A DNA stretch of 64,000 bases, taken from positions 642,619-706,618 of the forward strand of contig CP066688.1 in the NCBI GenBank assembly GCA_016432425.1. The letters run 5' to 3'. Both the position numbers and the translations under genes were made by a program. Positions 1 to 64,000 of the stretch are shown here, piece by piece. Origin of the DNA: Candidatus Daviesbacteria bacterium (GTDB lineage: Bacteria > Patescibacteriota > Microgenomatia > Daviesbacterales > UBA10151). Below the pieces are notes generated by a model. It was not told the origin of the DNA. It ran no database searches and worked only from the letters and a program-made list of their open reading frames with translations. The number at the start of each line of letters is the position of its first letter. Positions within the stretch are counted from its first letter, which is position 1.

Positions 1-321
1 TTTTGGGGAAATATCAGTGGCTAGAATATTTACGTTGCAACTTTTCAGGTTACAGGCTAAACTAATGGCAATATTACCAGCTCCAGTTCCTAAATCTAGG
101 ATAGTTAATGTAGGAAATCCTTCGTCGCTGTTTCGCTCCTCAGGATGATTGTTCTGCTTCGCGTACGCAATCACCTCATCTACCAATAATTCAGTTTCCG
201 GCCGGGGGATTAAAATGTCTGGGGTGAGCTTAAACTTAAGTTTGTAGAACTCGACATAACCTTTTTGATATTGAATAGGCTTATTCTGATCAATTTTTAA
301 TTTTAAATTTTTAATTTTCAT
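1..321 (-). CDS. prmC: Release factor glutamine methyltransferase PrmC/HemK. This is the N-terminal part only; the gene runs off the window start.
   Basis: Reverse-strand translation gives ...LTPDILIPRPETELLVDEVIAY...LDLGTGAGNIAISLA..., a class I SAM-MTase motif typical of HemK. The start codon ATG (CAT on +) is at 319-321. The gene lies immediately downstream of prfA, as in many bacteria. Confidence 0.75.
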   Translation of the reverse strand, partial: MKIKNLKLKIDQNKPIQYQKGYVEFYKLKFKLTPDILIPRPETELLVDEVIAYAKQNNHPEERNSDEGFPTLTILDLGTGAGNIAISLACNLKSCNVNILATDISPK

Positions 322-351
322 TTAAAATTTTAAATTTGAAATTTTAAATTA

Positions 352-1281
352 CTAAGTTAATGCAGAAATTACAGGTTGGAGATTACCTTCAAGTATATTC
401 TCGAGATTATGCCAAGACTTACCAACCCTGTGGTCTGTTACCCTGTTTTGGGGGAAGTTATAAGTCCTGATTTTTTCACTGCGTTCACCTGAGCCAATTT
501 GAGAAGACCGCTGCTGTGTAATACTGCCAATTTTTTTCTCCTGTTCCATCTCCCAAAGTTTAGCTCGAAGGAGTGCCATGGCATTTTCTCTGTTCTGCAG
601 TTGTGACCTTTCTGTTTGACAGGTGACTACAATACCGGTGGGAATGTGTTTTAACCTCACAGCTGTTGAAACTTTATTAACATTTTGTCCTCCTGCTCCA
701 CCAGATCTGAAGGCTTCAAATTCAATCTCAGAAGGGTTAATGGTCACCTGGGCTTCTGTTACTTGGAGTAAAACAGCTACAGTGGCAGTGGAGGTGTGGA
801 TTCTGCCGCCTGATTCTGTGACTGGAACTCGTTGCACCCGGTGGACCCCAGATTCAAATTTTAAATCGCGAAAAGCATCTTTGCCGGTTACTTTTAAAAT
901 AACTTCTTTGATTTGGCCAAGTTTTCCCTCACTGCGGTCTAACTCTTCCACCTGCCAATTTTTAGTTTGGGCAAAACGGGTATACATCCGTAGTAAATCT
1001 CCGGCAAATATTCCTGCCTCATCACCGCCAGCAGCGGAACGGATTTCCAAAATGGCCACATTTTGGTTGACATCTTCCAGGTGTAAGTTGGTTTCAGTGT
1101 CTTCACCTGGAAGGTGGGCCATTGGAGTGGCAGCAGATTCCTCCAGCTCTTTTCTTTGTTTTTCCAGCTCCGCTATTTCTACCTGAGCCAGTTCTGTCAT
1201 TTGCGGATCTTCCAGTATTAAAGCCCGAAGCTCTGAAATTCTGTTATCAATTTCTGCTAATTGTTGTTGAATGTAATCCAT
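352..1281 (-). CDS. prfA: Peptide chain release factor 1
   Basis: The 309-aa ORF carries the GGQ motif ([19 protein letters not shown]) and a PVT tripeptide (PxT type, so RF1 rather than RF2). It has an N-terminal coiled-coil region. Confidence 0.93.
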
Positions 1282-1608
1282 CTAGGAAGCAGATTGTTTT
1301 CTGGCTTGCATGAGCAGATCTTTTAATGTAGGACGCTCAGTTTTACGTCTTTCAACCTTGGCAGTCCGGCGGGAGATAATTTCTTGTCTTTGAGTCTGTT
1401 TTTGACGGGAAACTTCAGTGCGTTTTTGAAATCTTTCCACTTGCCCCAAGGTATCAACTAATTTAGCTTGGCCGGTAAAAAGAGGGTGGCAGTTGGAACA
1501 AATATCCGCGCGAATTTCCGGTATTGTGGAACCGGTAGTAAAAGTATTACCACAGGCACAAGTTACCTTTGCCTCTGGGTACCAGTCTGGATGAATGTTA
1601 GTTTTCAT
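1282..1608 (-). CDS. rpmE: 50S ribosomal protein L31 with a basic C-terminal extension
   Basis: The N-terminus [10 protein letters not shown]...CACGN...[10 protein letters not shown] is the L31 zinc-ribbon signature. The stop is adjacent to the prfA start. Confidence 0.85.
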
Positions 1609-1736
1609 ACCTTAAGAATTATATCAAATATAGTTGCTTTTTTAAAGCTTAATACCCAATAAAAGAATATACTCGATTGGGCAATTTTGCTGTTTAACTA
1701 AATTAGCAACTTAAGTTATGTCAAAATTGTCCAAAA

Positions 1737-2672
1737 CTAAACTCTGTGCAGCTTATGATGATGGTAAACCTCTTTGCCCAAAGTACCCAAATACAGTCCG
1801 GCTGCAATTAATACTGCTCCAGTCATAAAATATTTATTAACCGTTTCTCCCAAAATTAAAATAGCCAATATGGCTGCTATTGCGGGCTCAACATATTGAA
1901 AAAGATTAGCCCTGTCTACAGAAGTTTTGGCCAGACCCCATTCAAATAAAAAGTAACCAGAAATGGAAGAAAGCATGGTCATATAAATTAGACCAACAAT
2001 TCCCAAAATGGTGACTTGAGAAGGCCAGAGAGGATTTTTTAAATATTCACTAACTGCCGGTAATAAAAAAGTGGCTGCTCCAATAAAAAAAGCAAAAGCT
2101 GTCACAGACAGCGATGAGTAAACTTTTAACATTCTGCGGGACAAAATCGACCCCACCACCCAAGAAGTAGCAGCCAGTAAAATTAATACATTACCCATTA
2201 AAATTTCTGAATCTAGTTGCCCAAAGATAATTTCCGGCAAGCCAATAATAATTAACGCGCCACTTAAACCTAAGGCAATCCCCAAAAGGTTAATTAAATA
2301 AACTTTTTCTTTTAAAAGAATCCAACTTAGCAGGACTGACAACATGGGGATGACTAAGGTTAAGGTGGAGGCATTAATGGCAGTAGTTTTGGTAATACCG
2401 GCAAAAAAGAAACTAATGTTTAAGGTAATCATCAATACTCCAATCCCCACCAGGGGAGCCAAATCCCGGCGATGAATCCTGGTTTTTTTTGTTTCAGTTA
2501 AGAAAAAGGGGATTAAAAACAGAGCAGCCAGGCCAAAACGCAAAAAAGCCAGTGAGGAAGGAGGAAATTCCTGCAGGGTAATTTTAGCTACTACAAAGTT
2601 TCCTCCCCAGATTAGGTGGGACAAGAGAAGGGCTAAGTAGGGCAGAGGTGATTTAAAAATAGCAGAGGACAT
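1737..2672 (-). CDS. EamA/DMT-superfamily membrane transporter (about 10 TM helices)
   Basis: The 311-aa protein is highly hydrophobic with two repeated 5-TM halves, the DMT/EamA topology. Confidence 0.6.
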   Translation of the reverse strand: MSSAIFKSPLPYLALLLSHLIWGGNFVVAKITLQEFPPSSLAFLRFGLAALFLIPFFLTETKKTRIHRRDLAPLVGIGVLMITLNISFFFAGITKTTAINASTLTLVIPMLSVLLSWILLKEKVYLINLLGIALGLSGALIIIGLPEIIFGQLDSEILMGNVLILLAATSWVVGSILSRRMLKVYSSLSVTAFAFFIGAATFLLPAVSEYLKNPLWPSQVTILGIVGLIYMTMLSSISGYFLFEWGLAKTSVDRANLFQYVEPAIAAILAILILGETVNKYFMTGAVLIAAGLYLGTLGKEVYHHHKLHRV

Positions 2673-2703
2673 AACTTAAGGATATAAGCAGAGCTTGAAA
2701 TTT

Positions 2704-3618
2704 TCAAGGTGAAAATTTTAGAACTTCCAGAAGGCGATCAAGTCCAAAAGAAAAACCGACTGCAGGAATACTTTTTTTGGAGAAAGTTCCAATTAGGTTA
2801 TCATACCTACCACCGGAACCAATAGTTAAAGAAGTGGGATCGCCATCTGGTTTAGCTTCAAAAATAACTCCGGTGTAATAGTCTAGCCCCCGGGCCAAGG
2901 TGGGGTCAAATTTAAAATCCACATTTTCTGCCAAATTATATTTTTCTTGTAAAAGCTTAAAAATTTGCTCTAAATTAGGAGTGGGTTTTTGAGATTTAAC
3001 TTTTTCCACAACCTCTTGGGCTTGGGTCTGTGCCAACCCTCCAGCCACTAATTCCTGGATGACTCCTTCTTCCCCAATTTTATATAATTTATCTATGGCT
3101 CTGACTACCTCAATAGATAAATCAGCAAAATTGGCTCGGTCATTAATTAGCATCACCGTCTTTTGAAACCCTAATTGTTTTAGGGAATTAATGGCTACAG
3201 CCAAAATTAAGGCATCTTCTTGTGGATCAGCAGATCCCACTGTGTCAAAATCAAATTGGGTAAATTCTCTAAAGCGGCCTTTTTGGGGGTTTTCTCCCCG
3301 GAAAACTTGGCCAATTTGGTATCTTCTAAAAGGTAGAGTTGGGTTATAAGTGGCCACATATCTAGCCAAGGGAACGGTTAGATCGTAGCGTAAGGCCAGT
3401 TTTCTGCCGCCTCGGTCTTCAAATTGATAAATTAATCTTTCCTCCTCGCCGTATTTGCCTTGTAGAGTTTGCGCAAATTCAACAGTGGGGGTTTCAATAG
3501 GTTCAAAGCCATAATTTTCCAAGATGCTGACAATTTGATTAATTGCCGCCCGCCTTTTTTGAGCAATGTTAGGTTTAATATCCCTAAACCCCTTTGGTGT
3601 CAGTGGTGCTATATTCAT
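2704..3618 (-). CDS. Histidyl-tRNA synthetase-like class II catalytic core (HisS/HisZ family). It has no anticodon-binding domain.
   Basis: Class II motifs are present: PKGFRD, LRYDLTVPLARYVA (motif 2-like), and GGRYDNLIGTFS...PAVGFSFGLDRLLEVL (motif 3 / HisRS signature). The protein ends right after motif 3 at 304 aa. Confidence 0.7.
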   Translation of the reverse strand: MNIAPLTPKGFRDIKPNIAQKRRAAINQIVSILENYGFEPIETPTVEFAQTLQGKYGEEERLIYQFEDRGGRKLALRYDLTVPLARYVATYNPTLPFRRYQIGQVFRGENPQKGRFREFTQFDFDTVGSADPQEDALILAVAINSLKQLGFQKTVMLINDRANFADLSIEVVRAIDKLYKIGEEGVIQELVAGGLAQTQAQEVVEKVKSQKPTPNLEQIFKLLQEKYNLAENVDFKFDPTLARGLDYYTGVIFEAKPDGDPTSLTIGSGGRYDNLIGTFSKKSIPAVGFSFGLDRLLEVLKFSP

Positions 3619-3702
3619 ATTAATAATCTTATCATAAATTGCTGCTTGACTGCTATCCCATAGCTCATTATCATAAATTAAATAATCCTTAAGATAATCC
3701 GT

Positions 3703-3722
3703 CCCGCCCTGGCGGGTTTTTT
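3703..3722 (+). terminator. Intrinsic-terminator-like GC hairpin plus T6 tract on the + strand, 14 nt upstream of CDS 3736
   Basis: CCCGC-CCTG-GCGGG is followed by TTTTTT. No + strand gene ends upstream of it. Confidence 0.35.
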
Positions 3723-3735
3723 AGAAAAAACGAAA

Positions 3736-4335
3736 ATGCTAGATTCGGAACCTCATACTAGTAGCATAGTTTTGCCTCCTGCTAATGAGAAAGCTGTACT
3801 GACTGCTTCCTCCCTGGCTGATAGAGAAGTAGAAGAGCGGGTTTTGTATCAAATGTTACGTTTTAATCCTCATTTGTTTTGGTATTTAAATAGAGTGGCA
3901 ATGATTATGGGAATTATTTCTGATTCACAAATTTTATCAGCTGATGCCTATTTGCAGGGAGCAGGAAGATATTTTCATGCTTTAACTATTACTGCTGCCA
4001 ATGAAGGTTTAACAATCCCAAGATTGGATGTTGGCCATGCTTTAACCTATGCTAAAGCAGAAGGTACTGTAGAACGCGCGGATAATGGTATTAGATCAAT
4101 ATCTGTTTCAGATTATTTGTACACGATTGCTCCCAAAAGAGAGTTAACTAGGCCTGATTTTTTGGGAAAAGAATTAGAGATGGTTAGAGAATTAGAAAGA
4201 ATGAGACCGGCTTTTATATTAGCTTGCGATGATTACTCTGCTGTAGAAGGTGGTATGCTGGATATCTATGGAATTTTGCAAAACTATTATTTTGCTCAAA
4301 AAGCAGCAGCCATGTTTAACAAAGAGGTAAGATAG
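3736..4335 (+). CDS. Hypothetical protein
   Basis: 199-aa ORF with no recognisable motif; coding-like composition. Confidence 0.5.
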   Translation: MLDSEPHTSSIVLPPANEKAVLTASSLADREVEERVLYQMLRFNPHLFWYLNRVAMIMGIISDSQILSADAYLQGAGRYFHALTITAANEGLTIPRLDVGHALTYAKAEGTVERADNGIRSISVSDYLYTIAPKRELTRPDFLGKELEMVRELERMRPAFILACDDYSAVEGGMLDIYGILQNYYFAQKAAAMFNKEVR

Positions 4336-4343
4336 TAGAGACT

Positions 4344-5054
4344 ATGGCGCTAACCCATGCAATTATTTTAGCTGGAGGAGAAGGGAAAAGACTGCGTCCT
4401 CATACCGATCGTAAGCCCAAACCCTTGGTAGAGGTAGGGGGTAAACCCATCATGGCTTACCAACTGGATCAGCTAAAGAAGGCAAGGGTTAAAAATTTAG
4501 TCATTGCCTGTAGTTATAAAAAAGAAGTTTTGATTGAATATTTAACTGGTAATGGGTATGGATTTGACCACATTTCTTTTTCAGTGGAGGAGACTCCGCT
4601 GGGGCGTGGCGGGGGTATTAAACAGGCCATGAAGTTTTTGCCGGCTGACTGGGAACAGGTAATCGTGGCTAATGGCGATAACCTGTGGAAATTTAATATT
4701 GAAGCGATGGTGAAAAAACACCAAGAAAGAAATGCCATCGCCACAGTGCTTTTGGTGAAACTGAAAAGCCCCTACGGAATAGTAGAAGTAAATGATCAAG
4801 ATGAGATTGAGACTTTTCAAGAAAAGCCCATTTTGCCCCATTGGCTAAATGCCGGAGTTTACATTTTCTCCCGGGAGATTGAGCCACTTTTGCCTAATAT
4901 TGGCGATCACGAAGATCAAACTTTCCCTAAATTACCCAAGGAGAGGTTTATTGCTTTTAAAAGTGAAGGTTATTGGAAAGCAGTGGATACAGTAAAAGAC
5001 TTGGAAGAAGCGGAAAAAGAAGTTAGGGAGATTTTTTCTTTGTCGATGGGGTAG
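4344..5054 (+). CDS. Sugar-phosphate nucleotidyltransferase (NTP_transferase family)
   Basis: The N-terminus AIILAGGEGKRLRP...KPLVEVGGKPI is the G(x)GxR glycine-rich loop of sugar-1-P nucleotidyltransferases. Confidence 0.75.
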   Translation: MALTHAIILAGGEGKRLRPHTDRKPKPLVEVGGKPIMAYQLDQLKKARVKNLVIACSYKKEVLIEYLTGNGYGFDHISFSVEETPLGRGGGIKQAMKFLPADWEQVIVANGDNLWKFNIEAMVKKHQERNAIATVLLVKLKSPYGIVEVNDQDEIETFQEKPILPHWLNAGVYIFSREIEPLLPNIGDHEDQTFPKLPKERFIAFKSEGYWKAVDTVKDLEEAEKEVREIFSLSMG

Positions 5055-5808
5055 TTGGTTTTGCTGATTTAGTGGCAGATTCTGCTGAGGGAGTGGCAAT
5101 CTTTTTAGGTTTTAAGAAAGCTGGTTGGGAATAGATATAGACAAAATCAGCTGTCAGAATTTCATTTTTTCCCATCACTCCGGTGACAATCACAAAATTA
5201 TTTTTTGAAAGCTGCGATAAACTTACTGCTTGGCCATCTTTTTCTAAATCAGTTGAACTTACTGCAATAGTCACATTTTTCCCCTCTTTGGTGGTCAGAG
5301 TGACTAACTCATCAGCGATAGAGATAACCTGGCCCCACAGATGAGTTTTAACCTCTGGAGAGGGGGTAGGCCAGAGGATTACTTTTTTGGCAGTTAAAAC
5401 TCCATTTTCATCCACATCCCCTAAAGCTGCTATAAAATCCTCTGCCTGTAAGATTTTGAGGGAGTATTTGCTAATTTTTTTGTTATTACTGCTAAACTCG
5501 CTATCTTGGTTAATGCTAACAATTTTTGCCCCACTGTCAGTCGCTAAAGTTAAAGAAGCTTCCGATTTAAGTGTAACCATACCCACGTAAGCTTTATTTT
5601 GTAAATTTTTATTAACTTCCTGTTTCAACTGGGCTGCCTTAGAAGCAATCTCTTTTTGCAAGGCAGAGAGTTTCTCTTTTAAATTTGCAGAAGTACTGTT
5701 TTCAGCAGCATAAACATGGGATATGGGATAAGAATTAAGTATTAAGGGTAATACAAAAAGCAATAACCCCACAATACATAATACTAGACCCTTTTCCCTA
5801 ATTCTCAT
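5023..5808 (-). CDS. Secreted hypothetical protein (signal peptide, Lys/Ser/Thr-rich C-terminal tail)
   Basis: The N-terminus MRIREKGLVLCIVGLLLFVLPLILNSYPISHVYAAE is a signal peptide. It is near-identical to the N-terminus of CDS 26499. Confidence 0.6.
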   Translation of the reverse strand: MRIREKGLVLCIVGLLLFVLPLILNSYPISHVYAAENSTSANLKEKLSALQKEIASKAAQLKQEVNKNLQNKAYVGMVTLKSEASLTLATDSGAKIVSINQDSEFSSNNKKISKYSLKILQAEDFIAALGDVDENGVLTAKKVILWPTPSPEVKTHLWGQVISIADELVTLTTKEGKNVTIAVSSTDLEKDGQAVSLSQLSKNNFVIVTGVMGKNEILTADFVYIYSQPAFLKPKKIATPSAESATKSAKPTTPSTKKKSP

Positions 5809-6236
5809 ATTTGTTCCTTCAAATAAAAAACATTTTTAATGATTGTTTTTTCTTCACCACTGTCCGAAAAAACCGTTACGGAAATTTTATTAGGCCCTTC
5901 ATTTAAAGTTAAAGAAGCGGAAAAACTGCCGCTTGCGGAACTGGTCACTACTTGATCTTGCTCACTAGTACTAATTAATACTTTGAGGTGGGGTAAAGTT
6001 TTGCCGCTTACTAGTAAGTTAGTTTTAAAGACCAATCTATTATCACTAGGATCAGTTACCTCTAAACTCAAAGATTTGGGAGCAGAAGTCACAGGGCCGG
6101 ATAAAAAAGGGGTGGTACTGGATTGATATTGAACATTTAAAACATAATACAACCCACCCACAAAAACTAAGCCTAAAAGGAGTATCAATATCTGGGAAAT
6201 GACAAAAATTTTGGGGGAAAGCGGGCGATCGAGCAT
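5805..6236 (-). CDS. Hypothetical membrane-anchored protein
   Basis: 143 aa with an N-terminal TM helix. It overlaps the downstream gene by 4 bp (ATGA overlap), indicating an operon. Confidence 0.55.
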   Translation of the reverse strand: MLDRPLSPKIFVISQILILLLGLVFVGGLYYVLNVQYQSSTTPFLSGPVTSAPKSLSLEVTDPSDNRLVFKTNLLVSGKTLPHLKVLISTSEQDQVVTSSASGSFSASLTLNEGPNKISVTVFSDSGEEKTIIKNVFYLKEQI

Positions 6237-6248
6237 AAAAACATTTTA

Positions 6249-6347
6249 CCCTGAACATGGTGAATGGGCAAGCTTTGCTTACCCTGAACATGGTGAATGG
6301 GCAAGCTTTGCTTACCCTGAACATGGTGAATGGGCAAGCTTTGCTTA
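6249..6347. repeat. Three identical tandem copies of a 33-bp unit (CCCTGAACATGGTGAATGGGCAAGCTTTGCTTA) plus a degenerate fourth. This is a member of a dispersed repeat family.
   Basis: Exact 33-nt periodicity read directly from the sequence. The reverse complement of the unit recurs at 18254-18286. Confidence 0.9.
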
Positions 6348-6402
6348 CCTTGAGATTGAGGGATTGTCACTAATAGAAAATTTTGCTAAGATCGCTTTTG
6401 CC

Positions 6403-7044
6403 ATGGATATCTACTGGGGAGGACAAGCTCTTTTTAAAATTAAAGGCAAAACTGCCACCATAGTGATTGATCCGTTTGATCCAGAAATTGGTTTAAAATT
6501 GCCCAAAGATTTATCCGCTGATGCAGTTTTAGTAACTCACTCCCATCATGACCACAATAATTCTGCTGCAGTTTTAGGTAACCCTTTAGTTTTCGACGGT
6601 CCCGGAGAATATGAGGTAAAAGGAGCCATTATTACCGGGATTAGCTCTTTCCATGACAATGAAAATGGGGCCCAGAGGGGATTAAACACTATTTATCAAC
6701 TGATTATTGATGATGTTAATATTGTCCATTTAGGGGATTTGGGTCAAAGTATACTTTCGGAGGCTCAAGTTGCCCAAATCGAAACGGCAGATATTTTGTT
6801 GATTCCGGTGGGGGGAGTTTATACTATTTCTGGGAAAATCGCCTCTAATATTGTCTCCCAACTGGAGCCCAAAATTATTATCCCCATGCATTACAAAGTA
6901 GAAGGTTTAAAGTTTGAGTTGGAGGGGGTAGAGAATTTCTTGAAAGAAATGGGAGCAGAAAATGTAATCCCACAACCAAAACTGACTATTACCAAAGATA
7001 AACTACCTGATGAGCCCCAGGTGGTGGTACTAAGTAAAAGTTAA
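6403..7044 (+). CDS. Metallo-beta-lactamase-fold metal-dependent hydrolase. An alternative in-frame start at 6199 would add the repeat-encoded peptide (YPEHGEWASFA)x3.
   Basis: MDIYWGG...VIDPFD...LVTHSHHDHNN is the MBL-fold HxHxDH motif. The frame stays open from 6199 through the repeats. Confidence 0.7.
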   Translation: MDIYWGGQALFKIKGKTATIVIDPFDPEIGLKLPKDLSADAVLVTHSHHDHNNSAAVLGNPLVFDGPGEYEVKGAIITGISSFHDNENGAQRGLNTIYQLIIDDVNIVHLGDLGQSILSEAQVAQIETADILLIPVGGVYTISGKIASNIVSQLEPKIIIPMHYKVEGLKFELEGVENFLKEMGAENVIPQPKLTITKDKLPDEPQVVVLSKS

Positions 7045-7053
7045 GAGTTTTCC

Positions 7054-8421
7054 ATGGCCCAATCAATAACGAAGATCCCTCCACAAAATATAGAAGCAGA
7101 GCAATCCCTTCTGGGAGCGCTCTTAATTGATAAAGATGCCATTATCAAGGTAGCAGAGATACTTACTCCTGCCGATTTTTATCGCAGTGAACAACATGGT
7201 TCCATTTTTGCTGCCATCAAGCAGTTGTTTGATCTTCGCCAGCCAATTGATTTAATTACCGTTACCGAGCAGCTGAAAAAAAATAACACTTTTGACAAAG
7301 CCGGAGGCAGCAGCTATTTGTCAACTTTAATCAATATGGTGCCGACCAGTGCTCATATTGAACAATACGCCAAAATTATTAAGGAGCACTCAATCAGGCG
7401 CAGTTTAATTTCTCAGGCCACCAGATTAATTGAACAATCATTTGCAGAAGGTGGGCCAGTAGAGGAGCTTCTGGAAGCAGCTGAGGCAGGCATTTTTTCC
7501 TTGTCCCAGGATAATGTCAAGCGGGATTTTCGGCCTATTAAAGATGCCCTGGCGGAGAGCTTTGACCGTTTGGATGAACTGCAAAAAAACTCCGGTAAAT
7601 TGCGGGGGGTTCCCACCGGTTTCCGCGATTTGGACTCTCGTTTGGCAGGGATGCAAGATTCTAATTTAATTATTTTAGCTTCCCGTCCCGGTCAGGGAAA
7701 AACCTCTTTTGCCCTCAATATTGCCCAATATGTAGCGGTTACTGCCAAGTTGCCAGTGGGCATTTTTTCCTTGGAAATGAGCCAGGAAGAGTTGGTTGAC
7801 CGTTTGCTGGTGGGCCAGGCGGATATTGATGCCTGGAAACTAAAAACCGGCCGGTTAGATGACCGGGATTATGAACGTTTGTCTTTGGCCATGGGGGAGT
7901 TGGCTGAAGCACCGCTTTATATTGATGATACTCCGGGAATTTCCATCTCTGAAATACGGACTAAAGCCCGTCGGCTGCAAATTGAAAATGGCCTAAAGTT
8001 GTTGATTGTGGATTACTTGCAGCTAATTCAAGGGAGAAATTTGGATAATCGGGTCCAGATTGTTTCGGAAATTTCCCAACAGTTAAAAAATATTGCCCGG
8101 GAACTAAAAGTTCCGGTCTTGGCCATTTCCCAGCTTAACCGTTCAGTGGAGGCCAGGGGAACCAGAAAACCACAGTTGGCGGACTTAAGAGAGTCAGGGG
8201 CCATTGAACAAGATGCCGATGTAGTCATGTTTATTTACCGGGATGACCTGGAGAAGCCGGAAGATGTGACTTTGGATATTCAAAAACACCGGAATGGGGC
8301 TACTGGGGAAATTCAGCTTAAGTTTAGGGCAGACCGGACTAAATTTTATGGGATGGAACGCCAAAGAGGCCGTCCACCAGCGCCTAAAGAAGAAGACGAA
8401 AAATCCACTGCCGCAGCTTAA
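7054..8421 (+). CDS. dnaB: Replicative DNA helicase DnaB
   Basis: 455 aa with the N-terminal PPQNIEAEQSLLGALL, Walker A GQGKTSFALN, and RecA-like DnaB C-terminal motifs. Confidence 0.92.
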   Translation: MAQSITKIPPQNIEAEQSLLGALLIDKDAIIKVAEILTPADFYRSEQHGSIFAAIKQLFDLRQPIDLITVTEQLKKNNTFDKAGGSSYLSTLINMVPTSAHIEQYAKIIKEHSIRRSLISQATRLIEQSFAEGGPVEELLEAAEAGIFSLSQDNVKRDFRPIKDALAESFDRLDELQKNSGKLRGVPTGFRDLDSRLAGMQDSNLIILASRPGQGKTSFALNIAQYVAVTAKLPVGIFSLEMSQEELVDRLLVGQADIDAWKLKTGRLDDRDYERLSLAMGELAEAPLYIDDTPGISISEIRTKARRLQIENGLKLLIVDYLQLIQGRNLDNRVQIVSEISQQLKNIARELKVPVLAISQLNRSVEARGTRKPQLADLRESGAIEQDADVVMFIYRDDLEKPEDVTLDIQKHRNGATGEIQLKFRADRTKFYGMERQRGRPPAPKEEDEKSTAAA

Positions 8422-8455
8422 ATTTTTTCGTAAGTGCCTAAAGGTTTAATTTTTG

Positions 8456-8538
8456 TGGCCAGGGAGGGAGTCGAACCCTCACAGCCTTGCGACTAGTAGT
8501 TTTTGAGACTACCGCGTATACCATTCCGCCACCTGGCC
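8456..8538 (-). tRNA. tRNA-Leu (anticodon CAA) with a long variable arm. CCA is not encoded.
   Basis: The reverse complement folds as a cloverleaf: acceptor GGCCAGG / CCTGGCC, anticodon stem GTAGT / ACTAC with loop CTCAAAA (anticodon CAA), an approximately 19-nt variable arm, and T-arm GAGGG-TTCGACT-CCCTC. Confidence 0.85.
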
Positions 8539-8592
8539 AAGCAACAAGAATTATATCAAGTTTGTCTGGGAGTTTAAACTAAAAGAAGAAAA

Positions 8593-8901
8593 TTATATTT
8601 TAGGTTCTATTAACCAAGATAACATTTGGATATGAGGATTTATGGGATGAGGATTATTGGTTGAAGGTTCCCCTAAAACTTGGCTAAAATCCCTGATTAA
8701 TCCCTCTCTACCTTTTTGGTCTCCAGAGACAGATAAAGACCAAAAAACAATACGACCTTTATCAGTATCCAAAGACGCTTTAGTGAGCATAAAAGTAGCA
8801 CCGTTTTCAACTCCTTCAAAGATCTCATGATCTTCCGGAATTTTATAAGGTGGAATTTCTGGTAAGGAAGTAATTCCTTTGACAATTTGATCTTGCTCCA
8901 T
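8593..8901 (-). CDS. Hypothetical small protein (102 aa)
   Basis: ORF only, with no SD and no recognisable motif. Confidence 0.3.
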   Translation of the reverse strand: MEQDQIVKGITSLPEIPPYKIPEDHEIFEGVENGATFMLTKASLDTDKGRIVFWSLSVSGDQKGREGLIRDFSQVLGEPSTNNPHPINPHIQMLSWLIEPKI

Positions 8902-8940
8902 AGCCTGTATTTTAACATAGAATATGATAAAATTCTTGCC

Positions 8941-9507
8941 ATGGCATTAAATGTAAATGATTTAAGAAATGGCACCTTTTTTAAGGAAGGATCCAATATT
9001 TTTTTGGTTTTAACCTATGAGCACATCAAAACTGGTCGGGGATCCGGCAATATTAAACTAAAAGTCAGAAACGTCAGGAGTGGGGCCGTGGTGGAGAAAT
9101 CTTTTATTACCGGAGCTCGGGTGGAGGATGCTGCGGTAGAAAAGAAAAAGACTCAGTTTTTGTATAAAGATGGGGACTCCTTTAACTTTATGGATCCTAG
9201 TTCCTTTGAACAATTTTCCTTAAGCGATAATATTTTAGGGGATCAAGCTAAATATTTAAAAGACGGATTAGATGTTATCCTAATTGTAGGAGAGGGGGAG
9301 GCCTTGGGTATGGAGTTACCCTTAAGCCTAGTTTATACCATTGCTGAAACTGGCCCGGGAGAGCGTGGTAATACCGTTTCCAATGTTTACAAAGAGGCAA
9401 CCTTAGATAATGGTTTATCAGTTAAGGTTCCCATGTTTATAAAAGTAGGAGAAAAAGTAAAAATTGACACCCGTACCGGAGAGTATGTAGAGCGGGTTAA
9501 GAATTAA
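8941..9507 (+). CDS. efp: Elongation factor P
   Basis: MALNVNDLRNGTFFKEG...HIKTGRGSGNIKLKVRNVRSGAVVEKSF is the EF-P KOW/OB signature. The start was set at the ATG at 8941 rather than the upstream ORF ATG at 8887. Confidence 0.88.
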   Translation: MALNVNDLRNGTFFKEGSNIFLVLTYEHIKTGRGSGNIKLKVRNVRSGAVVEKSFITGARVEDAAVEKKKTQFLYKDGDSFNFMDPSSFEQFSLSDNILGDQAKYLKDGLDVILIVGEGEALGMELPLSLVYTIAETGPGERGNTVSNVYKEATLDNGLSVKVPMFIKVGEKVKIDTRTGEYVERVKN

Positions 9508-9955
9508 GCAGAGGATGAACGGCCTGCAACAGCAAAACTAATATCACCAAGGTGCTGACTTGAGTAACTATTCCCCAGGGAAGAACAGCTTTTCCCTGTA
9601 AATTATGTTGAATATTGTACATCCAGGAAAAAGGAGGGATCTTAAGATTAAATAGCCAATAAGGAGCTTCCATAATATCCCAGACTTCCGAGACAAACAC
9701 ACAAGCTAAGAAATATTTAAAATCCGTGTTAATTCCAAAAATAAAATAAGATAAAAATAAGCCTAAGCCTAGATCAAAAGCTGATTCCAAAAATAATTTA
9801 AGTTTGGATTTTTTTCTCCAACCCCAACCAAAATCCCAGTGGGGAATTAAATCTGCTAAAGGATGGCTGGCAAAAGATAGCGCTATTCCCAAGGGTTGGT
9901 TAGATACTCCGGAGGCAATTGCCCCTCCAATTAAAGCATGTGCTGTTGCAGTCAT
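9497..9955 (-). CDS. Hypothetical integral membrane protein
   Basis: 152 aa with multiple hydrophobic helices. Confidence 0.45.
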   Translation of the reverse strand: MTATAHALIGGAIASGVSNQPLGIALSFASHPLADLIPHWDFGWGWRKKSKLKLFLESAFDLGLGLFLSYFIFGINTDFKYFLACVFVSEVWDIMEAPYWLFNLKIPPFSWMYNIQHNLQGKAVLPWGIVTQVSTLVILVLLLQAVHPLLNS

Positions 9956-10044
9956 AATTTTTTGGACTAAACATTATTATAGCTACCCTAAATCAAGATG
10001 GCAAATTTGAAAGAGTTTCGCAATTCTGGTAGGCTACTTAGAGT

Positions 10045-10977
10045 ATGTTACCGGTGCTTTTTTCTTTGGGCAATTTATCTATTTCCTCTTTTGGCCTCTT
10101 TTTATCATTAGGGTTTCTGTACGGGGTCTTTTTAACCTGGAGGTTGTCTCGGGCTTGGGATATTAATGAAGAAAAAGTACTTGATTTGGTCTTATTAGTT
10201 TTTTTTGGGGGAATTTTAGGAGCGAGACTTTTATTTATTCTGGAACATTTAGAGTTTTTTTTAACTGATTTAACTAAAGTAATACTACTGATCAAATACC
10301 CGGGGTTTTCTTTTTGGGGAGGAATATTGGGAGGTTGGTTGGCTCTGTCAATTTTTGCCCGCCGTTTTAGATTGGATTTTTGGGCAATAGCGGATGTATT
10401 GGTAGTGGGACTGCTGGGAGGTTTGATTTTGGGTCAAATAGGTTGTTTGTTGGGCGGTTGTAATGTCGGAGTTGAATCTGAGCTATTTTTGGCGGTGCCC
10501 CAAGTAGGGGTAGTGGGGAAAAGATTACCCATTCAAGCTATTGAAGCCTTGATTTTAATATTAGTACTGCGGGATATTTGGAAAAAAGCTATTCATTTCC
10601 ACCCCCCTGGAAAAATAGTTTCTACAGCCTTTATTTATCTGGGGGTAGTCAAGTTAATGGCTGGTTTTTTAAAGGAGACTCATACCATAGAATGGGTTCT
10701 GGCACTGGTTTTAATTTTGGCAGGAGCAGTAATCTCCTATAAAATAAGCAAAAGACGACTTAAGTCCGATTGGAGATTGATTAGAAAAACTACACCTGCG
10801 CTAATTATAAATTCTCAAACTAGAGCTTATCTACTATCCAAAGCTTTAGAATTTTGTTATAATCAACTTAGCTCTTTTTTTAAAAATCAAAGAATTGAAT
10901 GGAGTTGGAGGTTAAAAGATATTAATAAACTTTTAAGAAAAATTCATGTTAAACCTACCCCGAAAAACTTTAATTAG
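10045..10977 (+). CDS. lgt: Prolipoprotein diacylglyceryl transferase-like membrane protein
   Basis: Polytopic membrane protein with Lgt-like G..LGARL / GQIGCLLGGCN regions. Confidence 0.6.
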   Translation: MLPVLFSLGNLSISSFGLFLSLGFLYGVFLTWRLSRAWDINEEKVLDLVLLVFFGGILGARLLFILEHLEFFLTDLTKVILLIKYPGFSFWGGILGGWLALSIFARRFRLDFWAIADVLVVGLLGGLILGQIGCLLGGCNVGVESELFLAVPQVGVVGKRLPIQAIEALILILVLRDIWKKAIHFHPPGKIVSTAFIYLGVVKLMAGFLKETHTIEWVLALVLILAGAVISYKISKRRLKSDWRLIRKTTPALIINSQTRAYLLSKALEFCYNQLSSFFKNQRIEWSWRLKDINKLLRKIHVKPTPKNFN

Positions 10978-11392
10978 GATTAAAAATCTACTGCAGCGTC
11001 AACAACGCGAAGTAGAGGAAAATATTGAAAAGGTGGAAAAAGATGATCCCACCAAAGATATCGCCTTGGCGGAAAGTAGCGAGCCGGGAACTGAATCCTG
11101 GATTGCTGAAGGGCATGCCAAGGCCATTGCTATAGCTAATGAACTAAAAAATGCAGCAGGAAATATTAAGTTAGCTTTAAGTAAAATTAGACAAGGTAAA
11201 TATGGTGTTTGTGAAAAGTGTGGTAAAAATATTGAACACCAACGCTTGTTAATAATTCCCACTACCCGTTACTGCATGGCTTGTTCCAAAATTAAGCATA
11301 AGCAGAGCTTGCCATCTGGTGATGGTAAGCAGAGCTTGCCATCTAACAATGGTAAACAGAACTCCTCTGCGAATAATCTGAATCACCGCTAG
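10946..11392 (+). CDS. DksA/TraR-family C4 zinc-finger protein with a repeat-encoded C-terminal tail
   Basis: CEKCGKNIEHQRLLIIPTTRYCMAC is the DksA/TraR zinc finger. The C-terminus KQSLPSGDGKQSLPSNNGKQ is encoded by the tandem 27-bp repeat units. Confidence 0.65.
   Translation: MLNLPRKTLIRIKNLLQRQQREVEENIEKVEKDDPTKDIALAESSEPGTESWIAEGHAKAIAIANELKNAAGNIKLALSKIRQGKYGVCEKCGKNIEHQRLLIIPTTRYCMACSKIKHKQSLPSGDGKQSLPSNNGKQNSSANNLNHR
11299..11352. repeat. Two tandem 27-bp units (TAAGCAGAGCTTGCCATCTGGTGATGG and TAAGCAGAGCTTGCCATCTAACAATGG) with degenerate flanks. They belong to the same family as the repeats at 6249 and 18254.
   Basis: Read from sequence. Unit A is identical to 18287-18313. Confidence 0.85.
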
Positions 11393-12151
11393 ATGAGCCT
11401 CCCTGTAGTTTTTGAAGATGAGTTTTTACTGGTTGTTGATAAACCTCCCGGATTGGTGACTACTCCCGGCGAAACTGTCAAGAGCAAATCCTTAGCGCAG
11501 ATACTTCAGGCTGATTTTGGTATAGATTTAGAGCGGGGAGGATTAGTTCATCGCCTGGATAAAGATACTTCCGGCCTGATTTTAGTAGCCAAAAATGCTC
11601 AAATTTTGGCGAGCTTACAAAATCAGTTTAAAAGTAGACAAGTCAAAAAACAGTATTTAGCCCTAGTTCATGGCAGCTTGAATGAGACTAGGATAGTAGA
11701 AGGTAGTATTGCCCGCAATCCCGGAAATAGAGAAAAATTTACCGTTTTAGCGGAAGGTAAGGAGGCTAAAACTGAAGTAGAACCATTAAAACAATTGACA
11801 ATGGATAGTGAACAATTGACAGAGATTTTTTCTGATTTTAACAAAATTCAAATGCGCAAACTAAGTAATCTTCACTACAGTAAATTTACTTTGACCTCCT
11901 GCCGGCCCCTAACTGGACGGACCCATCAAATTAGGGTACATTTAAAATATATTGGTTTTCCAATCGTGGCAGACCAAAAATATGGAGGCCGCAAAATGAA
12001 CCGTTTGGATAATAGATGGTGTCCCCGGATGTTTTTGCATGCTCATAAGCTAGAGTTTACTCATCCGGTTAACAGGGAGTGGATCAAATTAGAAACTGAG
12101 TTGCCGAAAGACTTAAAAAAAGTGTTGAACTTATTAGAGCTTAAAGCTTAG
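11393..12151 (+). CDS. RluA-family 23S rRNA/tRNA pseudouridine synthase
   Basis: HRLDKDTSGLILVAKN carries the catalytic Asp motif, and GRTHQIRVH is present. Confidence 0.85.
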   Translation: MSLPVVFEDEFLLVVDKPPGLVTTPGETVKSKSLAQILQADFGIDLERGGLVHRLDKDTSGLILVAKNAQILASLQNQFKSRQVKKQYLALVHGSLNETRIVEGSIARNPGNREKFTVLAEGKEAKTEVEPLKQLTMDSEQLTEIFSDFNKIQMRKLSNLHYSKFTLTSCRPLTGRTHQIRVHLKYIGFPIVADQKYGGRKMNRLDNRWCPRMFLHAHKLEFTHPVNREWIKLETELPKDLKKVLNLLELKA

Positions 12152-12160
12152 TCCAAAACA

Positions 12161-13867
12161 ATGGAAAATATCTTTATACAACTGGCGATAATTCTGGGTT
12201 TATCTTCACTGCTGGGATATATCGTCAGACTGTTTGATTTGCCTTTAATTATTGCTTATCTTTTTGGGGGGCTCTTACTTTCCAGCATCTCCCTTTGGGA
12301 TATTAAAACTTTTCAAACCCTATCATTTTTGCCGGAAATTGGCATAGCTTTTGTGCTTTTTCTAGTGGGGATGGAGCTGGATTTAAGAGAAATTAAGCAG
12401 TTGGGGAGGCCCATCTTTATTGCCGGGATTCTGCAGGTAATTATTACCTCAATTGCTGGAGCAAGTTTAGCCAGATTTTTAGGACTAGGGGAATGGGATT
12501 CAATTTATTTGGGTTTAGGGCTATCTTTTTCTTCAACGATTGTGGTCGTTAAACTGTTATTAGAAAAAAAAGAGCTGTCTTCTCTATATGGCAAATTATC
12601 CGTGGGGATTTTATTGCTGGAAGATTTATTAGCGGTGTTAGTCTTGCTTTGGCTTTCCAGTGCCAGCTCTTTTTTAAATTTAGGTTTAACTAACAGCTTA
12701 CCTATAGTTGCTTATTTAGCCAAAACTGCTGTGTTGTTTTTGACAGCATTACTATTTAACCGTTACTTAATCCCCAAAATTTTTAAGGCAGTATCGCTTT
12801 CTTCTGAACTACTGTTTTTAACCGCTCTATCCTGGTGTTTTATCTATGTTTCCCTTTCTGTAGTGCTGGGTTTCTCCATTGTGGTGGGGGCCTTTTTAGC
12901 CGGTATTACTTTGGCCACCTCACCTTATCATTTTCAAATTCAAAGTAAAGTGAAACCCTTACGCGATTTCTTCCTCACCTTATTTTTTGTCTATCTGGGA
13001 ACACAGGTAGATTTTAATTACATGGCGTCTTCCGCCCACTTAATTTTATTTTTCACCCTCTATGCGGTGTTGCTTAAGCCCATTATATTTTTGTTAATTT
13101 TAGGGACTTTTGGATTTAGAAAGCATACCATGTTCCAGGTAGCGATAAATTTATCCCAAATTTCCGAGTTTTCCCTGATTATTATCTTGGTGGGATTGCA
13201 AGCTAATTTAGTCTCACCACAATCTTTAACCATTATTTCCGCGGCGGCAGTTTTGTCCATGATTATTTCTTCCCTAGAGATTGCGCATGCCAATATAATT
13301 TATAAATTGTTATCAGGAGTAATCACTTTTTTTGAAAGAAAAAATTTCCACTTTCCTCTGGAAGGGGAGCGAGATGGAGAAGTGAGCGACCATGTAGTGT
13401 TAATCGGGGGGCATCGTGTCGGTGGAGAAGTGGTTAAATTTTTACAAAAGGAAAAAATTGCCACGGTAGTGCTGGATTTTAATCCCCGCCAAGTAGAAGC
13501 TCTAAAAAAAGCTAAAGTCAGGGCAGTTTATGGGGACATGACTGATCCGGAAATGTTGGATAGTTTAAACTTACCCAGTGCCAAACTACTAATTTCTACT
13601 TCTCCCAGCGTGGATGATAACTTGTTTTTACTCTCGCAGCTTAAAGAACGCAAATTAGATTTACCGGTGATTATGAGAGCGGAGACAATTGTAGAGGCCG
13701 GACAGTTGTATAAAAAAGGAGCTGATCTGGTTATTTTGCCGGAGATTTTAGCCGGAGATTTTTTGGTGGAAAAATTAAGTACCCATTTTTATGATAAAGG
13801 TTTTTTTAAAGACCGCGCCAGAATTGAACTGGAAAAACTCTCGCACAGCTCTTTAAGCTTAGACTAA
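12161..13867 (+). CDS. CPA2-family cation/proton antiporter with a C-terminal RCK/TrkA-N domain (KefB/KefC-like)
   Basis: About 12 TM helices are followed by VLIGGHRVGGEVVKFL...VVLDFNP...VYGDMTD, a Rossmann-type TrkA-N domain. Confidence 0.8.
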   Translation: MENIFIQLAIILGLSSLLGYIVRLFDLPLIIAYLFGGLLLSSISLWDIKTFQTLSFLPEIGIAFVLFLVGMELDLREIKQLGRPIFIAGILQVIITSIAGASLARFLGLGEWDSIYLGLGLSFSSTIVVVKLLLEKKELSSLYGKLSVGILLLEDLLAVLVLLWLSSASSFLNLGLTNSLPIVAYLAKTAVLFLTALLFNRYLIPKIFKAVSLSSELLFLTALSWCFIYVSLSVVLGFSIVVGAFLAGITLATSPYHFQIQSKVKPLRDFFLTLFFVYLGTQVDFNYMASSAHLILFFTLYAVLLKPIIFLLILGTFGFRKHTMFQVAINLSQISEFSLIIILVGLQANLVSPQSLTIISAAAVLSMIISSLEIAHANIIYKLLSGVITFFERKNFHFPLEGERDGEVSDHVVLIGGHRVGGEVVKFLQKEKIATVVLDFNPRQVEALKKAKVRAVYGDMTDPEMLDSLNLPSAKLLISTSPSVDDNLFLLSQLKERKLDLPVIMRAETIVEAGQLYKKGADLVILPEILAGDFLVEKLSTHFYDKGFFKDRARIELEKLSHSSLSLD

Positions 13868-13907
13868 CTTTTGCTTCAAATACTTTAAGTTTGTTAAACT
13901 TCTGAAG

Positions 13908-15146
13908 ATGCATTTTAAGATTTTACATCAATCAGGAAAAGCCAGAGTAGGGAAGTTAACCACTTCTCATGGGGTAGTGGAAACTCCCAATTTTTTACCG
14001 GTAGCAACTTTAGCAGCAATTAAGGGAGTTTCCCCGGTCGACTTAGAGAGCCTTGGAGCTCAAGTTTTAATGACTAATACTTACCATCTAAGTTTGCAAC
14101 CGGGAGAAAAAACTATCCAAAAATTGGGCGGATTACATAAATTTATGGGTTGGAGTAGACCTTTAATGACTGACTCAGGGGGTTTCCAGGTTTTTTCTTT
14201 GGGGGTAGGGTTAGAGAGTGGGGAGGGAAAAGTGTTAAAGGAAGTAGAGAATGAGGACTTTGGTAAAAGAGGTAGCGTGAGACTTGCTAAAGTAACAGAA
14301 GATGGTGTAACTTTTCAATCCCATATTGATGGCTCCAAACATTTTTTGGGCCCGGAAGAATCTATTAAAATTCAACATCAGCTGGGCGCGGATCTAATGG
14401 TGGCATTTGATGATCATGAGTCTGCTACGATGAGCTATGATCAGATACAAAAATCTTTGGAACTGACAGAAATTTGGGGACTGATAAGCTTAAAAGAGTA
14501 TCGCAAAAGAATAGGTGTCAAGCTATCCCACCCTCCAGGTGGAAACGTAGCTACACCTGGACTTTATGGGGTGGTTCATGGTGGGTTGCATAAAGATTTA
14601 AGGATAAGATCGGCAAAGTTTACTGATAAAAATTTTGAAGCTATTGCCATTGGCGGAATTTATGGTACACGATCACAGCTTTATAAAATTGTGGAATGGG
14701 TAACTGGTGCTGTTTCGGATGAAAAGGTCAGACACTTGCTGGGTATAGGTGAAATTGTCGATTTATTTAATGCCATAGAACGGGGTGTAGATCTGTTTGA
14801 TTGCATCTCACCTACGAGACGGGCCCGTAATGGTTCCCTTTATGTTTCACCTGAGGCTCAAGTATATTCAACTAGAGCTCAATATAGAGAGCGCAATTTT
14901 ACTGTTAATATTAAAGCACGTAGGTTCGCTGATGACAAGCAGCCACTTGATCCCAGTTGCAAATGTTCTACTTGTGAAAATTTTTCCCGGGCTTATTTGA
15001 ATCATTTATATAGAAGCGGAGAAATTCTTTATCATCAGTTAGCCACTGTTCACAACCTGGCTTTTATTATTAATTTGATGAGAGAGATTAGATTTGCCAT
15101 TAAAGCCAATAATTTAGGAAAACTTAAAAAAAGATGGTTAGGCTAA
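13908..15146 (+). CDS. tgt: Queuine tRNA-ribosyltransferase
   Basis: GVVETPNFLPVAT and LMTDSGGFQVFSL match Tgt, and the zinc site CxCxxC...H is present (DPSCKCSTCENF...NHLY). The protein is 412 aa and carries internal insertions. Confidence 0.9.
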   Translation: MHFKILHQSGKARVGKLTTSHGVVETPNFLPVATLAAIKGVSPVDLESLGAQVLMTNTYHLSLQPGEKTIQKLGGLHKFMGWSRPLMTDSGGFQVFSLGVGLESGEGKVLKEVENEDFGKRGSVRLAKVTEDGVTFQSHIDGSKHFLGPEESIKIQHQLGADLMVAFDDHESATMSYDQIQKSLELTEIWGLISLKEYRKRIGVKLSHPPGGNVATPGLYGVVHGGLHKDLRIRSAKFTDKNFEAIAIGGIYGTRSQLYKIVEWVTGAVSDEKVRHLLGIGEIVDLFNAIERGVDLFDCISPTRRARNGSLYVSPEAQVYSTRAQYRERNFTVNIKARRFADDKQPLDPSCKCSTCENFSRAYLNHLYRSGEILYHQLATVHNLAFIINLMREIRFAIKANNLGKLKKRWLG

Positions 15147-15182
15147 AAGGCGAAGGTTGTATATTCTACGCAACCTTCGCCT
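15145..15182 (-). terminator. Terminator hairpin (11-bp stem GGCGAAGGTTG / CAACCTTCGCC, 11-nt loop) with a T-run on the minus strand. It likely also serves convergent tgt.
   Basis: A perfect inverted repeat read from sequence. TTTT follows on the minus strand immediately downstream of CDS 15193..15456. Confidence 0.6.
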
Positions 15183-15192
15183 TAAAATATTT

Positions 15193-15456
15193 TTATGCAG
15201 GTGTTTCTGCAGGTGCTGCAGGGGGACAGTTGCATTCTCCCTCCGGCATGGTACAGGTTGCACAATTGCCGTCTGCTACATCTCCACTACATTTGACACA
15301 TTTAACAACTTTTGGCTCTTCTGTCTTGGCGCTGTCTTCCAAAGGAGCAGCGAAAGGAGTGGAAATTCCGGCTGGAGCGGTTGAGGCATTAGTTTCATCC
15401 ACTGGAGTAGAATTGACAGGGTCATTACCCTGGTTATTGTTATTAGGATCATCCAT
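15193..15456 (-). CDS. Small acidic Cys-rich protein (87 aa), a possible metal-binding protein
   Basis: A perfect SD (AAGGAGGTGA) sits 6 nt upstream of the ATG. The C-terminal Cys cluster reads CVKCSGDVADGNCATCTMPEGECNCPP. The overlapping + strand ORFs are disfavoured because they run through the terminator. Confidence 0.6.
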   Translation of the reverse strand: MDDPNNNNQGNDPVNSTPVDETNASTAPAGISTPFAAPLEDSAKTEEPKVVKCVKCSGDVADGNCATCTMPEGECNCPPAAPAETPA

Positions 15457-15511
15457 TTTTTATCACCTCCTTATACTTTAAGTTTAAAGATTACTTGATA
15501 ATATAGTCAAG

Positions 15512-15700
15512 TTGTTGCTTTTGCCAGGAAGTTGTCAGTACAATGGAATTATGCGCAAAGTTTTTGCAGCCGCTTTTTTTATCATCGGCCTAATTTTAAG
15601 TTTGGCTGGGTTGGGACTAATTACCGTTTCTTCCCAACTATTACTCTATCTGGGGCTGGTTTTGGTAATTTTATCGGCTGTATTTTTCATTAGAAGCTAG
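15512..15700 (+). CDS. Small hypothetical membrane protein (2 TM)
   Basis: ORF plus hydrophobicity only. Confidence 0.35.
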   Translation: MLLLPGSCQYNGIMRKVFAAAFFIIGLILSLAGLGLITVSSQLLLYLGLVLVILSAVFFIRS

Positions 15701-15709
15701 GCAAAATTT

Positions 15710-16735
15710 ATGACGCGATCTGCCCATCGCCGCAGCTGGAAAGCTACGGAACAAAACCGTAAACTACATCAAAAAACAAAGCTGGCAATAGCAATTTTAA
15801 TTATTTTAATTTTAAGTTTGCTATTTGGCAAAATAGCCATTTTTCTTAAAAGTTTTCAGCAACCTTTTTCCCAAGAAGAAAGCACTAAAAACTATACTTG
15901 GAATGGTAAGTCTAATATTAATTTAATCATTACTGGCAAAACTTTAGCTGTGCTCACTTATAAAAAAGTGGAGCAGGAGATTTTTTTAATCAAAATTCCC
16001 CCCCACAGTTATCTTAATCTGCCGCAAAATTTAGGATCCTGGCCACTATCTTCTGTTTATGATTTAGGTCAAAGTTTAAAGCCTCCTCAGGGTTCCTATT
16101 TACTTAAAACCTCTGTCAGTAATTTAATGGGTATCCCGATTGATGGTTTTGTCGGTAAGGAGAACCAAACCCCGGTAGAGCTTTTGGAAAGTTTACGCCA
16201 AAATCCTTTAAAAACACTAACTTTAGTACCGACTCTCAAGACTGATTTAAGCTTACCGGAACTAATCTCCCTAAGTACTAGTTTGCCTCAAGTAAGATTT
16301 GATAAAGTACAAACCTTAGATTTGGAAGATTTAATGATTCCGGCGGAGTTGCCAGACGGGACTTTAAGCTTAACCGGTGATTCAATAAAAATAGATTCTT
16401 TAACTAATAAATTGGCAGAAGCCAGCTTCCGCAAAGAGGGTTTGACTATTGCTATTTATAATGGCACTTCTACTGTGGGTCTGGCTGGAAAAGCTGCCAG
16501 GATGGTAACTAATCTGGGGGGAAATGTGATTATTTTGAGCAGTTTAGAGGAAAATCAGGCCAAAAGCGGAGTGTATTTATCTACTGCCGACGAGAAAAAA
16601 CTCAAACTGACTGAGACTTTTAAGAGGCTAGTTCAAATTTTTGGGCTACGTGCTACAATACTACCGGAGGAACTACGGTCTTCCCGGGCCCAAATTAATG
16701 TGGTACTGGGGGAAGATTTTGCCCAAAGATTTTAA
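15710..16735 (+). CDS. LytR-CpsA-Psr (LCP) family protein with an N-terminal TM and a C-terminal LytR_C-like domain
   Basis: NINLIITGKT...IFLIKIPPHSY...SVSNLMGIPIDGFV is an LCP-domain pattern. The C-terminal segment GTSTVGLAGKAARMVTNLGGNVIILSS...RAQINVVLGEDF is LytR_C-like. Confidence 0.55.
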   Translation: MTRSAHRRSWKATEQNRKLHQKTKLAIAILIILILSLLFGKIAIFLKSFQQPFSQEESTKNYTWNGKSNINLIITGKTLAVLTYKKVEQEIFLIKIPPHSYLNLPQNLGSWPLSSVYDLGQSLKPPQGSYLLKTSVSNLMGIPIDGFVGKENQTPVELLESLRQNPLKTLTLVPTLKTDLSLPELISLSTSLPQVRFDKVQTLDLEDLMIPAELPDGTLSLTGDSIKIDSLTNKLAEASFRKEGLTIAIYNGTSTVGLAGKAARMVTNLGGNVIILSSLEENQAKSGVYLSTADEKKLKLTETFKRLVQIFGLRATILPEELRSSRAQINVVLGEDFAQRF

Positions 16736-16738
16736 ACC

Positions 16739-17455
16739 TTGATGGTTATTTTTTGGCTGCTACTTTTTATAATAATTGTGATTGTTTCCTTTCTGTTATC
16801 TTATCAGTCAATGCGGAATTTCCAGGAAGCGCCTCGTCAAACCGGTAAAGATTATAGTTTATTTCTAATCCGCAATTTATCTGCTTTAAATACTAAACTG
16901 CTGGAGGAGTTACACTCTGAATTTCTAAAAAAGGCAGCTTTTATCAGCTTAGAGAGGCTCACCAAGGGTAATAAAGTGGCCTTAGTCATCTATGGACCTA
17001 AGAAAATTTTACAGCAATTCCAAAGTGAACTTAATTTATTGGAACTGGAGGATTATACCAGGAAATACTTGCAAGAAAATTTATTTCCCAAGGAAAGAAG
17101 GTCCCCTTCATTAGTTTTTGAAATGGCCAAGAAAAAACAATTGATTGGGGGTGAGGTTTTCACTGGTTTGCCAAACTTAAAAGAAACGGAACAATTTTGG
17201 TGGCAGCTAATTTTCCAGCCTAAAAATGTGCAGAAAAAAAAGATCTTTGTAGGGCAGATAAGAGTGGGGCTAATTTTAAACCAAGATCAGACAGAACTAA
17301 TTGACCAGTTTGAATCCCTGGCTGGAGGGAAGCTGCTTAAAGCTCCTCGCCCCTACAGCAGGGAGCAAATGCGGCTAATGCTACTCAACAGAACTTTGAA
17401 TTTTGCCCATGCCCAAAAGTTCGAGATTCCAGAAGTGCTATCTTTGCTGGGATAA
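16739..17455 (+). CDS. Hypothetical protein with an N-terminal TM helix
   Basis: 238-aa ORF lying 4 bp after the previous gene. Confidence 0.5.
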   Translation: MMVIFWLLLFIIIVIVSFLLSYQSMRNFQEAPRQTGKDYSLFLIRNLSALNTKLLEELHSEFLKKAAFISLERLTKGNKVALVIYGPKKILQQFQSELNLLELEDYTRKYLQENLFPKERRSPSLVFEMAKKKQLIGGEVFTGLPNLKETEQFWWQLIFQPKNVQKKKIFVGQIRVGLILNQDQTELIDQFESLAGGKLLKAPRPYSREQMRLMLLNRTLNFAHAQKFEIPEVLSLLG

Positions 17456-17460
17456 TTAAA

Positions 17461-18195
17461 TTAAATTTCTGCTTCTTCTAGCTCTTCGGAGTCGTCACTA
17501 TCTTCATCAGCCAGATCATCAATTTTGGTAGCGGAGAGCATATCAATATTGGAGCCGCGCTGGCTGGAATCTAAGAATGAGGGTTGGTTGTGAAATCTTT
17601 TACTGCGAAAAACCTCTTTAATCAAAACAATCAAGCCGTTAACCTTGACAGCTTTAATAAAAATTTCATATTTATTACCTCCTTTAGTTAATCTTAAAAT
17701 ATGATGGGAGACATCATCAGGCAAAACTCCTAGATACCCTCCGGAGAGAGTAGCCACAGTCACTCCTCGATTTTTAACCACCATATTAACTTGCATCCCG
17801 GGATAAACTTGAGATAATTTTTGTGGCTCTGCTACTTTTAATAGATTAACCACTTTAGTTTTTCCTGGTTCTTGTAAAAATAAAGAGGAAGAAATTTTGC
17901 CGGAGGTAGTAGGTAATAACTGTTTTCCGTCAGCTTTGGTAGCTTTTAAAATCTTTAAGTTTTTAGCGGCAATCGGGTTATAAGGATCATATTTTAAAGT
18001 AGCGCTATAATATTTTTTTGCTAAAGTATAATTACCGGTTTCAAAATAAGCCTTGGCCAACCTGTTAAGAGCATCAATAGATTGGGGATCAACTTTTAAG
18101 ATTTCTTTATTAATTTTGATGGCGGTTTCCCAGTGAGAATTTAGGGCAGCTTGAATGGCTGCTTGGTGCAGATTAGACGGGAGAGGATCGCTCAT
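17461..18195 (-). CDS. TPR-repeat protein. The start is set at the internal ATG at 18195; the ORF stays open upstream through the repeat array to 18375.
   Basis: TPR-like helices (ALNRLAKAYFETGNYTLAKKYYSATLKYDPYNPIAAKNL). The upstream in-frame extension would encode ...ASSAYPEHGEWASFAYP from the repeats. Confidence 0.6.
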   Translation of the reverse strand: MSDPLPSNLHQAAIQAALNSHWETAIKINKEILKVDPQSIDALNRLAKAYFETGNYTLAKKYYSATLKYDPYNPIAAKNLKILKATKADGKQLLPTTSGKISSSLFLQEPGKTKVVNLLKVAEPQKLSQVYPGMQVNMVVKNRGVTVATLSGGYLGVLPDDVSHHILRLTKGGNKYEIFIKAVKVNGLIVLIKEVFRSKRFHNQPSFLDSSQRGSNIDMLSATKIDDLADEDSDDSEELEEAEI

Positions 18196-18253
18196 TGGCC
18201 AAAAGTATAGAAGTAAGGTAGTTGACTTGTCAATATTTTGGCCATTATTTGGG

Positions 18254-18346
18254 TAAGCAAAGCTTGCCCATTCACCATGTTCAGGGTAAGCAGAGCTTGC
18301 CATCTGGTGATGGTAAGCAGAGCTTGCCTCCGCCAGCTGGCGGATG
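18254..18346. repeat. Three tandem units (33, 27 and 33 nt) with a shared head TAAGCA[A/G]AGCTTGCC and variable, partly palindromic tails. Unit 1 is the reverse complement of the 6249 unit.
   Basis: Read from sequence. The tail CCGCCAGCTGGCGG is a perfect palindrome. The array lies in the divergent intergenic region between the TPR gene and yebC. Confidence 0.85.
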
Positions 18347-18363
18347 TTAAACTTATCGTTGTC

Positions 18364-19125
18364 ATGAGCGGACATTCTAAGTGGTCAACTATCAAGCGGG
18401 CTAAAGGGGCGGCTGATGTTAAACGCGGTTTAACATTTACCAAGATGGCTAATGCTATTACTATTGCTGCCAAATTAGGGGGTAGCGGTGATCCGGCAGC
18501 TAACCCCAGATTGCGGACAGCTTTGGATGAAGCGAGGGCGGTTAATATGCCCAAAGATAATATTGCTCGGGCTATTGATCGGGGTCTGGGTAAGGGTGGT
18601 AGCGGCACGCTGGAAGAGGTGGTTTATGAAGGATTTGGTCCGGGCAGAGTGGCTTTTATAGTAGAAGGAGTAACTGATAACAGATTGCGGACTAATCAGG
18701 AAATTAAAAGTTTTTTTGAGCGCAATGGCGGTACCCTGGGAAATCCGGGAACAGTGGGGTATATGTTTGATAAATTAGGAGAGATTAAAGTTACGGGAAA
18801 AGGTGGAGCTAGAGACAATGAAATTTTAAAACTAATTGATTTGGGAGCAGAAGATGTAGAAGATTATGAAGAAGAAAATATACAAAGGTATTTAGTATAT
18901 GTACAAAGCCCAGAATTAAATACTATGGGTATAAAAATTACTCAAGCTGGATTTACAATTGAAAGCCAAAATTTAATGATGAAACCCAAGGTTTTGCAGG
19001 AAGTAACAGAGCCGGAAATAGCCAAAAGGGTACTGGAGTTTGCAGAGAAGCTGGAAGGTCATGATGATATCCAAAAAGTCTATGCCAATTTTGATATTCC
19101 CGACAATCTTTTGGAGGGAAGTTAG
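18364..19125 (+). CDS. yebC: YebC/PmpR-family transcriptional regulatory protein
   Basis: MSGHSKWSTIKRAKG is the canonical YebC N-terminus. The start was set at 18364 rather than the ORF-track 18238. Confidence 0.88.
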   Translation: MSGHSKWSTIKRAKGAADVKRGLTFTKMANAITIAAKLGGSGDPAANPRLRTALDEARAVNMPKDNIARAIDRGLGKGGSGTLEEVVYEGFGPGRVAFIVEGVTDNRLRTNQEIKSFFERNGGTLGNPGTVGYMFDKLGEIKVTGKGGARDNEILKLIDLGAEDVEDYEEENIQRYLVYVQSPELNTMGIKITQAGFTIESQNLMMKPKVLQEVTEPEIAKRVLEFAEKLEGHDDIQKVYANFDIPDNLLEGS

Positions 19126-19138
19126 AGGGGAATTTACA

Positions 19139-19720
19139 ATGACGATTCAAGAAAGACAAAGTGTCGGAGATAGTTTTCATTTGATGGAAGACAGAGGCTT
19201 TCAGGACTGGTTAAAATCGACAGGTATCATATTAGAGGCTAGAAATCAGTCCCCTCTGAATTTTACTAATTCATTGACTAGTCGAGAGGGGCATTTCGCA
19301 GAGATTTTGGAGATTAACCGAGGTTACCTGATTCCTCCTTATGTTCCTTTTAGGAATGACGGAGTGGATCCAAAGTATGCAGCGTTTTTAAGTTACGTTT
19401 ATGCCTCAAGATTAAGAGGAAAAATAGTGGAACCGGGAGTTATCTATACGGCTCCTGGATTTGGTTATGGAGTGGGTATAGAAAATATGAGATTAAGCAG
19501 GGGGCCTGGTCGTCTGTTATATAGGCTATGGATTCAGGGAGGTAAGTTGGTGACCTTATCCGTACTTGGGGAAGATTTATTTAATGGTCAGACAGGAGTT
19601 TATGAGAATAATTTATTACGTGTATTAGTTTATAGATTACGACAGGAGTTGAGAGGGACAAAAATTTGGGTTAAAAGTGGAGAAGGAAGCTACGGAGTTT
19701 TTTTAAATGAGGCCAATTAA
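19139..19720 (+). CDS. Hypothetical protein (193 aa)
   Basis: Start set at the ATG at 19139, preceded by GAGGGG. No recognisable motif. Confidence 0.45.
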   Translation: MTIQERQSVGDSFHLMEDRGFQDWLKSTGIILEARNQSPLNFTNSLTSREGHFAEILEINRGYLIPPYVPFRNDGVDPKYAAFLSYVYASRLRGKIVEPGVIYTAPGFGYGVGIENMRLSRGPGRLLYRLWIQGGKLVTLSVLGEDLFNGQTGVYENNLLRVLVYRLRQELRGTKIWVKSGEGSYGVFLNEAN

Positions 19721-19724
19721 AAAT

Positions 19725-20500
19725 AAGATATCACCTGGGGGGTGTCCCAGCTTGACACCTAAGGATAAGTAGCTTACCATGAATTCATGCCAGGTAGAAA
19801 AACTCCCCTTGTTACAGATGAGATTTATCATGTTTATAACAGAGGCATAAATAGACAGCCCACTTTTACCACTAAAAAGGAATATCAAAGAGCAATGTTG
19901 GCTCTTAAGTTTTATAAAGTTGCCAATCCACCGGTTAGATTGTCTAAATTTTTAGAATCTGATAAAGAGCGTCAGGCTGAAATTTTAAAAATGATGGATC
20001 AGGGGGAAAAATTAGTGGAGATTCTTTGTTTTTGCCTAATGCCGAATCACTTTCATTTCCTATTAAAACAGAAAAAGGAGGGTGGAATCTCGAAATTCTT
20101 AGGGAATTTCCAAAATAGTTATACCCGTTATTTTAACACTCTAAACGAAAGAGATGGTTCATTATTTTTAGACCAGTTTAAAGCCAAAAGGATAGAAACT
20201 GACGAACAACTCATTCATGTATCAAGATATATTCATTTAAATCCTTACACAGGTTTTGCAGTAAAATCCTTTAAGGAGTTAGAAAAGTATCCCTGGTCAT
20301 CATTCCCGAGTTACCTTACAGGTGATAATAGTTTTATAGAACCTGATTTAGTATTAGGAACGTTTAAAGGGGTTGGAGATTATAGAGAATTTGTTTTAGA
20401 CCAGGCTAATTATCAAAGAGAACTAAAGTTTATTGAGCATCTCCTTTTAGAATAATCCCTAGGTGCCTGCCTATGCCACCCCCCAGGTGTCAAATTAGTA
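19725..20500 (+). mobile_element. IS200/IS605-family (REP-associated tyrosine transposase-like) element flanked by 13-bp inverted repeats
   Basis: CACCTGGGGGGTG at 19733-19745 and CACCCCCCAGGTG at 20480-20492 are reverse complements. Small hairpins are also present (GGTGTC...GACACC). Confidence 0.6.
19787..20455 (+). CDS. Y1 HUH transposase (IS200-like / RAYT, Transposase_17 family)
   Basis: YHVYNRG near the N-terminus, the HUH motif LMPNHFHFLL, and the catalytic-Tyr region VSRYIHLNP. The protein is 222 aa, typical of the family. Confidence 0.8.
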   Translation: MPGRKTPLVTDEIYHVYNRGINRQPTFTTKKEYQRAMLALKFYKVANPPVRLSKFLESDKERQAEILKMMDQGEKLVEILCFCLMPNHFHFLLKQKKEGGISKFLGNFQNSYTRYFNTLNERDGSLFLDQFKAKRIETDEQLIHVSRYIHLNPYTGFAVKSFKELEKYPWSSFPSYLTGDNSFIEPDLVLGTFKGVGDYREFVLDQANYQRELKFIEHLLLE

Positions 20501-20533
20501 AACGGAATGGTGTGCTAGAATTGGAAAGTTCAT

Positions 20534-21067
20534 ATGATAATTTTGGGGATTGATCCTGGGACTGCTACAACTGGATATGGAGTAATTAAAATTCCTGATG
20601 ATATTTTAAGCAGGGAATTTAAGTATGATATTGAACTTGTAACCTATGGTAATATCAGTACCCCAAAAGATAGATTAATGGAACAGCGGCTTTTGATGAT
20701 TCACCATGAGTTAGACAAGATAGTAGAGCGGTATAAACCAAACTTAATAGTTATTGAGATGATTTTCTTCGGCAGAAATATTCGAACAGCAATTTCTGTG
20801 GGACAGGCGAGGGGGGTAGTAATGTTATCTGCAGCCAAATTCGGTGTCCCTATTCATGAATACACTGGCCCTCAGGTTAAATTAATGGTAGCGGGTTCTG
20901 GCAGAGCAGATAAAAACCAAGTTCATGAAGGAGTGAGAAAATTTTTAGGAGTAAATGGTAAAAGACACAAAAAACTTACAGCTAACTGGAAGGGTGGACA
21001 TCTGGATGATGCTACAGATGCGCTTGCTATTGCTATAACCCATGTGCTTAAATTAGTGAATAAATAA
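20534..21067 (+). CDS. ruvC: Holliday junction resolvase RuvC
   Basis: MIILGIDPGTATTGYGVI...VIEMIFFGRN...GSGRADK...DDATDALAIAITH matches the RuvC catalytic residues. Confidence 0.88.
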   Translation: MIILGIDPGTATTGYGVIKIPDDILSREFKYDIELVTYGNISTPKDRLMEQRLLMIHHELDKIVERYKPNLIVIEMIFFGRNIRTAISVGQARGVVMLSAAKFGVPIHEYTGPQVKLMVAGSGRADKNQVHEGVRKFLGVNGKRHKKLTANWKGGHLDDATDALAIAITHVLKLVNK

Positions 21068-21850
21068 ATGGATTTCGATCTCAACAAAAGACAAAAAATT
21101 ATTTTGTCCTCGCTAATTTTGACCATTGGTCTAATTTCTACTCAACTGGTAGATTTTAGTTTGAGGTTTATTTTTTTAATACTCTTGGGAATTTTTTCTT
21201 ATATTCTGTCTTTGTGGGCGCTCTGGGATGGGTTAAATAAAATGAAAGCGCTAGTGCTCTTGATTTTGCCTACTTTTTATACCTTAGCCGTGGCCAGTTT
21301 TTATTTTTTACTACCCATTCGCTGGTTAACTAGGCTGCCGGTGGCTTTGTTTTTTGGTTTAAGTTTTTATTTATTGCTGCTGTCAGAAAATGTTTTCAAT
21401 GTTGCCTCAATCAGGACTATTCCGCTATACCGAGCTGCCTCCACAGCCAACTTTTTGTTTACTTTAATCGCTACTTTTTTCTTATTTAATGTGATTCATG
21501 CCTTTAATTTAGCCTTCTTTTGGAATGGGTTTTTAGTGGCTGCAGTTAGTTTTCCTCTAATTTTACAAACCCTGTGGTCAATTGAAATGGCAGATAAATT
21601 GGATTCTGAGGTTTTCTTCCATAGTTTAATTTTGAGTTTAATACTAGGGGAGTTGGGGATGGTTTTTTCTTTTTGGCCCCTTACAACTGTGATGTGGTCG
21701 TTATCTTTAGCTTCAGCTATGTATGTAATTTTAGGTTTGTTAACCCAACATTTAAGAAGCCGCTTAACTCAAAGAATTATTGAGGAATATTTATTAGTGG
21801 GAGTAGGGGTATTGTTATTTTGTTTTTTTACTACTTCCTGGTCAGGATAA
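21068..21850 (+). CDS. Hypothetical polytopic membrane protein
   Basis: 260 aa with 6-8 hydrophobic helices, lying adjacent to ruvC. Confidence 0.5.
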   Translation: MDFDLNKRQKIILSSLILTIGLISTQLVDFSLRFIFLILLGIFSYILSLWALWDGLNKMKALVLLILPTFYTLAVASFYFLLPIRWLTRLPVALFFGLSFYLLLLSENVFNVASIRTIPLYRAASTANFLFTLIATFFLFNVIHAFNLAFFWNGFLVAAVSFPLILQTLWSIEMADKLDSEVFFHSLILSLILGELGMVFSFWPLTTVMWSLSLASAMYVILGLLTQHLRSRLTQRIIEEYLLVGVGVLLFCFFTTSWSG

Positions 21851-22404
21851 ACCTTTATTTTTAAGTACAAATTTATTAAATTAGTTTGTTAAGACAACAT
21901 AATTTAGAGATGGAGTAGAGGAGTCCTTAGACTTCATTCAGGACAGGCGTGAAAAATTTGAGCGAATATCGTGAAAAATCTAAATGATGTAGTGTGATAT
22001 AGTTGACAGGCACGAATGTGGAAAACTATGGGGTGTTTATTCATTTCGCTTGACATCTCCTTTCAGTAGGTAAGACTAAACCTTCTTAATTTAGAGATGA
22101 GATAAACACTCACTCTCTTAAGATGGCTGCTAAAGTTCTTACATAAGCGTGAAAAATAACCGAAGGGCCTCTAGGGAGTAGGGGCAACCTGGTTTCCAAA
22201 AGAAGCGATGGATCCTAGAAGATAAAAGCGTGTTTAAATCTCTTTTTGGTACCTGTTTGTGCGTATACTTCTCTTTATAAATGATACATTCCTATTATGT
22301 TGTCGCACAATGTATCTTATGCGGCGTCAAGGAAGAGATATTTGGGGAGGAGTGGTTCTAATTGAGGAACTAAAAGGAACAAAATTTAGCTAGATTTTTT
22401 ACAC

Positions 22405-22704
22405 TTACTTTTGGGTACCTATTTGCTTACCTTGCCCATCAAAAATTTTTTTATTTTCACAAAATTTTTTCATGTACCACAATTCCTTGTTTGGGGCTTT
22501 GCAGAGCCCTAATATGGGATGACTACTTGTACTGCTCCTCTCCCCATCAGCCGTTTTTGGGCCATTTACGGGCTTCAACTTAATTAGGTTTACAGGATGG
22601 CTTGTCTGATCAAAAAGTACCGCTCGTACTGTAGAAACTTGCTCGCTATAGATTTGTTGAGGCACCAATATGTCTTTATAATCATTTAGTCCTCGGTAGC
22701 TCAT
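22405..22704 (-). CDS. Hypothetical protein (99 aa) inside an otherwise non-coding 1-kb region
   Basis: ORF only, with no SD. Confidence 0.25.
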   Translation of the reverse strand: MSYRGLNDYKDILVPQQIYSEQVSTVRAVLFDQTSHPVNLIKLKPVNGPKTADGERSSTSSHPILGLCKAPNKELWYMKKFCENKKIFDGQGKQIGTQK

Positions 22705-22888
22705 TGGTTACTTTTGACTGCGGTGTCTTTAAATTATTTTTATAACTTTTACTTCGTTGTCGGACAATATTTTGACTAATTTAGTTAAGAGATGAAAATG
22801 ATGCTTGTGTTACCCAGTAACTTCCCTCTTTATTTAAGTTGACAAACTTACGCCTAATCCTCTAATGTAAATATATACATATATAATA

Positions 22889-23134
22889 ATGAATTCCGGC
22901 TCAATATTTACCAAAAATAACCTTATTACCCTACTCTTTTTAGCCATTTTAATTTTAGCTATTCCCCTGGCAGTTAAACTGGCCCAACAAACCCAGATTT
23001 TTAAATCTAAGGCAGGTAGCACTCCCATCCAATTTTCCGGCACCGGAGTGGATTGTGCCGGCACGAGTTGTACCACTACCAATACTAATGTAAACGTGAT
23101 TTTAAATTCCTGTTTTGAAGATAGCAGCTGCTAA
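22889..23134 (+). CDS. Small N-terminally anchored Cys-rich protein. It is a paralog of the N-terminus of the next gene.
   Basis: NNLITLLFLAILILAIPLAVKLAQQTQIFKSKAGS compared with KNIFVFLFLAIVAVAIPVSLKLAQEQTQLKSKAAE in CDS 23137. The two also share the DNA string AAACTGGCCCAA.AACAAACCCAG. Confidence 0.55.
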   Translation: MNSGSIFTKNNLITLLFLAILILAIPLAVKLAQQTQIFKSKAGSTPIQFSGTGVDCAGTSCTTTNTNVNVILNSCFEDSSC

Positions 23135-23136
23135 CT

Positions 23137-25854
23137 ATGGATGAACTAAAGGTTGTCTCCAAAAAAAATATTTTTGTTTTTTTATTTTTAGCGATTGTGG
23201 CTGTAGCTATCCCTGTTTCTTTAAAACTGGCCCAAGAACAAACCCAGCTTAAATCAAAAGCAGCGGAAAAGGATTTTTCTTGCACCCTGCCAACAGTTAC
23301 CTCTTCTGCTAAAATTGGCGATTCACTGGTAGTGCGGGTGGGTGGAAGTGTCACCAACTATCCCAATAGCAGCATGAGTAAAATATTGGTTTATATTAAA
23401 GCTCCTGGTCAAAGCTTTACTGAGATAGGTTCAGTAAGTTGTTCCGGATCGACTCAAGATTGTAGTGGTTCCGTACCATGGGATACCGGTAGCCAGAATA
23501 ATGGTCCGGGTAGCTATGTTGTTGCTGAAAGGTTAATTAACACTAATGGTGGAGAAAGAAATAGCGATGGTAATGATCAATTTTGCCAGGCAAATCTTAC
23601 TTTAGCAGCCCAGTCTCAACCAGCTCCTGCTGTTCCTGCCCCTGCTCAACCTCCCCCAGCTAACCAGCCACCGATTGCAGAATGTAGCGCCGGCACAACT
23701 GATTATGCTAATTGCCGTGCTTGTGGAACAGATGGAAAATGGTTTTTAGATTATGGCCCTAAAAGTGATACTACCCAATGGTGCGCCTGCGCCAGAACCA
23801 AATCAGGTGCCTCTTTTACCACTGACCCCCAATATTCTATCTGCTCCGGTGGAGGGCCGCAAGCTGCCCTACCTGCTGATGCAGCTGAGTGCGGAGGCAT
23901 AACCTTTAAACAAAATAATCAAGAAGTTAAAGCCCCGGCTTCTTTAATGGCAGGACAAACATATGACGTAGAAATTAAAATGGATAACCGTGATTCCGGA
24001 AATTCCAACTACACCCCCACTACCTGGACTAGCGGTCAATATTTCTTAGGCTTTCCTACCAGTGGTCCTCCGCGGGATGCCGGAGTGGGTAATTTCCAAA
24101 TTAATAATGATGACGTAGCTAAAAATGATATCTGGCAAGCAAACTGGCCCGATCCTAAAAAGTTACGTTTGCCTCTTTCTGGCAGTGTCACACCCGGGAG
24201 TTCCAATACCTTTAAATTTAAAGTTACTCCCAAGACTGCTGGGGATCATACTTTTTATTGGGGTATGGTCCATGAGGGGGTGCAGTGGTTTGGCGGACAA
24301 TGTGCTTCTAATGTTAAGGTGGCCGCCTCAACCGGAGGCACAGGTGGACAACAGCCGGGCGGACAACAACCTCCATCTGGAACTTTAAAAACTAAATGCT
24401 ATGTTCTTTCCCAAGATGCGGGGGCGGTTAATAATGTGACCAGCTGCACTGATACTTTGGCCCAACCTTATACCAGTAATAACCTGCAAGTTGCTAAAAC
24501 TTTACAAAATAAAACTAAAGATGGAGACGAGAATACTTTCTATGTTAAATTTATTAGTACTGCCGGTACCCAAAGCCAGGTTTTCTCCAAAAAGATTACC
24601 TACAAGACTACTGAAGCCGGAGGTGAAACTGCCCCCACCATTACCAATGTTGACTGCCGGCAAAACCTTATTACGGTGACCGGCACTAATTTTGGCGCCC
24701 AACAAGGCAGCGGTAAATTAACAGCCAATGGGCAACAAGCGACTGTAGCCAGTTGGAACCCTACCACTATCACTGCCACCCCCCGCCAATCTTTAGAGGG
24801 AAACATTGCAGTCGAGATTAGCTTGGGAGATAAGCAAACCGTCTCCAGCCAGTGCAGCGTCAACACCACCACTGTTAACTTTACAGCTTTAAATTCCTGC
24901 CGAAGACCGGGGGATGATTTTAGCGCCACTGATGTCGAGGTAAAAATTTATGATGCGACCGAGACTAATGTGCAGGCTCAGCCTTTGGTAGAGCAAACAA
25001 TTTCTTTGAATAAATCCGGTAAACTAGCCAACTTTGCTCCCAAGCTGTTGCAAGGTAAGCAATATACTTTGCTTGTTAAAGCTCCCAATACTTTGCCTCA
25101 GGCTAAAACTTTTACCCCCACTGGTGGTACCTATAATATAGGTACACTGACCTTACCAGCCGGTGATTTACTGCCTTTAAGTTTGCCGGAAGGAGAAAAA
25201 CCTAAAATTAATAGTTTTGATGCCAATGAGCTAAAGCGTCAATGGAGATTATTAACTGATGTGACCAGCCCGGCAGATTTAAATAAAGATGAACGGATTA
25301 ATAGTATTGATTACTCTTGTCTTTTGGCAGGTTACAACAAAGAGGGAGATACCTTTACTCCGGCTACTTTACCAACTGAACAGGGATGTACCAATCCCGT
25401 TTCTTGCGAAACTACTGTGACTTTTTCTGCTAATAATACCACGCCAGCAATTGGGAAAAATGTAACTTTTCAAGGTAAATTGACTGGTTTTGATGGTCAC
25501 CCGATTCCTGGAAAAGTTATCAAAATTGTTAATGTTGATACAAATACAGTACTGGCTGACTCTACCCAATCAAATAACCAGGGAACACATAATACTGACC
25601 TAAACGGCGATTATCTGATTCTTTTGCCTATCAACAGCGCAACTGAGTTTAATGTGAGGGCCAAATTTGATGGCGATGGTTCAAATAAACCTTCTCAGAG
25701 TGAACCAATTAAAATCAATCCGAATTCCTCTTCAAGTGGAGCTTGTATCCAGGTGGTGACTCCGGCCAGAAATCCGACTACCAATGCTTGTATTAATTTC
25801 CCGACACCCTGTGATGTACCGGCTGGATGGCAAGTGGTGTCGAGTTGTAATTAG
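23137..25854 (+). CDS. Large (905 aa) Cys/Thr/Gly-rich surface protein with an N-terminal TM anchor, a Pro-rich linker, an IPT/TIG-like domain and a dockerin-like module
   Basis: The IPT/TIG-like segment is ITNVDCRQNLITVTGTNFGAQQGSGKLTANGQQATVASWNPTTITAT (about nt 24634-24832). The dockerin-like Ca-binding repeat is INSFDANELKRQW...DLNKDERINSIDYSCLLAGY (about nt 25198-25336). Confidence 0.65.
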   Translation: MDELKVVSKKNIFVFLFLAIVAVAIPVSLKLAQEQTQLKSKAAEKDFSCTLPTVTSSAKIGDSLVVRVGGSVTNYPNSSMSKILVYIKAPGQSFTEIGSVSCSGSTQDCSGSVPWDTGSQNNGPGSYVVAERLINTNGGERNSDGNDQFCQANLTLAAQSQPAPAVPAPAQPPPANQPPIAECSAGTTDYANCRACGTDGKWFLDYGPKSDTTQWCACARTKSGASFTTDPQYSICSGGGPQAALPADAAECGGITFKQNNQEVKAPASLMAGQTYDVEIKMDNRDSGNSNYTPTTWTSGQYFLGFPTSGPPRDAGVGNFQINNDDVAKNDIWQANWPDPKKLRLPLSGSVTPGSSNTFKFKVTPKTAGDHTFYWGMVHEGVQWFGGQCASNVKVAASTGGTGGQQPGGQQPPSGTLKTKCYVLSQDAGAVNNVTSCTDTLAQPYTSNNLQVAKTLQNKTKDGDENTFYVKFISTAGTQSQVFSKKITYKTTEAGGETAPTITNVDCRQNLITVTGTNFGAQQGSGKLTANGQQATVASWNPTTITATPRQSLEGNIAVEISLGDKQTVSSQCSVNTTTVNFTALNSCRRPGDDFSATDVEVKIYDATETNVQAQPLVEQTISLNKSGKLANFAPKLLQGKQYTLLVKAPNTLPQAKTFTPTGGTYNIGTLTLPAGDLLPLSLPEGEKPKINSFDANELKRQWRLLTDVTSPADLNKDERINSIDYSCLLAGYNKEGDTFTPATLPTEQGCTNPVSCETTVTFSANNTTPAIGKNVTFQGKLTGFDGHPIPGKVIKIVNVDTNTVLADSTQSNNQGTHNTDLNGDYLILLPINSATEFNVRAKFDGDGSNKPSQSEPIKINPNSSSSGACIQVVTPARNPTTNACINFPTPCDVPAGWQVVSSCN

Positions 25855-25872
25855 AGATGTTAAGATATAAAT

Positions 25873-26502
25873 ATGGATAACCAAAATTTAAATTTGCCTA
25901 CAATTTCTCGGTTTTCCCCAATGAAGATAGTGTTTATTTTATTGGGGTTGGTTATTGTAGGTGAGGTCATTTGGGCCATTAGTCAGCTGACTACAGTTGG
26001 TTTGCCCACCCAAACCAACAACGCTACTGTGCCTAAAAATGTAGTCACTCCTGTTTCAATTGCCCAGGTAACTTTAAGCTCAGATAAAACTTCTGTTAAG
26101 GTGGGTGACAAAATTACAGTAGCCATCAATGTTTCCGCCAATAAAGAAACTGATGGGACAGATTTGATCATTAATTTTGACCCCACTTTGTTAAATGTTG
26201 ACACTCAAAACGAGAAAAAAGTTCCGGTAGTGACCGGCCAAATCTATCCTGACTATCCGGTTAATAGTTTGGATTCAGCCAAGGGCAAGATTACTGTCTC
26301 CGGAATTGCTTCTGCCCCTGGTGGAGTGGTGACTAACGGAGTTTTCGGGACTCTAAATTTAATGGCTAAAGCCCCCGGTACAGCCAAGCTTACCTTAGAG
26401 TTTACAAAAGGATCGACAACTGATACAAATGTAATAGAGGCCGGAGTGGGCACAGATATATTAAATAGTGTTTCTGATTTAACAATTAATATTACACCAT
26501 GA
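25873..26502 (+). CDS. Cohesin-like domain protein with an N-terminal TM anchor
   Basis: VKVGDKITVAINVSA...GTDLIINFDPTLLNV...GKITVSGIAS...GVFGTLNLMAKAPGTAKLTLEF follows the cohesin beta-sandwich sequence pattern. Confidence 0.6.
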   Translation: MDNQNLNLPTISRFSPMKIVFILLGLVIVGEVIWAISQLTTVGLPTQTNNATVPKNVVTPVSIAQVTLSSDKTSVKVGDKITVAINVSANKETDGTDLIINFDPTLLNVDTQNEKKVPVVTGQIYPDYPVNSLDSAKGKITVSGIASAPGGVVTNGVFGTLNLMAKAPGTAKLTLEFTKGSTTDTNVIEAGVGTDILNSVSDLTINITP

Positions 26503-27260
26503 AAATTAGAATTAAGGGATTAGTACTGTGTAGTGCGAGTTTATTGTTTTTGTTGTTACCCTTAATACTTAATTCTAATCCCATATCTCATGTTTACGCT
26601 GCTCAGGCAACTTTAAGCCTCTCCCCTGCCAGTGGTACAGTCAACCGTAGTTGCGCTTTTGCCTTGGAGGTAAATTTAGATACCGGAGGAGGCCAAACTG
26701 ATGGAACTGATGCTATTTTGCTCTACGATACTTCAGTTTTTTCTGCCACCTCGATTAATAAAGGTACTATTTACCAGGAATATCCTGGGACCGCAATAGA
26801 TGATAGCGCCGGTAGAGTCACTATCTCGGGGCTCGCTTCTGTGACCCAATCTTTTTCCGGCCAGGGCAAGCTCGCAACTGTTAATTTATTAGTCAAAGAT
26901 ACCGCCCCCACCGGCACTTCCCAAATTAAATTTGATTTTGACCCCAGCAACCCACAAAAAACTACTGACTCTAATGTGGTAGAACACACTAGCGTGGCAG
27001 AAATTTTAAGCTCAGTGACCAATGGAAATTATACTGTGGGGACTGGAACTTGTACTGGAACTGACTTAAATGGGAGTGGAGTCGGTGGAAGTAAAGGTGG
27101 AACTGGGGTGGAAACGACTCCTTCAGGACAGCTTAAAACTCTTCCTGCTGACCAGTTTAAAACCCTTCCCCCAGCTGGTAATGAAAAGCTTACTTTTACC
27201 TTAGCCATTTTAGGTTCTACCTTAACTATTCTGGGAATTCTTGGTTTAGTTTTACTGTAA
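26499..27260 (+). CDS. Cohesin-like domain protein with a signal peptide and a C-terminal LPxAG-like motif plus hydrophobic anchor
   Basis: The signal peptide MKIRIKGLVLC...NPISHVYAAQ is near-identical to that of CDS 5023-5808. The cohesin-like core reads ASGTVNRSCAFALEVNLD...GTDAILLYDTSVFS...GRVTISGLAS...GKLATVNLLVKDTAPTGTSQIKFDF. The C-terminus is LPPAGNEKLTFTLAILGSTLTILGILGLVLL. Confidence 0.6.
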   Translation: MKIRIKGLVLCSASLLFLLLPLILNSNPISHVYAAQATLSLSPASGTVNRSCAFALEVNLDTGGGQTDGTDAILLYDTSVFSATSINKGTIYQEYPGTAIDDSAGRVTISGLASVTQSFSGQGKLATVNLLVKDTAPTGTSQIKFDFDPSNPQKTTDSNVVEHTSVAEILSSVTNGNYTVGTGTCTGTDLNGSGVGGSKGGTGVETTPSGQLKTLPADQFKTLPPAGNEKLTFTLAILGSTLTILGILGLVLL

Positions 27261-27318
27261 TTATTGTTTGTCGGACAATCTTGACCCTTCGACTTCGCTC
27301 AGGGTAAACTATATTTAG

Positions 27319-28272
27319 ATGACTTTATCTAGTTTAATTACTGATTTTTTAGAATATTTAGAGTTGGAACGAAATACTTCTCAGTTAACCATTAAAAATT
27401 ATGACCATTATCTTAAGCGTTTCTTAAGCTTTGCCCGTTCGACAGGCTCAGGGCAGGCTGGTGATATCGATCCCAAAGAGATTGATTTAAATTTAGTCAA
27501 AAAATACCGCCTATATCTTTCCCGCTACAGTGACCCGGTCACTAAAAAATCCTTAAAACGAGTCACGCAAAATTATTTTTTAATTGCCCTGCGGGCCTTT
27601 TTGCGATTTCTCTCCCGCCAAGATATCGAGAGTTTATCAGCAGAAAAAATTGAACTGGGTGAAAGTGAAGCCCGGCCTTTGAAAGTTTTAGAAGATAGTC
27701 AGCTACAGTTAATTTTACAAGGACCGGATACCGGCAAAAAGGAAGGTTTGCGGGACCGGGCCATCTTAGAAACACTTTTCTCCACTGGTTTGCGGGTTTC
27801 GGAGCTGACTTCTTTAAACCGGGATACCATTAATTTAGAAAGGCGGGAGTTTTCTATTGTTGGTAAAGGTCAAAAAGAGCGGATTGTCTTTTTGTCGGAT
27901 GCAGCAACAGTGTGGCTGGAAAAATATTTGAGTGCCCGCAAAGACAGCTTTAAACCCCTGTTTATCCGTTTTCAGGGAAGAGTGGAAGTAGCAGATAGTG
28001 GTGAGGCAATGAGGCTGTCGGCCCGCTCTGTAGAGCGGATTGTGGAAAAATATGTTAAAGCGGCCGGGTTGCCTGTCAAGGCCACCCCCCATACTCTCCG
28101 TCACAGCTTTGCTACCGATTTGTTAATTAATGGGGCTGATATTCGCTCAGTGCAGGAGATGCTGGGACACTCTTCTATCCAAACTACCCAAATTTATACC
28201 CATGTAACTAATAAACATCTCAAAGATGTCCACAAAGCTTTTCACTCAGGGAACAAGGATTCGGATCAATGA
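27319..28272 (+). CDS. xerC: Tyrosine site-specific recombinase XerC/XerD
   Basis: HTLRHSFATDLLINGADIRSVQEMLGHSSIQTTQIYTHV carries the R..H..R..Y catalytic tetrad region. A TTGACC-N18-TAAACT promoter-like sequence lies upstream. Confidence 0.85.
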   Translation: MTLSSLITDFLEYLELERNTSQLTIKNYDHYLKRFLSFARSTGSGQAGDIDPKEIDLNLVKKYRLYLSRYSDPVTKKSLKRVTQNYFLIALRAFLRFLSRQDIESLSAEKIELGESEARPLKVLEDSQLQLILQGPDTGKKEGLRDRAILETLFSTGLRVSELTSLNRDTINLERREFSIVGKGQKERIVFLSDAATVWLEKYLSARKDSFKPLFIRFQGRVEVADSGEAMRLSARSVERIVEKYVKAAGLPVKATPHTLRHSFATDLLINGADIRSVQEMLGHSSIQTTQIYTHVTNKHLKDVHKAFHSGNKDSDQ

Positions 28273-30590
28273 CTGAGGGATTAACTACCAGCCAGGCCAA
28301 AGAGCTGCTCCAAAAATATGGTTTAAATGAAATACCCACGAAAAAAGGACTTTCAATATTTACAATTCTGTTAAATCAAATAAAAAATCCCCTATTTTTT
28401 CTCCTGCTTTTTGCCACCATTATTTCATTTTTGATTGGTGATAAACTGGATGGATTTTTAATTTTGGCTATTTTGGTTTTAAATTTTATCTTAGGCTTTT
28501 GGCAAGAATATAAGGCTTCTAAAGAGTTGGAAGCGCTGCAAAAGCTGGAGATAACCTTGGCCAGAGTTTTAAGAGATGGTGAAGAAGTAGAGCTGCCCGC
28601 CTCACAAATAGTCTCTGGGGATATGGTAATTTTAAGAGCAGGAGATGCTGTCCCTGCTGATGCGCAGGTGATAGAGAGTGTTTCCCTACAAATTAATGAA
28701 GCTATCTTAACCGGAGAGTCAATGCCTGTTCCCAAACTTGAATATAGTAATTCGCAGACAAACGAAAATACCGTTTTCCTGGGGACCACGGTAGTTTCCG
28801 GCAGGGGCAAAGTTAAAGTTATATCTACCGGTAAAAATACTAAATTTGCCGGTATTGCCTTAAGTTTAAGTCAAGTTGAAGAAGAGAAAACTCCCCTGGA
28901 GATAGCCTTAAATAAATTAGGGTTTGCCCTGATTGGGATAGTGGCAGTGATGGTGGGAATTATTTTTACCTATCAAATTACCCAGGGAGGGGCTTTCATT
29001 GAGTCGATTATTTTAAGCGTTGTCTTAATGGTAGCTGCAGTTCCAGAAGGGCTACCCGCTGTGGTAACAGTGGTTTTGGCCATTGGGGTCAGAGAAATGT
29101 ATAAAAGGAAAGCTTTGGTGAAGCGGTTGGTTTCCATAGAAAACTTAGGAGCTTCAACGGTGATTTTAAGTGATAAAACCGGAACTTTGACTAAAAATGA
29201 AATGAGAGTTAAAAGGATCGAAGTTTTTGGCAGGAGTAAAAATGACCTGCTGCGGGCTAGTGTACTTTGTAATAGTGCTAATTTAGTTATTAAAGAAGAT
29301 GGTGGTGTAGACATTCTGGGAGATACTACGGAGGGCTCCTTGCTTGTTTTTGCCAAAGATCAGGGTGTAGATCTTGAGGCTTTGAGAATGGAAGGAAAAA
29401 TGACTGAAGAGGTACCTTTTAGTTTAGAAACGCGTTTAATGACTACTGTTTGGCAGATTGACGGCAAGAAAATCACTTTTAAAAAAGGGGCGCCCGAGGC
29501 TGTTTTAACTCAAACAACTTTGAGTAAAAAAGATTTAAAGTTGTGGGATGAAAGGGTTAAAGAGATGGCCTCAAGCGCTTTGCGGGTACTGGCTTTATCC
29601 CGGGATGATAAATTCTTAGGGTTAGTGGGTATTGCCGATGAAGCAAGACCCGAGGCCAAAGAAGCAATCAGGCTGGCAAGAGGTGCCGGGATTAAAGTGG
29701 TGATGGTGACCGGCGACAATGAACTGACTGCTAAAGCCATTGGTGAAGAAGTAGGTCTTTTGCAAAAAGGAGATGAGATTTTAGCTGGATCAGTACTTGA
29801 GCAAATGAGTGATGAAGATCTGCTAACTCGCCTGGAAAAGGTCAGCATCTTTGCCAGGATTACCCCTAATCAAAAATTGAGGTTAGTGAGGCTATATCAA
29901 AAAAAAGGTGAAATTGTGGCAGTCACCGGAGACGGAGTAAATGACTCTTTGGCTTTAAAGCAAGCTAATGTGGGTGTGGCCATGGGAATAACTGGGACTG
30001 ATGTGGCTAAAGAAGCTGCAGACATTGTTCTTCTGGATGACAATTTTGCCACCTTGGTAAACACTATTGAACAAGGAAGGCTAACTTACAGTAATATTTT
30101 AAAAGTAACCAGATTTTTATTAGCTGGTAACTTATCAGAGATTTCATTTATTGGTTTGGCAGTTTTAATGGGATTGCCTACCCCGCTTCTGCCTGCCCAA
30201 ATTCTCTGGATTAATTTTGTGACCGATGGTTTGCCGGCCTTGGCTTTAGGTTTTGATCGGGCCTCACCTAATTTAATGAAAACTCCTCCCCGATCAGGCT
30301 TAAATTTATTAGACCAAACTTCGCTAAAGATTATCATTTTAGGAGGATTATTAATTGCGTTTACCTGCTTAACAGTTTTTTATTTCCTGTTTAACTTTTA
30401 TAATTTAGAGGCGGCCCGGGCCAGTGTATTTACTCTCATGGTCATTTTGCAGATGATCTTTGTTTTTGTAATCAGACGCCATCATTCTGCTACCTCTAAT
30501 AAATGGTTACTCTCCTCGATTATATTTATTGTCACCATGCAGCTTTTAATATTAATAGTAGAACCCTTAAGAATTTTATTCAAGCTTTAA
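28269..30590 (+). CDS. P-type cation-transporting ATPase (type II-like; Ca2+/Mg2+ class likely)
   Basis: DKTGTLT is the phosphorylation site, GDGVNDS the hinge, and TGES is present. The protein has about 10 TM helices and overlaps the xerC stop by 4 bp. Confidence 0.88.
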   Translation: MTEGLTTSQAKELLQKYGLNEIPTKKGLSIFTILLNQIKNPLFFLLLFATIISFLIGDKLDGFLILAILVLNFILGFWQEYKASKELEALQKLEITLARVLRDGEEVELPASQIVSGDMVILRAGDAVPADAQVIESVSLQINEAILTGESMPVPKLEYSNSQTNENTVFLGTTVVSGRGKVKVISTGKNTKFAGIALSLSQVEEEKTPLEIALNKLGFALIGIVAVMVGIIFTYQITQGGAFIESIILSVVLMVAAVPEGLPAVVTVVLAIGVREMYKRKALVKRLVSIENLGASTVILSDKTGTLTKNEMRVKRIEVFGRSKNDLLRASVLCNSANLVIKEDGGVDILGDTTEGSLLVFAKDQGVDLEALRMEGKMTEEVPFSLETRLMTTVWQIDGKKITFKKGAPEAVLTQTTLSKKDLKLWDERVKEMASSALRVLALSRDDKFLGLVGIADEARPEAKEAIRLARGAGIKVVMVTGDNELTAKAIGEEVGLLQKGDEILAGSVLEQMSDEDLLTRLEKVSIFARITPNQKLRLVRLYQKKGEIVAVTGDGVNDSLALKQANVGVAMGITGTDVAKEAADIVLLDDNFATLVNTIEQGRLTYSNILKVTRFLLAGNLSEISFIGLAVLMGLPTPLLPAQILWINFVTDGLPALALGFDRASPNLMKTPPRSGLNLLDQTSLKIIILGGLLIAFTCLTVFYFLFNFYNLEAARASVFTLMVILQMIFVFVIRRHHSATSNKWLLSSIIFIVTMQLLILIVEPLRILFKL

Positions 30591-30688
30591 GCTTAGCTGG
30601 CTATAATCCCACCTGGAGGGTGGAATTATATTAAGCTTTGTTCTCCATCTTCATCATGGGTTTTAAAAATGAAGATTACAAGATCTGC

Positions 30689-30898
30689 TTATATTGGTTT
30701 GCCGGACAGGCCATAAACTAGTAGATCATTAGTAAAACCAAGAGCTTGATAGGGCCAGGTAAAAACCACAAAGAAAAACCCCGGAGAGGAAAATGACAGT
30801 CCTGACCATTTGTAATAAATGGCAAAAGCAAAAGCAAAAGCTAAACCAACTAGGAAATAAATGATGGCAACCGTGGAAAAAACTTTTTCTTTGGTCAT
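30689..30898 (-). CDS. Small hypothetical membrane protein (69 aa, 2 TM)
   Basis: ORF plus hydrophobicity; 3 nt downstream of the gyrA stop. Confidence 0.4.
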   Translation of the reverse strand: MTKEKVFSTVAIIYFLVGLAFAFAFAIYYKWSGLSFSSPGFFFVVFTWPYQALGFTNDLLVYGLSGKPI

Positions 30899-30901
30899 AA
30901 A

Positions 30902-33397
30902 TTAATCTGCCCTATCTTTAGATGATACTACAGTGGCAGCAGCTACTCTCTCTCCATCTCGAGTTCTCATTAAGATAACTCCTTGGGTTTGGCGCTGCAG
31001 CGTGGGAACTTCTTTAAGGTTCATTTTAATTAATTGTCCTTTATTAGAAGTTAATACCAAAGTATCCATATTTTTATCTACTACCTGGGCAGTGACTATA
31101 GAGCCTGTTTTAGCAGTGACTTGGGCTGCTTTCACCCCAGAGCCTCCCCGACCTTGTTTGTTCCAAGCTGAAGTTTTTGTCTTTTTGCCCAAGCCATTCT
31201 CCATAATTACTAGGAGTTCTCCTTCGGCCCCCACTATATTTAAAGAAACCACCTCATCATCTTTACCCAATTTAATGCCTCTTACTCCGGAAGTATCCCG
31301 GTGAGTAGCCTTCACTTGTTTTTCCGGGAATCTAATTGACTGACCTTTTTGGGAAACAATAATCAAATCACTTTCTCCGGCGGTAGTACCAACCCAGCCC
31401 AAAATATCACCCTTATCAAGCTTAATGGCCACCAGGCCATTTTTTCTAATATTGGTATATTCTTCCAGAAGAGTTTTTTTAACGCTACCATTTTTGGTGC
31501 ACATAAACATAAATTTGCTCTGTTCATTTTTACCCCTAGTAGTCAAAACAGCGGTAATTTTTTCACCTTGCTCAATATTAATTAGATTAACTATAGCTTG
31601 ACCTTTAGCCGCCCTCCCCGTCTCAGGGATTTCCCAGACTTTTAGTTGAAAAACTTTACCGGAATTAGTAAAAAATAGTAGATTATCATGGGTTTGAGTA
31701 TAAAAAATATGAGAAACAGCATCAGTTTCTTTAGTAGCAATTCCCATTACTCCCTTACCGCCCCGCTGTTGGGTACGGAAAGATTGGGGTGATTGACGTT
31801 TAATGTAGCCGCCGGCAGTAATGGTTACGATGGTAGTTTCATTTGCCACCAGATCTTCCTCATTAAACTCCCCCACCTTTTGTTTATAAACGCGGGTTCT
31901 GCGATCATCAGCATATTTTTCTTTAATTTTGGAAATTTCATCCCGCACTACCTTTAAAATTTTAACCGGATGAGCTAATAAATCTTCCAAATAAGCGATG
32001 GTTTCCTGGACTAGCTTGAGCTCATCTTCAATTTTTTGCCGCTCCAATGCCGCCAAACGCCGCAACTGCATCTCCAAAATAGCTTGGGCTTGCAGAGGCG
32101 ATAATTTGAATTTTTTAATTAAATTAACTTTGGCTTCGTCCGCGTCACGGCTTTTACGGATAGTAGTAATGACCTCATCAATATTATCAACCGCAATTTT
32201 TAACCCTTCTAAAATATGAGCCCGAGCCTTTGCTTCTGCCAGTTCAAATTCAGAGCGGCGGGTAACAATAATCTGGCGGTGTTTGATAAATTCCTCTAAA
32301 ACATGTTTTAAGTTAAGTAAATGTGGGACGCCATCAACCAAAGCCACCAAGTTGACATTAAAGACTGACTGCATGGCAGTGTGTTTGTATAAGTTATTTA
32401 AAACTGACTGAGGTTTACCATCTCTTTTAAGGTCAATTACTACTCTGACCATCTGTTTGCGGTCTGATTCATCCCGCAGGTCAGAAATTCCCTCTAGTTT
32501 TTTGTCTTTGACCAGCTCGGCAATGCGGGCAATCAAAGTAGATTTGTTAACTTGGTAAGGAATTTCAGTAACAATAATTTGCATTTTGCCGCCTTTGGTT
32601 TCCTCAATTTCTGCCTTGGCCCGCATGACAATGCGGCCCCGGCCGCTAATGTAGGCGGCCATAATCTCACTTTGGTCATAAATAGAAGCTCCGGTGGGAA
32701 AATCCGGGCCTTTAATAAATTGCATTAACTGCTCGACTGTTACATCTTGGGTCACACTTTGCTCCGCGCCACCCCCCGCCTCCCCGTTTGTTTTGGGGGA
32801 TTTTTCCAACATGTAAATTAAGGCATCGCAAACTTCCCCTAAATTATGGGGCGGAATTTGGGTGGCCATTCCCACGGCAATACCGGAGGCTCCATTAAGT
32901 AGCAAGTTGGGTAAAACTGAAGGTAGCAGGGTTGGTTCCTGGGTAGTACCGGAATAATTATCAATAAAATCCACAGTGTTTTTATTGATATCTCTCAGTA
33001 ACTCTTCGGAGATGGCAGAAAGGCGGGCTTCAGTATAGCGCATGGCGGCCGGTGAGTCGCCGTCAATAGATCCAAAATTCCCCTGGCCATCAATTAAAGG
33101 ATAACGCAAAGAAAAATTTTGGGCCATCCTGACCATAGCCTCATAAACCGGGGCATCTCCATGGGGATGAAGATTTTTTAAGACCTCTCCTACTACGGCA
33201 GCTGATTTTTGATAGCGGGAGCTGTGGTGTAAACCCTGTTCATGCATGGCATAAATAATGCGGCGCTGGACTGGTTTGAGGCCATCCCGGACATCCGGCA
33301 ACGCCCGGGAGACAATTACCGACATGGCATAATTCATGTAGGAATTCTGCATTTCTTCGACAATAGGGGTGGATTGAATTTTACCAATATCAGCCAT
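30902..33397 (-). CDS. gyrA: DNA gyrase subunit A
   Basis: The N-terminus [26 protein letters not shown]...[10 protein letters not shown] includes the catalytic Tyr region. A C-terminal beta-pinwheel region follows. Confidence 0.95.
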
Positions 33398-33457
33398 GGT
33401 TAGACATTAAAAATGGGCCTAAGACCCTTAAATGAATTATACCTTTTTTTGAAGCTA

Positions 33458-34495
33458 TTAAGCAAGGGTTTTTGCGTGGTATTCCTCTATTTGCTCCAAA
33501 ACTTCTCTGGCAGGGATAAACATATCTCTGGTATTAATATCACCAAATCCCAGTTTTCTGTTGCTCGGATGATAAGAAGGGTCATACCCACTTCCTCCCA
33601 ACACTAATTTTCCTGCTTCTTTAGCTATTTTAGCGAGGTCTGCCTGTAGAGGAGTGGCATAGTACCCTTCTAAGCCGTCGACACCTAATTGTAATAGTTC
33701 GGGTAAAAATTTATATGGAGGAGGCTCTCCATTAACATGTTGAAAATGAGGATGGGCGATGACTACTACCCCATTTGCCTCACGCACAACCTCAATAAAT
33801 TTTCTGGGATCTAGCGGGTCGCCCCAAACTCTATAAGTTGATTCTGCTTTCAGATCAGGTCTGACTGCACTATCTGCAGAAAAATGTAGCCAATATAAAA
33901 CCCGCGCTAAATCGCCTTGATCCTGAGGTCTCCTTTGATAATGCTGCCAAATTTTGCCGCTTCTTTCAGACGTATATTGTTCTAGTGTTTTTTCGTTAGC
34001 TGGATTTAAGGTTGCTGCTAAAGATAAATAGTAAGCTGTTTCAGCAGTTTCACCAGAGTGAACTTTATCTAAAATAGCTTGGTTTTGCGGGACAGGACTT
34101 AAATCAAGACCTAGTTGTTGCTGTAGAAATCTTGACTGGAAGGCAACTTTTTCTCTGGTCATCGACAAATTAGAATTTCCCCGAGGGTCAATTAGGTCAT
34201 GTAAGCGTGGGTTTTGAGGATCAAAACCTAGAGCAATTAATTCAAAGTGATAGCCGGCAGGGGTTTTAAAAAATATTTCTGCTCCGGGTAGGACAGTAAT
34301 CCCCAAGGCTTCTCCCTGTTCTACCAGTTCAGCCATTTTATCCATCTGCACCATACCTCGTTGCAGGGCACCGAGTACGACCACCCTATTTTGGGTGGCT
34401 GTTTGTAATAACTGGCCGTTGTGAAGGGTGTCATAGTGGACATGTAAATCCGCTCTTTCCGCCTCTTTTGCTCTCATATATGTAATTTCTGCCAA
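33458..34495 (-). CDS. PHP-domain metal-dependent phosphoesterase
   Basis: DLHVHYDTLH at the N-terminus and VVIAHPHF later are PHP His motifs. Confidence 0.65.
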   Translation of the reverse strand: MAEITYMRAKEAERADLHVHYDTLHNGQLLQTATQNRVVVLGALQRGMVQMDKMAELVEQGEALGITVLPGAEIFFKTPAGYHFELIALGFDPQNPRLHDLIDPRGNSNLSMTREKVAFQSRFLQQQLGLDLSPVPQNQAILDKVHSGETAETAYYLSLAATLNPANEKTLEQYTSERSGKIWQHYQRRPQDQGDLARVLYWLHFSADSAVRPDLKAESTYRVWGDPLDPRKFIEVVREANGVVVIAHPHFQHVNGEPPPYKFLPELLQLGVDGLEGYYATPLQADLAKIAKEAGKLVLGGSGYDPSYHPSNRKLGFGDINTRDMFIPAREVLEQIEEYHAKTLA

Positions 34496-35187
34496 AGCCG
34501 GCGGGCTGCCAAAAGTTCCTTTTTGGTATTAATACTTCTCCACTGGTTTGGGTCAGTTAATTTTACCTCATTTAGGCTACCCTCTTCAAGCGCTACAGAG
34601 ATTAAGGAAGTTAGTAAGATTTCCCCACTGAGGGCTTTTTTTACCTTAGGCAGGCGTGTTTCTAGCCATTTTCTATTAAATAAATAGATACCACAAACCA
34701 CCTCATTGCCGTCCTGCCCGGTTTTAATCCCAATCATCTTGCCACTACTGTCTCTGACTACCCGGCCAGAGATAGCCGCATTTTTGGAGACAGTAGCCAT
34801 AATTGTCATTTTAGCAGCTGATTTTAAATGATTATATATAATTTTTGTAAGAGTTGATGCTTTGTAAAAACAGGAATCATCCCCATTTATCACTACGACA
34901 GTTTGGCAATTTGTTGGTAAGGCGGGTAAAGCTACTAAAACGGCATGACCAGTTCCTAAGAGATCCTTTTGTTGTACAAAATTCCAGCTGTCTCCCAAAG
35001 TTTTTTTAACTAAATCTGATTTATAGCCTATTACTATCAAGATTTTTTCTAAATTAAGTTTTTTAAAAATCTTTAAAGTTAAAGCTAAAATTGGTTGGTG
35101 ATTAATAGTGGATAAAACTTTCGGTTTTGAAGATTGCATCCGAGTACCCTTGCCGGCTGCCAAAACAATGGCACAAACGTTTTTCAT
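34474..35187 (-). CDS. Sugar-phosphate nucleotidyltransferase (GlmU-N / MurU-like NTP_transferase)
   Basis: The N-terminus AIVLAAGKGTRMQSSKPKVL is the G(x)GTR loop. The 237-aa protein has no acetyltransferase domain. Confidence 0.75.
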   Translation of the reverse strand: MKNVCAIVLAAGKGTRMQSSKPKVLSTINHQPILALTLKIFKKLNLEKILIVIGYKSDLVKKTLGDSWNFVQQKDLLGTGHAVLVALPALPTNCQTVVVINGDDSCFYKASTLTKIIYNHLKSAAKMTIMATVSKNAAISGRVVRDSSGKMIGIKTGQDGNEVVCGIYLFNRKWLETRLPKVKKALSGEILLTSLISVALEEGSLNEVKLTDPNQWRSINTKKELLAARRLWQKLHI

Positions 35188-35244
35188 AAGTAGTATTTTA
35201 CACCTTCTTTGATTTATGGGCTTATTTAAAATATAATTTACTTC

Positions 35245-35850
35245 ATGATTGAGGCAGTTATTTTTGACGTTGGAGGAGTTTTACATATTTATGATGGGCA
35301 ATTAGTACAAACAGAAGTTATATCTGGACTATCAATTACTTTAGATACATTTAGACAGGTCTGGGTATCTTTAACTAACAAGTTGGAAATGGGCCTATTG
35401 ACTGAAGAAGAATATTGGGAAGAATTTAAGAAAGCTACTGGGAGTACAGTGCAATTACCTGAGGAATCGCTTTTAGTTCGTGGTTTGAGAAAGAGTTTCC
35501 ACATCAATACAGAAGTGATTGAAATTGTGAGGAGATTAAAAAAGCAAGGTTTTAAGCTGGCGGTTTTATCAAACACTATTCTCCCTCATACTCGGTATAT
35601 GGATGAGATTGGCCTTTATGATTTGTTTGATCGAAAATTGTTTTCTTATGACATAGGTGCTAAAAAACCAGACCCCAGAACTTATCAAGCAGCTTTAGCT
35701 GCTTTAGATATTTCTCCTACTGTAGGAGTATTTATAGATGACAGGGAAGAAAATGTGACAGCTGCAAATCAACTCGGGCTTAATGGATTAGTGTACACCA
35801 CTGCCGAGAAGCTTAGGGAAGATTTTTCCATATTAGGAATCCATGTATAA
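35245..35850 (+). CDS. HAD-superfamily hydrolase/phosphatase (subfamily IA)
   Basis: FDVGGVL is HAD motif I, LSNT motif II, and K...FIDDREEN motifs III/IV. Confidence 0.8.
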   Translation: MIEAVIFDVGGVLHIYDGQLVQTEVISGLSITLDTFRQVWVSLTNKLEMGLLTEEEYWEEFKKATGSTVQLPEESLLVRGLRKSFHINTEVIEIVRRLKKQGFKLAVLSNTILPHTRYMDEIGLYDLFDRKLFSYDIGAKKPDPRTYQAALAALDISPTVGVFIDDREENVTAANQLGLNGLVYTTAEKLREDFSILGIHV

Positions 35851-36817
35851 ATTATTAGAGAAGTTTGCCATTAGACACTTAGGTAGTAACGTTTTGACAA
35901 TTTCAGAACTTAAAATATCCTCTCTTTCCATAAAAAAACATCTCTTAATTACCACTAAAGATAATAATCTATATTTGGTTTCACAATTTTCTAACAAGGA
36001 CAAGTTGTCTTTCGCTAATTTTATCAACACCCAAACTTTTCTAGATAAGCACCGAATAAGAGTACCTTCGGTTTTAGCTAAGGATAAAAGGAAGCTGCTA
36101 TTTATTCAAAAATATTTAGGCGATCTATCTCTATATAAATTCGTTTCGTCTCGAGATATTAGTAGTCATGATATAGTTAAAATTTATCAAAAAGTTATTA
36201 ATCTTTTGATAGACGCTCAACTTATTCGGGACAAATCCTGTATAGCGTTTGAGAAAGAGTTTGGATTGGATAGGTTAATAGCTGAATACAATATTTTTGT
36301 TAAGCCTTATTTAATAGATAATCTATGGAAAAATAAGTTAAATAAAATACAAAAGGTAGAATTTAAACAATTCTATCAAAAATTAGCTCAAATTTTAGCA
36401 GAAGTTCCTAAAGTTTTTTGTTTTAGAGACTTTCAGTCTACGAATTTGATTTTAGATAAAGATTCAAATGTTTTTGTAATAGACTTTCAAGGTGCTAGAT
36501 TGGCCTTCCCGCAGTATGATTTAGCTTCGCTGTTAGAGGATAATTACATAATTTTGTCTCAAAAGGCTAGAAATTTATTACTTGACTACTATATGAAAGA
36601 ATACCAGAAAAAATCAGGCACAAAAATTAATGTTGAAGAATTTAAAAAAATCTATCGTCTGGCTACTATTCAAAGAAAGCTTCATGATTTGGCAATTTTT
36701 GTTCGGGCAAAAGTTAAAGAAAATAACGATTATTTTATGAAATATATACCTGAAAATATGGCAAGATTGACAGTTTTACTTCAAAATGAAGGATTAGATT
36801 TTAATCTCAATTCTTAG
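35843..36817 (+). CDS. Aminoglycoside-phosphotransferase-fold (APH/choline-kinase family) small-molecule kinase
   Basis: VIDFQGARLAFPQYDLASLLED is the catalytic loop / DFG-like region of APH-fold kinases. It overlaps the HAD gene by 8 bp. Confidence 0.7.
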   Translation: MYKLLEKFAIRHLGSNVLTISELKISSLSIKKHLLITTKDNNLYLVSQFSNKDKLSFANFINTQTFLDKHRIRVPSVLAKDKRKLLFIQKYLGDLSLYKFVSSRDISSHDIVKIYQKVINLLIDAQLIRDKSCIAFEKEFGLDRLIAEYNIFVKPYLIDNLWKNKLNKIQKVEFKQFYQKLAQILAEVPKVFCFRDFQSTNLILDKDSNVFVIDFQGARLAFPQYDLASLLEDNYIILSQKARNLLLDYYMKEYQKKSGTKINVEEFKKIYRLATIQRKLHDLAIFVRAKVKENNDYFMKYIPENMARLTVLLQNEGLDFNLNS

Positions 36818-37385
36818 GATAAATAAAAACTGCCCGGCAAGTCCAAATCTTTTCAAAGTCTGAATAATTTATTTTTATCTTTTGACCAAGTCTTTCTTTA
36901 TCGTCTGGATCATTTACATAAAAGCCTTGATTATCATAACCGATCAGGACTACTAAATGCCCGGAGCCTCCCTGTTTTAACCTTCTTGGAACAGAGATTA
37001 TTATTGGGTGATTTTTATCCAACTCTACTTTTAAAGTAAATAAACTTTCAGCTAGTTGTTCTTGCTGCATAATCTCTAAATCTGCTTGATCAAAACCTCG
37101 TTCCTGCAATTTTTCCTGTGCTTCTTGATTAACATTCCAACTTCTGGTAATTGCCTTAAACCCTAGATTTTTTGCTAATAAGGCGAGAGAGTGATGGTAC
37201 CAACCTACTCCCTCCAAGTAACCGTTAATTTTCAGTCCTTTTTTGTATAAATCATCAATAGATAAATTAATTGGCTGGTAAAAATCCATAACCATCTTAA
37301 GGGCAACTATTCCACAAGCTTTATCTTGCCAATCCGGATTTTTTGTATCTTTAATTTGAGAGTAATATGGAACATCTAAAATCAT
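36807..37385 (-). CDS. Peptidase C39-like (papain-fold) domain protein
   Basis: VPYYSQ...W...KACGIVALKMV...H matches the C39_2-like Cys/His arrangement. Confidence 0.55.
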   Translation of the reverse strand: MILDVPYYSQIKDTKNPDWQDKACGIVALKMVMDFYQPINLSIDDLYKKGLKINGYLEGVGWYHHSLALLAKNLGFKAITRSWNVNQEAQEKLQERGFDQADLEIMQQEQLAESLFTLKVELDKNHPIIISVPRRLKQGGSGHLVVLIGYDNQGFYVNDPDDKERLGQKIKINYSDFEKIWTCRAVFIYPKN

Positions 37386-38017
37386 GCCAGTATTTTTAAC
37401 CTCCTAATACCGTCACCCATTTGTTTATTATATGAAAAAACTTCTAACTCTGCTGGGAATTGGCTATTTTTAATACTGTCTTGATGAATTCCCTTAATCG
37501 GAGTTAAAGAGCTGGAATGGGCGTAAGTGATCTCCTCATTTTGACTGTCTAAAATTATTACTACATGAGGGATTTCTTCTTTGCTGTTTAATTTAATTAA
37601 ATCCCCAGGCTGAATTTGGGAAAAATCCTCTACTGGATTGCTAAATTCCTCTGAGGTGAGGATGGCCACATTAGTTTTAGAGGCAGGCGGAAAACCTGCT
37701 TCTTCCATCCCCCCTTGGCCAATTTTTTTTAGGAGGTAATCTAATAAATAATAAACAAATCCGGAACAGTCTATCCCCAGCTGGTTTTGTTCCATGAATT
37801 TTCTAATTTCTTCTACTGAAGCCTGGTTTAAATCAAAATTTTGCTCCCTGGCTATTTCCAGAGTATTTTTAATTAACTTCTCTGGAGAGGATTTGCCATA
37901 CTTTCTTCTATCAGGCTGAAACGGAATATTAATACGGTAAGGAGTGAAAACCTGTTTCCCCCCTAAGGGTAGGATAAATTGTTGGTAAGCTTGTTTTAAA
38001 ATTGAAGCGTGATCCAT
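37382..38017 (-). CDS. NlpC/P60-like (C40) peptidase-fold protein
   Basis: LGIDCSGFVYYLL is the NlpC/P60 catalytic Cys motif, with a His downstream (IPHVVIILD...YAHSS). Confidence 0.55.
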   Translation of the reverse strand: MDHASILKQAYQQFILPLGGKQVFTPYRINIPFQPDRRKYGKSSPEKLIKNTLEIAREQNFDLNQASVEEIRKFMEQNQLGIDCSGFVYYLLDYLLKKIGQGGMEEAGFPPASKTNVAILTSEEFSNPVEDFSQIQPGDLIKLNSKEEIPHVVIILDSQNEEITYAHSSSLTPIKGIHQDSIKNSQFPAELEVFSYNKQMGDGIRRLKILA

Positions 38018-38070
38018 AAAGATATTTTATACTATTATAGAGATTTTGGGGCATAAAATCAAACTATAGG

Positions 38071-40173
<2,103 letters not shown>

Positions 40174-40257
40174 TTAGTCTATTGGCGGTATTGTTTTTTA
40201 TAAGTACTGTCCACCAACTTGACTATGGGCTTATTAAGGAGTAAAATATTGTAAATT

Positions 40258-41001
40258 ATGTTAAGACGCTGGATCGAACAACAAGAAGTAACTGGTAACC
40301 TTAATGCTGTTAAAGATGGACAAGATCTCCTAGGTAAATATGGAGATGTATCTTTAGATAACGAGGATAAAATACCTACTTTAGTTAGTAGCCCAAAACA
40401 ACCTGCCGTTATAGATTTAGAAACAGAATGGCTAATAAAAGCAAATAGATTAGCATTTCTTTATGCCAAAGAATTGGGTCAATCAAGAGAACAATATATA
40501 GATTATTTGCCTAAATTTGAGCCCCAACCGGAAAGTTATAGATATAGATTTTACATACCAGCTATAGTCCAAGTTCCTCAAGGCAAGTTAACTCTTGTAA
40601 GGATGTTGGATATTCTAGGAGTTACCAATTATTTATTAAACCTTAGAGATATAAAAGATTGGCAAAAAGACCCACAAAAGTTTAAAACTCCAAATAAACC
40701 TTATACAACTTATCTCCATGATGGTTTAATAAACCTAGGTAGGACTCCAAGAGATGTTAGATCATCTTTAGTTTACGGCGAAAGAGGAGGGACTGTTTTT
40801 GATGGTTTGGCACTACTGGCTCAAGATCCTGATATATTAAAAAATCATTATCTGGATTTACCTGGCTCTCAATATGGGTCTGGCGGCGTTCCGTTTCTGG
40901 GCGGTTGGGGTGCTAGGCCGGGGCTCCGCTACTTTCGGGATGACAGTGTCGGTCCGAAAGGTGGTTCTGTGGTTGCGGGAAGAAATATTGTAACTAAGTA
41001 A
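40258..41001 (+). CDS. Hypothetical protein whose last approximately 32 codons form a DGR-type variable region (putative diversified ligand-binding protein)
   Basis: The 3' 96 nt (40882-40977) match a downstream repeat (41324-41419), with mismatches almost exclusively at adenines of the downstream copy. An SD (AAGGAG) lies upstream of the ATG. Confidence 0.6.
   Translation: MLRRWIEQQEVTGNLNAVKDGQDLLGKYGDVSLDNEDKIPTLVSSPKQPAVIDLETEWLIKANRLAFLYAKELGQSREQYIDYLPKFEPQPESYRYRFYIPAIVQVPQGKLTLVRMLDILGVTNYLLNLRDIKDWQKDPQKFKTPNKPYTTYLHDGLINLGRTPRDVRSSLVYGERGGTVFDGLALLAQDPDILKNHYLDLPGSQYGSGGVPFLGGWGARPGLRYFRDDSVGPKGGSVVAGRNIVTK
40882..40977 (+). repeat. DGR variable repeat (VR) candidate
   Basis: Base-by-base comparison with 41324-41419 over 96 aligned positions gives 28 mismatches. 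In 25 of them the other copy has A where this copy has G, C or T. Confidence 0.7.
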
Positions 41002-41323
41002 TTGGACTTTGACCCTTTTGGCATCTTGATTTTTGGTTTCCAAATTTGTTAAATTATTTCTGAAATTAGGTTAATGAATCCTTAGGCTTTCAGCTTTAGG
41101 GTCACCGAAATCTTCTTTAAGACTAAGAAATCACCAGAGTTTTGTTGAAAATACTTTTAACAAAAGCGTGTGAGAAATTCTTAAGGTACTCCGTGTTTTT
41201 TCCTTTGATCTGCTGGTTGGCGGACGATGAAATTCAGTGGTGAGAATGTTAAGCGAAGCTTGCAAACTTCGTTTGTCAAACCACGGTGGGGTTTTTGTGC
41301 GGGGAGAGACACATAATAAGTCT

Positions 41324-41419
41324 GACAGCGTTCCGTATCTGAACGATTGGAATGATAGACCGAAGCTCAACTACAATCGGGATGACAATGCCAATCCGAA
41401 CTATGGTTCTGTAGTTGCG
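41324..41419 (+). repeat. DGR template repeat (TR) candidate. It is A-rich at the positions that vary in VR, and lies inside the spurious-looking ORF 41237..41569.
   Basis: Same alignment. This copy retains A at all 25 A-type mismatch positions. Confidence 0.7.
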
Positions 41420-41539
41420 ATAGTATCTTTTGAATTTTTAAAGTATCTTAACCAGCCTAATTTTAACCAATCACTACAATCTTATTTAGGTTATTTATCT
41501 CATGCAAATTCTTATCGTTTAACTAATAAATTAATAAGC

Positions 41540-42205
41540 TCAGTTCGGTTTTGGCATTTTCAGCATTAAATATTCCAAAATAGCCCGTTGGTTAACATTT
41601 TGCTTAAACCATTTTTTAGCCTCAAAAAGGGTCTTTAAAAACTGGGTAGCAGGTTCCGGATTGGTAGTTAGTTGATCGCGAAAATAAAAAATTAATCCAT
41701 CTAAAAACTCTCCCCGCTCTTCCAGTTTTTCAATATATTTAAATTGTTCTTCCAGTGAGGATTTTAATAATTTTTCTATATCTTTTTTATAATCCACCCC
41801 GTAGGTGGATTCAGTTGGCACCTTGTCTTTTATTGGATATTTTCTGATGATTTCACAGCGTGACAAAATAGTTGGTAAAAAATAACTCTCAGAGTTGGCA
41901 CCGAGAATTACCAAACCACTTTCTGGCAGCTCCTCGAGAGTTTTTAATAAAGTATTTTGGGCCACTTGAGTCAGCGTGGCAGCATCTTCTAAAACAGCTA
42001 CTTTGCCCTTAGCCTGGACAGGCTTAAAAGCAAAATGTTCTTTAATTTTTTTAGCTTCATTAATGCCCAGTTTGGAATCTGCGGGAATAAAAAGTAGATC
42101 CGGATGGTTTCGATTAATATTTAAGGAGGCAAGAATATTGTCAATCTCCCCTATTCTTGCTTGGGGATCGCCAGCCAGCAAAATTTTAGCTACCATATTT
42201 CGCAT
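41540..42205 (-). CDS. holB: DNA polymerase III delta-prime subunit-like (clamp-loader AAA+ lid/sensor region)
   Basis: NTLLKTLEELP and PTILSRC are sensor motifs characteristic of HolB/DnaX-family proteins. The protein is short at 221 aa. Confidence 0.65.
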   Translation of the reverse strand: MRNMVAKILLAGDPQARIGEIDNILASLNINRNHPDLLFIPADSKLGINEAKKIKEHFAFKPVQAKGKVAVLEDAATLTQVAQNTLLKTLEELPESGLVILGANSESYFLPTILSRCEIIRKYPIKDKVPTESTYGVDYKKDIEKLLKSSLEEQFKYIEKLEERGEFLDGLIFYFRDQLTTNPEPATQFLKTLFEAKKWFKQNVNQRAILEYLMLKMPKPN

Positions 42206-42304
42206 TCTAATTGGGAATCAAGGAAAAATCAATGAAACTAATTGACACTTTGCATTGATTTTGAGCATAATGAAATTAATCCGCTTGAGGGCGGAAAATT
42301 GTCT

Positions 42305-44026
42305 ATGGCAAACGGTTCTGTCCCAAATACTGCTCAAACAGTTTTAGCTCTAGAAGATATTCTTTTAAAACAAGGCTTGCTTTCCCAGTCTCAAGCCTCG
42401 GCCATTAAACTGGAAAGTATTAACTCCGGTAAAACTGCAGAACAAATTATTCAGGAGCATTCACTTATCCCGGCTGATAAAATTTTAACCGCCAAAGCCC
42501 AAATTTTAAATGTTCCTTTTGTCAAATTAGAAGGTAAAGCTATTCAAACACAACTTTTGACTTTGATTCCGGAAGCGGTCGCCCGCCGCTACAGCGTTAT
42601 TCCTTTTGATATGGAACAAGATCAGCTCTCTGTGGCCATGGCCGATCCATTGGATTTGGGGGTAATTCAATTTATTGAGAAAAAATCCGGCAAAAGAATT
42701 AAGCCCTACTTGGCCTCCCCGGCCGAAATTATTAAAACTATTGGTGAACAATATGCCCAAAATTTGGCTCCGGAAGTAACTTCTGCCCTACAAGAAGTGG
42801 CTGAGTCGCAACCAATCTCTAGCACCCACACTGAGGCGCCGGAGGTAATTAAAGAAGCGCCGGTGGCTAACATTGTCAATCAACTGCTGGAATATGCCAT
42901 GAAAACCCGGGCTTCTGATATCCATATTGAACCGGAAGAAGATCGGACTCGCGTCCGCTACCGTATTGACGGAATTTTGCAGGAAAAGATTATTTTACCC
43001 AAAGGGGTGCATGAGGCTTTAATCTCCCGGATTAAAATTATGTCTACTTTAAAAATTGACGAGCGGAGATTGCCCCAGGATGGGCGTTTTAGTTTTGAGT
43101 TTGGCGGTAAAGAAACTGATATCCGGGTTTCTACTGTCCCCACGGTTTTTGGGGAGAAAGTGGTGATGCGGTTACTCCCCAAAGGAGGTGGGGCCCCCAC
43201 TTTAATGGAGTTGGGACTCCGTGGTTCTTCTTTAAAAAATCTGGAAACCCAACTGCTACGTCCTCATGGGATTATTTTGATTACCGGACCGACTGGTTCC
43301 GGAAAAACAACTACCCTCTATTCTATTTTAACTAAAGTTTCTACCATCAAAGTTAATGTTGTGACAATTGAAGATCCTGTTGAGTATCAAATCCCCGGAG
43401 TTAATCAGGTTCAGGTTAATCCGCAAATTGGTTTAACTTTTGCCTCAGCCCTGCGCTCGTTTTTGCGGCAGGACCCCAATATTATTATGGTGGGAGAAGT
43501 TCGGGACACTGAGACAGCAGAACTGGCCATTCAAGCAGCCCTCACCGGCCACCAAGTTTTTTCTACCGTCCATACTAATTCGGCTGCCGGAGCAGCTCCC
43601 CGGCTTTTGGATATGGGAGTGGAGCCGTTTTTATTGACTTCGGCTTTGAATGTGGCAGTAGGCCAGCGGGTAGTACGTAAAATTTGTCCCTCTTGCCGGG
43701 TTCAGTATGATGCTCCCCCGGAAGTGATTGAAAATATTAAAGCTACTTTAGGCAAATTGATTCCCCAGAACCAACCTTTTAAATTATTTAAAGGTGCGGG
43801 TTGCCCCAAATGTAACAGTACCGGTTATTTGGGGCGGGTGGGAATTTATGAAGTGCTGGTGGTGACAGAGGGAATTATTAAATTAATTTTAGAACGGGCT
43901 TCTATCCAAAATATTGAAAATGCGGCAATACAGCACGGGATGATTACCATGAAACAGGATGGTTATTTAAAAGTTTTGGAAGGTGTAACTACCATGGAGG
44001 AGGTACTCAGAGTGGCTCAGGATTAG
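42305..44026 (+). CDS. pilB: Type IV pilus assembly ATPase PilB (GspE family)
   Basis: An N-terminal GSPII_E_N-like region, Walker A GPTGSGKTTTLYS, Asp/His boxes, and a C-terminal tetracysteine CPSCR...CPKC. Confidence 0.9.
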   Translation: MANGSVPNTAQTVLALEDILLKQGLLSQSQASAIKLESINSGKTAEQIIQEHSLIPADKILTAKAQILNVPFVKLEGKAIQTQLLTLIPEAVARRYSVIPFDMEQDQLSVAMADPLDLGVIQFIEKKSGKRIKPYLASPAEIIKTIGEQYAQNLAPEVTSALQEVAESQPISSTHTEAPEVIKEAPVANIVNQLLEYAMKTRASDIHIEPEEDRTRVRYRIDGILQEKIILPKGVHEALISRIKIMSTLKIDERRLPQDGRFSFEFGGKETDIRVSTVPTVFGEKVVMRLLPKGGGAPTLMELGLRGSSLKNLETQLLRPHGIILITGPTGSGKTTTLYSILTKVSTIKVNVVTIEDPVEYQIPGVNQVQVNPQIGLTFASALRSFLRQDPNIIMVGEVRDTETAELAIQAALTGHQVFSTVHTNSAAGAAPRLLDMGVEPFLLTSALNVAVGQRVVRKICPSCRVQYDAPPEVIENIKATLGKLIPQNQPFKLFKGAGCPKCNSTGYLGRVGIYEVLVVTEGIIKLILERASIQNIENAAIQHGMITMKQDGYLKVLEGVTTMEEVLRVAQD

Positions 44027-44027
44027 A

Positions 44028-45080
44028 ATGAATATACAACAATTACTGGAACTGACAATTGAAAAAAATGCTTCGGATTTACATCTGTCGGTGGGTTTTA
44101 TTCCCACCCTGCGCATCCATGGCCAACTAATGCCCATTGCCGGAATGCATCCTGTCAGCCCGGAAGAGATGGACTCAGTAGTAGTAGAGATGCTGACCCC
44201 GCAGCAAAAAGAGGTTTTTCAAAAGGAGTTGGAACTGGATTTTTCTTTTCAGTTTACTGATAGAGGGCGGTTTCGGGTTAATCTTTATCATCAAAAAGGG
44301 CAACTGGCAGCCGCCTTGCGACTGATCCCTTTGAAAATCCGTGGTCTGGAGGAGCTGGGAGCGCCCCTCATTTTAAAAAAACTGCCAGATTTAAAGCAGG
44401 GGTTTATTTTAATTGCCGGTCCCACCGGTCATGGTAAATCAACACTTCTGGCCTCTTTTATTAACCAGATTAACCAGACTCGTCCGGTTCATATTGTGAC
44501 CATTGAAGATCCTATTGAGTATGTTTATCCTCCAGGCCAAGCTTTAATCTCTCAGCGAGAAATGTACAACGATACCAAAAGCTGGGCCGCAGCCTTAAAA
44601 TACGCCCTGCGGGAAGACCCGGATGTAGTTTTAATCGGTGAAATGCGGGATTTGGAGACCATTTCTTCTGCCATGACCATTGCTGAAACCGGACATTTAG
44701 TTTTTGCTACCTTACATACTAACTCTGCTGCCCAATCAGTGGACCGGATTATTGATGTTTTCCAGGAAAACCAGCAACCTCAAATCCGCCTGCAGCTAGC
44801 CTCTACACTGGAGACGATTATTTCGCTGCGTCTGGTTCCGACGATCAATCCGGGGCGAGTTTTGGCAACTGAAATCTTATTTGCCAGCCCGGCAGTGAAG
44901 AATATTATCCGGGAAGGTAAAACTTATATGATTGATAACTTAATTCAGACCTCGGCGGAGCTGGGGATGGTGAGTCTGGAAAGCTCGCTGGCAGAACTCG
45001 TTAAAGCAGGCACGATCTCCGCAGAAGAAGCTCTCAAGTATGCTCTCCACCCTGAACTTTTGGGGAAACTGCTGAAATGA
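44028..45080 (+). CDS. pilT: Twitching motility/retraction ATPase PilT
   Basis: ASDLHLSVG is PilT-type, followed by Walker A GPTGHGKST and the AIRNLIRE-like NIIREGK. Confidence 0.9.
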   Translation: MNIQQLLELTIEKNASDLHLSVGFIPTLRIHGQLMPIAGMHPVSPEEMDSVVVEMLTPQQKEVFQKELELDFSFQFTDRGRFRVNLYHQKGQLAAALRLIPLKIRGLEELGAPLILKKLPDLKQGFILIAGPTGHGKSTLLASFINQINQTRPVHIVTIEDPIEYVYPPGQALISQREMYNDTKSWAAALKYALREDPDVVLIGEMRDLETISSAMTIAETGHLVFATLHTNSAAQSVDRIIDVFQENQQPQIRLQLASTLETIISLRLVPTINPGRVLATEILFASPAVKNIIREGKTYMIDNLIQTSAELGMVSLESSLAELVKAGTISAEEALKYALHPELLGKLLK

Positions 45081-45111
45081 ATTTTAAAGGCGAAGCTTTC
45101 AAAAGAAGATC

Positions 45112-46314
45112 ATGAATTTTATCTACCGCACCAAAGATAAAGAAGGGCTGGACCATAAAGGGGAAATTGAGGCTGCTGACCAGCGGGCAGCAGCAACTCT
45201 TTTGCACAAACGCGGTTTTGTGGTCCTGGCCTTAAAGCCTAAATCAGAGACGGAAGGAGGCAGTTTGCTGGATCGTTTTTTCTCCCGGGTAACATTTTCC
45301 GATTTAGTGGACCTAACTCGCCAGTTGGCTACGATGGTGGGAGCCGGACTGGTAGTTTCAGAGGCGCTGGATATTTTACAAGATCAACAAAGCAATAAAG
45401 TCTTTAAAAAAACTTTGGAGGAAATCAGTAGCGACGTGAAAGGCGGGTTGACTTTAGGCCAAGCCATGAGCAAACATCCCCAAGTTTTTCCTGTGCTCTA
45501 TGTTAATTTAATTAAAAGCGGTGAGACGGCTGGTAAAATTGACCAGGTGCTTTTGCGGATGGCAGATAATTTGGAAAAACAACGGGAATTTAAAGCCAGG
45601 GTTAAAGGGGCTATGATTTACCCTGTGGTGGTAATTACCATGATGATTGGAGTAATGTTTTTGATGTTTGCCTTTGTGATTCCCCGTTTAACTGCCATCT
45701 ATACTCAAAGCAGTATGCAACTACCACTGCCTACCAGGATTTTAATCACTGTTTCTAATCTTACAGCCGGTTATTGGTATGTGATTATTTTAATAATAAT
45801 TACCATTATTTTAATCTTTAAGCGCTGGAAGCAAACGCCGGAAGGACATTTATCTCACGATAAACTTTTATTAAGACTGCCTTTGATGGGTAATTTAACC
45901 ACTAATGTTAATCTGGCAGATTTTACCAGAACTTTTGGCCTGTTAGTTTCTGCCGGAATTCCTCTGCTGGAGGCCATTAATATTGTCGAAGGGGTGACCG
46001 GTAACCAAGTGTTTAAAAACTCTCTCAAGCAAGCTTATGTGGGAGTGGAGCGGGGTTTGCCTTTTTCTAATATGGTATCCGGCGACCCTTTTCCGCGGAT
46101 TGTGGGACAAATGGTCAGAGTAGGAGAAGAGACCGGTAAAATGGATGAAGTTTTCTTTAAACTGTCTGCTTATTTTGAAACAGAATCAGATAATTTGGTG
46201 AAGAATTTAACCACCGCTATTGAACCAATTGTGCTGGTAATTTTAGGGCTAGGAGTAGCCTTCCTGGTAATTTCTATTATTCTACCTATATACAACCTCA
46301 CCAGTAGTTTTTAA
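45112..46314 (+). CDS. pilC: Type IV pilus platform protein PilC (GspF family)
   Basis: Two GspF repeats, 3 TM helices, and motifs SGETAGKID / GEETGKMDE. Confidence 0.88.
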   Translation: MNFIYRTKDKEGLDHKGEIEAADQRAAATLLHKRGFVVLALKPKSETEGGSLLDRFFSRVTFSDLVDLTRQLATMVGAGLVVSEALDILQDQQSNKVFKKTLEEISSDVKGGLTLGQAMSKHPQVFPVLYVNLIKSGETAGKIDQVLLRMADNLEKQREFKARVKGAMIYPVVVITMMIGVMFLMFAFVIPRLTAIYTQSSMQLPLPTRILITVSNLTAGYWYVIILIIITIILIFKRWKQTPEGHLSHDKLLLRLPLMGNLTTNVNLADFTRTFGLLVSAGIPLLEAINIVEGVTGNQVFKNSLKQAYVGVERGLPFSNMVSGDPFPRIVGQMVRVGEETGKMDEVFFKLSAYFETESDNLVKNLTTAIEPIVLVILGLGVAFLVISIILPIYNLTSSF

Positions 46315-46342
46315 TTTCCCTCTTGACTGAGAGCTTATAGCT

Positions 46343-46930
46343 GTGAATATACTTAAGTATATGCGCCGAACTGCCCTCGGTTATAATTTGTTGTATCAAA
46401 AAAAACGCTCCCCCCTGGGGTTTACCTTAGTAGAACTTTTAGTTGTCATTGCCGTGATGGTTGTTTTAGTGGTGATGGTGATGGTTTTTCTTAATCCCTT
46501 TGAGCAGGTAAAAAGAACCAGAGATGCCAACAGGCTAACGGATTTAGCCCTAATAAAACAAGCAATTGATATTTCTTCGGAGGAGGCTACTGGTTCAGCC
46601 GAGCAGATACTTTGTCATGACACTACTGCTCCCTGCCGCGGCTTCAGTACTAGTGACAGTAAATCTAATAATGGCACGGGTTGGTTAAAAATTGATTTAA
46701 GTAATAATAAAACTGCGGCTTTGAGTAGCTTACCGGTTGATGAAATTAATGATGCGACCTATCATTATACGTATTGTTCAGATGGGAAGAATTGGGAAAT
46801 CAATGCTGTCTTGGAATCTGAAAAGCAAGCTCCATTGATGGGCAGTGATGGTGGCAATGATAATGCCAAGTATGAAATTGGTTCAGATCTGACTCTAATT
46901 TCCTCTACTGGCGGAGTGTGTAATTTTTAA
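46343..46930 (+). CDS. Type IV pilin-like protein (prepilin with a long leader)
   Basis: ...KKRSPLG/FTLVELLVVIAV is a class III signal with Glu at +5. Confidence 0.7.
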   Translation: MNILKYMRRTALGYNLLYQKKRSPLGFTLVELLVVIAVMVVLVVMVMVFLNPFEQVKRTRDANRLTDLALIKQAIDISSEEATGSAEQILCHDTTAPCRGFSTSDSKSNNGTGWLKIDLSNNKTAALSSLPVDEINDATYHYTYCSDGKNWEINAVLESEKQAPLMGSDGGNDNAKYEIGSDLTLISSTGGVCNF

Positions 46931-46955
46931 ATACTGGTGGCAAGTTTCTCCTTAA

Positions 46956-47774
46956 TTGATTTATGATTTAGACATGTTAGCTCTCTTAGGTTTTATAGTC
47001 GGTGCAGTTTTAGGCAGTTTTATTAAAACGTTGACCGATCGTATTCTAAGGCAAGATTCATTGGGTGGTAGATCCCGTTGCCCCCACTGCTCTCACCCTT
47101 TGGCTGCTTTAGATTTAATACCACTGCTTTCTTTTATATTTTTACAGGGCCGGTGCCGTCATTGTCACAAAAATATTGGTCTGGAATATTTGCTGGTAGA
47201 AGTAGTCATGGGAGTTTTGATTGCTTACTTATTTATACAGTATGTTCCCCAAACTATGGATTTGAGCACTGCAGGTGGCGGATGGATTTCAAGTTTCCAA
47301 CTGCTGTTTAAAATTTTTCTAATTAGCGTATTAGTAGCTTTAGCTTTAGCTGACCTTAAAAAAATGCTGATTCCGGATCGGATTGTTTTGCCAGCAATTT
47401 TGATCAGCACAGTTTACCTTTTAATCTTAGCAGGTTCTATTGATATTCAATTATTAATACCTAATTTCTTATCTGCTTTTGTAATTTGGTTATTTTTTAT
47501 GGCAATCATATTGGTCACTGGTGGCAAAGGCATGGGTGGAGGTGACGCTAAGCTGGGAGTTTTAATCGGTTTAAGCGTGGGTTTTCCTTTAAGCTTACTT
47601 TCCATCATGTTATCTTTTTTCTTGGGAGCAGGAGTGGCTTTAATTTTAGTGGCTCTCCGTAAAAGACGTTTTGGTCAAACTCTCCCCTTTGGGCCATTTA
47701 TGGTTTCCAGCACCATTATTTCCCTGTTTTGGGGATACTCTATCATTGATTGGTACCTAAAATTATCTTTTTAA
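46956..47774 (+). CDS. pilD: Prepilin peptidase PilD (A24 family)
   Basis: The zinc-binding pair CPHC...CRHC is present together with the catalytic Asp regions (LADL..., GGGDAKLG), in 8 TM helices. Confidence 0.88.
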   Translation: MIYDLDMLALLGFIVGAVLGSFIKTLTDRILRQDSLGGRSRCPHCSHPLAALDLIPLLSFIFLQGRCRHCHKNIGLEYLLVEVVMGVLIAYLFIQYVPQTMDLSTAGGGWISSFQLLFKIFLISVLVALALADLKKMLIPDRIVLPAILISTVYLLILAGSIDIQLLIPNFLSAFVIWLFFMAIILVTGGKGMGGGDAKLGVLIGLSVGFPLSLLSIMLSFFLGAGVALILVALRKRRFGQTLPFGPFMVSSTIISLFWGYSIIDWYLKLSF

Positions 47775-47822
47775 AAATTTCCTCTTGACAAGATATTTTT
47801 TTTATTTAACAATGGAATAGTA

Positions 47823-48254
47823 ATGAGAAAATTTCTGCCCAGAACTGCCGCTAATCCTCAAGGTTTTACTTTAATTGAGTTATTGGTAGTGATCTCTATT
47901 ATTGCTATTTTATCAGTAGTAGGGGTAACAGTTTTTACCAATACCCAGAAAAACTCCCGTGATACCAGAAGAAAGGCTGATGTTGATTCCATTTCTAAGG
48001 CTTTGGAAGCAAATTACACCAGTGGATCTGCCACGCCCTACCCAATAGTAACTGCTAGTATGTTTACTAGCGGGATTATTCCTGCTGATCCCCAAAATAG
48101 TGGTGCATATGTTTATTCCGGAATCCCCGCTGCAGCGGCAACTACCTATACTGTTTGTACCAAAATGGAAAGCGGTAGCGGCGGTAATGCTTCTGACACT
48201 AACGGTGCAGCAGCTGCTAATGGACCTTTCTACTGCAAGAAAAATCAACAATAA
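47823..48254 (+). CDS. Type IV pilin (major-pilin candidate)
   Basis: MRKFLPRTAANPQG/FTLIELLVVISIIAIL. Confidence 0.8.
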   Translation: MRKFLPRTAANPQGFTLIELLVVISIIAILSVVGVTVFTNTQKNSRDTRRKADVDSISKALEANYTSGSATPYPIVTASMFTSGIIPADPQNSGAYVYSGIPAAAATTYTVCTKMESGSGGNASDTNGAAAANGPFYCKKNQQ

Positions 48255-48302
48255 TTTCCCCGCCAATTGACATTGGACAATTGACATTGGACAATTAAAT
48301 TA

Positions 48303-48794
48303 ATGTCCAAAGGTTTTACTTTAATTGAATTATTGGTAGTAATCTCCATTATTGGGATTTTATCTTCAATTGGGATAGTCAGTTACTCTACTATTTTAAA
48401 AAACTCCCGTGATGCCAGAAGACAATCTGATATTAAAGCTATCCAATCAGCTCTTGAGCAATACCGGGCTGACCACAGTTTTTATCCCACTAGTTTAAAT
48501 TTAAGTTCTCTTGCTACCATTGATTCTAATTCCGGCAATCCCAACCCTCAAACTAATAATATCAATGTATATTTAAATAATACTCCAGTAGAGCCCAGTT
48601 TAAATAGCAGCTACCCTTATCTCTACAGCGCCTTACCAGCTAATTGTAATAACATTGGTACCAAATGTAGTAGCTATTGTATCTATGCTAAACTGGAAAA
48701 TTCAGTCTCCAAGGCCAGCCAATGCAGCGACAAACCTTTTACTTGTAATGCCAACAGTTCCAATTGTTACACTCTCAAGGCGACTATCCCATGA
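48303..48794 (+). CDS. Type IV pilin paralog (Cys-rich C-terminus)
   Basis: MSKG/FTLIELLVVISIIGIL. It is preceded by the duplicated promoter-like repeat at 48265-48302. Confidence 0.8.
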   Translation: MSKGFTLIELLVVISIIGILSSIGIVSYSTILKNSRDARRQSDIKAIQSALEQYRADHSFYPTSLNLSSLATIDSNSGNPNPQTNNINVYLNNTPVEPSLNSSYPYLYSALPANCNNIGTKCSSYCIYAKLENSVSKASQCSDKPFTCNANSSNCYTLKATIP

Positions 48795-49309
48795 ACAAGG
48801 GCTATACTTTAGTTGAACTGCTGGTAGTGATGACAATTTTGTCCTTAATTGGATTAACTAGTTTTATCAATCTGGGTAATTTCCGGGAAGACAAATTGCT
48901 TGATACCAGTTTAACTAATTTACAATCTTTAATCAGAAAGGCTCAATCTGATGCCAGCACCGGCCTGCGCTGTTCCGGGGTCGGTGGAGCCACCTGGTCT
49001 GTTGAATTTAAAGATCGCAAAAGCATTAATTTAAATTGCAAAGCCGCCAGCCAACAAAATGCTACCACTGTTTCAGTACTTTCTTTGGGGGGAGATATCC
49101 AAATTCAGTCAATTAGTGGTGACAGCGGTTGCCAGAGTAGCTTCCCTGCCAATTCTGTGACTGTTAATTTATTGCCGGTGGCTGCGGGAATGACTTTTAT
49201 TGACCCCACCGCCAGTTGTATTAGTACCAGTAAAACATTGAATATTACCCTATCTGGCAAGACCGGAACCAGAACTGTTAATATTAATAAAGGAGGAAGT
49301 ATCAACTGA
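48791..49309 (+). CDS. Type IV pilin-like protein
   Basis: MNKG/YTLVELLVVMTIL. The start is set at the ATG overlapping the previous stop (ATGA overlap). Confidence 0.75.
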   Translation: MNKGYTLVELLVVMTILSLIGLTSFINLGNFREDKLLDTSLTNLQSLIRKAQSDASTGLRCSGVGGATWSVEFKDRKSINLNCKAASQQNATTVSVLSLGGDIQIQSISGDSGCQSSFPANSVTVNLLPVAAGMTFIDPTASCISTSKTLNITLSGKTGTRTVNINKGGSIN

Positions 49310-49341
49310 ATTTTAGACTTTTAAATGAGATTGGGCAAAGT

Positions 49342-49815
49342 TTGATGGAGGTGATTGTGGTGATTACAGTGGCTTCCCTGGTAGTGGGGGCGCTAACTTT
49401 TGCCACCATCTCTAGTTTGCGTAATGCCCAGTTTTCCAAAAACCAAACTCAATCAACCAAACTAGCTCAAGCGGGATTGGAAGCAGTTAGAAACATCCGC
49501 AGTAAAGATGGCACCGTCACTTTTACTTATGCCGGAGGTACGACTGCTAAATTTTCTGATTTGTGGGCTATTCCCGGAGGAATGAATTCATCCTGCAGCC
49601 CTTGTTATTTTAAACTTGATCATAATAACTTAACTTTAACTGGAGTGACCGCAGTGACTTTTGAAACTTTACCTGGTAATTTAGAAAGGCAAGTGCAAAT
49701 TTGGGATAAAGCTTCTTCTGCCAGTGTGGAAAAAACAATTTCCGTCATCGTGCGCTGGAGTGATTTTGCAGGCACGCATCAATCCCAACTGACCTCAATC
49801 CTGAGAAAAATATGA
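49342..49815 (+). CDS. Pilin-like protein with an uncertain start. The in-frame upstream sequence encodes ...NEIG/QSLMEVIVV without a canonical start codon.
   Basis: A hydrophobic N-terminus with Glu at +5 relative to an upstream Gly. An AGGAGG sits at 49291-49296. Confidence 0.55.
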   Translation: MMEVIVVITVASLVVGALTFATISSLRNAQFSKNQTQSTKLAQAGLEAVRNIRSKDGTVTFTYAGGTTAKFSDLWAIPGGMNSSCSPCYFKLDHNNLTLTGVTAVTFETLPGNLERQVQIWDKASSASVEKTISVIVRWSDFAGTHQSQLTSILRKI

Positions 49816-50378
49816 ATAAAAACGGGTTCACCTTGGTGGAAATTTTAGTAGTGATCGCAATTTTAACCGTGATGGGGGTAATTTTAAGTGAGATTTTTTT
49901 CCGCTCGGTTCGTGGTAGCGCTCAGGCAGAAATTATCTCCCGGATTAAACAAAATGGCCAGGCCGCCCTGGAAACCATGGATAAGACTTTAAGGAGCGCT
50001 GATGGGCTGGTGTGTGTGAGCAGTGATAATTCAGCAATTTTATTTGTCAAAAGTGGGGTTTATACCCGTTATACTTATACTGCTGCCACTTCTTCTGTCA
50101 ACGGCTCACTTTCAGTGGATTATCCTACTAGCGGGGATTGCAGCGCCCCCAAAGTTTCCGTGGCCTACTTAACTGACATTGGCAGCAGCGATCCTAAAAC
50201 CGGTGTTTCGATCTCTGGAACTTCTGGCAGCAGCGGAGTTTTTGTCCGTACTAAGCAAGCAGGAGTTAAAGATGTTGTGATGATCAGTTTTGATATTGGG
50301 GTGCCTTTAGGCTTACCTACTTATCTGAAGCAACGAATTGATCCCAGTAGTTTTCAAACTATAGTGGAACTGCGCTAA
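49812..50378 (+). CDS. Type IV pilin-like protein
   Basis: MNKNG/FTLVEILVVIAIL. Confidence 0.78.
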   Translation: MNKNGFTLVEILVVIAILTVMGVILSEIFFRSVRGSAQAEIISRIKQNGQAALETMDKTLRSADGLVCVSSDNSAILFVKSGVYTRYTYTAATSSVNGSLSVDYPTSGDCSAPKVSVAYLTDIGSSDPKTGVSISGTSGSSGVFVRTKQAGVKDVVMISFDIGVPLGLPTYLKQRIDPSSFQTIVELR

Positions 50379-50417
50379 CAATTGACAATGGACAATTGAC
50401 AATGGACAATTAAATTA

Positions 50418-51272
50418 ATGTCCAAATTCTTAAATGCCAGTGGCCAAATAGTTTTAATATTACTTTTAGTAATTACTGTCAGTCTCGGGATTGGTTTGGC
50501 AGTAATCCAGCGGTCTCTAACTGATATCTCTACTGCCTCGAATGTAGAGCTATCCTCCCGGGCTTTTTCTGCGGCAGAAGCAGGCATTGAGAGAGCTTTA
50601 AATGGGAATACTTCCGGAGTGACTGTGGGAGAAACCGGCAACAGCTCTTCTGCCACCCTGACTGACTCAGGCCTTTTGCCTTCTGCCAATCAAGCTTTAG
50701 AATACCCCCCTCTGTCTAAGGAAGATACTGCCCAATTTTGGTTAGCAGACCCCAACACTTTAAACGATTATTACACCCAAAACACCCTGGATATTTATTG
50801 GGGAACGCAAAATATTGCTGATCCTAATGACCGCCCGGCCTTAAGTTTAACCTTAATATATTTTTCTGGCGGCAAGTATCAAAGCAAAAAGTATTTTTTT
50901 GATCCTAATTCTACCCGTATCAGCACTAATGGTTTTAAAGCTCCGGACAATTGTAGCAATGTTTTAACTGCCATTACTACCAGCTACGGCAGCAACCGCA
51001 GTTTTTATTGCACTAGCAAAATTTCCAATTTACCTTCGGGACTAAAATTACTGCGGGCTAGATTTTTATATAACACTACTCCTCAGGCACTGGTAGTTAA
51101 GCCGACTGGCAGTTGTAATAATGGTTGCTCTCTTCCGCCTCAAGCCAGACTTTTTACCTCGGTAGGGATAGCCGGTAGCACTCAACGGGTATTGCAGCTT
51201 TTTAAATTGGACAAAACTGTGCCGCCATTTTTTGATTATGCAATTTTCACCGCAGGAGACTTAACTAAATAA
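50418..51272 (+). CDS. Minor-pilin-like / PilX-like protein with an N-terminal hydrophobic anchor
   Basis: MSKFLNASGQIVLILLLVITVSLGIGLAVIQ, in pilus-locus context. The same duplicated upstream repeat is present. Confidence 0.55.
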   Translation: MSKFLNASGQIVLILLLVITVSLGIGLAVIQRSLTDISTASNVELSSRAFSAAEAGIERALNGNTSGVTVGETGNSSSATLTDSGLLPSANQALEYPPLSKEDTAQFWLADPNTLNDYYTQNTLDIYWGTQNIADPNDRPALSLTLIYFSGGKYQSKKYFFDPNSTRISTNGFKAPDNCSNVLTAITTSYGSNRSFYCTSKISNLPSGLKLLRARFLYNTTPQALVVKPTGSCNNGCSLPPQARLFTSVGIAGSTQRVLQLFKLDKTVPPFFDYAIFTAGDLTK

Positions 51273-51273
51273 T

Positions 51274-52305
51274 ATGGCTAAAATTAGTATTGGACTGGAT
51301 ATCGGTTTCACCTCAATTAAAGTAGTGGCACTGGATTTGAGTGCCAAACTTCCTAAAGTAATTTCTTTTGGTTCAATTGTTTCCCCTCAGCCGGGTATTT
51401 CGTCCGAGGCAGATATTGAGTTAGAGGCAGTGGCCACAGCCATTAAAAACTTGCTCCAGGCAGCCAAAATTGAGGGTAACGAGGTGACTATTGCCTTACC
51501 TGAGTCAAAAATTTTTACCAGAGTAATAGATGACTTGCCGCCTTTAACTGATAAAGAACTCGCCTCAGCCATTACTTTTGCCGCGGAAGAATTTATTCCC
51601 CTACCGGTGAGTGAGCTTAGTTTAAATTATCAAGTTTTATCCCGGTCCAAAGAGAAAACTTCCAAAACAGTAGTTTTGGTGGTAGGCAGCCCCACCGGTC
51701 TCATTAACAAATATATTAAAGTTTTGAACCTAAGTAATTTAAAACCTAAAGCCATTGAAACTGAAATTATTGCTGCGGCCCGCTCCCTGGTGGGTAACAA
51801 TCCCCTTTCCCCTACTACTTTAATTTTACAAATGGGTGCCTCCACCACTGATTTTGCCGCGGTCTCTCATGGGATGATCTGGCAGACCCGTTCCATCGCT
51901 ACCGGCGGCTTGGCGCTGACCCGGGCCTTGGCAGCCCATTTAAATTTTGAGCTGCCCCAGGCAGAAGAGTATAAAAAAACTTATGGACTGGTGCAAGATG
52001 CACTGGCAGGTAAGGTATTTGAGGGCTTAAAACCGGTAGCTGATATTATTGTGGGTGAAACTCGGCGGGTGATCCAATCATATGAGACAAAATATCCCCA
52101 AGATAAAATTAAGCGGGTGATTCTTTCCGGTGGTGGTTCAAAATTGCCGGGGTTTGTCATCTATTTTGCCAACAATTTAGGGGTAGAAGTTCAAGACGGT
52201 GATCCCTGGGCAATGTTGGCTAAAGAACCGGCTCTGTCAGCCAAATTAGCTAGTGCCGGTTCACTCTACACAGTGGCAGTGGGGTTGGCTTTAAGGGAAC
52301 AGTAA
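51274..52305 (+). CDS. pilM: Type IV pilus assembly protein PilM (actin-like ATPase fold)
   Basis: ISIGLDIGFTSIKVVAL is the N-terminus, the protein is about 340 aa, and it is followed by pilN. Confidence 0.85.
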   Translation: MAKISIGLDIGFTSIKVVALDLSAKLPKVISFGSIVSPQPGISSEADIELEAVATAIKNLLQAAKIEGNEVTIALPESKIFTRVIDDLPPLTDKELASAITFAAEEFIPLPVSELSLNYQVLSRSKEKTSKTVVLVVGSPTGLINKYIKVLNLSNLKPKAIETEIIAAARSLVGNNPLSPTTLILQMGASTTDFAAVSHGMIWQTRSIATGGLALTRALAAHLNFELPQAEEYKKTYGLVQDALAGKVFEGLKPVADIIVGETRRVIQSYETKYPQDKIKRVILSGGGSKLPGFVIYFANNLGVEVQDGDPWAMLAKEPALSAKLASAGSLYTVAVGLALREQ

Positions 52306-52306
52306 T

Positions 52307-52855
52307 ATGGCTAAAAATCTTAGCATTAATTTATTGCCAGTTGAATATGCTCAAGTTTATGCCGCAGATGAGCGTTTCCGAAAAATCCAACGGATTGGTA
52401 TTAGTATTTTAGTACTGTTGATTTTTCTCTCTTCCACCACTTTCGCCCTGTCTTTATTGCAAAATTCTAATATTTTACAAGCTCAAGCTAAATTACAGGT
52501 AGAAGAAAGTGCCATTAATAAATTTAAGCCTCAAGAAGAGTCAGTGATACTGCTTAAAGATCGTTTAAACAGTCTGCAAAAACTTTCCACTGCTCCCTCT
52601 CAAAGTTCTGCGATGTACAGTTTAGTGGATGCTTTAATGTCTGCCTCAATCAGCCCGACATTGATCGTCACTGATACCTCAGGTAATCTCTCTTTAAGTT
52701 TAGCTACTACCAATAGCAGTGAGATAGATAATTTTATTGCCAGTTTAACTAATCCGCAAAAAAATCAAAACTTAGTTTCCAAAGTAGATGTAGAAAGTTT
52801 ATCCCGAGGCAAAGACGGATTATATAGGGTGAATTTAAAAATATTTAGTAAATGA
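52307..52855 (+). CDS. pilN: Type IV pilus assembly protein PilN
   Basis: INLLP at the N-terminus, a single TM, and coiled-coil. Confidence 0.75.
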   Translation: MAKNLSINLLPVEYAQVYAADERFRKIQRIGISILVLLIFLSSTTFALSLLQNSNILQAQAKLQVEESAINKFKPQEESVILLKDRLNSLQKLSTAPSQSSAMYSLVDALMSASISPTLIVTDTSGNLSLSLATTNSSEIDNFIASLTNPQKNQNLVSKVDVESLSRGKDGLYRVNLKIFSK

Positions 52856-52958
52856 CTAAACGATGGTTACTAAATATTAGGAAGAGGTCGAACTAGACTT
52901 TTCGTGAGAGAAAACTAAATAGCAAATTATAGTTTATTCAGAAAAGTCTAAGAAGAAT

Positions 52959-53678
52959 ATGGAATTTGATAAAGAAGAAATTTTAAAATTTTATACTCAA
53001 AATAAGCTGGTAATTTTTCCGGCATTAGTCATTATTTCCAGTTTGTTGATTATGATACTGGTAGTTTACCCTACTTTATCAGGGCTACTTTCCAGCAACC
53101 AAAAATTAAATGACCTGCACAATAAATCTCAGGTCTTGACTGCCAAAGCCGCGGAGCTGGCCAGCTTAAACCAAACAGAGCTAAACAATAATTTGCGAGT
53201 TTCTACTTCAGCTTTGCCTACTGACCAAGATTATGCCAGTGCCTTTGGGACAATACAATCTCTGTCTGCTATGAGTGCTTATAGTATTACCTCAGTACAA
53301 ATTGTCCCCAATTTACCAGCGGGATTTCCCTCTAAAATCCCCGGTTTTACCCTAAAAGTAGAGATGTTGGGTTCCAGGGCTACTTTAAATACTTTTCTTT
53401 CTGCTTTAGAAAGTTCTCCCAGGGTAATGAAGGTAGCGGGATTTGAGGTGAACCCTGCCAAAACCGGCAATACCATTAATGTAGTTGTTAATATTGCGGT
53501 ATTTTATTCCCCCAGCCCGCGCAGTTTAGGTAGTGCAGATGTTCCTCTCCCCTCAATAACCAGTGAGGATAAGGCTGTGATTGCTAATTTAGCTAAAGCT
53601 AATACCATTATTAATCAAGGATTGGGTGAGCCTCTGGAAACTTATGTTTCCAAGGGCAAATCAGATCCGTTTAATTAA
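52959..53678 (+). CDS. pilO: PilO-like pilus assembly protein
   Basis: An N-terminal TM plus coiled-coil, and its position after pilN. Confidence 0.55.
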   Translation: MEFDKEEILKFYTQNKLVIFPALVIISSLLIMILVVYPTLSGLLSSNQKLNDLHNKSQVLTAKAAELASLNQTELNNNLRVSTSALPTDQDYASAFGTIQSLSAMSAYSITSVQIVPNLPAGFPSKIPGFTLKVEMLGSRATLNTFLSALESSPRVMKVAGFEVNPAKTGNTINVVVNIAVFYSPSPRSLGSADVPLPSITSEDKAVIANLAKANTIINQGLGEPLETYVSKGKSDPFN

Positions 53679-53682
53679 GAGT

Positions 53683-54354
53683 TCATCTCAATAAATCCGG
53701 TCTTACTTTTTTAGTTTTCTCTAGAGATTTTTCCTTGCGCCATTTTTCGATCTCAGCATGATGCCCGGATAGGAGAACTGCCGGGACTTTTTCTCCTTCA
53801 AATTCTTCCGGCCTGGTATATTGGGGATACTCTATCAAATTCTTGGTAAAGGATTCATTAATAGTAGCTTCTTCTTCTAAAACTCCGGGAACGAGTCTGG
53901 TGACAGAATCCACAATAACCATGGCAGGAATTTCTCCCCCGGTTAAAACATAATCTCCAATGGAAATTTCCAGATCGATATATTTATCAATGAAGCGTTG
54001 GTCCACGCCTTCGTAATGACCACAAATAATGACCAGGTGATCAAGTCGGGAAAATTTTTGAGCCGTAGCTTGTTTGTAAGGAGTGCCGGAGGCTGAGGTT
54101 AAAATAACTTTTGCTTTTTGGTTTTTGCCTCTTACTTTTTTTAACGCAGCTGAAAGAATATCTGCTCTCAGGATCATCCCTTTTCCTCCACCGTAAACTC
54201 GGCCATCCACTGTTTTTCTCTGACCCTGCCCAAAATCCCTTAAATTTACCACTTCAAATGCTACTAAGCCTTTCTTGCTAGCTTTACGCAGCATAGAGGA
54301 ATTTAGGATGTCAGTAAAAACTTCTGGGAAGAGGGTGATGATAGAAATCTTCAT
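53683..54354 (-). CDS. trmD: tRNA (guanine37-N1)-methyltransferase TrmD
   Basis: MKISIITLFPEVF at the N-terminus, and SPOUT motifs GGGKGMIL / GHYEGVDQR. Confidence 0.92.
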   Translation of the reverse strand: MKISIITLFPEVFTDILNSSMLRKASKKGLVAFEVVNLRDFGQGQRKTVDGRVYGGGKGMILRADILSAALKKVRGKNQKAKVILTSASGTPYKQATAQKFSRLDHLVIICGHYEGVDQRFIDKYIDLEISIGDYVLTGGEIPAMVIVDSVTRLVPGVLEEEATINESFTKNLIEYPQYTRPEEFEGEKVPAVLLSGHHAEIEKWRKEKSLEKTKKVRPDLLR

Positions 54355-54390
54355 AAGAATATTATTATTGTCATTCTGAGCTGTGCTCCT

Positions 54391-54657
54391 TTAGGATGAC
54401 ACAGCGGGGTTTGCCGACTCGCTAAGTTGTAAATTTACTCTAACATTTTCGGCAATGGCCCGGACAGTAAGTAATTTCCGGATGGCTCTAATGGTTTGTC
54501 CGCCTTTGCCAATAACCATCCCCATATCAGTTGAATCTACTGTTAAAATAAGGGTGACATTACTACCCTCATTTTGCTCCTCAATAGAGACAGCCTCTGG
54601 TTTGGAAACTAAATTAGTGACAATGTAATTAAGCAGATCCTTCATTTTTTTCTTCAC
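54391..54657 (-). CDS. KH-domain RNA-binding protein (YlqC/UPF0109 family)
   Basis: MGMVIGKGGQTIRAIR is the KH GxxG loop. It lies between rpsP and trmD as in many bacteria. Confidence 0.8.
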   Translation of the reverse strand: MKKKMKDLLNYIVTNLVSKPEAVSIEEQNEGSNVTLILTVDSTDMGMVIGKGGQTIRAIRKLLTVRAIAENVRVNLQLSESANPAVSS

Positions 54658-55063
54658 CCTCCTCCGAAGTGTTTGCTGGGGTAGTTTCTTTTATAGGAGT
54701 CTCAATTGGAGCTTCGTTAGCTTCACTAGTTGGCTGTTCTTCTACTGGTTGTTCAGATTTTTCTTCTGTTGAAGTAACTACGGGAGTTGGTGCTTCTTTA
54801 TTTTCTTTCTTAGGTTTTCTAGCCGGCCGCTGCGGAGCTTTACCCACCATTCGCAAATATCCATCAGACATTTGCGCCCCTTGTTTGGTCCAATGGTCGA
54901 TTCGGTCCTGTTTTAAGTTAATTTCATGAGGCTCTGTTAAGGGGTTATAAGTACCCAAAAGCTCCAAATACTCTCCGCTTCTTTTACTGCGTTCATCAAT
55001 AACTACGACCCGGTAAAAAGGTCGTTTCTTGGCCCCAATTCTCATTAAACGGATCTTAAGCAT
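54629..55063 (-). CDS. rpsP: 30S ribosomal protein S16 with an acidic/Lys-rich C-terminal extension
   Basis: MLKIRLMRIGAKKRPFYRVVVIDERSKRSGEYLELLGTYNP. The start is set at the internal ATG at 55063. Confidence 0.88.
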   Translation of the reverse strand: MLKIRLMRIGAKKRPFYRVVVIDERSKRSGEYLELLGTYNPLTEPHEINLKQDRIDHWTKQGAQMSDGYLRMVGKAPQRPARKPKKENKEAPTPVVTSTEEKSEQPVEEQPTSEANEAPIETPIKETTPANTSEEGEEKNEGSA

Positions 55064-55108
55064 GGAGTTAAGTATATCTGAAAGCCAGCTGAGCGTCAAC
55101 CGCAAAAG

Positions 55109-55771
55109 TTATTTTGATTTTTCTAAGGCTTCTTTGGCTGCTTGTTCTTCTGCTTCTTGTTTGCTGGATCCGCTGCCTTTGCCTAACTGTTTCTCCTTTA
55201 CAAAAACCCCTACTGTAAACTTTCTGGCATGGTCTGGGCCGGTGGTGGCCAGGATTTTATATATGGGAGAGACTTTTTGTTTAGTTTGTACTACTTCTTG
55301 CAGTAAGGATTTATCATCTTTGGGCGGCCCGCTTTTTAGCTCTTCTTCAAATAAACTAAAAAGTGTTTCCTCCACAAATTTTCGGGCTGTTTCAATCCCC
55401 TGGTCCAAAAACAAAGCCCCCAGATATGCTTCATAAGTATTGGCTAGAAGTTGAGTATTATTTCTGCCTCCGGAGGTCTCCTCTCCTTTGGAAAGATAAA
55501 GTTTCTCCCCCAGTTTCAGATTTTTGGCAGCTTTGGCTAGACTTTCAGTTTTGACCATGTAAGAGCGTAAGTTTGTTAAATCCCCTTCTTCATCAGAAAC
55601 TCTCAATTTAAAAATATGTGTTGAGACTATAAAAGATAAAATGGCATCCCCTAAAAATTCCAGGCGTTCGTTAGAAGGTAGCGCCTCTTTGGATTCATTT
55701 AAATAGGAGCGATGGGTAAAAGCTTCTTTGGCTAAATTAGGATTATTAAATTTAATGCTGCTCCAGTTCAT
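55109..55771 (-). CDS. rnc: Ribonuclease III
   Basis: ERLEFLGDAIL is the RNase III signature, and a C-terminal dsRBD is present. Confidence 0.92.
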   Translation of the reverse strand: MNWSSIKFNNPNLAKEAFTHRSYLNESKEALPSNERLEFLGDAILSFIVSTHIFKLRVSDEEGDLTNLRSYMVKTESLAKAAKNLKLGEKLYLSKGEETSGGRNNTQLLANTYEAYLGALFLDQGIETARKFVEETLFSLFEEELKSGPPKDDKSLLQEVVQTKQKVSPIYKILATTGPDHARKFTVGVFVKEKQLGKGSGSSKQEAEEQAAKEALEKSK

Positions 55772-55774
55772 ACC

Positions 55775-56008
55775 TTAATCAATCATGTTATCCTCGACCA
55801 ATATAATTAGGTCATTAACTGTATCCAGCTCTTTGATATCTTCCGAGTCAAAGGCGATGTTAAATCTTTTTGAGAGGTCAGAGAGTAAATCGTTTAACTC
55901 AAGGGGGCCCAAATTTAAATCCTGCCTCAAGGAGGCAGTTTTATCAATATCCTCTGGGGACAACCCCAAATGTTCGGCAATAGCTTGAATAATTTCCGGC
56001 TGGCTCAT
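55775..56008 (-). CDS. Acyl-carrier-protein-like 4-helix protein lacking the conserved phosphopantetheine Ser
   Basis: Size, acidity and position upstream of rnc match acpP. The DSL motif is replaced: ...QDLNLGPLELNDLL where ...EDLGADSLDTVELV is expected. Confidence 0.55.
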   Translation of the reverse strand: MSQPEIIQAIAEHLGLSPEDIDKTASLRQDLNLGPLELNDLLSDLSKRFNIAFDSEDIKELDTVNDLIILVEDNMID

Positions 56009-56370
56009 ACGATGATTTTTTCCTCTTCAATTAGTTTACCTAAAACACCATTCACAAATCCAGGACTGGACTCACTACCATATTGTTTACCAAGTTCGAC
56101 TGCTTCGTCAACTACCACTTTTGGGGGGATGTCCTTTTTGTACATTAATTCAAAGAAGCTTAAACGTAAAATACTTAAATCAATTTTGTTAATTTGTCGC
56201 AAAGGCCACTGGGGAGCGCATTTTTCCACTAATTTATCAATTTCCGGTAAATGTTTAATAATTTCTGCTGCAGTACTGCTGGGTCTGTTTTTGTGGGTAA
56301 AGTCAAAGGTAAACAACTCCTGCATTAACTTGACTCTTTTTAGGTGCCTCGGGTCAGTTTTACTTTTCAT
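56005..56370 (-). CDS. nusB: Transcription antitermination factor NusB
   Basis: R..LMQELF at the N-terminus and an all-helical 121-aa protein. Confidence 0.75.
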   Translation of the reverse strand: MKSKTDPRHLKRVKLMQELFTFDFTHKNRPSSTAAEIIKHLPEIDKLVEKCAPQWPLRQINKIDLSILRLSFFELMYKKDIPPKVVVDEAVELGKQYGSESSPGFVNGVLGKLIEEEKIIV

Positions 56371-56380
56371 CAGAGTAAAT

Positions 56381-56578
56381 TTAAACTTTGGTTATTTGGA
56401 CTTTTGAAGCTTGGACTGTTTTGCCTTTGTAAAACCCACAATTCTTGCAAGCGATATGAGGCAGCAAAGGTTTGCCACAATTTGGGCATGAGATTAAAGC
56501 AGTGTTTTTTAACATAATTGCTGCTCGTCTAGTTCTTTTTCTGGACTTTGAATGTCGACGCTTAGGTTCCTGAGCCAT
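56381..56578 (-). CDS. rpmF: 50S ribosomal protein L32 (zinc-ribbon type)
   Basis: MAQEPKRRHSKSRKRTRRA...CPNCGKPLLPHIACKNCGFYKG. Confidence 0.85.
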   Translation of the reverse strand: MAQEPKRRHSKSRKRTRRAAIMLKNTALISCPNCGKPLLPHIACKNCGFYKGKTVQASKVQITKV

Positions 56579-56583
56579 AATTT

Positions 56584-58620
56584 TTAATCTGGCATTACTT
56601 CTCTAGCCAGATTTGACAATTTTGCCTTAAGATTAGGGTAGTTGTCAAGCTGGGGGTCAATTTGCAGTAAATTCTCTGCTGCGGTTTTAGTTTTTTCAAT
56701 TAACTTTAAATCAGTTAAATCAGCAATTTGAAAATTCCATCTGCCGCTCTGGGCTATGCCAAAAATAGTGCCTGAGCCACGGATTTTTAAATCCAACTCT
56801 GCTAATTTTAAGCCGTTATAAGTGGTAGTTAAATATTTTAAGCGGGCAGTTTCAGAGGTTCCCCCACTGGTAAAAAGCAGACAAAAAGATTCTTTCGCTC
56901 CCCGTCCAATTCGCCCCCGTAATTGATGAAGCTGGGCCAAGCCAAACTTTTCCGCCCCTTCAATGACCATGATGGTGGCATTGAGTATATCTACTCCCAC
57001 CTCTACTACTGAAGTAGAAACTAAAATTTGCACTTTTCCCTCTCGGAAATCTTGCAACACTGCCTCTTTTTCTTTAGCTTTAAGCCTGCCATGAAGCAGG
57101 CCCAATTTTAAATGCGGGAAGATTTTTAATAGCCTCTCATATTCTACCTTGGCTGCTTTGGCTGAGACATTGGTTTCGGAGGGTTCGATCATGGGGGTAA
57201 TGATATAAGCTTGGCCACCGGCCTTAACTTTTTTCTCAATAAACTTATAAGCATCAGAGCGTTTTTTCTCTGGTACCAAATGAGTACTAATTTTGGGGCG
57301 ATTTTTGGGTAACTCATCAATCACTGATAAATCTAAATCTCCATATAAAGTTAGGGCTACGGTTCGCGGGATAGGAGTGGCGGTCATGGTTAAAAAATGG
57401 GGCACTTTGGCTTTTTGCCGCAGGTAGGATCGCTGCTCCACCCCAAAACGGTGTTGCTCGTCAATGATGACTAGACCTACATTTTTTGTAACTAATTTGT
57501 CGGATAAAAGTGCATGAGTCCCGATGATTACATCTCCGGATCCTGCCGCTAAATTTTTTCTGCTGCCAGTATATATACCAACACTTATTCCAAATGGTTC
57601 TAGCAGCTTTTTTAAGGTTTCATGATGTTGCCAGGCCAGGATTTCCGTGGGAGCCATTAGCAGTGTTTGAAAACCATTTAAAAAAGCCAAATAGGCAGCT
57701 GCAACTGCCACCACTGTTTTGCCGGAGCCTACTTCTCCTTGTAATAACCTATTCATGGGCAGCTCTTTTTTGAGGTCACTGATAATTTCACCTAAAACTT
57801 TTTGCTGGGAGTTAGTTAATTGAAAAGGCAAACTGTGGATAAATTTATTGAGTTGGGCAGAATCTATTTGCCATGGTTCGACTACTTTCTTTTGTTGCCA
57901 AGCCAATCTGGTTTGCAGGGTGGCCAGTTGCACTAAAAACAGCTCATCAAATCCGAGGCGTTCTTGGGCTTGGTTTAACTCCTCCCAATTTTTCGGGAAG
58001 TGAATTATTTCTATAGCCTCATCTAAAGACTGCATGCCGTTTTTGATTTGGTCCGGTAAAAACTCAGTAATTTCATTTTTAACTTGAGGCAAAATTTTAT
58101 GAATTTGACTGCGGAACCATTTGGAATTTACTCCAAAAATTTCAGAATAAATAGGCACTAATCTTCCGGTATGTAATCCATGTAATCCCGATGTTTCTAC
58201 CTCTCCAACCCCCGGTGTTGGTAAGCGCTCCCAGACGGGGGCAATAATGGATAAGTTGTTTTTGTATAAAGAGACCTTGCCGGCAATTTGCAGTTTGGTC
58301 CCGGCGGGAAGGGTTTTGGGTAAATATGATTGGTTAAACCAAGTTAGCTCCAAAGAGTGAGATCCGTCATTAAATAAAGCTTTGGTGATTACTTTGCGGG
58401 TTCTGGTGTAACTATTTTTAATCTGCCAAATTTCCCCTACTAGCGTTACTTTCTCCCCTGGCTGAAGCTCAGAGGCAGTTTTGACAGTGGATAAATCTTC
58501 GTATCTAAAAGGGAAATAATAAATTAAATCTTCTACAGTGAACAGTTGTAGCTGGGCTAATCTCTTGCTCAAAGTCAGACCAATACCAGGAATTTTTACT
58601 AAAGGAGTTTTTAAATCCAT
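56584..58620 (-). CDS. recG: ATP-dependent DNA helicase RecG
   Basis: A wedge domain, Walker A GEVGSGKT, DEQHRFGV, and helicase C motifs LRGRIGRG. Confidence 0.92.
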   Translation of the reverse strand: MDLKTPLVKIPGIGLTLSKRLAQLQLFTVEDLIYYFPFRYEDLSTVKTASELQPGEKVTLVGEIWQIKNSYTRTRKVITKALFNDGSHSLELTWFNQSYLPKTLPAGTKLQIAGKVSLYKNNLSIIAPVWERLPTPGVGEVETSGLHGLHTGRLVPIYSEIFGVNSKWFRSQIHKILPQVKNEITEFLPDQIKNGMQSLDEAIEIIHFPKNWEELNQAQERLGFDELFLVQLATLQTRLAWQQKKVVEPWQIDSAQLNKFIHSLPFQLTNSQQKVLGEIISDLKKELPMNRLLQGEVGSGKTVVAVAAAYLAFLNGFQTLLMAPTEILAWQHHETLKKLLEPFGISVGIYTGSRKNLAAGSGDVIIGTHALLSDKLVTKNVGLVIIDEQHRFGVEQRSYLRQKAKVPHFLTMTATPIPRTVALTLYGDLDLSVIDELPKNRPKISTHLVPEKKRSDAYKFIEKKVKAGGQAYIITPMIEPSETNVSAKAAKVEYERLLKIFPHLKLGLLHGRLKAKEKEAVLQDFREGKVQILVSTSVVEVGVDILNATIMVIEGAEKFGLAQLHQLRGRIGRGAKESFCLLFTSGGTSETARLKYLTTTYNGLKLAELDLKIRGSGTIFGIAQSGRWNFQIADLTDLKLIEKTKTAAENLLQIDPQLDNYPNLKAKLSNLAREVMPD

Positions 58621-58658
58621 GAGGGCATTATATAACTAGATTAAAGTATGTGTAAGAC

Positions 58659-59642
58659 TTAACTTCCAACCTTTTTAACTATTTTTCCAAGCAAATGGCC
58701 GGCGCCTCTGGCAACTGTAGCTAATTTGGTAGGTGGTGCATTACCGTCATCTGGCTCTGGTGTTTCTTCTGGAGCTTTTGTGTCTTCCGCTATTTCACCT
58801 TCAGGAGTGAGTTCGACTGGAGAAATAGTTACGATTGGAGTTGGCTCCGGGGTTCTTAAATGGTAAATATCTAAAGCTCGGTTATAAATTTCTTTGTCCT
58901 CATCAGTACTGGCTGCTTCACTAATTTTTTGAATCAATTGGTCTTCTAATAAACCGGCAGCAGTTTCAAAGACTGCCTGATCCCACTCCTCATCACTAGT
59001 GAATCCTTCCTTGTTAAACTCGGGTTCTACATCTGCATATTGAATTAAACCGGACCTTAAGGATACCTCCACTTCTTCTTTAGTCATCTGGCCTGAGGCA
59101 ATCACTTTTTCTCTATCTTCAGCTTTAACTAAATCTGCACCATATTCTCTAATCTTTTCTGCTAAATGATAGGCTGCTAAGTTTTTATCCTCATCAGTAA
59201 TCTCCTTGATTTCTTCTACTTTTTCAGCAAAATTTCTAAAATAATCGATTACCGCCATAGTTTGATCATGCCTGTTGCCTAAGGCTTTTAAATAGTTCTC
59301 CTTTGGATCTCCCCCATCATTTTGAGTATAATCCTCGGCTTTAGTATTAACTTGATTGTCAAAATGGTCATCATCTTGATAAAAACCATTGAGCCAGAAA
59401 TCAGTCCTTTCTTGACTAACTTTTTGTAAATCGGCTAAATGTTGGGTTAAATCATCTTGTTCCTGGGAAGTCTTGTAACTTAAGATATTTTTTAAAGTGT
59501 CAGATTCAACCAAGGTTGTTAACCTGTCTTGTATTTTGGTACGAGCTTGTCTTAAGTTTTGCAGAGCAAATTGCCTCAGACTGGTTTTATAGACGTTGTT
59601 ATCAGGAGTTAAAAAAACTAATTCACGCCTTTCAGTAATCAT
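58659..59642 (-). CDS. Hypothetical acidic protein (327 aa)
   Basis: ORF with no recognisable motif. It is the last gene of a 3-gene minus-strand operon. Confidence 0.5.
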   Translation of the reverse strand: MITERRELVFLTPDNNVYKTSLRQFALQNLRQARTKIQDRLTTLVESDTLKNILSYKTSQEQDDLTQHLADLQKVSQERTDFWLNGFYQDDDHFDNQVNTKAEDYTQNDGGDPKENYLKALGNRHDQTMAVIDYFRNFAEKVEEIKEITDEDKNLAAYHLAEKIREYGADLVKAEDREKVIASGQMTKEEVEVSLRSGLIQYADVEPEFNKEGFTSDEEWDQAVFETAAGLLEDQLIQKISEAASTDEDKEIYNRALDIYHLRTPEPTPIVTISPVELTPEGEIAEDTKAPEETPEPDDGNAPPTKLATVARGAGHLLGKIVKKVGS

Positions 59643-59679
59643 TGATACCGCTAATTATCTCATAGTGTTTTTAAAAAAG

Positions 59680-61236
59680 TCAAGAATGTGAAACTAAAGA
59701 AGAGGTGAATCTGTCTTTGATAAATTTTCTGACATACTCCCAATACTCATGAACTAAATCCTTAGCATAAGGATTAACATTACCAAAAGGGACATTCATT
59801 TGGTCATCATCAAAAACACCTCCCTCCTTATCCTTAAATAGTACTTCTTGGTTTGTAGTTATTTTAAAAGATCCTTGTACTCCTCCATCACCAATATTCC
59901 TGTCGGCAACTAAGGTTGTTTGTCTAACCTTTGGAGAAGGCGGTGGAGGATTTTCAGCTTGGGCTTCTGCTACACGATTTAAGTTGTTTATAATTAATGC
60001 CTGATGGTTAAAATCAGTATCTAGTTTGTCCTTAAGAATATTTGTTTCTAAAAACCAAGCTATTTTTTGTTTCCATTCATCTGGTGAAATTTTGCCTAAT
60101 TTACCTAAGAAAGCCTCTAAGATCATAACTTGCCTTCTTTCTCTTCGCTTTTCCGGCATTTTCCAATCATCATTTGCATTTGCCTGTCTAGCTTTCATAA
60201 AATTTATTACTCTTTTTCCTCCCAAGGTAAATATGCCTTTTTCATACTGGAAAGGTAATTGGGGGTTTCCGCCAATATACGTTCCGGTAGTCCTCAGGTT
60301 CCAAGGAATCTCTATCGGTATACCACCTAAACTATTAAACAAATCAGCAAGAAATTCATCACTCATGCTAACTTGATCATCAATAACCAAACCGGTAGCA
60401 TCCTCCAGGGTTTGTCTCATTAAATCAAAACCCCCTTCCCGGTAGGCTCTGCTAATGGATTTAGCTTTAATTCCTTGTTTGGGATCTTGTTTTTGCTCCA
60501 GTTCAGGTGCTCGTAGATCAGCAAAAGAAATGATATCGAAAGCGTTACTTTGAGAATTGTAAGAGAGGATAGTAATAGTATCAAAATCTTGGGGTTTGAT
60601 CATTCCAGGATTAAAGTCTTGGCCTCGATGGTGCAGAGCAATATTAAGACGGTTTCTGTTTAGTTCAGGATCAACTCTATGGAAAAATCCTGAATCAAAT
60701 TTAGCCCGTTCTAAGCGTTTTTTATTGGCTTCTACTATAAAAGGGCGTAAAAAATATGGGGCTTGGTTAATTTTAATATCTGGGACTTTGGTAATATCAA
60801 CTTGAGTTAGGGTATCTCTAAGCATGGGGGTACTGGCTACAACTCCTCCCAGTGTTCCCAAAGCTATGGCAGTTGCTAACCCGGCACCACTAAATCGACC
60901 AACTTTAGAAGATTTTCGTTTTGTCCTTCTTTTTTCTTCCTTAACCAACCCTTTTTGTTGCAAGAATAAATCTACCAAGGCAGAGTGATCAATGGTGGGG
61001 TCATTAGGGTCGAAGCTAAGCATTTCCCTTAAGTTATCATACTCATTTGCTAATTTCTGTAAATCTTTCGGAGCTAAGATTATCTGGTGTACGATTGCTT
61101 TTACCTGAATTAAATCTAAAATTGGGTCAGTAGAGTCAGAAGGAATAAGTGATAAAGTTTCATTCCAGGCAGTAGGTCGGCGGGTTTGAGTAACAAGATT
61201 TTGATAGTTAGTTATTGTTTCTGCTGTTTCGCTCAT
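59680..61236 (-). CDS. LytR-CpsA-Psr (LCP) family protein with an N-terminal TM
   Basis: DTITILSYNSQSNAFDIISF...GGFDLMRQTLEDATGLVIDDQVSMSDEFLADLFNSLGGI follows the LCP-domain pattern. Confidence 0.55.
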   Translation of the reverse strand: MSETAETITNYQNLVTQTRRPTAWNETLSLIPSDSTDPILDLIQVKAIVHQIILAPKDLQKLANEYDNLREMLSFDPNDPTIDHSALVDLFLQQKGLVKEEKRRTKRKSSKVGRFSGAGLATAIALGTLGGVVASTPMLRDTLTQVDITKVPDIKINQAPYFLRPFIVEANKKRLERAKFDSGFFHRVDPELNRNRLNIALHHRGQDFNPGMIKPQDFDTITILSYNSQSNAFDIISFADLRAPELEQKQDPKQGIKAKSISRAYREGGFDLMRQTLEDATGLVIDDQVSMSDEFLADLFNSLGGIPIEIPWNLRTTGTYIGGNPQLPFQYEKGIFTLGGKRVINFMKARQANANDDWKMPEKRRERRQVMILEAFLGKLGKISPDEWKQKIAWFLETNILKDKLDTDFNHQALIINNLNRVAEAQAENPPPPSPKVRQTTLVADRNIGDGGVQGSFKITTNQEVLFKDKEGGVFDDDQMNVPFGNVNPYAKDLVHEYWEYVRKFIKDRFTSSLVSHS

Positions 61237-61239
61237 AAT

Positions 61240-63996
61240 TTATACTCGTCTTCTAGGAGGCGGAGGTGATACAAAAGGAACTTCTTTAAAATTAATACCT
61301 AATTTACCATCCTTGATTTCAAAACCGGAGACTTGCCAGTTATGGTCTATTTGAGAATTTATTTGAGCTTTTAATAAACGATTAATATCTCTAATTTGTT
61401 TTTCTACCTCTCCACGCCTAGTGCCGGCAGCTGCATTGAGGTCGAGACGGTCTATTATTACTTGGATGTTACCAGAGGGGTCGGTCTCCAATCGGGCCGT
61501 AAAATTAGCAGTACCCGTGACAGTAAAAGGTCCTACTTTCTCTGTTCTGGCAATATCTCCTTCAATAATTAATTGCCCGTTTTGGATACGAGAATTTAAC
61601 TGGTTAATTTTAGTATTAGGAATCTGTAAAGTTTTTAAGTAGGTATTTAAATTATCTGGAGTTGTTTCGTAATGGATAGTACCCGTAGTACTTGTAGATA
61701 TTTCATGATTTATTTGAGCTAATAAATCTCCAGCCGGAGGATGTGGTCTTTCTGGAACTGGAGTGGGAGTGGGTTGATGAGCAGGTTCTAGTCGAATCTC
61801 GTCTGGCGAGATTAGTGAAATGGCTTTTTCAATAATTATGGCTGATGATTCACTAGAAGTAGCAGGAACTGTAATGTCACTCCTAATTAGATCAACCATT
61901 GGTACTAAGATGGGACCTTGTATGGGGTCAAGAATTTGAACCTGTAAATTTCCATCAGGTCCTCTGGTCACTCTATTTCCCGGCATGATGGCTCCTACGT
62001 GTCCTGGGCCAAGTGGCACAATAACCCCCGCTCCGTTTTCTACCGCACCAAGAATCTGACTAACAGAGTTACTACGTCTAGTTGCAACTTCAGGAGCCAA
62101 GTGTTCTAAAGCTCTTTCCACATCTGAAGGGATTGCTCCCCCTCTGTGGGTACTAGAATATTCTTTCCCACCTAAATAATTAACAAAATTTTCTTCTTTG
62201 TGTTTATTTGAATCATATACATCTAAAGCTCTTAAGATATTGCCGGCAGAAGCAAATTGGCATGTGAGCATATCAGGGTTTGTCTGCAATTCCCAGTCAA
62301 TGCCTCTTTGCCCAACTTCATCTAAGGGAAAAGTGTAAAGGTAAAGTTCGTTTGCTATTCTTTGTTCCTCTCTAGCATGTTCTGCTATACGTCTTAATAC
62401 TCTCTCTTCATACCCACCGCCTCGGGCTACAGTGAGCGCCCAATTTCCTACATTCTGTTTCTCGACCCACTCTCTGGTTTCATCCAGTTCTGCCTGAGTA
62501 ATTGGCTCAGGTGCGCTAACCCTTATAGGAGGTCTGGGGGTAGTAGGAACTGTGGCTTCGAGAGTTTCTGTCAAAGGTGATGGAGGTGCCGCAGGAGCAA
62601 CTGAGGTTGGAACAAGCGCTGGAATGGGAGTAGGAGTTGGAGTGGGGGTTGGTCTTGGTCCTGCAGGGATAGGTGGAGCACCTCTTCTTTCTGGTTGTTC
62701 CAGCGGCCTTCTGGCAATAAAGAATGGTACCCCCCAATCTGTATAGAAAGGTTCTCGTCCCAGTGGAGTTTCTGGTGTTCCGGGCCCTGCAGGAGTAGGC
62801 TCAATTGGAGAAGGCGGCTCTTCCGGGGGAACTAAATCCGGGATTTTAACTTCTACTGCCTCTGGTAGCGCCCCTAACCCTCTAATAGTGGCAAAGTTTT
62901 GCAGAACATTAACTCCATCTCGTTGCACCATCCTGCCTGCTTCTATAAAACCATACTTACCATCTTGTCCTAGGTTAAAAATATCTTGTCTGTTATATAC
63001 TTCAGTGGCAATATTGCCATCAGGCAGATTTTGTAGGGCCTGTTGGTTTAACACAATCTTGGAAAATTCTGCCAAACTCATGCTATTGGGATTATTAGGA
63101 TCTACTTTTAGGCTAGGGTTGGCATTTGGATCCAGCCGCAATATTCCATCGTAGTTACCATCTGCTCCGTCTGAGACCCACACACCATCTTGGGGTAAGC
63201 TGGGTAATGAGAAATACCAACCCGCTTCTTTATTTTGTATAATTTCCGGTACTTTTACTGGATTGGGGTTGAGGCCTTTTTGGAAACCATCACCCATATT
63301 TCTCATATCTAAAATGATACTCTCTCCCTCTTTGTGGGTGTAAAAACGTAGCTCATTTTGTTGTGATCCTGGCCTGTCATATGAATACCATTCTCGATGG
63401 TCTACGTTGGTTGAATGTTTAATCCATTCCCCCTCCGGACCCAAAATAGGTTTGGTTTCCTGTAGGTTTTCCATGAAGCCGGGGGAAGGTGAGGTTTGTG
63501 GGGTGGATGGTGGATTTTGTTCTGTCGGGGATAGCGATTCCCCGGCTGATACTCCCCCTGGATTTAATAAGTTGCCGACTGCATTAGCTGTTAGGTTAGT
63601 CAGGGCATAGCCGCCAATTCCTGCCGCTGTTGTCATTAGTCCCCGGCTCACTATTCTGTATCTTAGAGCAGCATCAAAAGCCTGTTGCCTGCGGGCAATG
63701 GACTCTGCCTCATTTACCCCTAAATTACCCAGAGCAATTTGGAAATTAGCATTAATGGCCGTGGCATTTCTTAGATGATCCATCTGGTTTTCCGTCAGTT
63801 GGGTAATTAGCCAATCAGTTCTATCAGCATTTTGCGGGGCATTCCCATTAGGCAGCAAGGCATTTTGAATTTCCATTAACCGGTTTTGGTTTTGTCCTAA
63901 AAAGCTTCTTAAGGCCACTTGAGCACTAGCCCGGGTTAACTCCAGCTCTGTTTTTTGTTGCTGATAAACTTCTGGAGTATTATCGGTGGCTGACAA
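61240..63996 (-). CDS. Large (918 aa) hypothetical protein with a Pro/Thr-rich linker (PTPTPTPTP) and possible Cys/His hydrolase-like regions
   Basis: ORF with its ATG at 63996, hydrophobic segments and a PT linker. It is the first gene of the 3-gene operon. Confidence 0.55.
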   Translation of the reverse strand: MSATDNTPEVYQQQKTELELTRASAQVALRSFLGQNQNRLMEIQNALLPNGNAPQNADRTDWLITQLTENQMDHLRNATAINANFQIALGNLGVNEAESIARRQQAFDAALRYRIVSRGLMTTAAGIGGYALTNLTANAVGNLLNPGGVSAGESLSPTEQNPPSTPQTSPSPGFMENLQETKPILGPEGEWIKHSTNVDHREWYSYDRPGSQQNELRFYTHKEGESIILDMRNMGDGFQKGLNPNPVKVPEIIQNKEAGWYFSLPSLPQDGVWVSDGADGNYDGILRLDPNANPSLKVDPNNPNSMSLAEFSKIVLNQQALQNLPDGNIATEVYNRQDIFNLGQDGKYGFIEAGRMVQRDGVNVLQNFATIRGLGALPEAVEVKIPDLVPPEEPPSPIEPTPAGPGTPETPLGREPFYTDWGVPFFIARRPLEQPERRGAPPIPAGPRPTPTPTPTPIPALVPTSVAPAAPPSPLTETLEATVPTTPRPPIRVSAPEPITQAELDETREWVEKQNVGNWALTVARGGGYEERVLRRIAEHAREEQRIANELYLYTFPLDEVGQRGIDWELQTNPDMLTCQFASAGNILRALDVYDSNKHKEENFVNYLGGKEYSSTHRGGAIPSDVERALEHLAPEVATRRSNSVSQILGAVENGAGVIVPLGPGHVGAIMPGNRVTRGPDGNLQVQILDPIQGPILVPMVDLIRSDITVPATSSESSAIIIEKAISLISPDEIRLEPAHQPTPTPVPERPHPPAGDLLAQINHEISTSTTGTIHYETTPDNLNTYLKTLQIPNTKINQLNSRIQNGQLIIEGDIARTEKVGPFTVTGTANFTARLETDPSGNIQVIIDRLDLNAAAGTRRGEVEKQIRDINRLLKAQINSQIDHNWQVSGFEIKDGKLGINFKEVPFVSPPPPRRRV

Positions 63997-64000
63997 CAGG

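Follow-up and report, generated by a model that had tools for sequence, protein, structure and literature searches.

Three consecutive copies of a 33-nt sequence lie between two divergent genes in the 64,000-nt stretch of Candidatus Daviesbacteria DNA analyzed here (the window), and they raise the question of whether such repeats belong to a protein or are an element of the DNA itself. The three identical copies at 6249-6347 that the first-pass annotation had described were borne out by the sequence and by TRF, which gave a period of 33 nt, 3.3 copies and 98% matches at 6246-6353. The same annotation had proposed a dispersed family with a conserved head, a DNA-level element being one of its two alternatives, and this holds as well. 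The 15-mer head TAAGCARAGCTTGCC occurs exactly eight times in the window, at three loci (locus 1, minus strand: 6267, 6300 and 6333; locus 2, plus strand: 11299 and 11326; locus 3, plus strand: 18254, 18287 and 18314). When up to two mismatches were allowed, the window, with a GC content of 40%, contained 10 matches, as compared to 0.41 in shuffled sequences; 10 matches were reached by none of 100 shuffles.

The units share the head and differ in their tails. Unit A (33 nt) consists of the head TAAGCAAAGCTTGCC and the tail CATTCACCATGTTCAGGG, while the head is followed by ATCTGGTGATGG in unit B (27 nt), by ATCTAACAATGG in unit B2 (27 nt) and by TCCGCCAGCTGGCGGATGT in unit C (34 nt). Locus 1 is composed of AAA, locus 2 of B-B2 and locus 3 of A-B-C, such that unit A is common to loci 1 and 3, being the first unit of the latter, and unit B is common to loci 2 and 3. 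TA forms the start of each window unit and is also found directly 3' of each. At locus 2, TRF reported 2.3 copies of the 27-nt unit at 11299-11360. The last unit of locus 3 (18314-18347), when delimited by the next TA like the others, is 34 nt long; thus, the claim that all units are multiples of 3 applies to the 33- and 27-nt units but fails for unit C. The arrays and two further matches, each with two mismatches to the head, are as follows.

6249..6347, minus strand: array 1, three identical 33-nt units A, between ...CTCAAGG and TAAAAT.
11299..11352, plus strand: array 2, units B and B2 (27 nt each), inside the DksA/TraR-type gene 10946-11392, in its 3' tail.
18254..18347, plus strand: array 3, units A (33 nt), B (27 nt) and C (34 nt).
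41250..41275, plus strand: probable degenerate member, in which TAAGC-GAA-GCTTG precedes a second hairpin, CAAAC-TTC-GTTTG.
2685..2709, plus strand: possible degenerate member, TAAGCAGAGCTTG followed by AAATTTTCAAGG, which may be a chance match.

The two-hairpin layout at 41250..41275 suggests that this copy probably belongs to the family. The match at 2685..2709 is antisense, in a 31-nt spacer that separates two minus-strand genes.

Comparison with related genomes showed that arrays have been inserted into existing sequences. The 143-aa gene and the hydrolase gene are separated by 67 nt in the closest relative (L225), whose hydrolase is 90% identical, and by 166 nt in the window. The L225 spacer is thus exactly 99 nt (3 x 33) shorter, and in the alignment the three units form a single clean block. 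The empty site of L225 reads, on the minus strand, GTGACA-17 nt-...CTCAAGG|TAAAAT-6 nt-ATG. At that position, in front of TAGAAT-6-ATG, another relative (L227, 83% identical) carries a single unit of 33 nt, whose tail (CATTTGCTTCGCAAAGGG) is different. Either this site was hit twice, or an old insertion was precisely lost in L225. At locus 2, the DksA/TraR-type orthologues are 118-128 aa long versus 148 aa in the window, and DNA alignment to L220 and L222 revealed a clean, in-frame 54-nt insertion (2 x 27) between ...AAGCA and TAAACAG...; the coding tail 3' of the insertion and the stop codon overlapping the rluA start are both kept in the relative. Insertion at two of the three loci (1 and 2) is thus demonstrated by empty sites. 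Array 3 is located in the divergent spacer between a TPR gene (17461-18195, minus strand) and yebC (ATG at 18364). No comparable empty site was found for this locus, where the relative L219 has an extra gene.

Units from the window and from other genomes, which range from 24 to 45 nt across the family, have a common anatomy, in which the head forms the tip of a hairpin: of (GG)TAAGC-ARA-GCTTG(CC), the 13-nt tip TAAGC-ARA-GCTTG is invariant and contains a fixed T.G mismatch. Three copies have GA...TC in place of GG...CC. The tip is followed by a variable segment, the first bases of which are complementary to those immediately 5' of the tip, and then by a short linker that usually terminates in GG at the unit end. 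When the eight bases on each side of the tip were compared among 43 distinct copies (window and other genomes), 77% of the cells were paired versus 68.5% after shuffling, and double-change cells numbered 88 versus 44; the observed values were attained by none of 500 shuffles. Written as a circle, a unit has its 3' end (...GTGG, ...ATGG or ...GGG) directly before the tip; together with the CCAC, CCAT or CCC after the tip, they make a single hairpin of 8-9 bp, with a predicted energy as DNA of -5 to -6.5 kcal/mol. As RNA as well as DNA, the head strand is predicted to fold better than its complement, because of the T.G mismatch in the tip (at locus 3, z = -4.7 for the head strand versus -2.3 for the complement). 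Mismatches in the outer stem show no strand bias (41 G.T versus 40 A.C); thus, the outer stem looks like a DNA-level inverted duplication, and the strand-specific part is the tip only.

The family extends well beyond this genome. A scan of one genome per species with the 15-mer head produced at least 120 loci, most of them single chance matches (a 15-mer is expected by chance about 2,200 times in 596 Gb, by our estimate). Among the matches listed, about 35 loci have the full architecture, all of them in Patescibacteria-type MAGs. An identical tip was found in MAGs labelled as Daviesbacteria, Levyibacteriota, Woesebacteria, Paceibacterota, Kaiserbacteria, Saccharibacteria, Elulimicrobium and "Patescibacteria group". 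A few full-architecture loci occur in MAGs labelled as Gammaproteobacteria, and at least one of these labels is doubtful, given that assembly CAYNFQ01 has Daviesbacteria-type synteny. The one cyanobacterial match (L080) is without the stem extension and looks like chance. The 24-nt unit TAAGCAAAGCTTGCCACTTCGTGG was found at three unrelated loci in one MAG (L092, L111 and L114) and within the obg gene of another (L011). No heads were seen in ca. 120 kb of sequence from the closest relatives and from around Y1 transposase homologues, which amounts to ca. 90 kb when L210 and L211, which mostly duplicate L209, are left out. TRF found only 12-25-nt arrays of other kinds in the relatives. Viral contigs contained 69 single head matches, which is the chance level, with the stem extension in only two; a phage link was therefore rejected. 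The exact conservation of the tip across phyla would also fit a conserved host function, and in this respect speaks against a mobile element. In the searchable literature we found neither the head sequence in a relevant context nor a description of such repeats in Patescibacteria.

We consider it probable, with moderate confidence, that the arrays represent a miniature mobile palindromic element, that is, very small, non-coding, hairpin-tipped insertions that would be selfish or regulatory DNA. Insertion, the dispersal of identical units and the variation in copy number are directly observed. Moreover, the tip is identical across phyla yet absent in the sequenced parts of sibling genomes, which argues for mobile, horizontally spreading DNA rather than a conserved host signal. 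Recent expansion, which the first-pass annotation had proposed from the identity of the copies, is supported. The arrays are more interesting than a plain intergenic repeat, though not for frame preservation; the element has a conserved hairpin tip, a defined target and clear signs of recent mobility.

The insertions share a simple target. The insertion site falls between ...G and TA(A/G), with a 3' flank that is nearly always TAAA or TAG, and sequence common to both sides of an insertion amounts to at most GGTAA. The sites occupied include stop codons, the 5' edges of -10 boxes, tRNA positions 7|8 and the D-loop GG|TA; at four loci, the stop codon of the upstream ORF is the TAA of the head. 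By our tally, 32 loci are co-directional with the local gene or tRNA, five are antisense and six are unclear. Within the window, locus 1 is opposite in orientation to loci 2 and 3, within a constant GC skew; over these only three loci, the orientation thus seems to follow the local gene and not replication. The same arrangement may speak against a lagging-strand rule of the IS200/IS605-like kind.

Promoters are among the occupied sites, and the candidate signals next to arrays 1 and 3 are listed below.

6243..6248, minus strand: -10 hexamer TAAAAT of gene 5805-6236, from the promoter scan, with the ATG at 6236, 6 nt downstream.
6266..6271, minus strand: TTGCCC in the head of the promoter-proximal unit, from the promoter scan (TTGCCC-17-TAAAAT, 9/12 matches).
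18348..18353, plus strand: -10-like hexamer TAAACT, read from the sequence, with TGT in front as in extended -10 elements (TGn); the yebC ATG follows after 10 nt.

Gene 5805-6236, on the minus strand, has array 1 directly against the 5' edge of its -10 box (GG|TAAAAT), and TTGCCC at 6266..6271 may provide a replacement -35-like hexamer that functions as a -35. Array 3 abuts the 5' edge of TAAACT in the same way; with 8/12 matches, this hexamer was not flagged by the promoter scan. Shine-Dalgarno-like motifs are few in the window (8/68 genes), and TAnnnT hexamers peak 6-7 nt before the start codons (18/69 genes versus a background of about two per position), a pattern suggestive of leaderless-type promoters. 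In addition to arrays 1 and 3, arrays or single units in L127, L128, L132, L099 and L227 abut a TAnnnT. Units of 33 or 34 nt place TTGCCN 17 or 18 nt from the next TA; the ends of many others form an extended -10, TGG|TAnnnT. Promoter insertions that survive would thus keep a working promoter, and expression may be kept.

These same features could be explained by a selected cis-regulatory module, in which a conserved DNA-binding protein would use the imperfect 5-3-5 palindrome TAAGC-N3-GCTTG as its operator, or the palindrome would serve as a portable promoter element. Selection would then retain arrays beside -10 boxes to tune transcription, with copy number as a rheostat. Such a module would fit the position of arrays 1 and 3 against -10 boxes, with the last unit providing TTGCCC at 17 nt or TGn, as well as the seven loci at which a unit directly precedes TAnnnT with an ATG 6-10 nt downstream, and the tip that is identical across phyla. 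However, the same units are found in coding sequences (obg, the DksA tail, membrane proteins), in the D-loop of a pseudo-tRNA and at stop codons, the closest relatives are without units at the same promoters, and lengths of 24-45 nt give useless TTGCCN spacings in most units. We therefore regard this explanation as unlikely, while it is the one that fares best among the alternatives to a mobile element.

Several copies are associated with tRNA genes, where they are accompanied by a duplication. Seven loci (L026, L045, L052, L060, L067, L079 and L124) have the layout X-head-X'-linker-X-rest of tRNA, in which X covers nucleotides 1-7 of the tRNA where the insertion precedes U8-A9, or 1-18 where it lies at the D-loop GG|TA, and X' is an inverted copy of X, degenerate to a varying degree (in L052, 12/16 bases match). 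X starts exactly at +1 in six of the seven, the exception being L079, where it starts 2 nt upstream. A -10-like hexamer precedes the upstream X by 5-6 nt in L026, L067 and L079 and by about 10 nt in L052. Thus, the duplicated piece of the tRNA seems to begin near the transcription start and to end where the insertion lies. An X-head-X' arrangement was also found with the first codons of rplK (L055), and five 24-nt units lie within the D-loop of the 5' half of a pseudo-tRNA-Ile (L126). A plain cut-and-paste transposase should not sense +1, which hints at a process confined to the transcription bubble or one in which nascent RNA acts as the primer. For the mobile-element reading itself this is contrary evidence, in that duplication of the tRNA 5' end from +1, together with an inverted copy, does not fit simple cut-and-paste.

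In pre-tRNAs, the tRNA-linked hairpin would be the 5' leader, as might be expected of a structured RNA element, that is, a processing, stability or leader hairpin in head-strand transcripts. The conserved T.G, which is a pair on the head strand only, the better folding of that strand (z = -4.7 versus -2.3 at locus 3) and the strong sense bias in orientation point the same way. Nevertheless, we find a role of this kind improbable, and somewhat more so than a regulatory module: arrays 1 and 3 each face a gene whose -10 box lies downstream of the array, which probably places the array outside the mRNA of that gene, the outer-stem mismatches are unbiased by strand (41 G.T versus 40 A.C), antisense copies exist (L008, L063, L133 and L134), and no Rfam family matches. 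When the window and 13 related loci were compared to Rfam 15 at the gathering score, only tRNA, rRNA and a group I intron were matched, none of them at the arrays; for locus 3, raising E to 10 produced only two matches, far below the gathering scores. A known RNA or ribozyme was rejected on this basis.

The family was also searched for in metagenomes, with two heads required 8-38 nt apart. This produced 15 loci with periods of 24, 25, 27, 28, 31, 33, 40, 41 and 45 nt; L067 has a period of 34 nt. At one of the metagenomic loci, a 41-nt unit is present in 3, 8, 5, 3 and 3 copies in five samples, which is a true copy-number polymorphism. For the window's own strain, the contigs with the flanking genes end within the array. 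Identical copies within an array and copy numbers that differ among samples are also what one would see in an ordinary local minisatellite, each array having arisen locally by replication slippage, without any transfer from locus to locus. As the sole explanation this is already contradicted, and we give it very little weight: unrelated loci carry identical units, combined in different ways, single units are inserted in obg and elsewhere, the same tip is found in many phyla, and the empty sites are precise.

There remains the protein-level alternative of the first-pass annotation, under which array 1 would be a (YPEHGEWASFA)x3 extension of the hydrolase. Several lines of evidence speak against it. 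The Pfam model of the hydrolase begins at the ATG at 6403, all of the listed homologues (119/119) are 210-237 aa long, L225 is without the 99 nt, and the only protein to span the array is this genome's own database entry (P0167, 281 aa). Furthermore, the promoter scan placed a candidate hydrolase promoter, TTGTCA-17-TAAGAT with TG in front, between array 1 and the ATG at 6403; array 1 is thus upstream of the promoter-like site and is not an N-terminal extension. The wider claim of terminal translated extensions survives for locus 2, which is probably translated, but not for loci 1 and 3, which are intergenic.

ORFs do cross all three arrays (6199-7044, plus strand; 10946-11392, plus strand; 17461-18375, minus strand), and units A, B and B2 are stop-free in 4-5 of six frames. 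The absence of stop codons, which had been taken as telling, is unremarkable, because random 33-mers of the same composition have three open frames on average and at least four in 32% of cases. Array 2 would be read as KQSLPSGDG KQSLPSNNG (18 aa). In-gene copies elsewhere are 24 or 27 nt long, and all sense copies read in one frame, K-Q-S-L-P; the TAA frame of the unit is closed. The host genes of copies within coding sequences include obg, the DksA tail and membrane proteins. In the obg gene of L011, a Woesebacteria MAG, a loop is eight residues longer owing to a 24-nt insertion, which lies between the ELKKY helix and the strand ahead of TKSD; without it the segment is equal in length to that of E. 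coli ObgE. Antisense copies inside genes are found in L008 and L063. That coding DNA contains only copies of 3n length in the stop-free K-Q-S-L-P frame suggests an effect of selection. Thus, the claim that arrays are in frame with the adjoining gene is right in that the ORFs are open and locus 2 is in frame, but family periods of 25, 28, 31, 34, 40 and 41 nt show that frame preservation is not family-wide. The frame constraint is a filter that acts only on copies landing in genes, and the preserved frame is a by-product of selection on those few. Translation of the arrays as terminal low-complexity extensions at all three loci has next to no chance of being correct: the ORFs open across all three arrays, the 281-aa database hydrolase that includes array 1 and the true coding position of locus 2 are outweighed by the Pfam start, the homologue lengths, the promoter-like site downstream of array 1 and the array-free relative, and by open frames that are expected by chance in a family with many periods that are not multiples of 3.

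How would a mobile palindromic element of this size move? Tentatively, and with less than even confidence, we suggest movement as single-stranded hairpin DNA, with the tip recognized by an enzyme acting in trans. An excised or circular form would have a perfect 8-9 bp hairpin across the unit junction. The GG at the 3' end of a unit, followed by TA, would recreate the type of site that is occupied, thereby favoring head-to-tail arrays of like or unlike units, and replication slippage is likely to contribute to array growth. A more detailed proposal has four parts and is, taken as a whole, more speculative still. First, the 24-nt unit would move as a single-stranded "dumbbell," its junction remaking a 9-bp hairpin capped by the invariant tip. 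Second, the enzyme recognizing the tip would be common to Patescibacteria or have spread horizontally across them. Third, insertion would occur at G|TA in DNA opened by transcription, at leaderless promoters in the -10 box and in tRNA genes within the first 7-18 nt. Fourth, in tRNA genes the segment from the start to the insertion point would be copied, both directly and inverted, by a nascent-RNA-primed or bubble-limited mechanism; to our knowledge, no transposon has been described with such a mechanism. As carriers of portable -35 or extended -10 information, the units would also rewire the promoters of reduced genomes.

A transposase gene is located close to locus 3.

19787-20455: Y1_Tnp (IS200-like, RAYT-like), 222 aa, identified by Pfam, 1.4 kb from locus 3; the only transposase of the window.

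No heads are present at the ends of this gene, which carry a different conserved hairpin, CACCTGGGRGGTG...TTGACACCTAGGG, with solo copies at 14529 and 30610. It is flanked by inverted repeats, CACCTGGGGGGTG...TTGACACCTA, that are kept in homologues from four other lineages, and homologues are present in genomes in which no heads were seen. Mobilization of the heads was not assigned to this Y1_Tnp, given that its own ends are another hairpin and the surroundings of its homologues are head-free; a distant homologue does adjoin a head array in L124, so that a link may exist. No mobilizing enzyme was identified and the evidence is wholly comparative, which also counts against the mobile-element reading.

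Among known elements, the closest analogs in function and size would seem to be the 21-27-nt small dispersed repeats (SDRs) of Nostoc. SDRs reportedly occur in Nostoc and other heterocystous cyanobacteria, with lengths of 21-27 nt. They are said to form hairpins with compensatory changes and to lie often inside or beside short tandem repeats; their mobility was reportedly judged from insertion polymorphisms, with no known mobilizing enzyme. The present family resembles them in its dispersed units of 24 and 27 nt and its common hairpin with a co-varying stem. In a comparison made by description only, it differs from SDRs in its occurrence in Patescibacteria, in combining a single invariant 13-nt tip with variable stems, in its head-to-tail arrays of up to eight units, in its G|TA target, in duplicating the 5' segments of tRNAs and in being inserted occasionally, in frame, into coding sequences.

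Like the REP/REPIN-RAYT system, the family consists of short, imperfect palindromes that are dispersed and mostly extragenic (3-5 loci in 64 kb here), there is a RAYT-like Y1_Tnp gene in the window, and REP hairpins are recognized strand-specifically. In contrast to that system, there is no GTAG-type 5' tetranucleotide, the base before the head being usually G (GG|TAAGC); units are in direct head-to-tail tandem, not in inverted pairs (REPIN/BIME); and the RAYT-like gene is flanked by the other hairpin family rather than by heads, which are also missing around RAYT homologues in the relatives. In-frame insertion recalls the Rickettsia palindromic elements (RPEs), reportedly palindromic selfish DNA inserted in frame in conserved protein genes, and in the present family adds 8 aa in Obg and 18 aa in the DksA tail. 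RPEs are 100-150 bp long, have one copy per site and are restricted to Rickettsia, whereas the units described here are 24-45 nt, mostly intergenic, often in tandem and hosted by Patescibacteria MAGs.

Correia elements and MITEs likewise insert next to TA, are non-autonomous and have ends that can complete promoter hexamers. However, the present units are four to six times smaller and tandem, their ends (TAAGCA... and ...GTGG) are not terminal inverted repeats, and no cognate IS was identified; the TA or TAA at both junctions of a unit is ambiguous as a target-site duplication. With the MIRUs of mycobacterial VNTR loci, the family shares dispersed tandem repeats between operon genes, polymorphic copy number (3, 5 or 8 here) and unit ends that overlap stop and start signals, but MIRUs are 46-101 bp long, have no invariant hairpin tip and do not occur as identical single units inside genes. 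The first-pass annotation had excluded a CRISPR array, and this is supported: the conserved part is 15 nt, the "spacers" of 9-30 nt are identical within an array or shared between loci, and no cas genes were noticed among the window ORFs. Arrays of type III toxin-antitoxin RNAs were dropped, as spacers are shared or absent and the downstream genes are unrelated housekeeping genes, and so were DNA-uptake sequences, the density of which is far above that of the heads. Judged by their sequence features, the present repeats would thus be very small mobile palindromic repeats that are members of none of the families compared.

The genomes of Patescibacteria are tiny and streamlined and are thought to be poor in mobile DNA. 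Hairpin elements of 24-45 nt that occur across phyla would be a new source of variation in reduced genomes, being located at promoters, at stop codons, in tRNA genes and inside essential genes, with copy numbers that vary between populations. If the four-part proposal is true, they would be among the smallest mobile DNAs known. The precise empty sites, the invariant tip and the duplications of tRNA starts make the mechanism testable. The elements also have practical consequences: they break short-read assemblies, as in L121, L223 and L224, whose contigs end inside an array, and they mislead gene callers, as with the hydrolase of this genome, which was deposited as a protein of 281 aa instead of about 213-219 aa.

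The Y1_Tnp gene of the window, which is related to IS200 and to the REP-associated Y1 transposases (RAYTs), is inserted between yebC/wHTH and ruvC and is delimited on both sides by inverted CACCTGGGRGGTG...TTGACACCTAGGG hairpins. These hairpins are kept around homologues of four other Microgenomates lineages, where the genomic contexts differ. At E<=1e-10 the protein family itself comprises 7,743 members, a very large number, and solo, REP-like copies of the flanking hairpin occur at two other sites in the window.

The Y1_Tnp gene and its hairpins
19787-20455, + strand: Y1_Tnp (IS200/RAYT-like) gene, 222 aa, with flanks 19732-19770 and 20458-20489
14529-14541, - strand: solo copy of the flanking hairpin, REP-like
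30610-30622, + strand: solo copy of the flanking hairpin, REP-like

The repeat arrays affect gene calling as well as assembly. The database protein of the window hydrolase (P0167; ORF 6199-7044) has 281 aa, as against 210-237 aa in its homologues, because its start was called through array 1, the three 33-nt units beside this gene. A similar over-extension, through array 3, is possible for the TPR gene (ORF 17461-18375). Four short-read (Logan) contigs from the window's strain and related strains (L121, L223, L224, and L214) stop either within the array of 33-nt units or at the hairpin that flanks the RAYT-like gene; thus, assemblies are broken by such small repeats. Taxonomic labels also call for caution. 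Loci L014 and L215 belong to a MAG labelled 'uncultured Gammaproteobacteria' (assembly CAYNFQ01, GCA_964396715.1). Because this assembly has the RAYT-ruvC-DUF5656 synteny of the Daviesbacteria type, at 78% identity, its label is probably wrong. Several further 'binchicken' Gammaproteobacteria loci, which bear the head (the conserved hairpin-tip sequence that begins each repeat unit), may be mislabelled too.

Heads also accompany tRNA genes in other genomes. In Parcubacteria- and Saccharibacteria-type MAGs, a head is part of a module of ~80 nt located 5' of tRNA genes (L113, L079, L060, L045, L024, and L020), at times in tandem (L060, L023), with the layout X-head-X'-(T)CGCTCGGAGA-variable hairpin-TCCTCCTCAC(T/A)C-tRNA, where X is a duplicated 5' segment of the tRNA and X' its more or less degenerate inverted copy. 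At L026, L067, and L079, -10-like boxes (TAAAAT, TATAAT, and TAGAAT) lie 5-6 nt 5' of the tRNA +1 or its duplicated copy, and at L052 a TGTATAAT box lies ~10 nt 5' of the same point; with boxes so close, transcription of these tRNAs may start at, or very near, the mature 5' end. At locus L126 (6440-6760), a hotspot for the partial duplication of tRNAs, five 24-nt units split the D-loop of a pseudo-tRNA-Ile 5' half, which is followed by an intact tRNA-Ile and then by a second copy of its 3' half.

Shine-Dalgarno-like motifs are few within the window (8 of 68 genes), and TAnnnT hexamers, many of them following a TGn, show a peak at 6-7 nt 5' of the start codon (18/69 genes; examples at 8593, 8941, 13908, 25873, 34474, and 56584). 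Together, these features suggest that leaderless mRNAs are the majority in this Daviesbacteria genome.

Other tandem repeats are also present, and 14-nt repeats are frequent in intergenic DNA of relatives (L206, L211, L212, L215, and L219).

Other tandem repeats of the window
292-350: heptamer AATTTTA, 8.6 copies
11790-11821: repeat inside rluA, listed with the 14-nt repeats
48264-48296 and 50378-50411: 14-nt repeats CAATTGACATTGGA and ACAATTGACAATGG, containing TTGACA, directly 5' of two pseudopilin genes

Finally, the 3' part of ORF 40258-41001 has a partial, diverged paralogue in ORF 41246-41569 (76% identity between 40878-40977 and 41320-41419). Neither ORF has a Pfam match, and ORF 41246-41569 carries a degenerate head-like element (41250) at its start.

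Follow-up and report, generated by a model that had tools for sequence, protein, structure and literature searches.

A cohesin–dockerin operon that probably hangs a variable surface protein on the cell in Candidatus Daviesbacteria

To our knowledge, the attachment of CPR bacteria (Patescibacteria) to hosts or surfaces is largely obscure, and the majority of the large proteins at their surface carry no annotation. A cluster of four genes in a metagenome-assembled genome of Candidatus Daviesbacteria, a CPR bacterium from groundwater with a tiny genome, raises the question of whether cohesin and dockerin modules, familiar as plug and socket in cellulosomes, could hold a variable protein at the surface of such a cell. 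The first-pass annotation of the window (the whole 64,000-nt stretch of DNA analysed here) had described the cluster as a cohesin/dockerin-like surface apparatus of a small-genome, likely non-cellulolytic organism. The host is indeed a small-genome CPR bacterium, and the cluster contains neither CAZyme nor CBM domains by Pfam. The four co-oriented genes lie exactly where they had been placed, and the quoted peptide motifs are present:

22889–23134, plus strand: small protein of 81 aa; an N-terminal hydrophobic segment with LFLAILILAIPLAVKLAQQTQIFKSKA is followed by about 40 aa with four Cys.
23137–25854, plus strand: dockerin-bearing, adhesin-like protein of 905 aa (Pfam TIG, Dockerin_1, weak Big_3_5).
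24661–24858, plus strand: IPT/TIG domain of the large protein, residues 509–574 (Pfam PF01833, 28.3 bits against a cutoff of 20.9).
25162–25341, plus strand: dockerin module of the large protein, residues ~676–735 (Pfam Dockerin_1, PF00404; family profile; alignments).
25873–26502, plus strand: cohesin 1 (coh1), 209 aa (Pfam Cohesin, AF2, Foldseek, profile, hydropathy).
26499–27260, plus strand: cohesin 2 (coh2), 253 aa (Pfam Cohesin, hhalign to the coh1 profile).

The four genes are predicted to form one co-transcribed unit, with spacings of 2 nt and 18 nt and a 4-nt overlap (ATGA) in which the coh1 stop and the coh2 start coincide. In the 1-kb gap upstream, Rfam gave no ncRNA match, whether the gathering score or E ≤ 1 served as threshold, and a 99-aa minus-strand ORF showed no conservation of coding. 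The sortase motif TLxTC was absent from every ORF of the window.

The third and fourth proteins had been credited with a cohesin-like pattern, and both exceed the gathering score of Pfam Cohesin (PF00963, 24.1 bits), coh1 with 30.9 and coh2 with 32.7 bits. The coh1 protein consists of a short cytoplasmic N-terminus, a TM helix (residues 19–37, with conserved E-V-I-W-A), a linker of about 25 aa and the cohesin domain (residues 62–209, nt 26056–26499). Its AF2 model has a pLDDT of 84 overall and of 86–98 per 10-residue block over residues 61–209. When this model was compared with the PDB by Foldseek, the best 50 matches were cohesins throughout (E 3.5e-9 to 6e-7, target-normalised TM ≤ 0.78), including OlpA (3ul4), OlpC (4dh2), ScaE (2zf9) and, at ranks 25–26, the non-cellulosomal 2xdh and 2jh2; a coh1 profile searched against PDB sequences likewise matched cohesins exclusively. 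As modelled, coh1 has the flattened β-sandwich (jelly-roll) fold of solved cohesins.

The coh2 protein carries a Sec-type signal peptide (ending VYA/AQ), a cohesin domain at residues ~36–180, a Gly/Thr-rich linker, a K-T-L-P-P-A-G-N-E motif (nt 27165–27185) and a TM segment (nt 27189–27257; hydrophobic residues 235–253), and this C-terminus is conserved among 38 orthologs. Aligned by hhalign to the coh1 profile with 99.8% probability (E = 1e-28, 138 columns), coh2 is, as judged from this alignment, a paralog of coh1. A coh2 profile of 4 or 26 sequences matched no cohesin among PDB sequences, and the cohesin identity of coh2 follows from Pfam and the hhalign comparison with coh1. The family comprises 657 clusters at 90% identity, and at least one ortholog is named 'cohesin domain-containing protein' by NCBI. 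The anchoring originally proposed, an N-terminal TM helix in the 209-aa protein and a signal-like segment plus a C-terminal hydrophobic segment in the 253-aa protein, was recovered, and the topology described for all four proteins is upheld by hydropathy and by the AF2 helix at residues 16–43 of coh1.

The dockerin of the large protein is more divergent. The window module scores 22.2 bits against the PF00404 gathering score of 22.9, i.e., 0.7 bits below it, and the cutoff is reached by seven of nine proteins at the orthologous position in other species (22.9–39.2 bits). A profile of the family retrieved solved dockerins exclusively from the PDB sequences, the best being type I (1daq, E = 8.8e-8). 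HMM and structure searches could have assigned these modules to unrelated folds; Pfam, the profile searches and Foldseek agree instead on cohesin and dockerin. The claim of a dockerin-like Ca-binding repeat pair survives in part. Repeat 2 has a canonical Ca2+ loop, DLNKDERINSID (25276–25311; D1, N3, D5, N9, D12), and its helix, but the loop of repeat 1 is interrupted (GDLLPLSLPEGEKPKINSFD), with the helix ANELKRQW (INSFDANELKRQW) retained. In the register set by INSFD, repeat 1 keeps N9 and D12, and positions 1, 3 and 5 are P, G and K because of an insertion of about seven residues. The module thus departs from the type I definition of two tandem 12-residue Ca2+ loops (ligands at 1, 3, 5, 9 and 12) with helices and, as loop 2 is canonical but loop 1 disrupted, represents a derived dockerin with one canonical loop.

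The same condition prevails in the family. Of 40 dockerins, 39 possess a canonical loop 2, and a loop 1 of canonical length occurs in six of 37, the insertion ranging from +1 to +11 residues (four in most relatives); distant orthologs, when aligned, prove to have a canonical first loop. Conservation of helix 1 (ELKRQW) is strong across the family. AF2 modelling of the isolated 70-aa module from an 11-row alignment was unreliable (pLDDT 52) and gave two helices only, at positions 23–33 and 53–60, both directly following loop segments. The group-2 dockerins of R. flavefaciens possess one Ca2+ loop only, yet bind the cell-anchoring ScaE cohesin (PMC12270676).

From N- to C-terminus, the 905-aa protein comprises a secretion/anchor motif, a variable Cys-rich half, TIG, a β-sandwich, the dockerin, an Ig-like domain and a C-terminal module with four Cys. 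It had been called Cys/Thr/Gly-rich, in keeping with its composition (Cys 2.7%, Thr 10.9%, Gly 8.6%), and the IPT/TIG-like domain attributed to it scores above the Pfam cutoff. The N-terminal 45 aa and the core from TIG to dockerin alone are shared with homologs, at a query coverage of 24–78%. Hydropathy shows a single hydrophobic segment, at the N-terminus; in most of the large proteins this segment is 19 aa long and strongly hydrophobic (Kyte-Doolittle 2.6), and roughly one dockerin protein in four begins with a classical, cleavable signal peptide in its place.

The 81-aa protein preceding it, annotated at first pass as small, anchored and Cys-rich, has one N-terminal hydrophobic segment and 4.9% Cys, and no Pfam or NCBIfam model matched it. 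Orthologs of 81–132 aa occur in many loci, and in other species the mature part (PIxFxGxxV) is joined to the large protein as an N-terminal fusion.

Considering these features together, we think it fairly probable that the locus is a non-cellulosomal cohesin–dockerin cell-surface display operon, with the docking itself predicted from the modules and their linkage. In this arrangement, coh1 is held in the membrane by its N-terminal signal-anchor helix, and coh2 is exported by its cleavable signal peptide and retained by the C-terminal hydrophobic segment behind the conserved LPxxG-x-E motif. The large protein is also exported, its N-terminal motif perhaps being cleaved, with its dockerin near the C-terminal end of a conserved stalk of TIG and β-sandwich, and the dockerin would plug, with Ca2+ required, into either cohesin or into both. 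The fast-evolving, Cys-rich, Ig-like N-terminal half would then project outward as an adhesin-like binding surface and might serve in attachment to host cells. In short, the operon probably serves to tether a variable protein to the cell surface.

Conservation across relatives bears directly on this reading. The order dockerin protein, coh1, coh2, xerC is common to 38 species-level genomes, and in 38 of 38 the locus sits between RuvC-DUF5656 and xerC-ATPase-gyrA; the co-occurrence in related genomes that the first-pass annotation had proposed to look for is therefore found at one and the same position. A dockerin-bearing ORF ends no more than 400 nt upstream of coh1 for 36 of the 37 coh1 genes with upstream sequence, and in two loci (L040 and L045) the unit of dockerin protein and coh1 is duplicated as a pair. 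The cohesins are constant and the cargo domains vary, comprising TIG, fn3, SdrD_B, DUF1554, one weak GH5-like domain and one cohesin-plus-dockerin adaptor; in nine other species the cargo is mostly Ig-like or adhesin-like (TIG, fn3, SdrD_B, DUF1554). Most members of the family carry the dockerin 0–30 aa from the C-terminus, and this, like the signal peptides that replace the hydrophobic motif in some of them, suits a cargo in need of an anchor.

An unlikely alternative is that the modules are real and do not pair: the cohesins would be envelope proteins that recognise something else, such as glycans, host proteins or one another, the dockerin would be a Ca2+-stabilised hinge within an anchored adhesin, and the genes would be linked because their products are co-expressed surface components rather than because they dock. 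The degeneration of loop 1 in most of the family is consistent with this, as is the position of the window's dockerin, which is internal with a 158-aa tail behind it. The hydrophobic N-terminal segment of most large proteins could moreover be an uncleaved anchor; if so, the membrane already holds the large protein, and the dockerin would be an additional tether, not the sole one. Many non-cellulosomal dockerins elsewhere reportedly lack a known cohesin partner, according to a survey by Peer et al. in 2009, which also counts against docking. Covariation does not decide in favour of pairing either. A mirror-tree comparison gave r = 0.57 between dockerin and coh1 (partial r = 0.60 given XerC, p ~5e-4), but the adjacent Ig-like domain correlates better with coh1 (r = 0.74), which leaves a partial correlation of only 0.16 specific to the dockerin, so this signal was dropped as evidence of dockerin-specific binding. 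Against the absence of pairing stand the 36/37 linkage and the paired duplication, the fact that the dockerin is the sole invariant module among shuffled cargo proteins, the near-universal canonical loop 2 together with the strongly conserved helix 1, and the existence of cargo proteins that have a cleavable signal peptide and no other anchor. We retain the display operon as the preferred reading.

The repeats that flank the operon were analysed together with the recombinase gene that follows it:

22300–22327, plus strand: Xer recombination site resembling dif, TTGTCGCACAA / TGTATC / TTATGCGGCGT; the repeated 12-mer forms its left arm.
22757–22768, plus strand: copy of the dif left arm, TTGTCGGACAAT; two boxes follow, a -35-like TTGACT (22772) and a TTGACA (22839).
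27268–27279, plus strand: the other exact copy of the dif left arm, separated by 1 nt from a -35-like TTGACC (27281).
27319–28272, plus strand: Xer-type tyrosine recombinase, xerC-like (Pfam Phage_integrase, 150.5 bits).

On its sequence, 22300–22327 qualifies as a dif/Xer site: it is 28 bp long, with 11-bp inverted arms, a 6-bp core and a dif-like sequence. The arms match at 7 of 11 positions in the window and at 9 of 11 in two relatives (L036 and L046). A probe with the E. coli dif core found one match in the window, at 22304–22321, with two mismatches (0.04 expected by chance), and at least 16 relatives conserve a single full dif site in the locus, placed in the interval that follows the DUF5656 gene. 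GC skew drops near 22–24 kb from about +0.1 to about 0, which is suggestive at most for the location of the terminus. The direct repeat previously noted at 22757 and 27268, TTGTCGGACAAT, is exact at both positions; a third one, at 22300, which differs at one position, had been missed, and at up to one mismatch four matches were found against 0.23 expected by chance. By sequence, the flanking repeat reproduces the XerC-side arm of the putative dif site, and its first copy follows that site at a distance of 457 bp. Both copies lack the right (XerD-side) arm and are thus not complete recombination sites. In most relatives the equivalent element is the half-site TTGTCGnACAATAT, followed after 8–17 nt by TTGACA, upstream of the first cluster gene. 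The promoter-like site at 27281 has a -10 element that ends at 27310, 9 nt ahead of the xerC start; this arrangement of half-site and xerC promoter recurs in L008 and L010, with variants upstream of xerC in L014 and L016.

The recombinase, at which the cluster ends as annotated, scores 246 bits with the NCBIfam XerC model and 243 bits with XerD, each under the equivalog cutoff. It lies directly downstream of coh2 in essentially all loci, and its divergence is low and housekeeping-like (mean distance 0.29). The segment from dif to coh1 differs in gene content among species, often with an extra tyrosine recombinase; in loci with the extra enzyme the full dif is replaced by the left arm only, a state found in about a third of the species.

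These observations invite the proposal that the Xer recombinase has been co-opted, either as a transcriptional operator protein that couples adhesin display to chromosome segregation or cell division, or as an engine that swaps cargo at dif, and in both forms as a source of CPR-specific variation in host attachment. We consider this improbable; its cargo-swap version would fit the differences in gene content, the additional recombinases and the dif sites reduced to a left arm. Highly improbable is the related idea that the cluster is a present or recent IMEX-like island integrated by Xer at dif, with the 12-mers as attachment remnants and xerC as its recombinase. Exact, direct-orientation copies of the dif left arm do bracket the four genes at a short distance from dif, and the variable dif–coh1 segment with its additional recombinases and reduced dif sites would also suit an island. 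Yet the cohesin pair and the dockerin protein keep one position on the chromosome throughout the 38 species-level genomes, the half-sites at 22757 and 27268 are incomplete, the GC content of the cluster (0.40–0.43) resembles that of the remainder of the window, and xerC diverges little. Neither variable presence nor complete attachment sites at both ends, which define mobile islands of this kind, were found, and on synteny we reject the mobile-island reading of the flanking repeat and xerC. The cluster is, as far as sequence and synteny indicate, a vertically inherited chromosomal locus.

A minimal cellulosome, in which the cohesins would assemble dockerin-bearing polysaccharide-degrading enzymes at the surface, is scarcely credible: its one point of support is a 491-aa protein at the locus in L006/L020 that combines a strong C-terminal dockerin (39.2 bits) with weak, sub-cutoff GH5-like matches (17.1 bits), the sole GH-like match in the cargo, whereas the four window proteins contain no CBM, GH, SLH or other CAZyme domain, each cohesin protein has a single cohesin with no multi-cohesin scaffoldin, and the cargo of the nine other species is Ig-like or adhesin-like.

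Non-cellulosomal cohesin–dockerin pairs have been familiar since the 2000s and Pfam already tags these proteins, so the display operon holds no conceptual surprise. It does offer a concrete, testable hypothesis for one CPR lineage, in which constant membrane cohesins would act as sockets and a diversifying, dockerin-tagged Ig-like adhesin as the plug. Being small and soluble, the modules in recombinant form lend themselves to direct measurement of binding, of its specificity and of its dependence on Ca2+, and the two cognate pairs in L040 and L045 provide a natural specificity test. The locus could also extend the cohesin–dockerin toolkit with a natural series of dockerins bearing loop 1 insertions of +1 to +11 residues and with TM-anchored single cohesins.

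In the literature searched, no description was found of cohesin or dockerin in Daviesbacteria or other CPR, or of dif in CPR; counterparts of each component are known elsewhere. The dif site of E. coli is GGTGCGCATAATGTATATTATGTTAAAT, and the window site is identical to it at 16 of 18 core positions, shares the 28-bp length, 11-bp inverted arms and 6-bp centre, and adjoins an Xer recombinase gene, once per locus. It is accompanied by extra left-arm-only copies next to the -35 boxes of the surface operon and xerC, and we know of no such arrangement for dif.

The closest known counterpart of the dockerin is the type I module of C. thermocellum CelS (Cel48S; 1daq, 2mte), the best profile match (E ~9e-8). 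The second repeats of the two align residue for residue (aDlNkDgrvNs.D versus ADLNEDGRVNSTD), and K-R of the Daviesbacteria helix 1 occupies the positions of the C. thermocellum LKRY helix. The two differ in the insertion in loop 1 and in placement, the module being internal in the window protein and C-terminal in CelS.

For the cohesins, OlpA and OlpC of C. thermocellum and ScaE of R. flavefaciens (2zf9, 9gvb) are similar in that each is surface-held and carries one cohesin. Olp proteins are anchored by SLH domains and ScaE by sortase through LPXTG, whereas in Daviesbacteria coh1 is anchored by a TM helix at its N-terminus and coh2 by a TM segment at its C-terminus, which has LPxxG-x-E and no basic tail. 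OlpA, OlpC and ScaE bind a dockerin-bearing protein directly; in Daviesbacteria the docking is predicted from sequence. The cargo also differs, being Ig-like or adhesin-like in a CPR host and CAZymes in the Olp and ScaE systems. ScaE is C-terminally anchored like coh2 and binds dockerins with one Ca2+ loop (PMC12270676).

Archaeoglobus fulgidus (2xdh) and the glycosidase complexes of Clostridium perfringens (2jh2, 2ozn) likewise use these modules for general protein assembly in organisms that do not degrade cellulose, and the A. fulgidus cohesin and dockerin form a functional binding pair that has been applied to surface display (PMC12484212, PMC9705933). Compared with these, the Daviesbacteria system is distinguished by a dedicated operon of constant order, by two differently anchored cohesins serving what would be one hypervariable cargo, and by a first dockerin loop remodelled by insertion.

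All four + strand open reading frames of the cluster were recovered at exactly the coordinates of the first-pass annotation, which had proposed a cohesin/dockerin-like surface-protein cluster; the observation is real and its domain-level reading correct.

Genes of the cluster and the adjacent recombinase gene
22889-23134, + strand: ORF of the small protein, 81 aa
23137-25854, + strand: ORF of the large protein, 905 aa
25873-26502, + strand: ORF of cohesin 1, 209 aa
26499-27260, + strand: ORF of cohesin 2, 253 aa
27319-28272: tyrosine recombinase gene (xerC), directly 3' of the cluster, with a P-type ATPase gene next

Genes 1 and 2 are separated by 2 nt, genes 2 and 3 by 18 nt, and genes 3 and 4 overlap by 4 nt (ATGA); this tight packing is operon-like. 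An NCBIfam search of the cluster and recombinase named a single protein, the Xer-type recombinase. A 99-aa ORF at 22405-22704 (- strand), annotated as a gene in the source contig, is not conserved as a coding sequence (in-frame stops in the closest relative, locus L008) and is probably spurious.

The two proteins described earlier as cohesin-like score 30.9 and 32.7 bits against Pfam Cohesin (PF00963, curated cutoff 24.1). A cohesin-1 family profile (25 sequences) matched only cohesins among all PDB sequences, and the AF2 model of cohesin 1 (pLDDT 86-98 per 10-residue block across the domain) retrieved 50 cohesins as its best 50 Foldseek matches in the PDB, among them the anchoring proteins OlpA, OlpC and ScaE, each with one cohesin, and non-cellulosomal cohesins from Archaeoglobus fulgidus and Clostridium perfringens. 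The cohesin 2 profile reached no cohesins among PDB sequences; hhalign aligned its whole domain with the cohesin-1 profile (99.8%, E = 1e-28). The proposed anchoring of both proteins agrees with hydropathy: cohesin 1 has an N-terminal TM helix, which AF2 also places at 16-43, and cohesin 2 a signal-like N-terminal segment and a hydrophobic stretch reaching its last residue. All cohesin 1 orthologs begin with a short cytoplasmic N-terminus followed by a TM helix with conserved E-(V/I)-I-W-A, and all cohesin 2 orthologs carry a classical signal peptide. The cohesin 2 C-terminus is nearly invariant, K-T-L-P-(P/Q)-(A/S)-G-x-E followed by a hydrophobic run to ...LGILGLALL, with no basic tail in most orthologs; it is a candidate sortase-type signal or, alternatively, a simple TM anchor, and no sortase motif was detected within the window. 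A 261-aa protein at 5026-5808 (- strand), with a weak DUF5666-like match and no cohesin domain, shares an almost identical signal peptide with cohesin 2 (MRIREKGLVLC...PLILNSYPISHVYAAE vs MKIRIKGLVLC...PLILNSNPISHVYAAQ).

For the dockerin assigned to the large protein, a family profile matches almost only dockerins, the Pfam score falls just short of the cutoff and the first Ca2+ loop is disrupted. Residues 690-729 score 22.2 bits against Dockerin_1, 0.7 below the cutoff, which is reached in 7 of 9 large proteins tested from the orthologous position. Nearly all PDB matches of a profile of 12 orthologs are dockerins, the best being C. thermocellum CelS type I (E = 8.8e-8); the others are a serine protease (E = 0.0045) and some weak hits with E close to 1. 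In distant relatives the dockerin at this position has two repeats, both fully canonical, as in protein P0035 (GDYNGDGAINNFD...CDVNRDGFCNSFE). Loop 1 carries an insertion, of 4 residues in most Daviesbacteria (GDIAPxxxPDGxINxxD) and longer in the window (GDLLPLSLPEGEKPKINSFD), where the register set by INSFD puts P, G and K at ligand positions 1, 3 and 5. In a tally over 41 dockerins, all five canonical ligand positions of loop 2 were present in 39 of 40, and loop 1 had canonical length in just 6 of 37. The most conserved stretch is helix 1 (ELKRQW). The window dockerin is thus a derived form, and a dockerin fold is putative: its AF2 model, run on the module alone, is unreliable (pLDDT 52). 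One Ca2+ loop can suffice for function, as R. flavefaciens group-2 dockerins have just one and bind the ScaE anchoring cohesin (PMC12270676).

The cluster proteins belong to a MAG of Candidatus Daviesbacteria (820-kb contig). The conservation scan, using one genome per species, yielded 38 loci, across which the dockerin protein, cohesin 1 and cohesin 2 occur together, the co-occurrence proposed as a check in the first-pass annotation. All belong to Daviesbacteria, Microgenomates or unclassified Patescibacteria, including MAGs titled 'uncultured Gammaproteobacteria bacterium' (L010-L012, L016, L017, L021, L022, L025, L029, L033, L035, L039, L040, L042, L044 and L045); these titles look like placeholder labels, since the MAGs share the Daviesbacteria-specific synteny RuvC-DUF5656-cluster-xerC. 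Along the loci, RuvC and DUF5656 come first, then ~0.9 kb of gap and a variable region, and after these the genes for the small protein, dockerin protein, cohesin 1 and cohesin 2, then xerC, often with ATPase and gyrA next. A dockerin-bearing ORF ends at most 400 nt upstream of cohesin 1 in 36 of the 37 genes having upstream sequence, and the 'dockerin protein + cohesin 1' unit is tandemly duplicated in L040 (2357-8944) and L045 (2788-9438).

By hydropathy, the 81-aa and 905-aa proteins each have a single strongly hydrophobic segment, which is N-terminal. A hydrophobic segment followed by the motif (A)IPxxxxLxxxQQxx(K/R)S(K/R)A is common to the small protein and most dockerin proteins (window 22889-23010 and 23137-23262; most of those of L009-L046), the remainder having a classical cleavable signal peptide. 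Because the two are interchangeable in orthologs, we infer that the motif, which neither NCBIfam nor Pfam contains, is an export signal. It may be specific to this lineage and act in export or sorting, with a possible cleavage site after S-(K/R)-A. In dockerin proteins with cleavable signals, the dockerin is the sole visible means of remaining on the cell. In L017, L023, L029, L030, L031, L037, L040 and L045, the large protein has the mature part of the 81-aa protein (PIxFxGxxV...) fused to its N-terminus, which makes the small gene look like a module split off from that end of the dockerin protein.

The IPT/TIG-like domain noted in the large protein was confirmed by Pfam (TIG, residues 509-574, 28.3 bits, cutoff 20.9). 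Close relatives have in common just the N-terminal ~45 aa and the TIG-to-dockerin core, and the other domains of dockerin proteins vary by locus among TIG, fn3, SdrD_B and DUF1554, with a sub-threshold GH5-like region in L020. The cargo is thus shuffled, and the cohesins stay constant. At L028 (6833-8386), one protein combines a cohesin-like N-terminus (21.9 bits) with a dockerin, resembling an adaptor scaffoldin. The large protein of L004/L014 (4830-8285) has a domain of ~220 aa C-terminal to the dockerin with an HExxH motif (TVHELSHVWWH), which may be metalloprotease cargo. A 4-Cys mini-module (C.QV.T.A.N..T..C..FPT.C..P.GW.....C) closes the window's large protein (residues 868-905, 25738-25851) and recurs at unrelated positions in proteins P0032 and P0034 (twice) and in a 655-aa protein of L006.

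Dockerin divergence tracks that of cohesin 1 (r = 0.57, or 0.60 as a partial correlation controlling for XerC; Mantel p ~5e-4), more weakly that of cohesin 2 (r = 0.21), and not that of XerC. The Ig-like domain directly N-terminal of the dockerin tracks cohesin 1 better (r = 0.74), leaving a dockerin-specific partial correlation of 0.16, so covariation was dropped as a sign of dockerin-cohesin 1 contact. Mean distances of 0.58-0.61 for the large-protein core and cohesin 1, 0.37 for cohesin 2 and 0.29 for xerC show that the core and cohesin 1 form a unit inherited together and evolving faster than cohesin 2 and xerC.

A dif-like site lies upstream of the cluster, dif being the site at which XerC/XerD resolve chromosome dimers. 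The 12-mer TTGTCGGACAAT, previously read as a repeat bounding the cluster, does occur exactly at 22757 and 27268; a third copy at 22300, with one mismatch, extends into a full site. The repeat was rejected as an island boundary.

Xer-related elements
22300-22327: dif-like Xer site, 28 bp, TTGTCGCACAA-TGTATC-TTATGCGGCGT, in the non-coding gap that precedes the cluster
22757-22768: dif left-arm copy, upstream of the operon's promoter-like boxes
27268-27279: dif left-arm copy, 1 nt 5' of a -35-like TTGACC; the promoter-like site stops 9 nt short of the xerC start

The full site has inverted 11-bp arms around a 6-bp centre and is identical at 16 of 18 positions to the E. coli dif core, which as a probe matched the 64-kb window only here (0.04 expected by chance). 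It occurs once per locus, in the gap 3' of DUF5656, and is conserved in at least 16 Daviesbacteria relatives. The 12-mer is its left arm, the counterpart of the XerC side in E. coli. Within the window the left-arm motif is specific to the cluster locus; copies beside -35-like boxes of the surface operon and of xerC recur in relatives (L008 2379 and 8287; L010 5803 and 10105; many more). Such half-sites may be operators for Xer, or scars that Xer-mediated insertions left in the past. In about one third of species, an additional gene for a tyrosine recombinase (330-430 aa) separates DUF5656 from the cluster (L014 at 3466-4473, L016, L018, L025, L027-L031, L037, L040, L045), and at these loci dif is reduced to the left arm, followed by unrelated sequence. 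Near 22-24 kb the GC skew, about +0.1 before, drops to about 0, compatible with, if not decisive for, a terminus. The gap holds two more conserved non-coding islands, 21931-22050 and 22491-22570, without an Rfam match even at E <= 1. The former contains a repeated GTGAAAAAT and, around GAATGTGGAAAACTAT, a promoter-like element that is conserved (TTGACA, 18 nt, TATGGG); in L006, GAATGTGGAAAACTAT is the perfect DnaA box TGTGGATAA.

The evidence best supports a display system of non-cellulosomal type, in which a variable, Ig-like protein would be secreted and, through its dockerin tag, held at the cell surface by two single cohesins anchored in the membrane. The data show domain identity, topology, operon structure and linkage; dockerin binding, the partner cohesin, cleavage of the N-terminal motif and a role in attachment are what we infer. 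A cellulosome was rejected, as multi-cohesin scaffoldin, CBM and CAZyme cargo are all absent from the cluster and cargo proteins examined. The domains themselves are already tagged in databases: Pfam matches are precomputed for the cluster proteins, and one ortholog carries the name 'cohesin domain-containing protein'. Our literature search returned no report of cohesin or dockerin in Daviesbacteria or any other CPR group. The giant proteins of ultra-small Omnitrophota have prompted discussion of dockerin-like folds (bioRxiv 10.1101/2023.11.21.568195). The Daviesbacteria system would work like the single-cohesin anchors OlpA, OlpC and ScaE of cellulosomal bacteria, and is also similar to the pairs known outside cellulosomes in A. 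fulgidus and C. perfringens. Five features set it apart from the systems described so far: its host lineage, two paralogous cohesins anchored by TM segments at opposite ends, an adhesin-like and shuffled cargo, a dockerin loop 1 that is an insertion hotspot, and its fixed location between dif and xerC.

Follow-up and report, generated by a model that had tools for sequence, protein, structure and literature searches.

Does a textbook variable/template repeat pair mean a working diversity-generating retroelement (DGR)? The question is raised by a 64-kb stretch of DNA (the window, meaning the whole stretch that was analysed) in an 820,589-bp Candidatus Daviesbacteria contig, where the 3' end of a small gene is repeated downstream with differences concentrated at adenines. 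DGRs of the Candidate Phyla Radiation (CPR) were reportedly first surveyed by Paul et al. in 2017. Their target proteins usually lack recognisable domains (Roux et al. 2021, PMC8144416), and more than half of candidate DGRs have been inactivated or discarded, with premature stops, truncations, or poor matches between template repeat (TR) and variable repeat (VR) (Wu et al. 2018, PMC5758913). Here, we report that the window locus belongs to a known, very large DGR clade, that its target is an unannotated lectin-fold protein, and that it has been disabled by a deletion whose end points we mapped (Table 1).

Table 1. Features of the DGR locus, in window coordinates
Feature	Position	Strand	Remarks
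Promoter-like site, TTGACT-17-TAAAAT	40219..40247	+	Putative promoter just 5' of the target gene; 10 of 12 consensus positions match
Target (variable-protein) gene, 247 aa	40258..41001	+	ORF; identical to NCBI 'hypothetical protein HYW45_03580' of a Candidatus Daviesbacteria metagenome-assembled genome
VR	40878..40977	+	Codons 208-240 of the 247-codon CDS 40258..41001; ends 8 codons before the stop
Structured leader	41002..41319	+	From target stop to TR; P1, 41075-41104; P2, 41132-41172; P3, ~41209-41224; P4, 41237-41284
Chimeric ORF, 110 codons	41237..41569	+	3' part of leader, TR, antisense avd remnant, and RT tail; called as a 107-aa gene in public assemblies
TR	41320..41419	+	28% A; 7 AAY codons in the VR reading frame
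3' arm of long-range duplex	41422..41437	+	Pairs with 41175-41190; encloses P3, P4, and TR; starts 3 nt past TR
avd remnant, last 9 codons (GWLRYFKNS)	41431..41457	-	Stop codon lost; DNA alignment of 41400-41457 with L010 2161-2218, where intact cassettes end avd
Deletion junction	41457..41458		avd tail abuts RT tail cleanly, in the order and orientation of intact loci
RT remnant, last ~37 codons (NFNQSLQSYLGYLSHANSYRLTNKLISSVRFWHFQH, then stop)	41459..41569	+	tblastn E values of 5.5e-8 and 1.8e-7 against two intact RTs

The repeat pair and its target gene

A repeat search of the window returned VR and TR as an ungapped direct repeat of 100 nt (76% identity; offset, 442 nt), in the same place as the hand alignment of the preliminary description (40882-40977 against 41324-41419). 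That alignment had counted 28 mismatches, 25 of them at template As; retabulated over 40882-40977 (96 positions), the numbers are 24 and 21. Its counts of three mismatches at other bases (here C>T, C>A, and T>G) and of roughly seven unchanged template As were confirmed, the variable copy does lie at the 3' end of an ORF in direct orientation (codons as in Table 1), and the VR peptide that it quoted is correct against CDS 40258..41001. The bias to template As stood on realignment; by the hypergeometric distribution, 21 or more of 24 mismatches would hit the 28 As of the TR with a probability of 9e-13. It is also one-directional: the VR holds eight As, and the A is on the VR side in one mismatch only. 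By codon position, the mismatches are distributed 8/13/3 (first/second/third). The repeats are a genuine variable/template pair of a DGR, and the VR bears the footprint of adenine-mutagenic copying from the TR.

Substitutions at template As in the window VR comprise 16 A>G, 3 A>T, and 2 A>C. Mainly A>G substitution was likewise seen elsewhere in the clade, where the VRs of L002, L005, L010, and L023 were compared (16 of 20 at L023, against 16 of 21 here), and the VR of locus L012 has zero A>G, with four A>T and five A>C. The three non-A mismatches of the window are the highest number of the set, but the excess is not significant; no such mismatch occurs in L010, L012, or L023, and over their full repeats L002 has one and L005 two. 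Across the 64-kb window, no second VR matching the TR was found.

No terminator-like site was found between the target gene and the TR. The target protein consists of an N-terminal helical segment, a disordered linker, and a C-type-lectin-like domain, with no signal peptide or transmembrane segment evident. Searches against Pfam and NCBIfam gave no match, a sequence-profile search against PDB chains detected no similarity, and a Foldseek search of the predicted structure against the PDB returned nothing significant. The protein models as a divergent C-type-lectin fold, which agrees with the fold that the preliminary description had proposed to look for. Its 90%-identity cluster has a single member. 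A set of 32 homologues shares a conserved body and a hypervariable C terminus, in which a fixed scaffold can be read (DLPGSQ.GS..AP.L..W.G.P.L...A.P..GSVVAGR.I.T).

Intact relatives, leader RNA, and the deletion

Complete cassettes were found at the loci of several homologues (P0022, P0024, P0003, P0010, and P0027), all in the order target, ~320 nt of noncoding sequence, a TR that matches the target's 3' end, an oppositely oriented bAvd gene, and a gene for an RVT_1 reverse transcriptase (RT; 316-350 aa). The bAvd family (PF22296) was recognised at L002 and L005, the RTs carry the DGR-type motifs LGNLTSQ and YADD, and the VR/TR pairs show the same adenine-only pattern (e.g., 17 of 17 in L010). 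Because homologous targets sit in complete cassettes, the DGR origin of the window pair is confirmed. The preliminary description, which had read the pair as a DGR, was right about this origin; activity in cis does not follow, the locus's own RT and avd having been deleted. With >7,270 database proteins at E <1e-20, the clade of these RTs is very large, and many of the matches listed are labelled as Microgenomates or Patescibacteria. None of the 120 matches listed of these >7,270 came from the 820,589-bp contig of the window.

The ~320-nt spacer is conserved across loci whose proteins are only ~50% identical. From eleven leader sequences, RNAalifold predicted 36 pairs, 23 of which show compensatory double changes; helices P1, P2, and P4 were taken from this prediction, and P3 was recognised by eye. 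Counted more widely, a conserved, covarying structured RNA (~250-320 nt) occurs in the window and at L002, L005, L010, L013, L018-L021, L023, L029, and L030. An invariant block of the leader (AAATTCTTAAGGTACTCCGTGTTTT) includes 41175-41190, the 5' arm of a long-range duplex that closes around the TR. Over eight loci, this duplex pairs in 87.5% of cells, against 23-47% in slid controls, and four pairs are changed on both sides; in the window, 14 of the 16 positions are paired, including a G-C to A-U compensatory change. Locus L019, in its leader and post-TR arm, was a source of compensatory changes supporting the duplex.

Rfam 15 gave no matching family for the leader/TR region (E up to 1) and one tRNA only for the whole window at gathering thresholds. 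A leader-motif scan of genome contigs produced three matches in unrelated taxa, approximately the chance expectation. For the region past the TR (antisense to avd) in six intact loci, RNAalifold gave no covariation support and no convincing structure. At positions invariant in five intact loci, the window departs at 9 of 111 in the leader and 2 of 49 in the TR, which falls inside the leave-one-out range among the intact loci themselves (7-19 and 0-10, respectively). Since there is no excess decay and the closing duplex is intact, either the deletion is recent or the leader and TR are still constrained. Both results speak against a fossil of great age.

Neither a six-frame scan for YxDD/GxxxSQ nor tblastn found an RT in the 64-kb window. 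The motif matches that the scan did return were rejected as RTs, being only DnaB, GyrA, and similar proteins. Past the TR, the match to intact cassettes runs for 38 nt, up to 41457, antisense to the last nine avd codons (the tblastn match of this remnant is weak on its own), and RT-like sequence starts at 41458/41459 with NFNQSLQSYLGYLSHANSYRL and continues to a stop codon at 41567-41569. Because the avd and RT tails abut at 41457/41458, one deletion accounts both for the near-complete loss of avd and for that of the RT's catalytic part. The missing segment measures 1,223 bp relative to L010 (2219-3441) and ~1,259 bp relative to L002; lost with it were avd codons 1 to ~75 and RT codons 1 to ~305, so that nothing of the catalytic domain is left. 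The final 30 nt of the RT tail are shared with the 3' end of the convergent DNA polymerase III delta' gene (41540..42205, minus strand), and this overlap is probably why the tail survived. The chimeric ORF that spans the junction most likely encodes no real protein.

Independent assemblies of SRR12113420, SRR12113429, and SRR12113430 were 100% identical to the window over 1.5-3.4 kb, with the same junction, VR, TR, and flanks; their contigs span the end of gyrB, target, VR, leader, TR, junction, and downstream genes. The VR is monomorphic at the consensus level in at least three sequencing runs, consensus assemblies being blind to low-frequency variants.

Downstream of the locus lies a long type IV pilus cluster (42242-53700, read from ORF translations only), with two secretion ATPase-like genes, a PilC-like membrane protein gene, a prepilin-peptidase-like gene, and a number of small genes whose pilin-type N termini resemble one another (repeat family D2). 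Directly 5' of the pilin-like genes 48303.. and 50418.., the motif CAATTGACA(A/T)TGGACAATTGACA occurs at 48264-48311 and 50379-50426, and again at 11769-11821; it may be a shared promoter or operator. Other repeats of the window include a short family (GGCAAGCTTTGCTTACC / GGTAAGCAGAGCTTGCC plus spacer) at 6246-6353, 11292-11367, and 18242-18328, made of tandem 27- to 33-nt units in both orientations, whose arms are up to 98% complementary between sites. A GC-rich element of ~30-35 nt (CACCTGGGGGGTGTCCCAGCTTGACACCTA) lies at 14512-14541, 19732-19766, and 20455-20489, with two inverted copies flanking ORF 19787..20455. Finally, a 105-nt inverted repeat (5704-5808 and 26499-26603, 81% complementary) covers the 5' ends of ORFs 5023..5808 (minus) and 26499..27260 (plus), which are probably paralogues.

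The decay series and known systems

With the window locus counted, nine loci are decayed and six intact, and every stage of loss was seen among the relatives. At the window and L023, avd and RT are gone with leader and TR whole; in L023, a terminator-like hairpin and then a topoisomerase gene come next. Loci with a truncated TR are L012/L022 and L029. In L012/L022 (L012, 6160-6260), ~15 nt are missing from the 3' end of the TR, which continues in frame into RT residue ~272 through a TGGGG common to TR and RT, and the deletion looks microhomology-mediated; the window junction, in contrast, offered no convincing case of microhomology. In L029 (1380-2080), only ~20 nt of TR remain, and beside them lie a perfect hairpin (TTGTTACACCCCAGGGGTGTAACA) and, on the minus strand, a Y1 (IS200/IS605-type) transposase gene, an arrangement that suggests an IS-associated truncation. 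A truncated leader (148-190 nt) with no TR was kept at L011 and L017/L018, and nothing remains past the stop codon at L028, L031, and L003. In homologues P0008 and P0009, which have no cassette left, the former VR is identical at 37 of 42 residues (88%), against 82% for the whole protein; for this reason, we consider that frozen VRs persist as ordinary coding sequence under ordinary selection.

Several details of these relatives are recorded here in their own right. The L012 target has a premature stop and ends five codons early, and a thioredoxin gene directly follows the RT remnant of that locus. A 434-aa database protein (P0147) combines RVT_1 and a thioredoxin domain and may be a read-through gene call at an intact version of the L012 locus. 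The RT of L019 (reverse strand, ~1071-2004), in a more distant cassette, matches in two pieces in different frames, as a frameshifted pseudogene or through sequencing error.

Compared with the hallmarks of a DGR, the window locus has an A-biased TR/VR pair, though with three non-A mismatches, and a VR that lies 3'-terminally in its ORF, in a variation-tolerant fold (C-type lectin or Ig). Of the flanking RNA, it retains the upstream leader together with the upstream/downstream duplex, and everything beyond +38 after the TR is deleted. The RT gene and the adjoining Avd gene of the cassette are both absent, with only their terminal remnants left.

The closest known systems are CPR DGRs (the 'CPR set' of PMC5758913; DGR clade 2 of PMC8144416), with which the locus shares a Daviesbacteria/Microgenomates host, a chromosomal, nonphage location, and a small target that has a C-terminal VR, a nearby TR, and no recognisable domain, transmembrane segment, or signal peptide; its relatives carry Avd and an RT of ~320-350 aa, as those DGRs do. 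It differs from them in its deleted RT and avd and in a target family for which Pfam and NCBIfam have no model. Bordetella phage BPP-1 orders its DGR as mtd-avd-TR-brt, whereas the order in the window clade is target-leader-TR-avd (opposite strand)-RT. Unlike BPP-1, the window has a 320-nt structured leader between VR and TR, a cellular rather than phage context, no recognised GC-rich IMH or hairpin, and no enzyme genes. In BPP-1, priming requires the RNA downstream of the TR, which holds the priming site and Avd- and RT-binding stem-loops, and an upstream/downstream duplex ('cPRT Stop') was described there and predicted in many other DGRs (Handa et al., bioRxiv 10.1101/2023.10.23.563531). The window's leader/post-TR duplex resembles this 'cPRT Stop'.

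Like the truncated DGRs of the survey by Wu et al. (2018), the window has a truncated retroelement with recognisable repeats; unlike them, it has deletion end points known to the base and a stage of decay that can be ordered against those of related loci. Treponema denticola TvpA and other variable proteins of C-type-lectin/FGE fold differ from the window target, the N-terminal part of which is distinct, has no lipoprotein signal, and belongs to a protein for which neither PDB-chain similarity nor a significant Foldseek match was detected.

A probable recent inactivation and its alternatives

The locus is most probably an early-stage DGR fossil, that is, a recently inactivated relic with a frozen VR. 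Its ancestral cassette, as reconstructed from the intact relatives, would have comprised target, ~320-nt structured leader, TR, opposite-strand avd, and RT. RT-Avd would have bound the RNA from leader through TR and made a cDNA from it, misincorporating bases opposite adenines; this cDNA would have replaced the VR, recoding ~20 positions of a C-type-lectin-like binding face. One deletion of ~1.2 kb (1,220-1,260 bp) then took almost all of avd and the first ~305 RT codons and left VR, leader, TR, and 38 post-TR nt. Because its own RT-Avd and most of the downstream RNA are lost, we infer that the locus no longer diversifies in cis and that the VR is therefore frozen, as SGGVPFLGGWGARPGLRYFRDDSVGPKGGSVVA, in a target that would now be evolving as an ordinary gene.

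Two readings would deny that any cassette was lost here. Were the downstream copy a paralogous gene fragment with random divergence and no link to retrohoming, it would account only for there being a direct repeat of 76% identity; with 21 of 24 differences on the 28 As of one copy and homologous loci that share the architecture together with RT and Avd, this has practically no chance of being correct, and random divergence is refuted by the mismatch table and the intact homologous cassettes. The missing RT could instead be an artefact of assembly or binning, the real genome having an intact cassette at the locus, given that the genome is metagenome-assembled and that VR/TR repeats can confuse assemblers. 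We rate this as highly improbable: no repeat relationship links the avd tail to the RT tail that it meets at the junction, and misassembly is ruled out because three separate assemblies, from different runs, share the junction and are 100% identical through VR, leader, TR, and both flanking genes.

A different objection accepts the deletion and questions the loss of activity. Target, leader, TR, and closing duplex could form a nonautonomous unit that is still diversified by RT-Avd supplied in trans, the source being another cassette of the clade at a different place in the genome. Conservation of leader and TR matches that of intact loci, the long-range duplex persists and includes a compensatory change, and two independent RT-less loci (L023 and L012) have VR/TR mismatches at A positions only. 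Given how highly conserved the leader is in the clade, recognition by a foreign RT-Avd is plausible, multiple DGRs are present in ~10% of DGR-bearing complete genomes (Wu et al. 2018, PMC5758913), and the window, at 64 kb of an 820,589-bp contig, leaves room for a second RT-Avd. We nevertheless judge supply in trans unlikely. RT is absent throughout the 64 kb, and the RNA beyond +38 past the TR, the counterpart of which holds the priming and protein-binding sites in BPP-1, is gone. The 3' end of the TR is lost in L012, and other relatives grade to nothing, which fits decay better than maintenance; moreover, the VR is identical across independent runs, and the window has its three non-A mismatches. 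In a broader form, RT-less target/leader/TR modules would be kept as 'satellite' units, diversified in trans by an RT-Avd of the same small CPR genome, with leader and closing duplex as the recognition element. That proposal is quite doubtful; if it were true, the recurrent loss of avd-RT with a pristine leader and TR (window and L023) would be streamlining, not decay.

On the preferred reading, that of a recently inactivated relic, inactivation is an ordinary fate for DGRs, and a textbook A-biased VR/TR pair is not proof of ongoing hypermutation. Repeat-based detectors would overcall the locus, and RT-based ones would miss it. Because the gene was kept after loss of the cassette, the lectin-fold protein appears to be valuable even when frozen. 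Together with its relatives, the locus provides a base-resolved series of DGR cassette loss in streamlined CPR genomes, and the covarying leader and post-TR duplex offer a lead to RT-Avd recognition in a very large CPR clade.

Follow-up and report, generated by a model that had tools for sequence, protein, structure and literature searches.

The locus between gyrB and a holB-like gene in the 64-kb stretch of DNA analysed here (the window) belongs, in decayed form, to a known kind of system, the DGRs, and is not a new one. A deletion of ~1.26 kb has taken out the Avd and RT proteins, leaving the final 9 codons of avd fused to the final 36 of RT. The VR and TR are intact, as are the leader RNA and both helices that clamp the TR. 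We read the whole as the remnant of a complete DGR that lost avd and RT through this deletion and whose VR is frozen, a reading to which we give a probability of about 60%.

Target gene, VR and TR

The cassette comprises a target gene carrying the VR at its 3' end and an intergenic TR (Table 1). The two repeats match over 100 nt with 76% identity (blastn E 4e-16), and the mismatches are concentrated at adenines: 21 of the 28 TR adenines are changed in the VR (16 A>G, 3 A>T and 2 A>C) versus 3 of the 72 non-A positions (Fisher p 9e-13). The VR ends 24 nt before the stop codon of the target ORF. Blastn found no further TR or VR copies in the window, and the TR is 91% identical to that of a complete relative, L012. 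The host is a tiny groundwater bacterium with an 820-kb genome.

Table 1. Features of the DGR remnant and its neighbours (positions within the window)
Feature	Position	Strand	Description and basis
gyrB, upstream neighbour, divergent from the target gene	38071..40125	-	684-aa ORF with GyrB hallmark motifs
Sigma-70-like promoter candidate for the target gene	40219..40247	+	TTGACT-17-TAAAAT; consensus scan, 10/12
DGR target (variable-protein) gene	40258..41001	+	247 aa; QQG43257.1 / HYW45_03580, Candidatus Daviesbacteria bacterium
VR, 3' end of target gene	40878..40977	+	24 mismatches with the TR, 21 at TR adenines
Putative DGR RNA promoter, right after the target stop codon	41026..41054	+	TTGATT-17-TTAAAT; inferred from conservation
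Structured leader RNA	41069..41312	+	RNAalifold, 12 sequences
Leader helix P1	41069-41106	+	
Leader helix P2	41132-41172	+	
Near-invariant 21-nt box, hub of the leader RNA	41178..41198	+	TTCTTRAGRTACTCCGTGTTT; invariant in its defining family members
Leader helix P3	41193-41204 with 41301-41312	+	clamps the 5' side of the TR
Leader helix P4	41209-41223	+	
Leader helix P5	41234-41287	+	
TR, intergenic	41320..41419	+	repeat match to the VR
3' strand of the TR-flanking duplex	41422..41434	+	AGTATCTTTTGAA; pairs with box 41178-41190
avd remnant	41431..41457	-	last 9 codons (GWLRYFKNS), stop codon mutated to Lys; tblastn and collinearity
Deletion junction	41457..41459	.	match to complete relatives is lost at 41457/41458 and picks up at 41459, in the RT 3' end
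DGR RT remnant	41459..41569	+	last 36 codons, NFNQSLQSYLGYLSHANSYRLTNKLISSVRFWHFQH, and stop; tblastn, blastp
holB-like gene (DNA polymerase III delta'), downstream neighbour	41540..42205	-	PF13177 (DNA_pol3_delta2), E 9.8e-23

No Pfam match was obtained for the target protein. Its 33 homologues share a conserved scaffold with hypervariable C-terminal positions, and the hypervariable columns fall on AAY codons of the TR. The AF2 model has a pLDDT of 78.9 and is confident for residues 50-247; a fold search with it returned no significant structural match, just weak C-type-lectin-like hints. The promoter candidate of the target gene, a consensus match only, lies 11 nt upstream of the ATG at 40258. 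As for the upstream neighbour, we take it to be gyrB from what is established of GyrB motifs, which its translation carries.

The VR/TR homology ends at ...GGTTCTGTRGTTGCG, as stated in a preliminary description of this DNA, and both repeats finish in a common A-poor 15-nt 3' block, GGTTCNGTNGTTGCG, that is kept across the DGR family. Like that description, we saw neither a GC-rich IMH nor a hairpin after the VR. No differences that would discriminate an IMH from an IMH* were found between the 3' ends of VR and TR, the complete relatives included. Since the missing IMH or hairpin is common to the whole family, complete members among them, it is not evidence of decay.

The deletion scar

The canonical order of the family is target with VR, promoter-like block, structured leader of ~250 nt, TR, avd on the reverse strand and RT. 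Relatives with the complete order come from Candidatus Daviesbacteria and related CPR metagenomes. In eight complete loci (L005, L009, L012, L013, L019, L023, L027 and L033) bAvd (PF22296) and RVT_1 genes follow the TR, and in all eight avd and RT begin 10-100 nt from it. The RTs of these relatives are 316-351 aa long (PF00078), the spacer between target and TR is ~300 nt in relatives, and A>G dominates the VR changes across the family.

Three complete relatives, L005, L009 and L012, align collinearly with the window from the target stop codon to 41457 (for L012, 77% over 474 nt, E 4e-97), and do so again from 41459 within the 3' end of their RTs; thus ~1.26 kb has been deleted, ~1,259 bp on the scale of L005 (11188 to 12448) and ~1,222 bp on that of L012. 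Of the accessory gene, just the 9 C-terminal codons are left, at exactly the position where avd ends in complete relatives, whose Avd C-terminus (GGWIKYLKNS) matches the remnant weakly (tblastn E 0.5). Of the DGR-clade RT that would stand beside the TR, just the last 36 codons are left. This tail is 57-58% identical to the RTs of relatives (tblastn E 5e-8 to 2e-7) and, in a blastp comparison with 120 RTs of the clade, matched their extreme C-termini with up to 78% identity over 32 aa (E 2e-12). Its end is overlapped by the last ~9 codons and the stop of the holB-like gene.

It had been proposed that the sequence after the TR runs straight into holB. This was wrong, as remnants of avd and RT are recognisable in these 120 nt. 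The absence of an RT ORF from the window was, on the other hand, borne out by a YxDD motif scan and six-frame tblastn: open-frame YxDD motifs occur solely in DnaB- and GyrA-like ORFs, and tblastn of five RTs and two Avds of relatives against the window gave a sole match, the remnant at 41429-41554. The search around the cassette extended 41 kb upstream and 22 kb downstream and found no RT over that reach. A decayed cassette, one of the options raised earlier, is shown directly by the scar, which occupies the place where complete relatives carry both genes. The RT tail is useless as a decay clock, because complete RTs (e.g. that of L012) are also divergent in their tails and because it partly overlaps holB.

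One consequence concerns annotation. The RT remnant is in frame with the TR, which creates a spurious ORF at 41237-41569; a 'hypothetical protein' of 107-110 aa annotated over it is an artefact made of TR frame and RT tail. The proper label for the locus is DGR remnant.

A leader RNA that clamps the TR

Every conserved RNA element was spared by the deletion. The leader is preceded by a putative promoter, proposed from conservation: its CTTGATTTTTGG block hardly varies among 12 family members, and its -10 element reads TACAAT or TAAAAT in relatives. In a sigma-70 scan of the window it scores 8/12, under the scan threshold. The leader RNA itself has 49 pairs in the 12-sequence alignment, of which 30 show compensatory changes. 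Pairing holds in 94% of cells versus 44-51% in slid controls, none of 500 shuffles reached the observed score, and some of the compensatory pairs are specific to the window. No Rfam match at E<=1 was found in 40000-42300 on either strand, and this covers the RT-associated motifs of Weinberg et al. 2017 to the extent that they are in Rfam.

The hub of this RNA is the 21-nt box, which occurs once in the window even when 3 mismatches are allowed. With its 3' half the box supplies the 5' strand of P3; its 5' half base-pairs with the stretch immediately downstream of the TR. This 13-nt TR-flanking duplex, predicted in silico, forms 11 of its 13 possible pairs in the window; in 11 relatives the count is 11-13. 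A G>A change in the box of the window is answered by C>T in the opposite strand. Covariation of the duplex is limited to the window (G-C to A-U) and L033 (C-G to U-G), since the box side hardly varies.

Two bases of the box that are otherwise invariant are substituted in the window, and two positions of its clamp are unpaired. At otherwise invariant leader columns the window has 4 private substitutions versus 0-5 in the other members, and its 3 non-A mismatches in 72 VR/TR positions compare with 0-3 in complete relatives; as the window lies in the range of complete relatives, neither measure discriminates as a decay clock. Downstream of the clamp, complete members showed no conserved RNA structure that could be an Avd-binding stem-loop (RNAalifold -2.6 kcal/mol, covariation term zero). 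In the window no significant RNA structure was found 3' of the TR, where the flank folds no better than shuffles.

The prototype BPP-1 (mtd-avd-TR-brt) likewise shows TR-to-VR flow, adenine-specific changes and a C-terminal VR in its target, and like the relatives of the window it has an Avd-family accessory protein and a DGR-clade RT. Its DGR RNA forms a 'cPRT Stop' duplex between upstream and downstream segments (avd:Sp; 10.1101/2023.10.23.563531), to which the TR-flanking pairing described here is comparable. The present family differs from BPP-1 in its order of target, leader RNA, TR, reverse-strand avd and RT, in the large structured RNA domain 5' rather than 3' of the TR, in lacking a distinguishable IMH/IMH* pair or a hairpin after the VR, and in the dominance of A>G; the window, moreover, has lost RT and Avd. 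Lying 5' of the TR, supported by covariation and with a box that pairs with both TR flanks, the leader RNA offers a testable counterpart of the BPP-1 RT-Avd-RNA scaffold.

Fate of the cassette

The family was represented by 18 loci, 8 complete and 10 without a cis RT to varying degrees. Five of the latter have a TR but no avd or RT (the window, L025 and L015/L021/L026), three have only part of the leader (L016/17, L022 and L030) and two consist of the target alone (L007 and L031). In complete relatives, RT-Avd would bind the leader-TR RNA and reverse-transcribe it, making errors at adenines, and the VR would then be replaced by the cDNA. Without RT and Avd, the window locus would be unable to rewrite its VR alone. 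It would represent one stage of a family decay series leading from target plus TR, through target plus partial leader, to target alone.

That the VR is now frozen and the cassette a relic is the view to which we incline, and the loss of avd and RT is best read as evolutionarily recent. Against a frozen relic, nothing in the cassette itself looks decayed. Read as a remnant, the locus provides an example, dated by its anatomy, of DGR death in streamlined CPR genomes, in which a clean internal deletion spared the RNA parts, and it belongs to a family-wide decay series where a cis RT is missing from 10 of 18 loci. The definition of a DGR is unchanged by it, and its value is incremental.

Variation of the VR among samples was assessed at the level of consensus sequences. 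Independent assemblies from at least six sequencing runs, and the MAG, agree on the locus at 100% identity, which excludes an assembly artefact and shows the VR consensus to be invariant. In particular, the VR is the same in SRR12113420, -429 and -430 (plus two further samples with the same contig), in -384 and in the MAG. No adenine-site variation among contigs, the sign of ongoing VR diversification, was seen at this level. These identical VRs may only mirror replicate samples of one clonal population. The 90% cluster of the target protein is a single sequence, and single-sequence clusters are also found for complete relatives.

The cassette could instead be a satellite that is served in trans: without avd and RT of its own, it would still produce its leader-TR RNA, an RT-Avd pair from another place in the 820-kb genome would use this RNA, and the VR would occasionally be rewritten. 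Among the best 120 of more than 6,000 matches to the RT of a relative, none came from the host's 820,589-bp contig or bore an HYW45 tag, a result that speaks neither for nor against a second RT. We regard this as plausible, although less probable than the loss of all activity. The parts that such a scheme would need are present, as the full leader and both clamping helices are kept, 38 nt of native sequence remain 3' of the TR and the VR/TR pair and leader are no less clean than those of complete relatives. Because no conserved RNA structure could be detected 3' of the clamp in complete members, nothing demonstrably essential has been lost. These points have to be weighed against the failure to find an RT in the 41 kb before or the 22 kb after the cassette, the absence of VR variation among at least six runs, and the two box substitutions and two unpaired clamp positions.

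The lineage L015/L021/L026 bears most closely on this alternative. Its members share a post-TR junction, a terminator hairpin and a downstream topA, and no cis RT is present. The TRs of L026 and L021 are 76% identical in a gapped alignment, and at 18 of the 19 non-adenine differences between these two TRs each VR equals its own TR; 18-20 adenines differ per VR/TR pair in the lineage. Such tracking of their own TRs by the VRs requires homing after loss of the cis RT and implies an RT that acts in trans for this lineage. Earlier work documents that DGR parts can act in trans and that incomplete DGR loci are diversified (PMC5758913; PMC10907252). At the level of sequence, the sister lineage is evidence that rewriting can continue in cassettes without an RT, cassettes that RT-first surveys would miss. 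The window retains more native sequence 3' of the TR than these three loci (~27 nt), but unlike this apparently maintained lineage it has evolved no terminator or stable hairpin after the TR.

Searches with the leader box indicate how common such loci are. Among 241 million metagenome records the 21-mer matched 14 stretches, and three of these (L018, L020 and L024) were chance matches inside unrelated sequence and were discarded; a scan of genome contigs returned L015 and one chance match. As the box is this rare in public data, one small genome need not contain two family members. A broader proposition, that family cassettes without avd and RT persist as satellites of a remote RT-Avd by means of the leader and the TR-clamping box, with the window as one of them, appears to us rather unlikely. 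If it were true, the leader RNA and not gene adjacency would define which TR an RT serves, and RT-centred surveys would undercount hypervariable genes in CPR genomes.

Two further explanations fare far worse than the remnant we favour. An ordinary complete DGR, with its RT just beyond the window or unrecognised inside it, is highly improbable: the canonical position of avd and RT, which the preliminary description had considered might fall just outside, is excluded there because it lies inside the window, where it holds the fused remnants and then holB, and six-frame tblastn and motif scans show no other RT. That the repeats are no DGR, but a chance or ordinary duplication or an assembly chimera, can be dismissed in view of the adenine specificity (p 9e-13), of an architecture and hypervariable codons that recur in 33 homologues and stand beside RVT_1 and bAvd genes in relatives, and of the identical sequence in independent assemblies from several runs.

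Among known CPR/Patescibacteria DGRs the locus is in familiar company, as the RTs (PF00078) and bAvd (PF22296) of its relatives belong to a clade with more than 6,000 close public homologues; it differs from them by a target family without a Pfam domain and a leader RNA without an Rfam family. In Thiohalocapsa sp. PB-PSB1 (Dore et al. 2024, PMC10907252), VR loci, sometimes with a TR, are likewise found without an intact RT, although the RT clade and target types are different there. The disruptions in that genome are linked to transposons or structural variants and the TR is remote, whereas in the window the TR is local and a clean internal deletion has left both remnants in place.

The repeat pair and its family

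The two copies of the 100-nt direct repeat, the variable repeat (VR) and the template repeat (TR), mismatched at 24 of 100 positions, 21 of them at TR adenines and three at the 72 non-adenine positions (Fisher p 9e-13; blastn E 4e-16 for the repeat match itself). The adenine changes from TR to VR were 16 A>G, 3 A>T and 2 A>C, and blastn found no third copy within the 64-kb window. The preliminary description had placed this cassette between gyrB and holB, with no intact reverse transcriptase (RT) gene in the window. Both points held: the two genes flank the repeats, open-frame YxDD motifs were confined to DnaB- and GyrA-like ORFs, and tblastn of the family's RTs and accessory proteins (Avd) against the window gave a single short match stretch.

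Features of the cassette and its surroundings in window coordinates
Feature	Position	Strand	Remark
Peptidase_C39-like (E 3e-16) and NlpC/P60-like (E 5e-6) gene pair	36807-38017	-	just upstream of gyrB
gyrB	38071-40125	-	upstream neighbour of cassette
Target ORF, 247 aa	40258-41001	+	VR at its 3' end
VR	40878-40977	+	upstream repeat copy; ends 24 nt 5' of target stop
Promoter-like block TTGATT-17-TTAAAT	41026-41054	+	conserved directly after target stop
TR	41320-41419	+	downstream repeat copy, intergenic
DNA_pol3_delta2/holB-like gene	41540-42205	-	downstream neighbour; Pfam E 1e-22

The target ORF encodes QQG43257.1 (HYW45_03580), a protein of a Candidatus Daviesbacteria bacterium MAG, on a contig of 820,589 bp. 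Between 1.5 and 3.4 kb of the locus was 100% identical in the Logan assemblies SRR12113420, -429, -430, two more samples, -383 and -384, and the locus is therefore no assembly artefact. One contig of SRR12113383 (L037), an independent assembly of the same strain, breaks exactly within the TR, at window 41354; the break may be coincidental, or the assembler may have been misled by the VR/TR repeat.

No Pfam domain matched the target protein. Its 33 homologues (166-260 aa) have a conserved scaffold in common; the variable columns lie within the C-terminal 40 residues, exactly at TR AAY codons. Relatives on longer contigs carry, in order, the target, the TR, a bAvd gene (PF22296) on the opposite strand and an RVT_1 gene of 316-351 aa, an order seen in full in L005, L009, L012, L013 and L033 and as far as the contigs extend in L019, L023 and L027. 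Their VR-to-TR spacing is 391-430 nt, compared with 442 nt in the window. The VR/TR pairs of complete relatives likewise differ mainly at adenines, with A>G prevailing, and mismatch at 0-3 non-adenine positions. In most family pairs (window, L005, L009, L012, L013, L019, L026) 60-85% of the adenine changes are A>G, a strong skew compared with the even A>N spectrum commonly cited for diversity-generating retroelements (DGRs); L025 departs from this bias, with only A>T and A>C. The non-adenine mismatches gather in the last variable codon ahead of GGTTC, both in the window (TAT at TR 41402-41404, GGT at VR 40960-40962) and in the complete relative L009 (TTT to GGT), so that both VRs read GGT GGT TC. 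A slip that recurs, or a change favoured by selection, could explain this pattern instead of random decay.

Avd and RT remnants at a deletion junction

The window cassette belongs to a known kind of system and is a degraded example of it. Positions 40990-41457 were collinear with the complete locus L012 (77% over 474 nt, E 4e-97); L005 and L009 gave the same picture. DNA homology to the complete relatives was lost at 41457/41458 and came back at 41459-41552, equivalent to the 3' end of the RT gene in L005 (12448-12540), with 1,259 bp missing on the L005 scale. Upstream of this scar, the last nine residues of relatives' Avd matched 41457-41431 (-) weakly by tblastn, at the distance from the TR that complete loci show; the translated remnant is GWLRYFKNS, with a mutated stop codon. 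The last 33-42 residues of relatives' RTs matched 41429-41554 (+) at 57-58% identity (tblastn, E 5e-8 to 2e-7). The translation of the RT remnant, NFNQSLQSYLGYLSHANSYRLTNKLISSVRFWHFQH followed by a stop, matched the extreme C-termini of 119 clade RTs drawn from the best 120 of more than 6,000 RT homologues, reaching 78% over 32 aa (E 2e-12). The earlier suggestion of a decayed or orphan cassette is thus borne out, the scar with its avd and RT remnants demonstrating decay. An ORF at 41237-41569, reported by gene callers as a 107-aa protein, is merely the TR frame continuing into the RT tail.

The 3' end of holB overlaps the RT tail. At 41540-41569 the last ~9 holB codons and the stop are antisense to the remnant, with the stop (TCA on the plus strand) at the place of a conserved Gln codon. 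The holB C-terminus may have been remodelled after, or along with, RT loss.

Leader RNA and the present state of the cassette

The spacer of roughly 300 nt between target stop and TR was 66-77% conserved among relatives, with invariant blocks. RNAalifold on 12 sequences predicted five helical elements with 49 pairs, 30 of which had compensatory double changes. In the predicted structure 94% of cells paired, against 44-51% when partners were slid by 1-3 columns; changes on both sides occurred at 30 pairs versus 9-13 in the slid controls, and the observed covariation score was reached by none of 500 shuffles. This leader RNA, which had no Rfam 15 match over the leader/TR region, is a by-product worth keeping for its covariation support. 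A near-invariant 21-nt box is linked to both sides of the TR. Its 3' half is tied by the long-range helix P3 (41193-41204 with 41301-41312) to sequence just 5' of the TR. Its 5' half (41178-41190) can pair with the 13 nt that follow the TR (41422-41434), at 11 of 13 positions in the window and 11-13 in eleven relatives; this clamp has thin covariation support, since the box shows little variation and the loci were selected for having it. The TR is modelled as a loop held between two helices stacked on one hub. These predicted flanking helices resemble the 'cPRT Stop' duplex of BPP-1 DGR RNA, formed by sequences upstream and downstream of the TR, a duplex that the BPP-1 RT-Avd-RNA complex needs and that has predicted counterparts in 207 other DGRs (bioRxiv 10.1101/2023.10.23.563531). 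These RNA parts, the clamp included, are all intact in the window, the deletion junction lying 23 nt past the last one; the promoter-like block scores under the consensus-scan threshold.

We favour, at a probability of about 55%, a cassette that was recently inactivated and is now frozen. That an RT supplied elsewhere still serves it in trans, the other option raised in the preliminary description, is a plausible but less likely alternative. Compensatory pairs specific to the window in the leader RNA would fit such service, as would non-adenine VR/TR mismatches within the range of complete relatives, but the otherwise invariant box carries two substitutions and the clamp two unpaired positions. 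Private leader substitutions at otherwise invariant columns are not in excess (four versus 0-5 in others), and no loss of a conserved RNA element downstream of the clamp was demonstrable; however, the TR has neither a terminator nor a stable structure 3' of it, the consensus VR was the same in every assembly compared, and motif scan and tblastn found no RT for 41 kb on one side of the cassette and 22 kb on the other. The decay series in the family also favours a relic. All other explanations are very improbable.

Loss of avd and RT across the family

Target-protein and leader-box finds combined gave 18 distinct loci, the leader-box search contributing 14 metagenome match stretches, three of them by chance, and one informative genome-collection locus. 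Eight are complete (L005, L009, L012, L013, L019, L023, L027, L033), although the contigs of L019 and L023 stop short of a full RT and were classed from avd and from avd plus the RT start, respectively. Five keep the TR and have lost avd and RT (the window, L025, L015, L021, L026), three retain part of the leader only (L016/17, L022 and L030, the last having the closest homologue of the window's target) and two the target alone (L007, L031). Cassette decay is common in the family. In L025 (1600-1861) the truncated TR ends in ...AACTGGGG, with RT residue ~270 (WGIDFLGY...) following immediately; TGGGG stands on both sides of the junction, at the TR 3' end and in the RT, suggesting a microhomology-mediated deletion. 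Its VR and TR mismatch at 9/25 A and 0/65 non-A positions.

L015, L021 and L026 share the sequence after the TR, with ~27 nt of the avd 3' end, and their RT-less state is therefore older than their divergence. Past the avd remnant come a strong terminator hairpin, a TTGACA/TATAAT promoter and topA, as read from L015 and L026, the L021 contig stopping 62 nt past the TR. No RT or Avd was found in the 4.2 kb (L026) or 8 kb (L015) of contig searched. The window deletion is an event independent of this loss, given its different junction, retained RT tail and different neighbours. L026 and L021 have TRs that share only 76% identity. Of the 19 TR-TR differences free of adenine, 18 are mirrored in the VRs, each of which agrees there with its own TR, while 18-20 adenine positions differ within each VR/TR pair. 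Under gene conversion the adenine differences would vanish, and under independent drift VR and TR would fall out of register. The only explanation we can offer from these comparisons is continued mutagenic homing, with the RT supplied in trans. DGR parts acting in trans (PMC5758913) and diversification at incomplete DGR loci (PMC10907252) have been described earlier, and the evidence for trans-served RT-less cassettes in this sister lineage is a second by-product worth keeping.

L015 (CAZRWL010000014.1, 1-1810) is labelled 'uncultured Gammaproteobacteria', yet carries a CPR-type DGR leader and TR; its MAG bin is probably contaminated or mislabelled. The contig begins within the VR and has, past the TR terminator, a duplicated topA N-terminal fragment (MNLVIVESPTKARTIGKFLGS and a stop), then a minus-strand gene and, at 1808, the genuine topA.

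The chromosomal site of the cassette differs between genomes, and the cassette, or its surroundings, has relocated repeatedly. The complete loci L005 and L009 have the target after a yebC/TACO1 gene, directly or one gene on; the window's yebC/TACO1-like ORF (18238-19125) has no adjoining DGR, its cassette lying instead between gyrB and holB. Other sites are between rpsO and pnp (L031) and upstream of topA (L015, L026).

Elsewhere in the window, a 33-nt unit (TTACCCTGAACATGGTGAATGGGCAAGCTTTGC) occurs in 3.3 tandem copies of 98% identity at 6246-6353 (+), with a further copy 12 kb away at 18266-18288 (-); within called ORFs it reads as 'YPEHGEWASFA' repeats. Near these repeats lies a RAYT-like gene at 19787-20455 (+), an IS200-like Y1 transposase (PF01797, E 5.5e-10), and together they may be REP-like elements with their RAYT.
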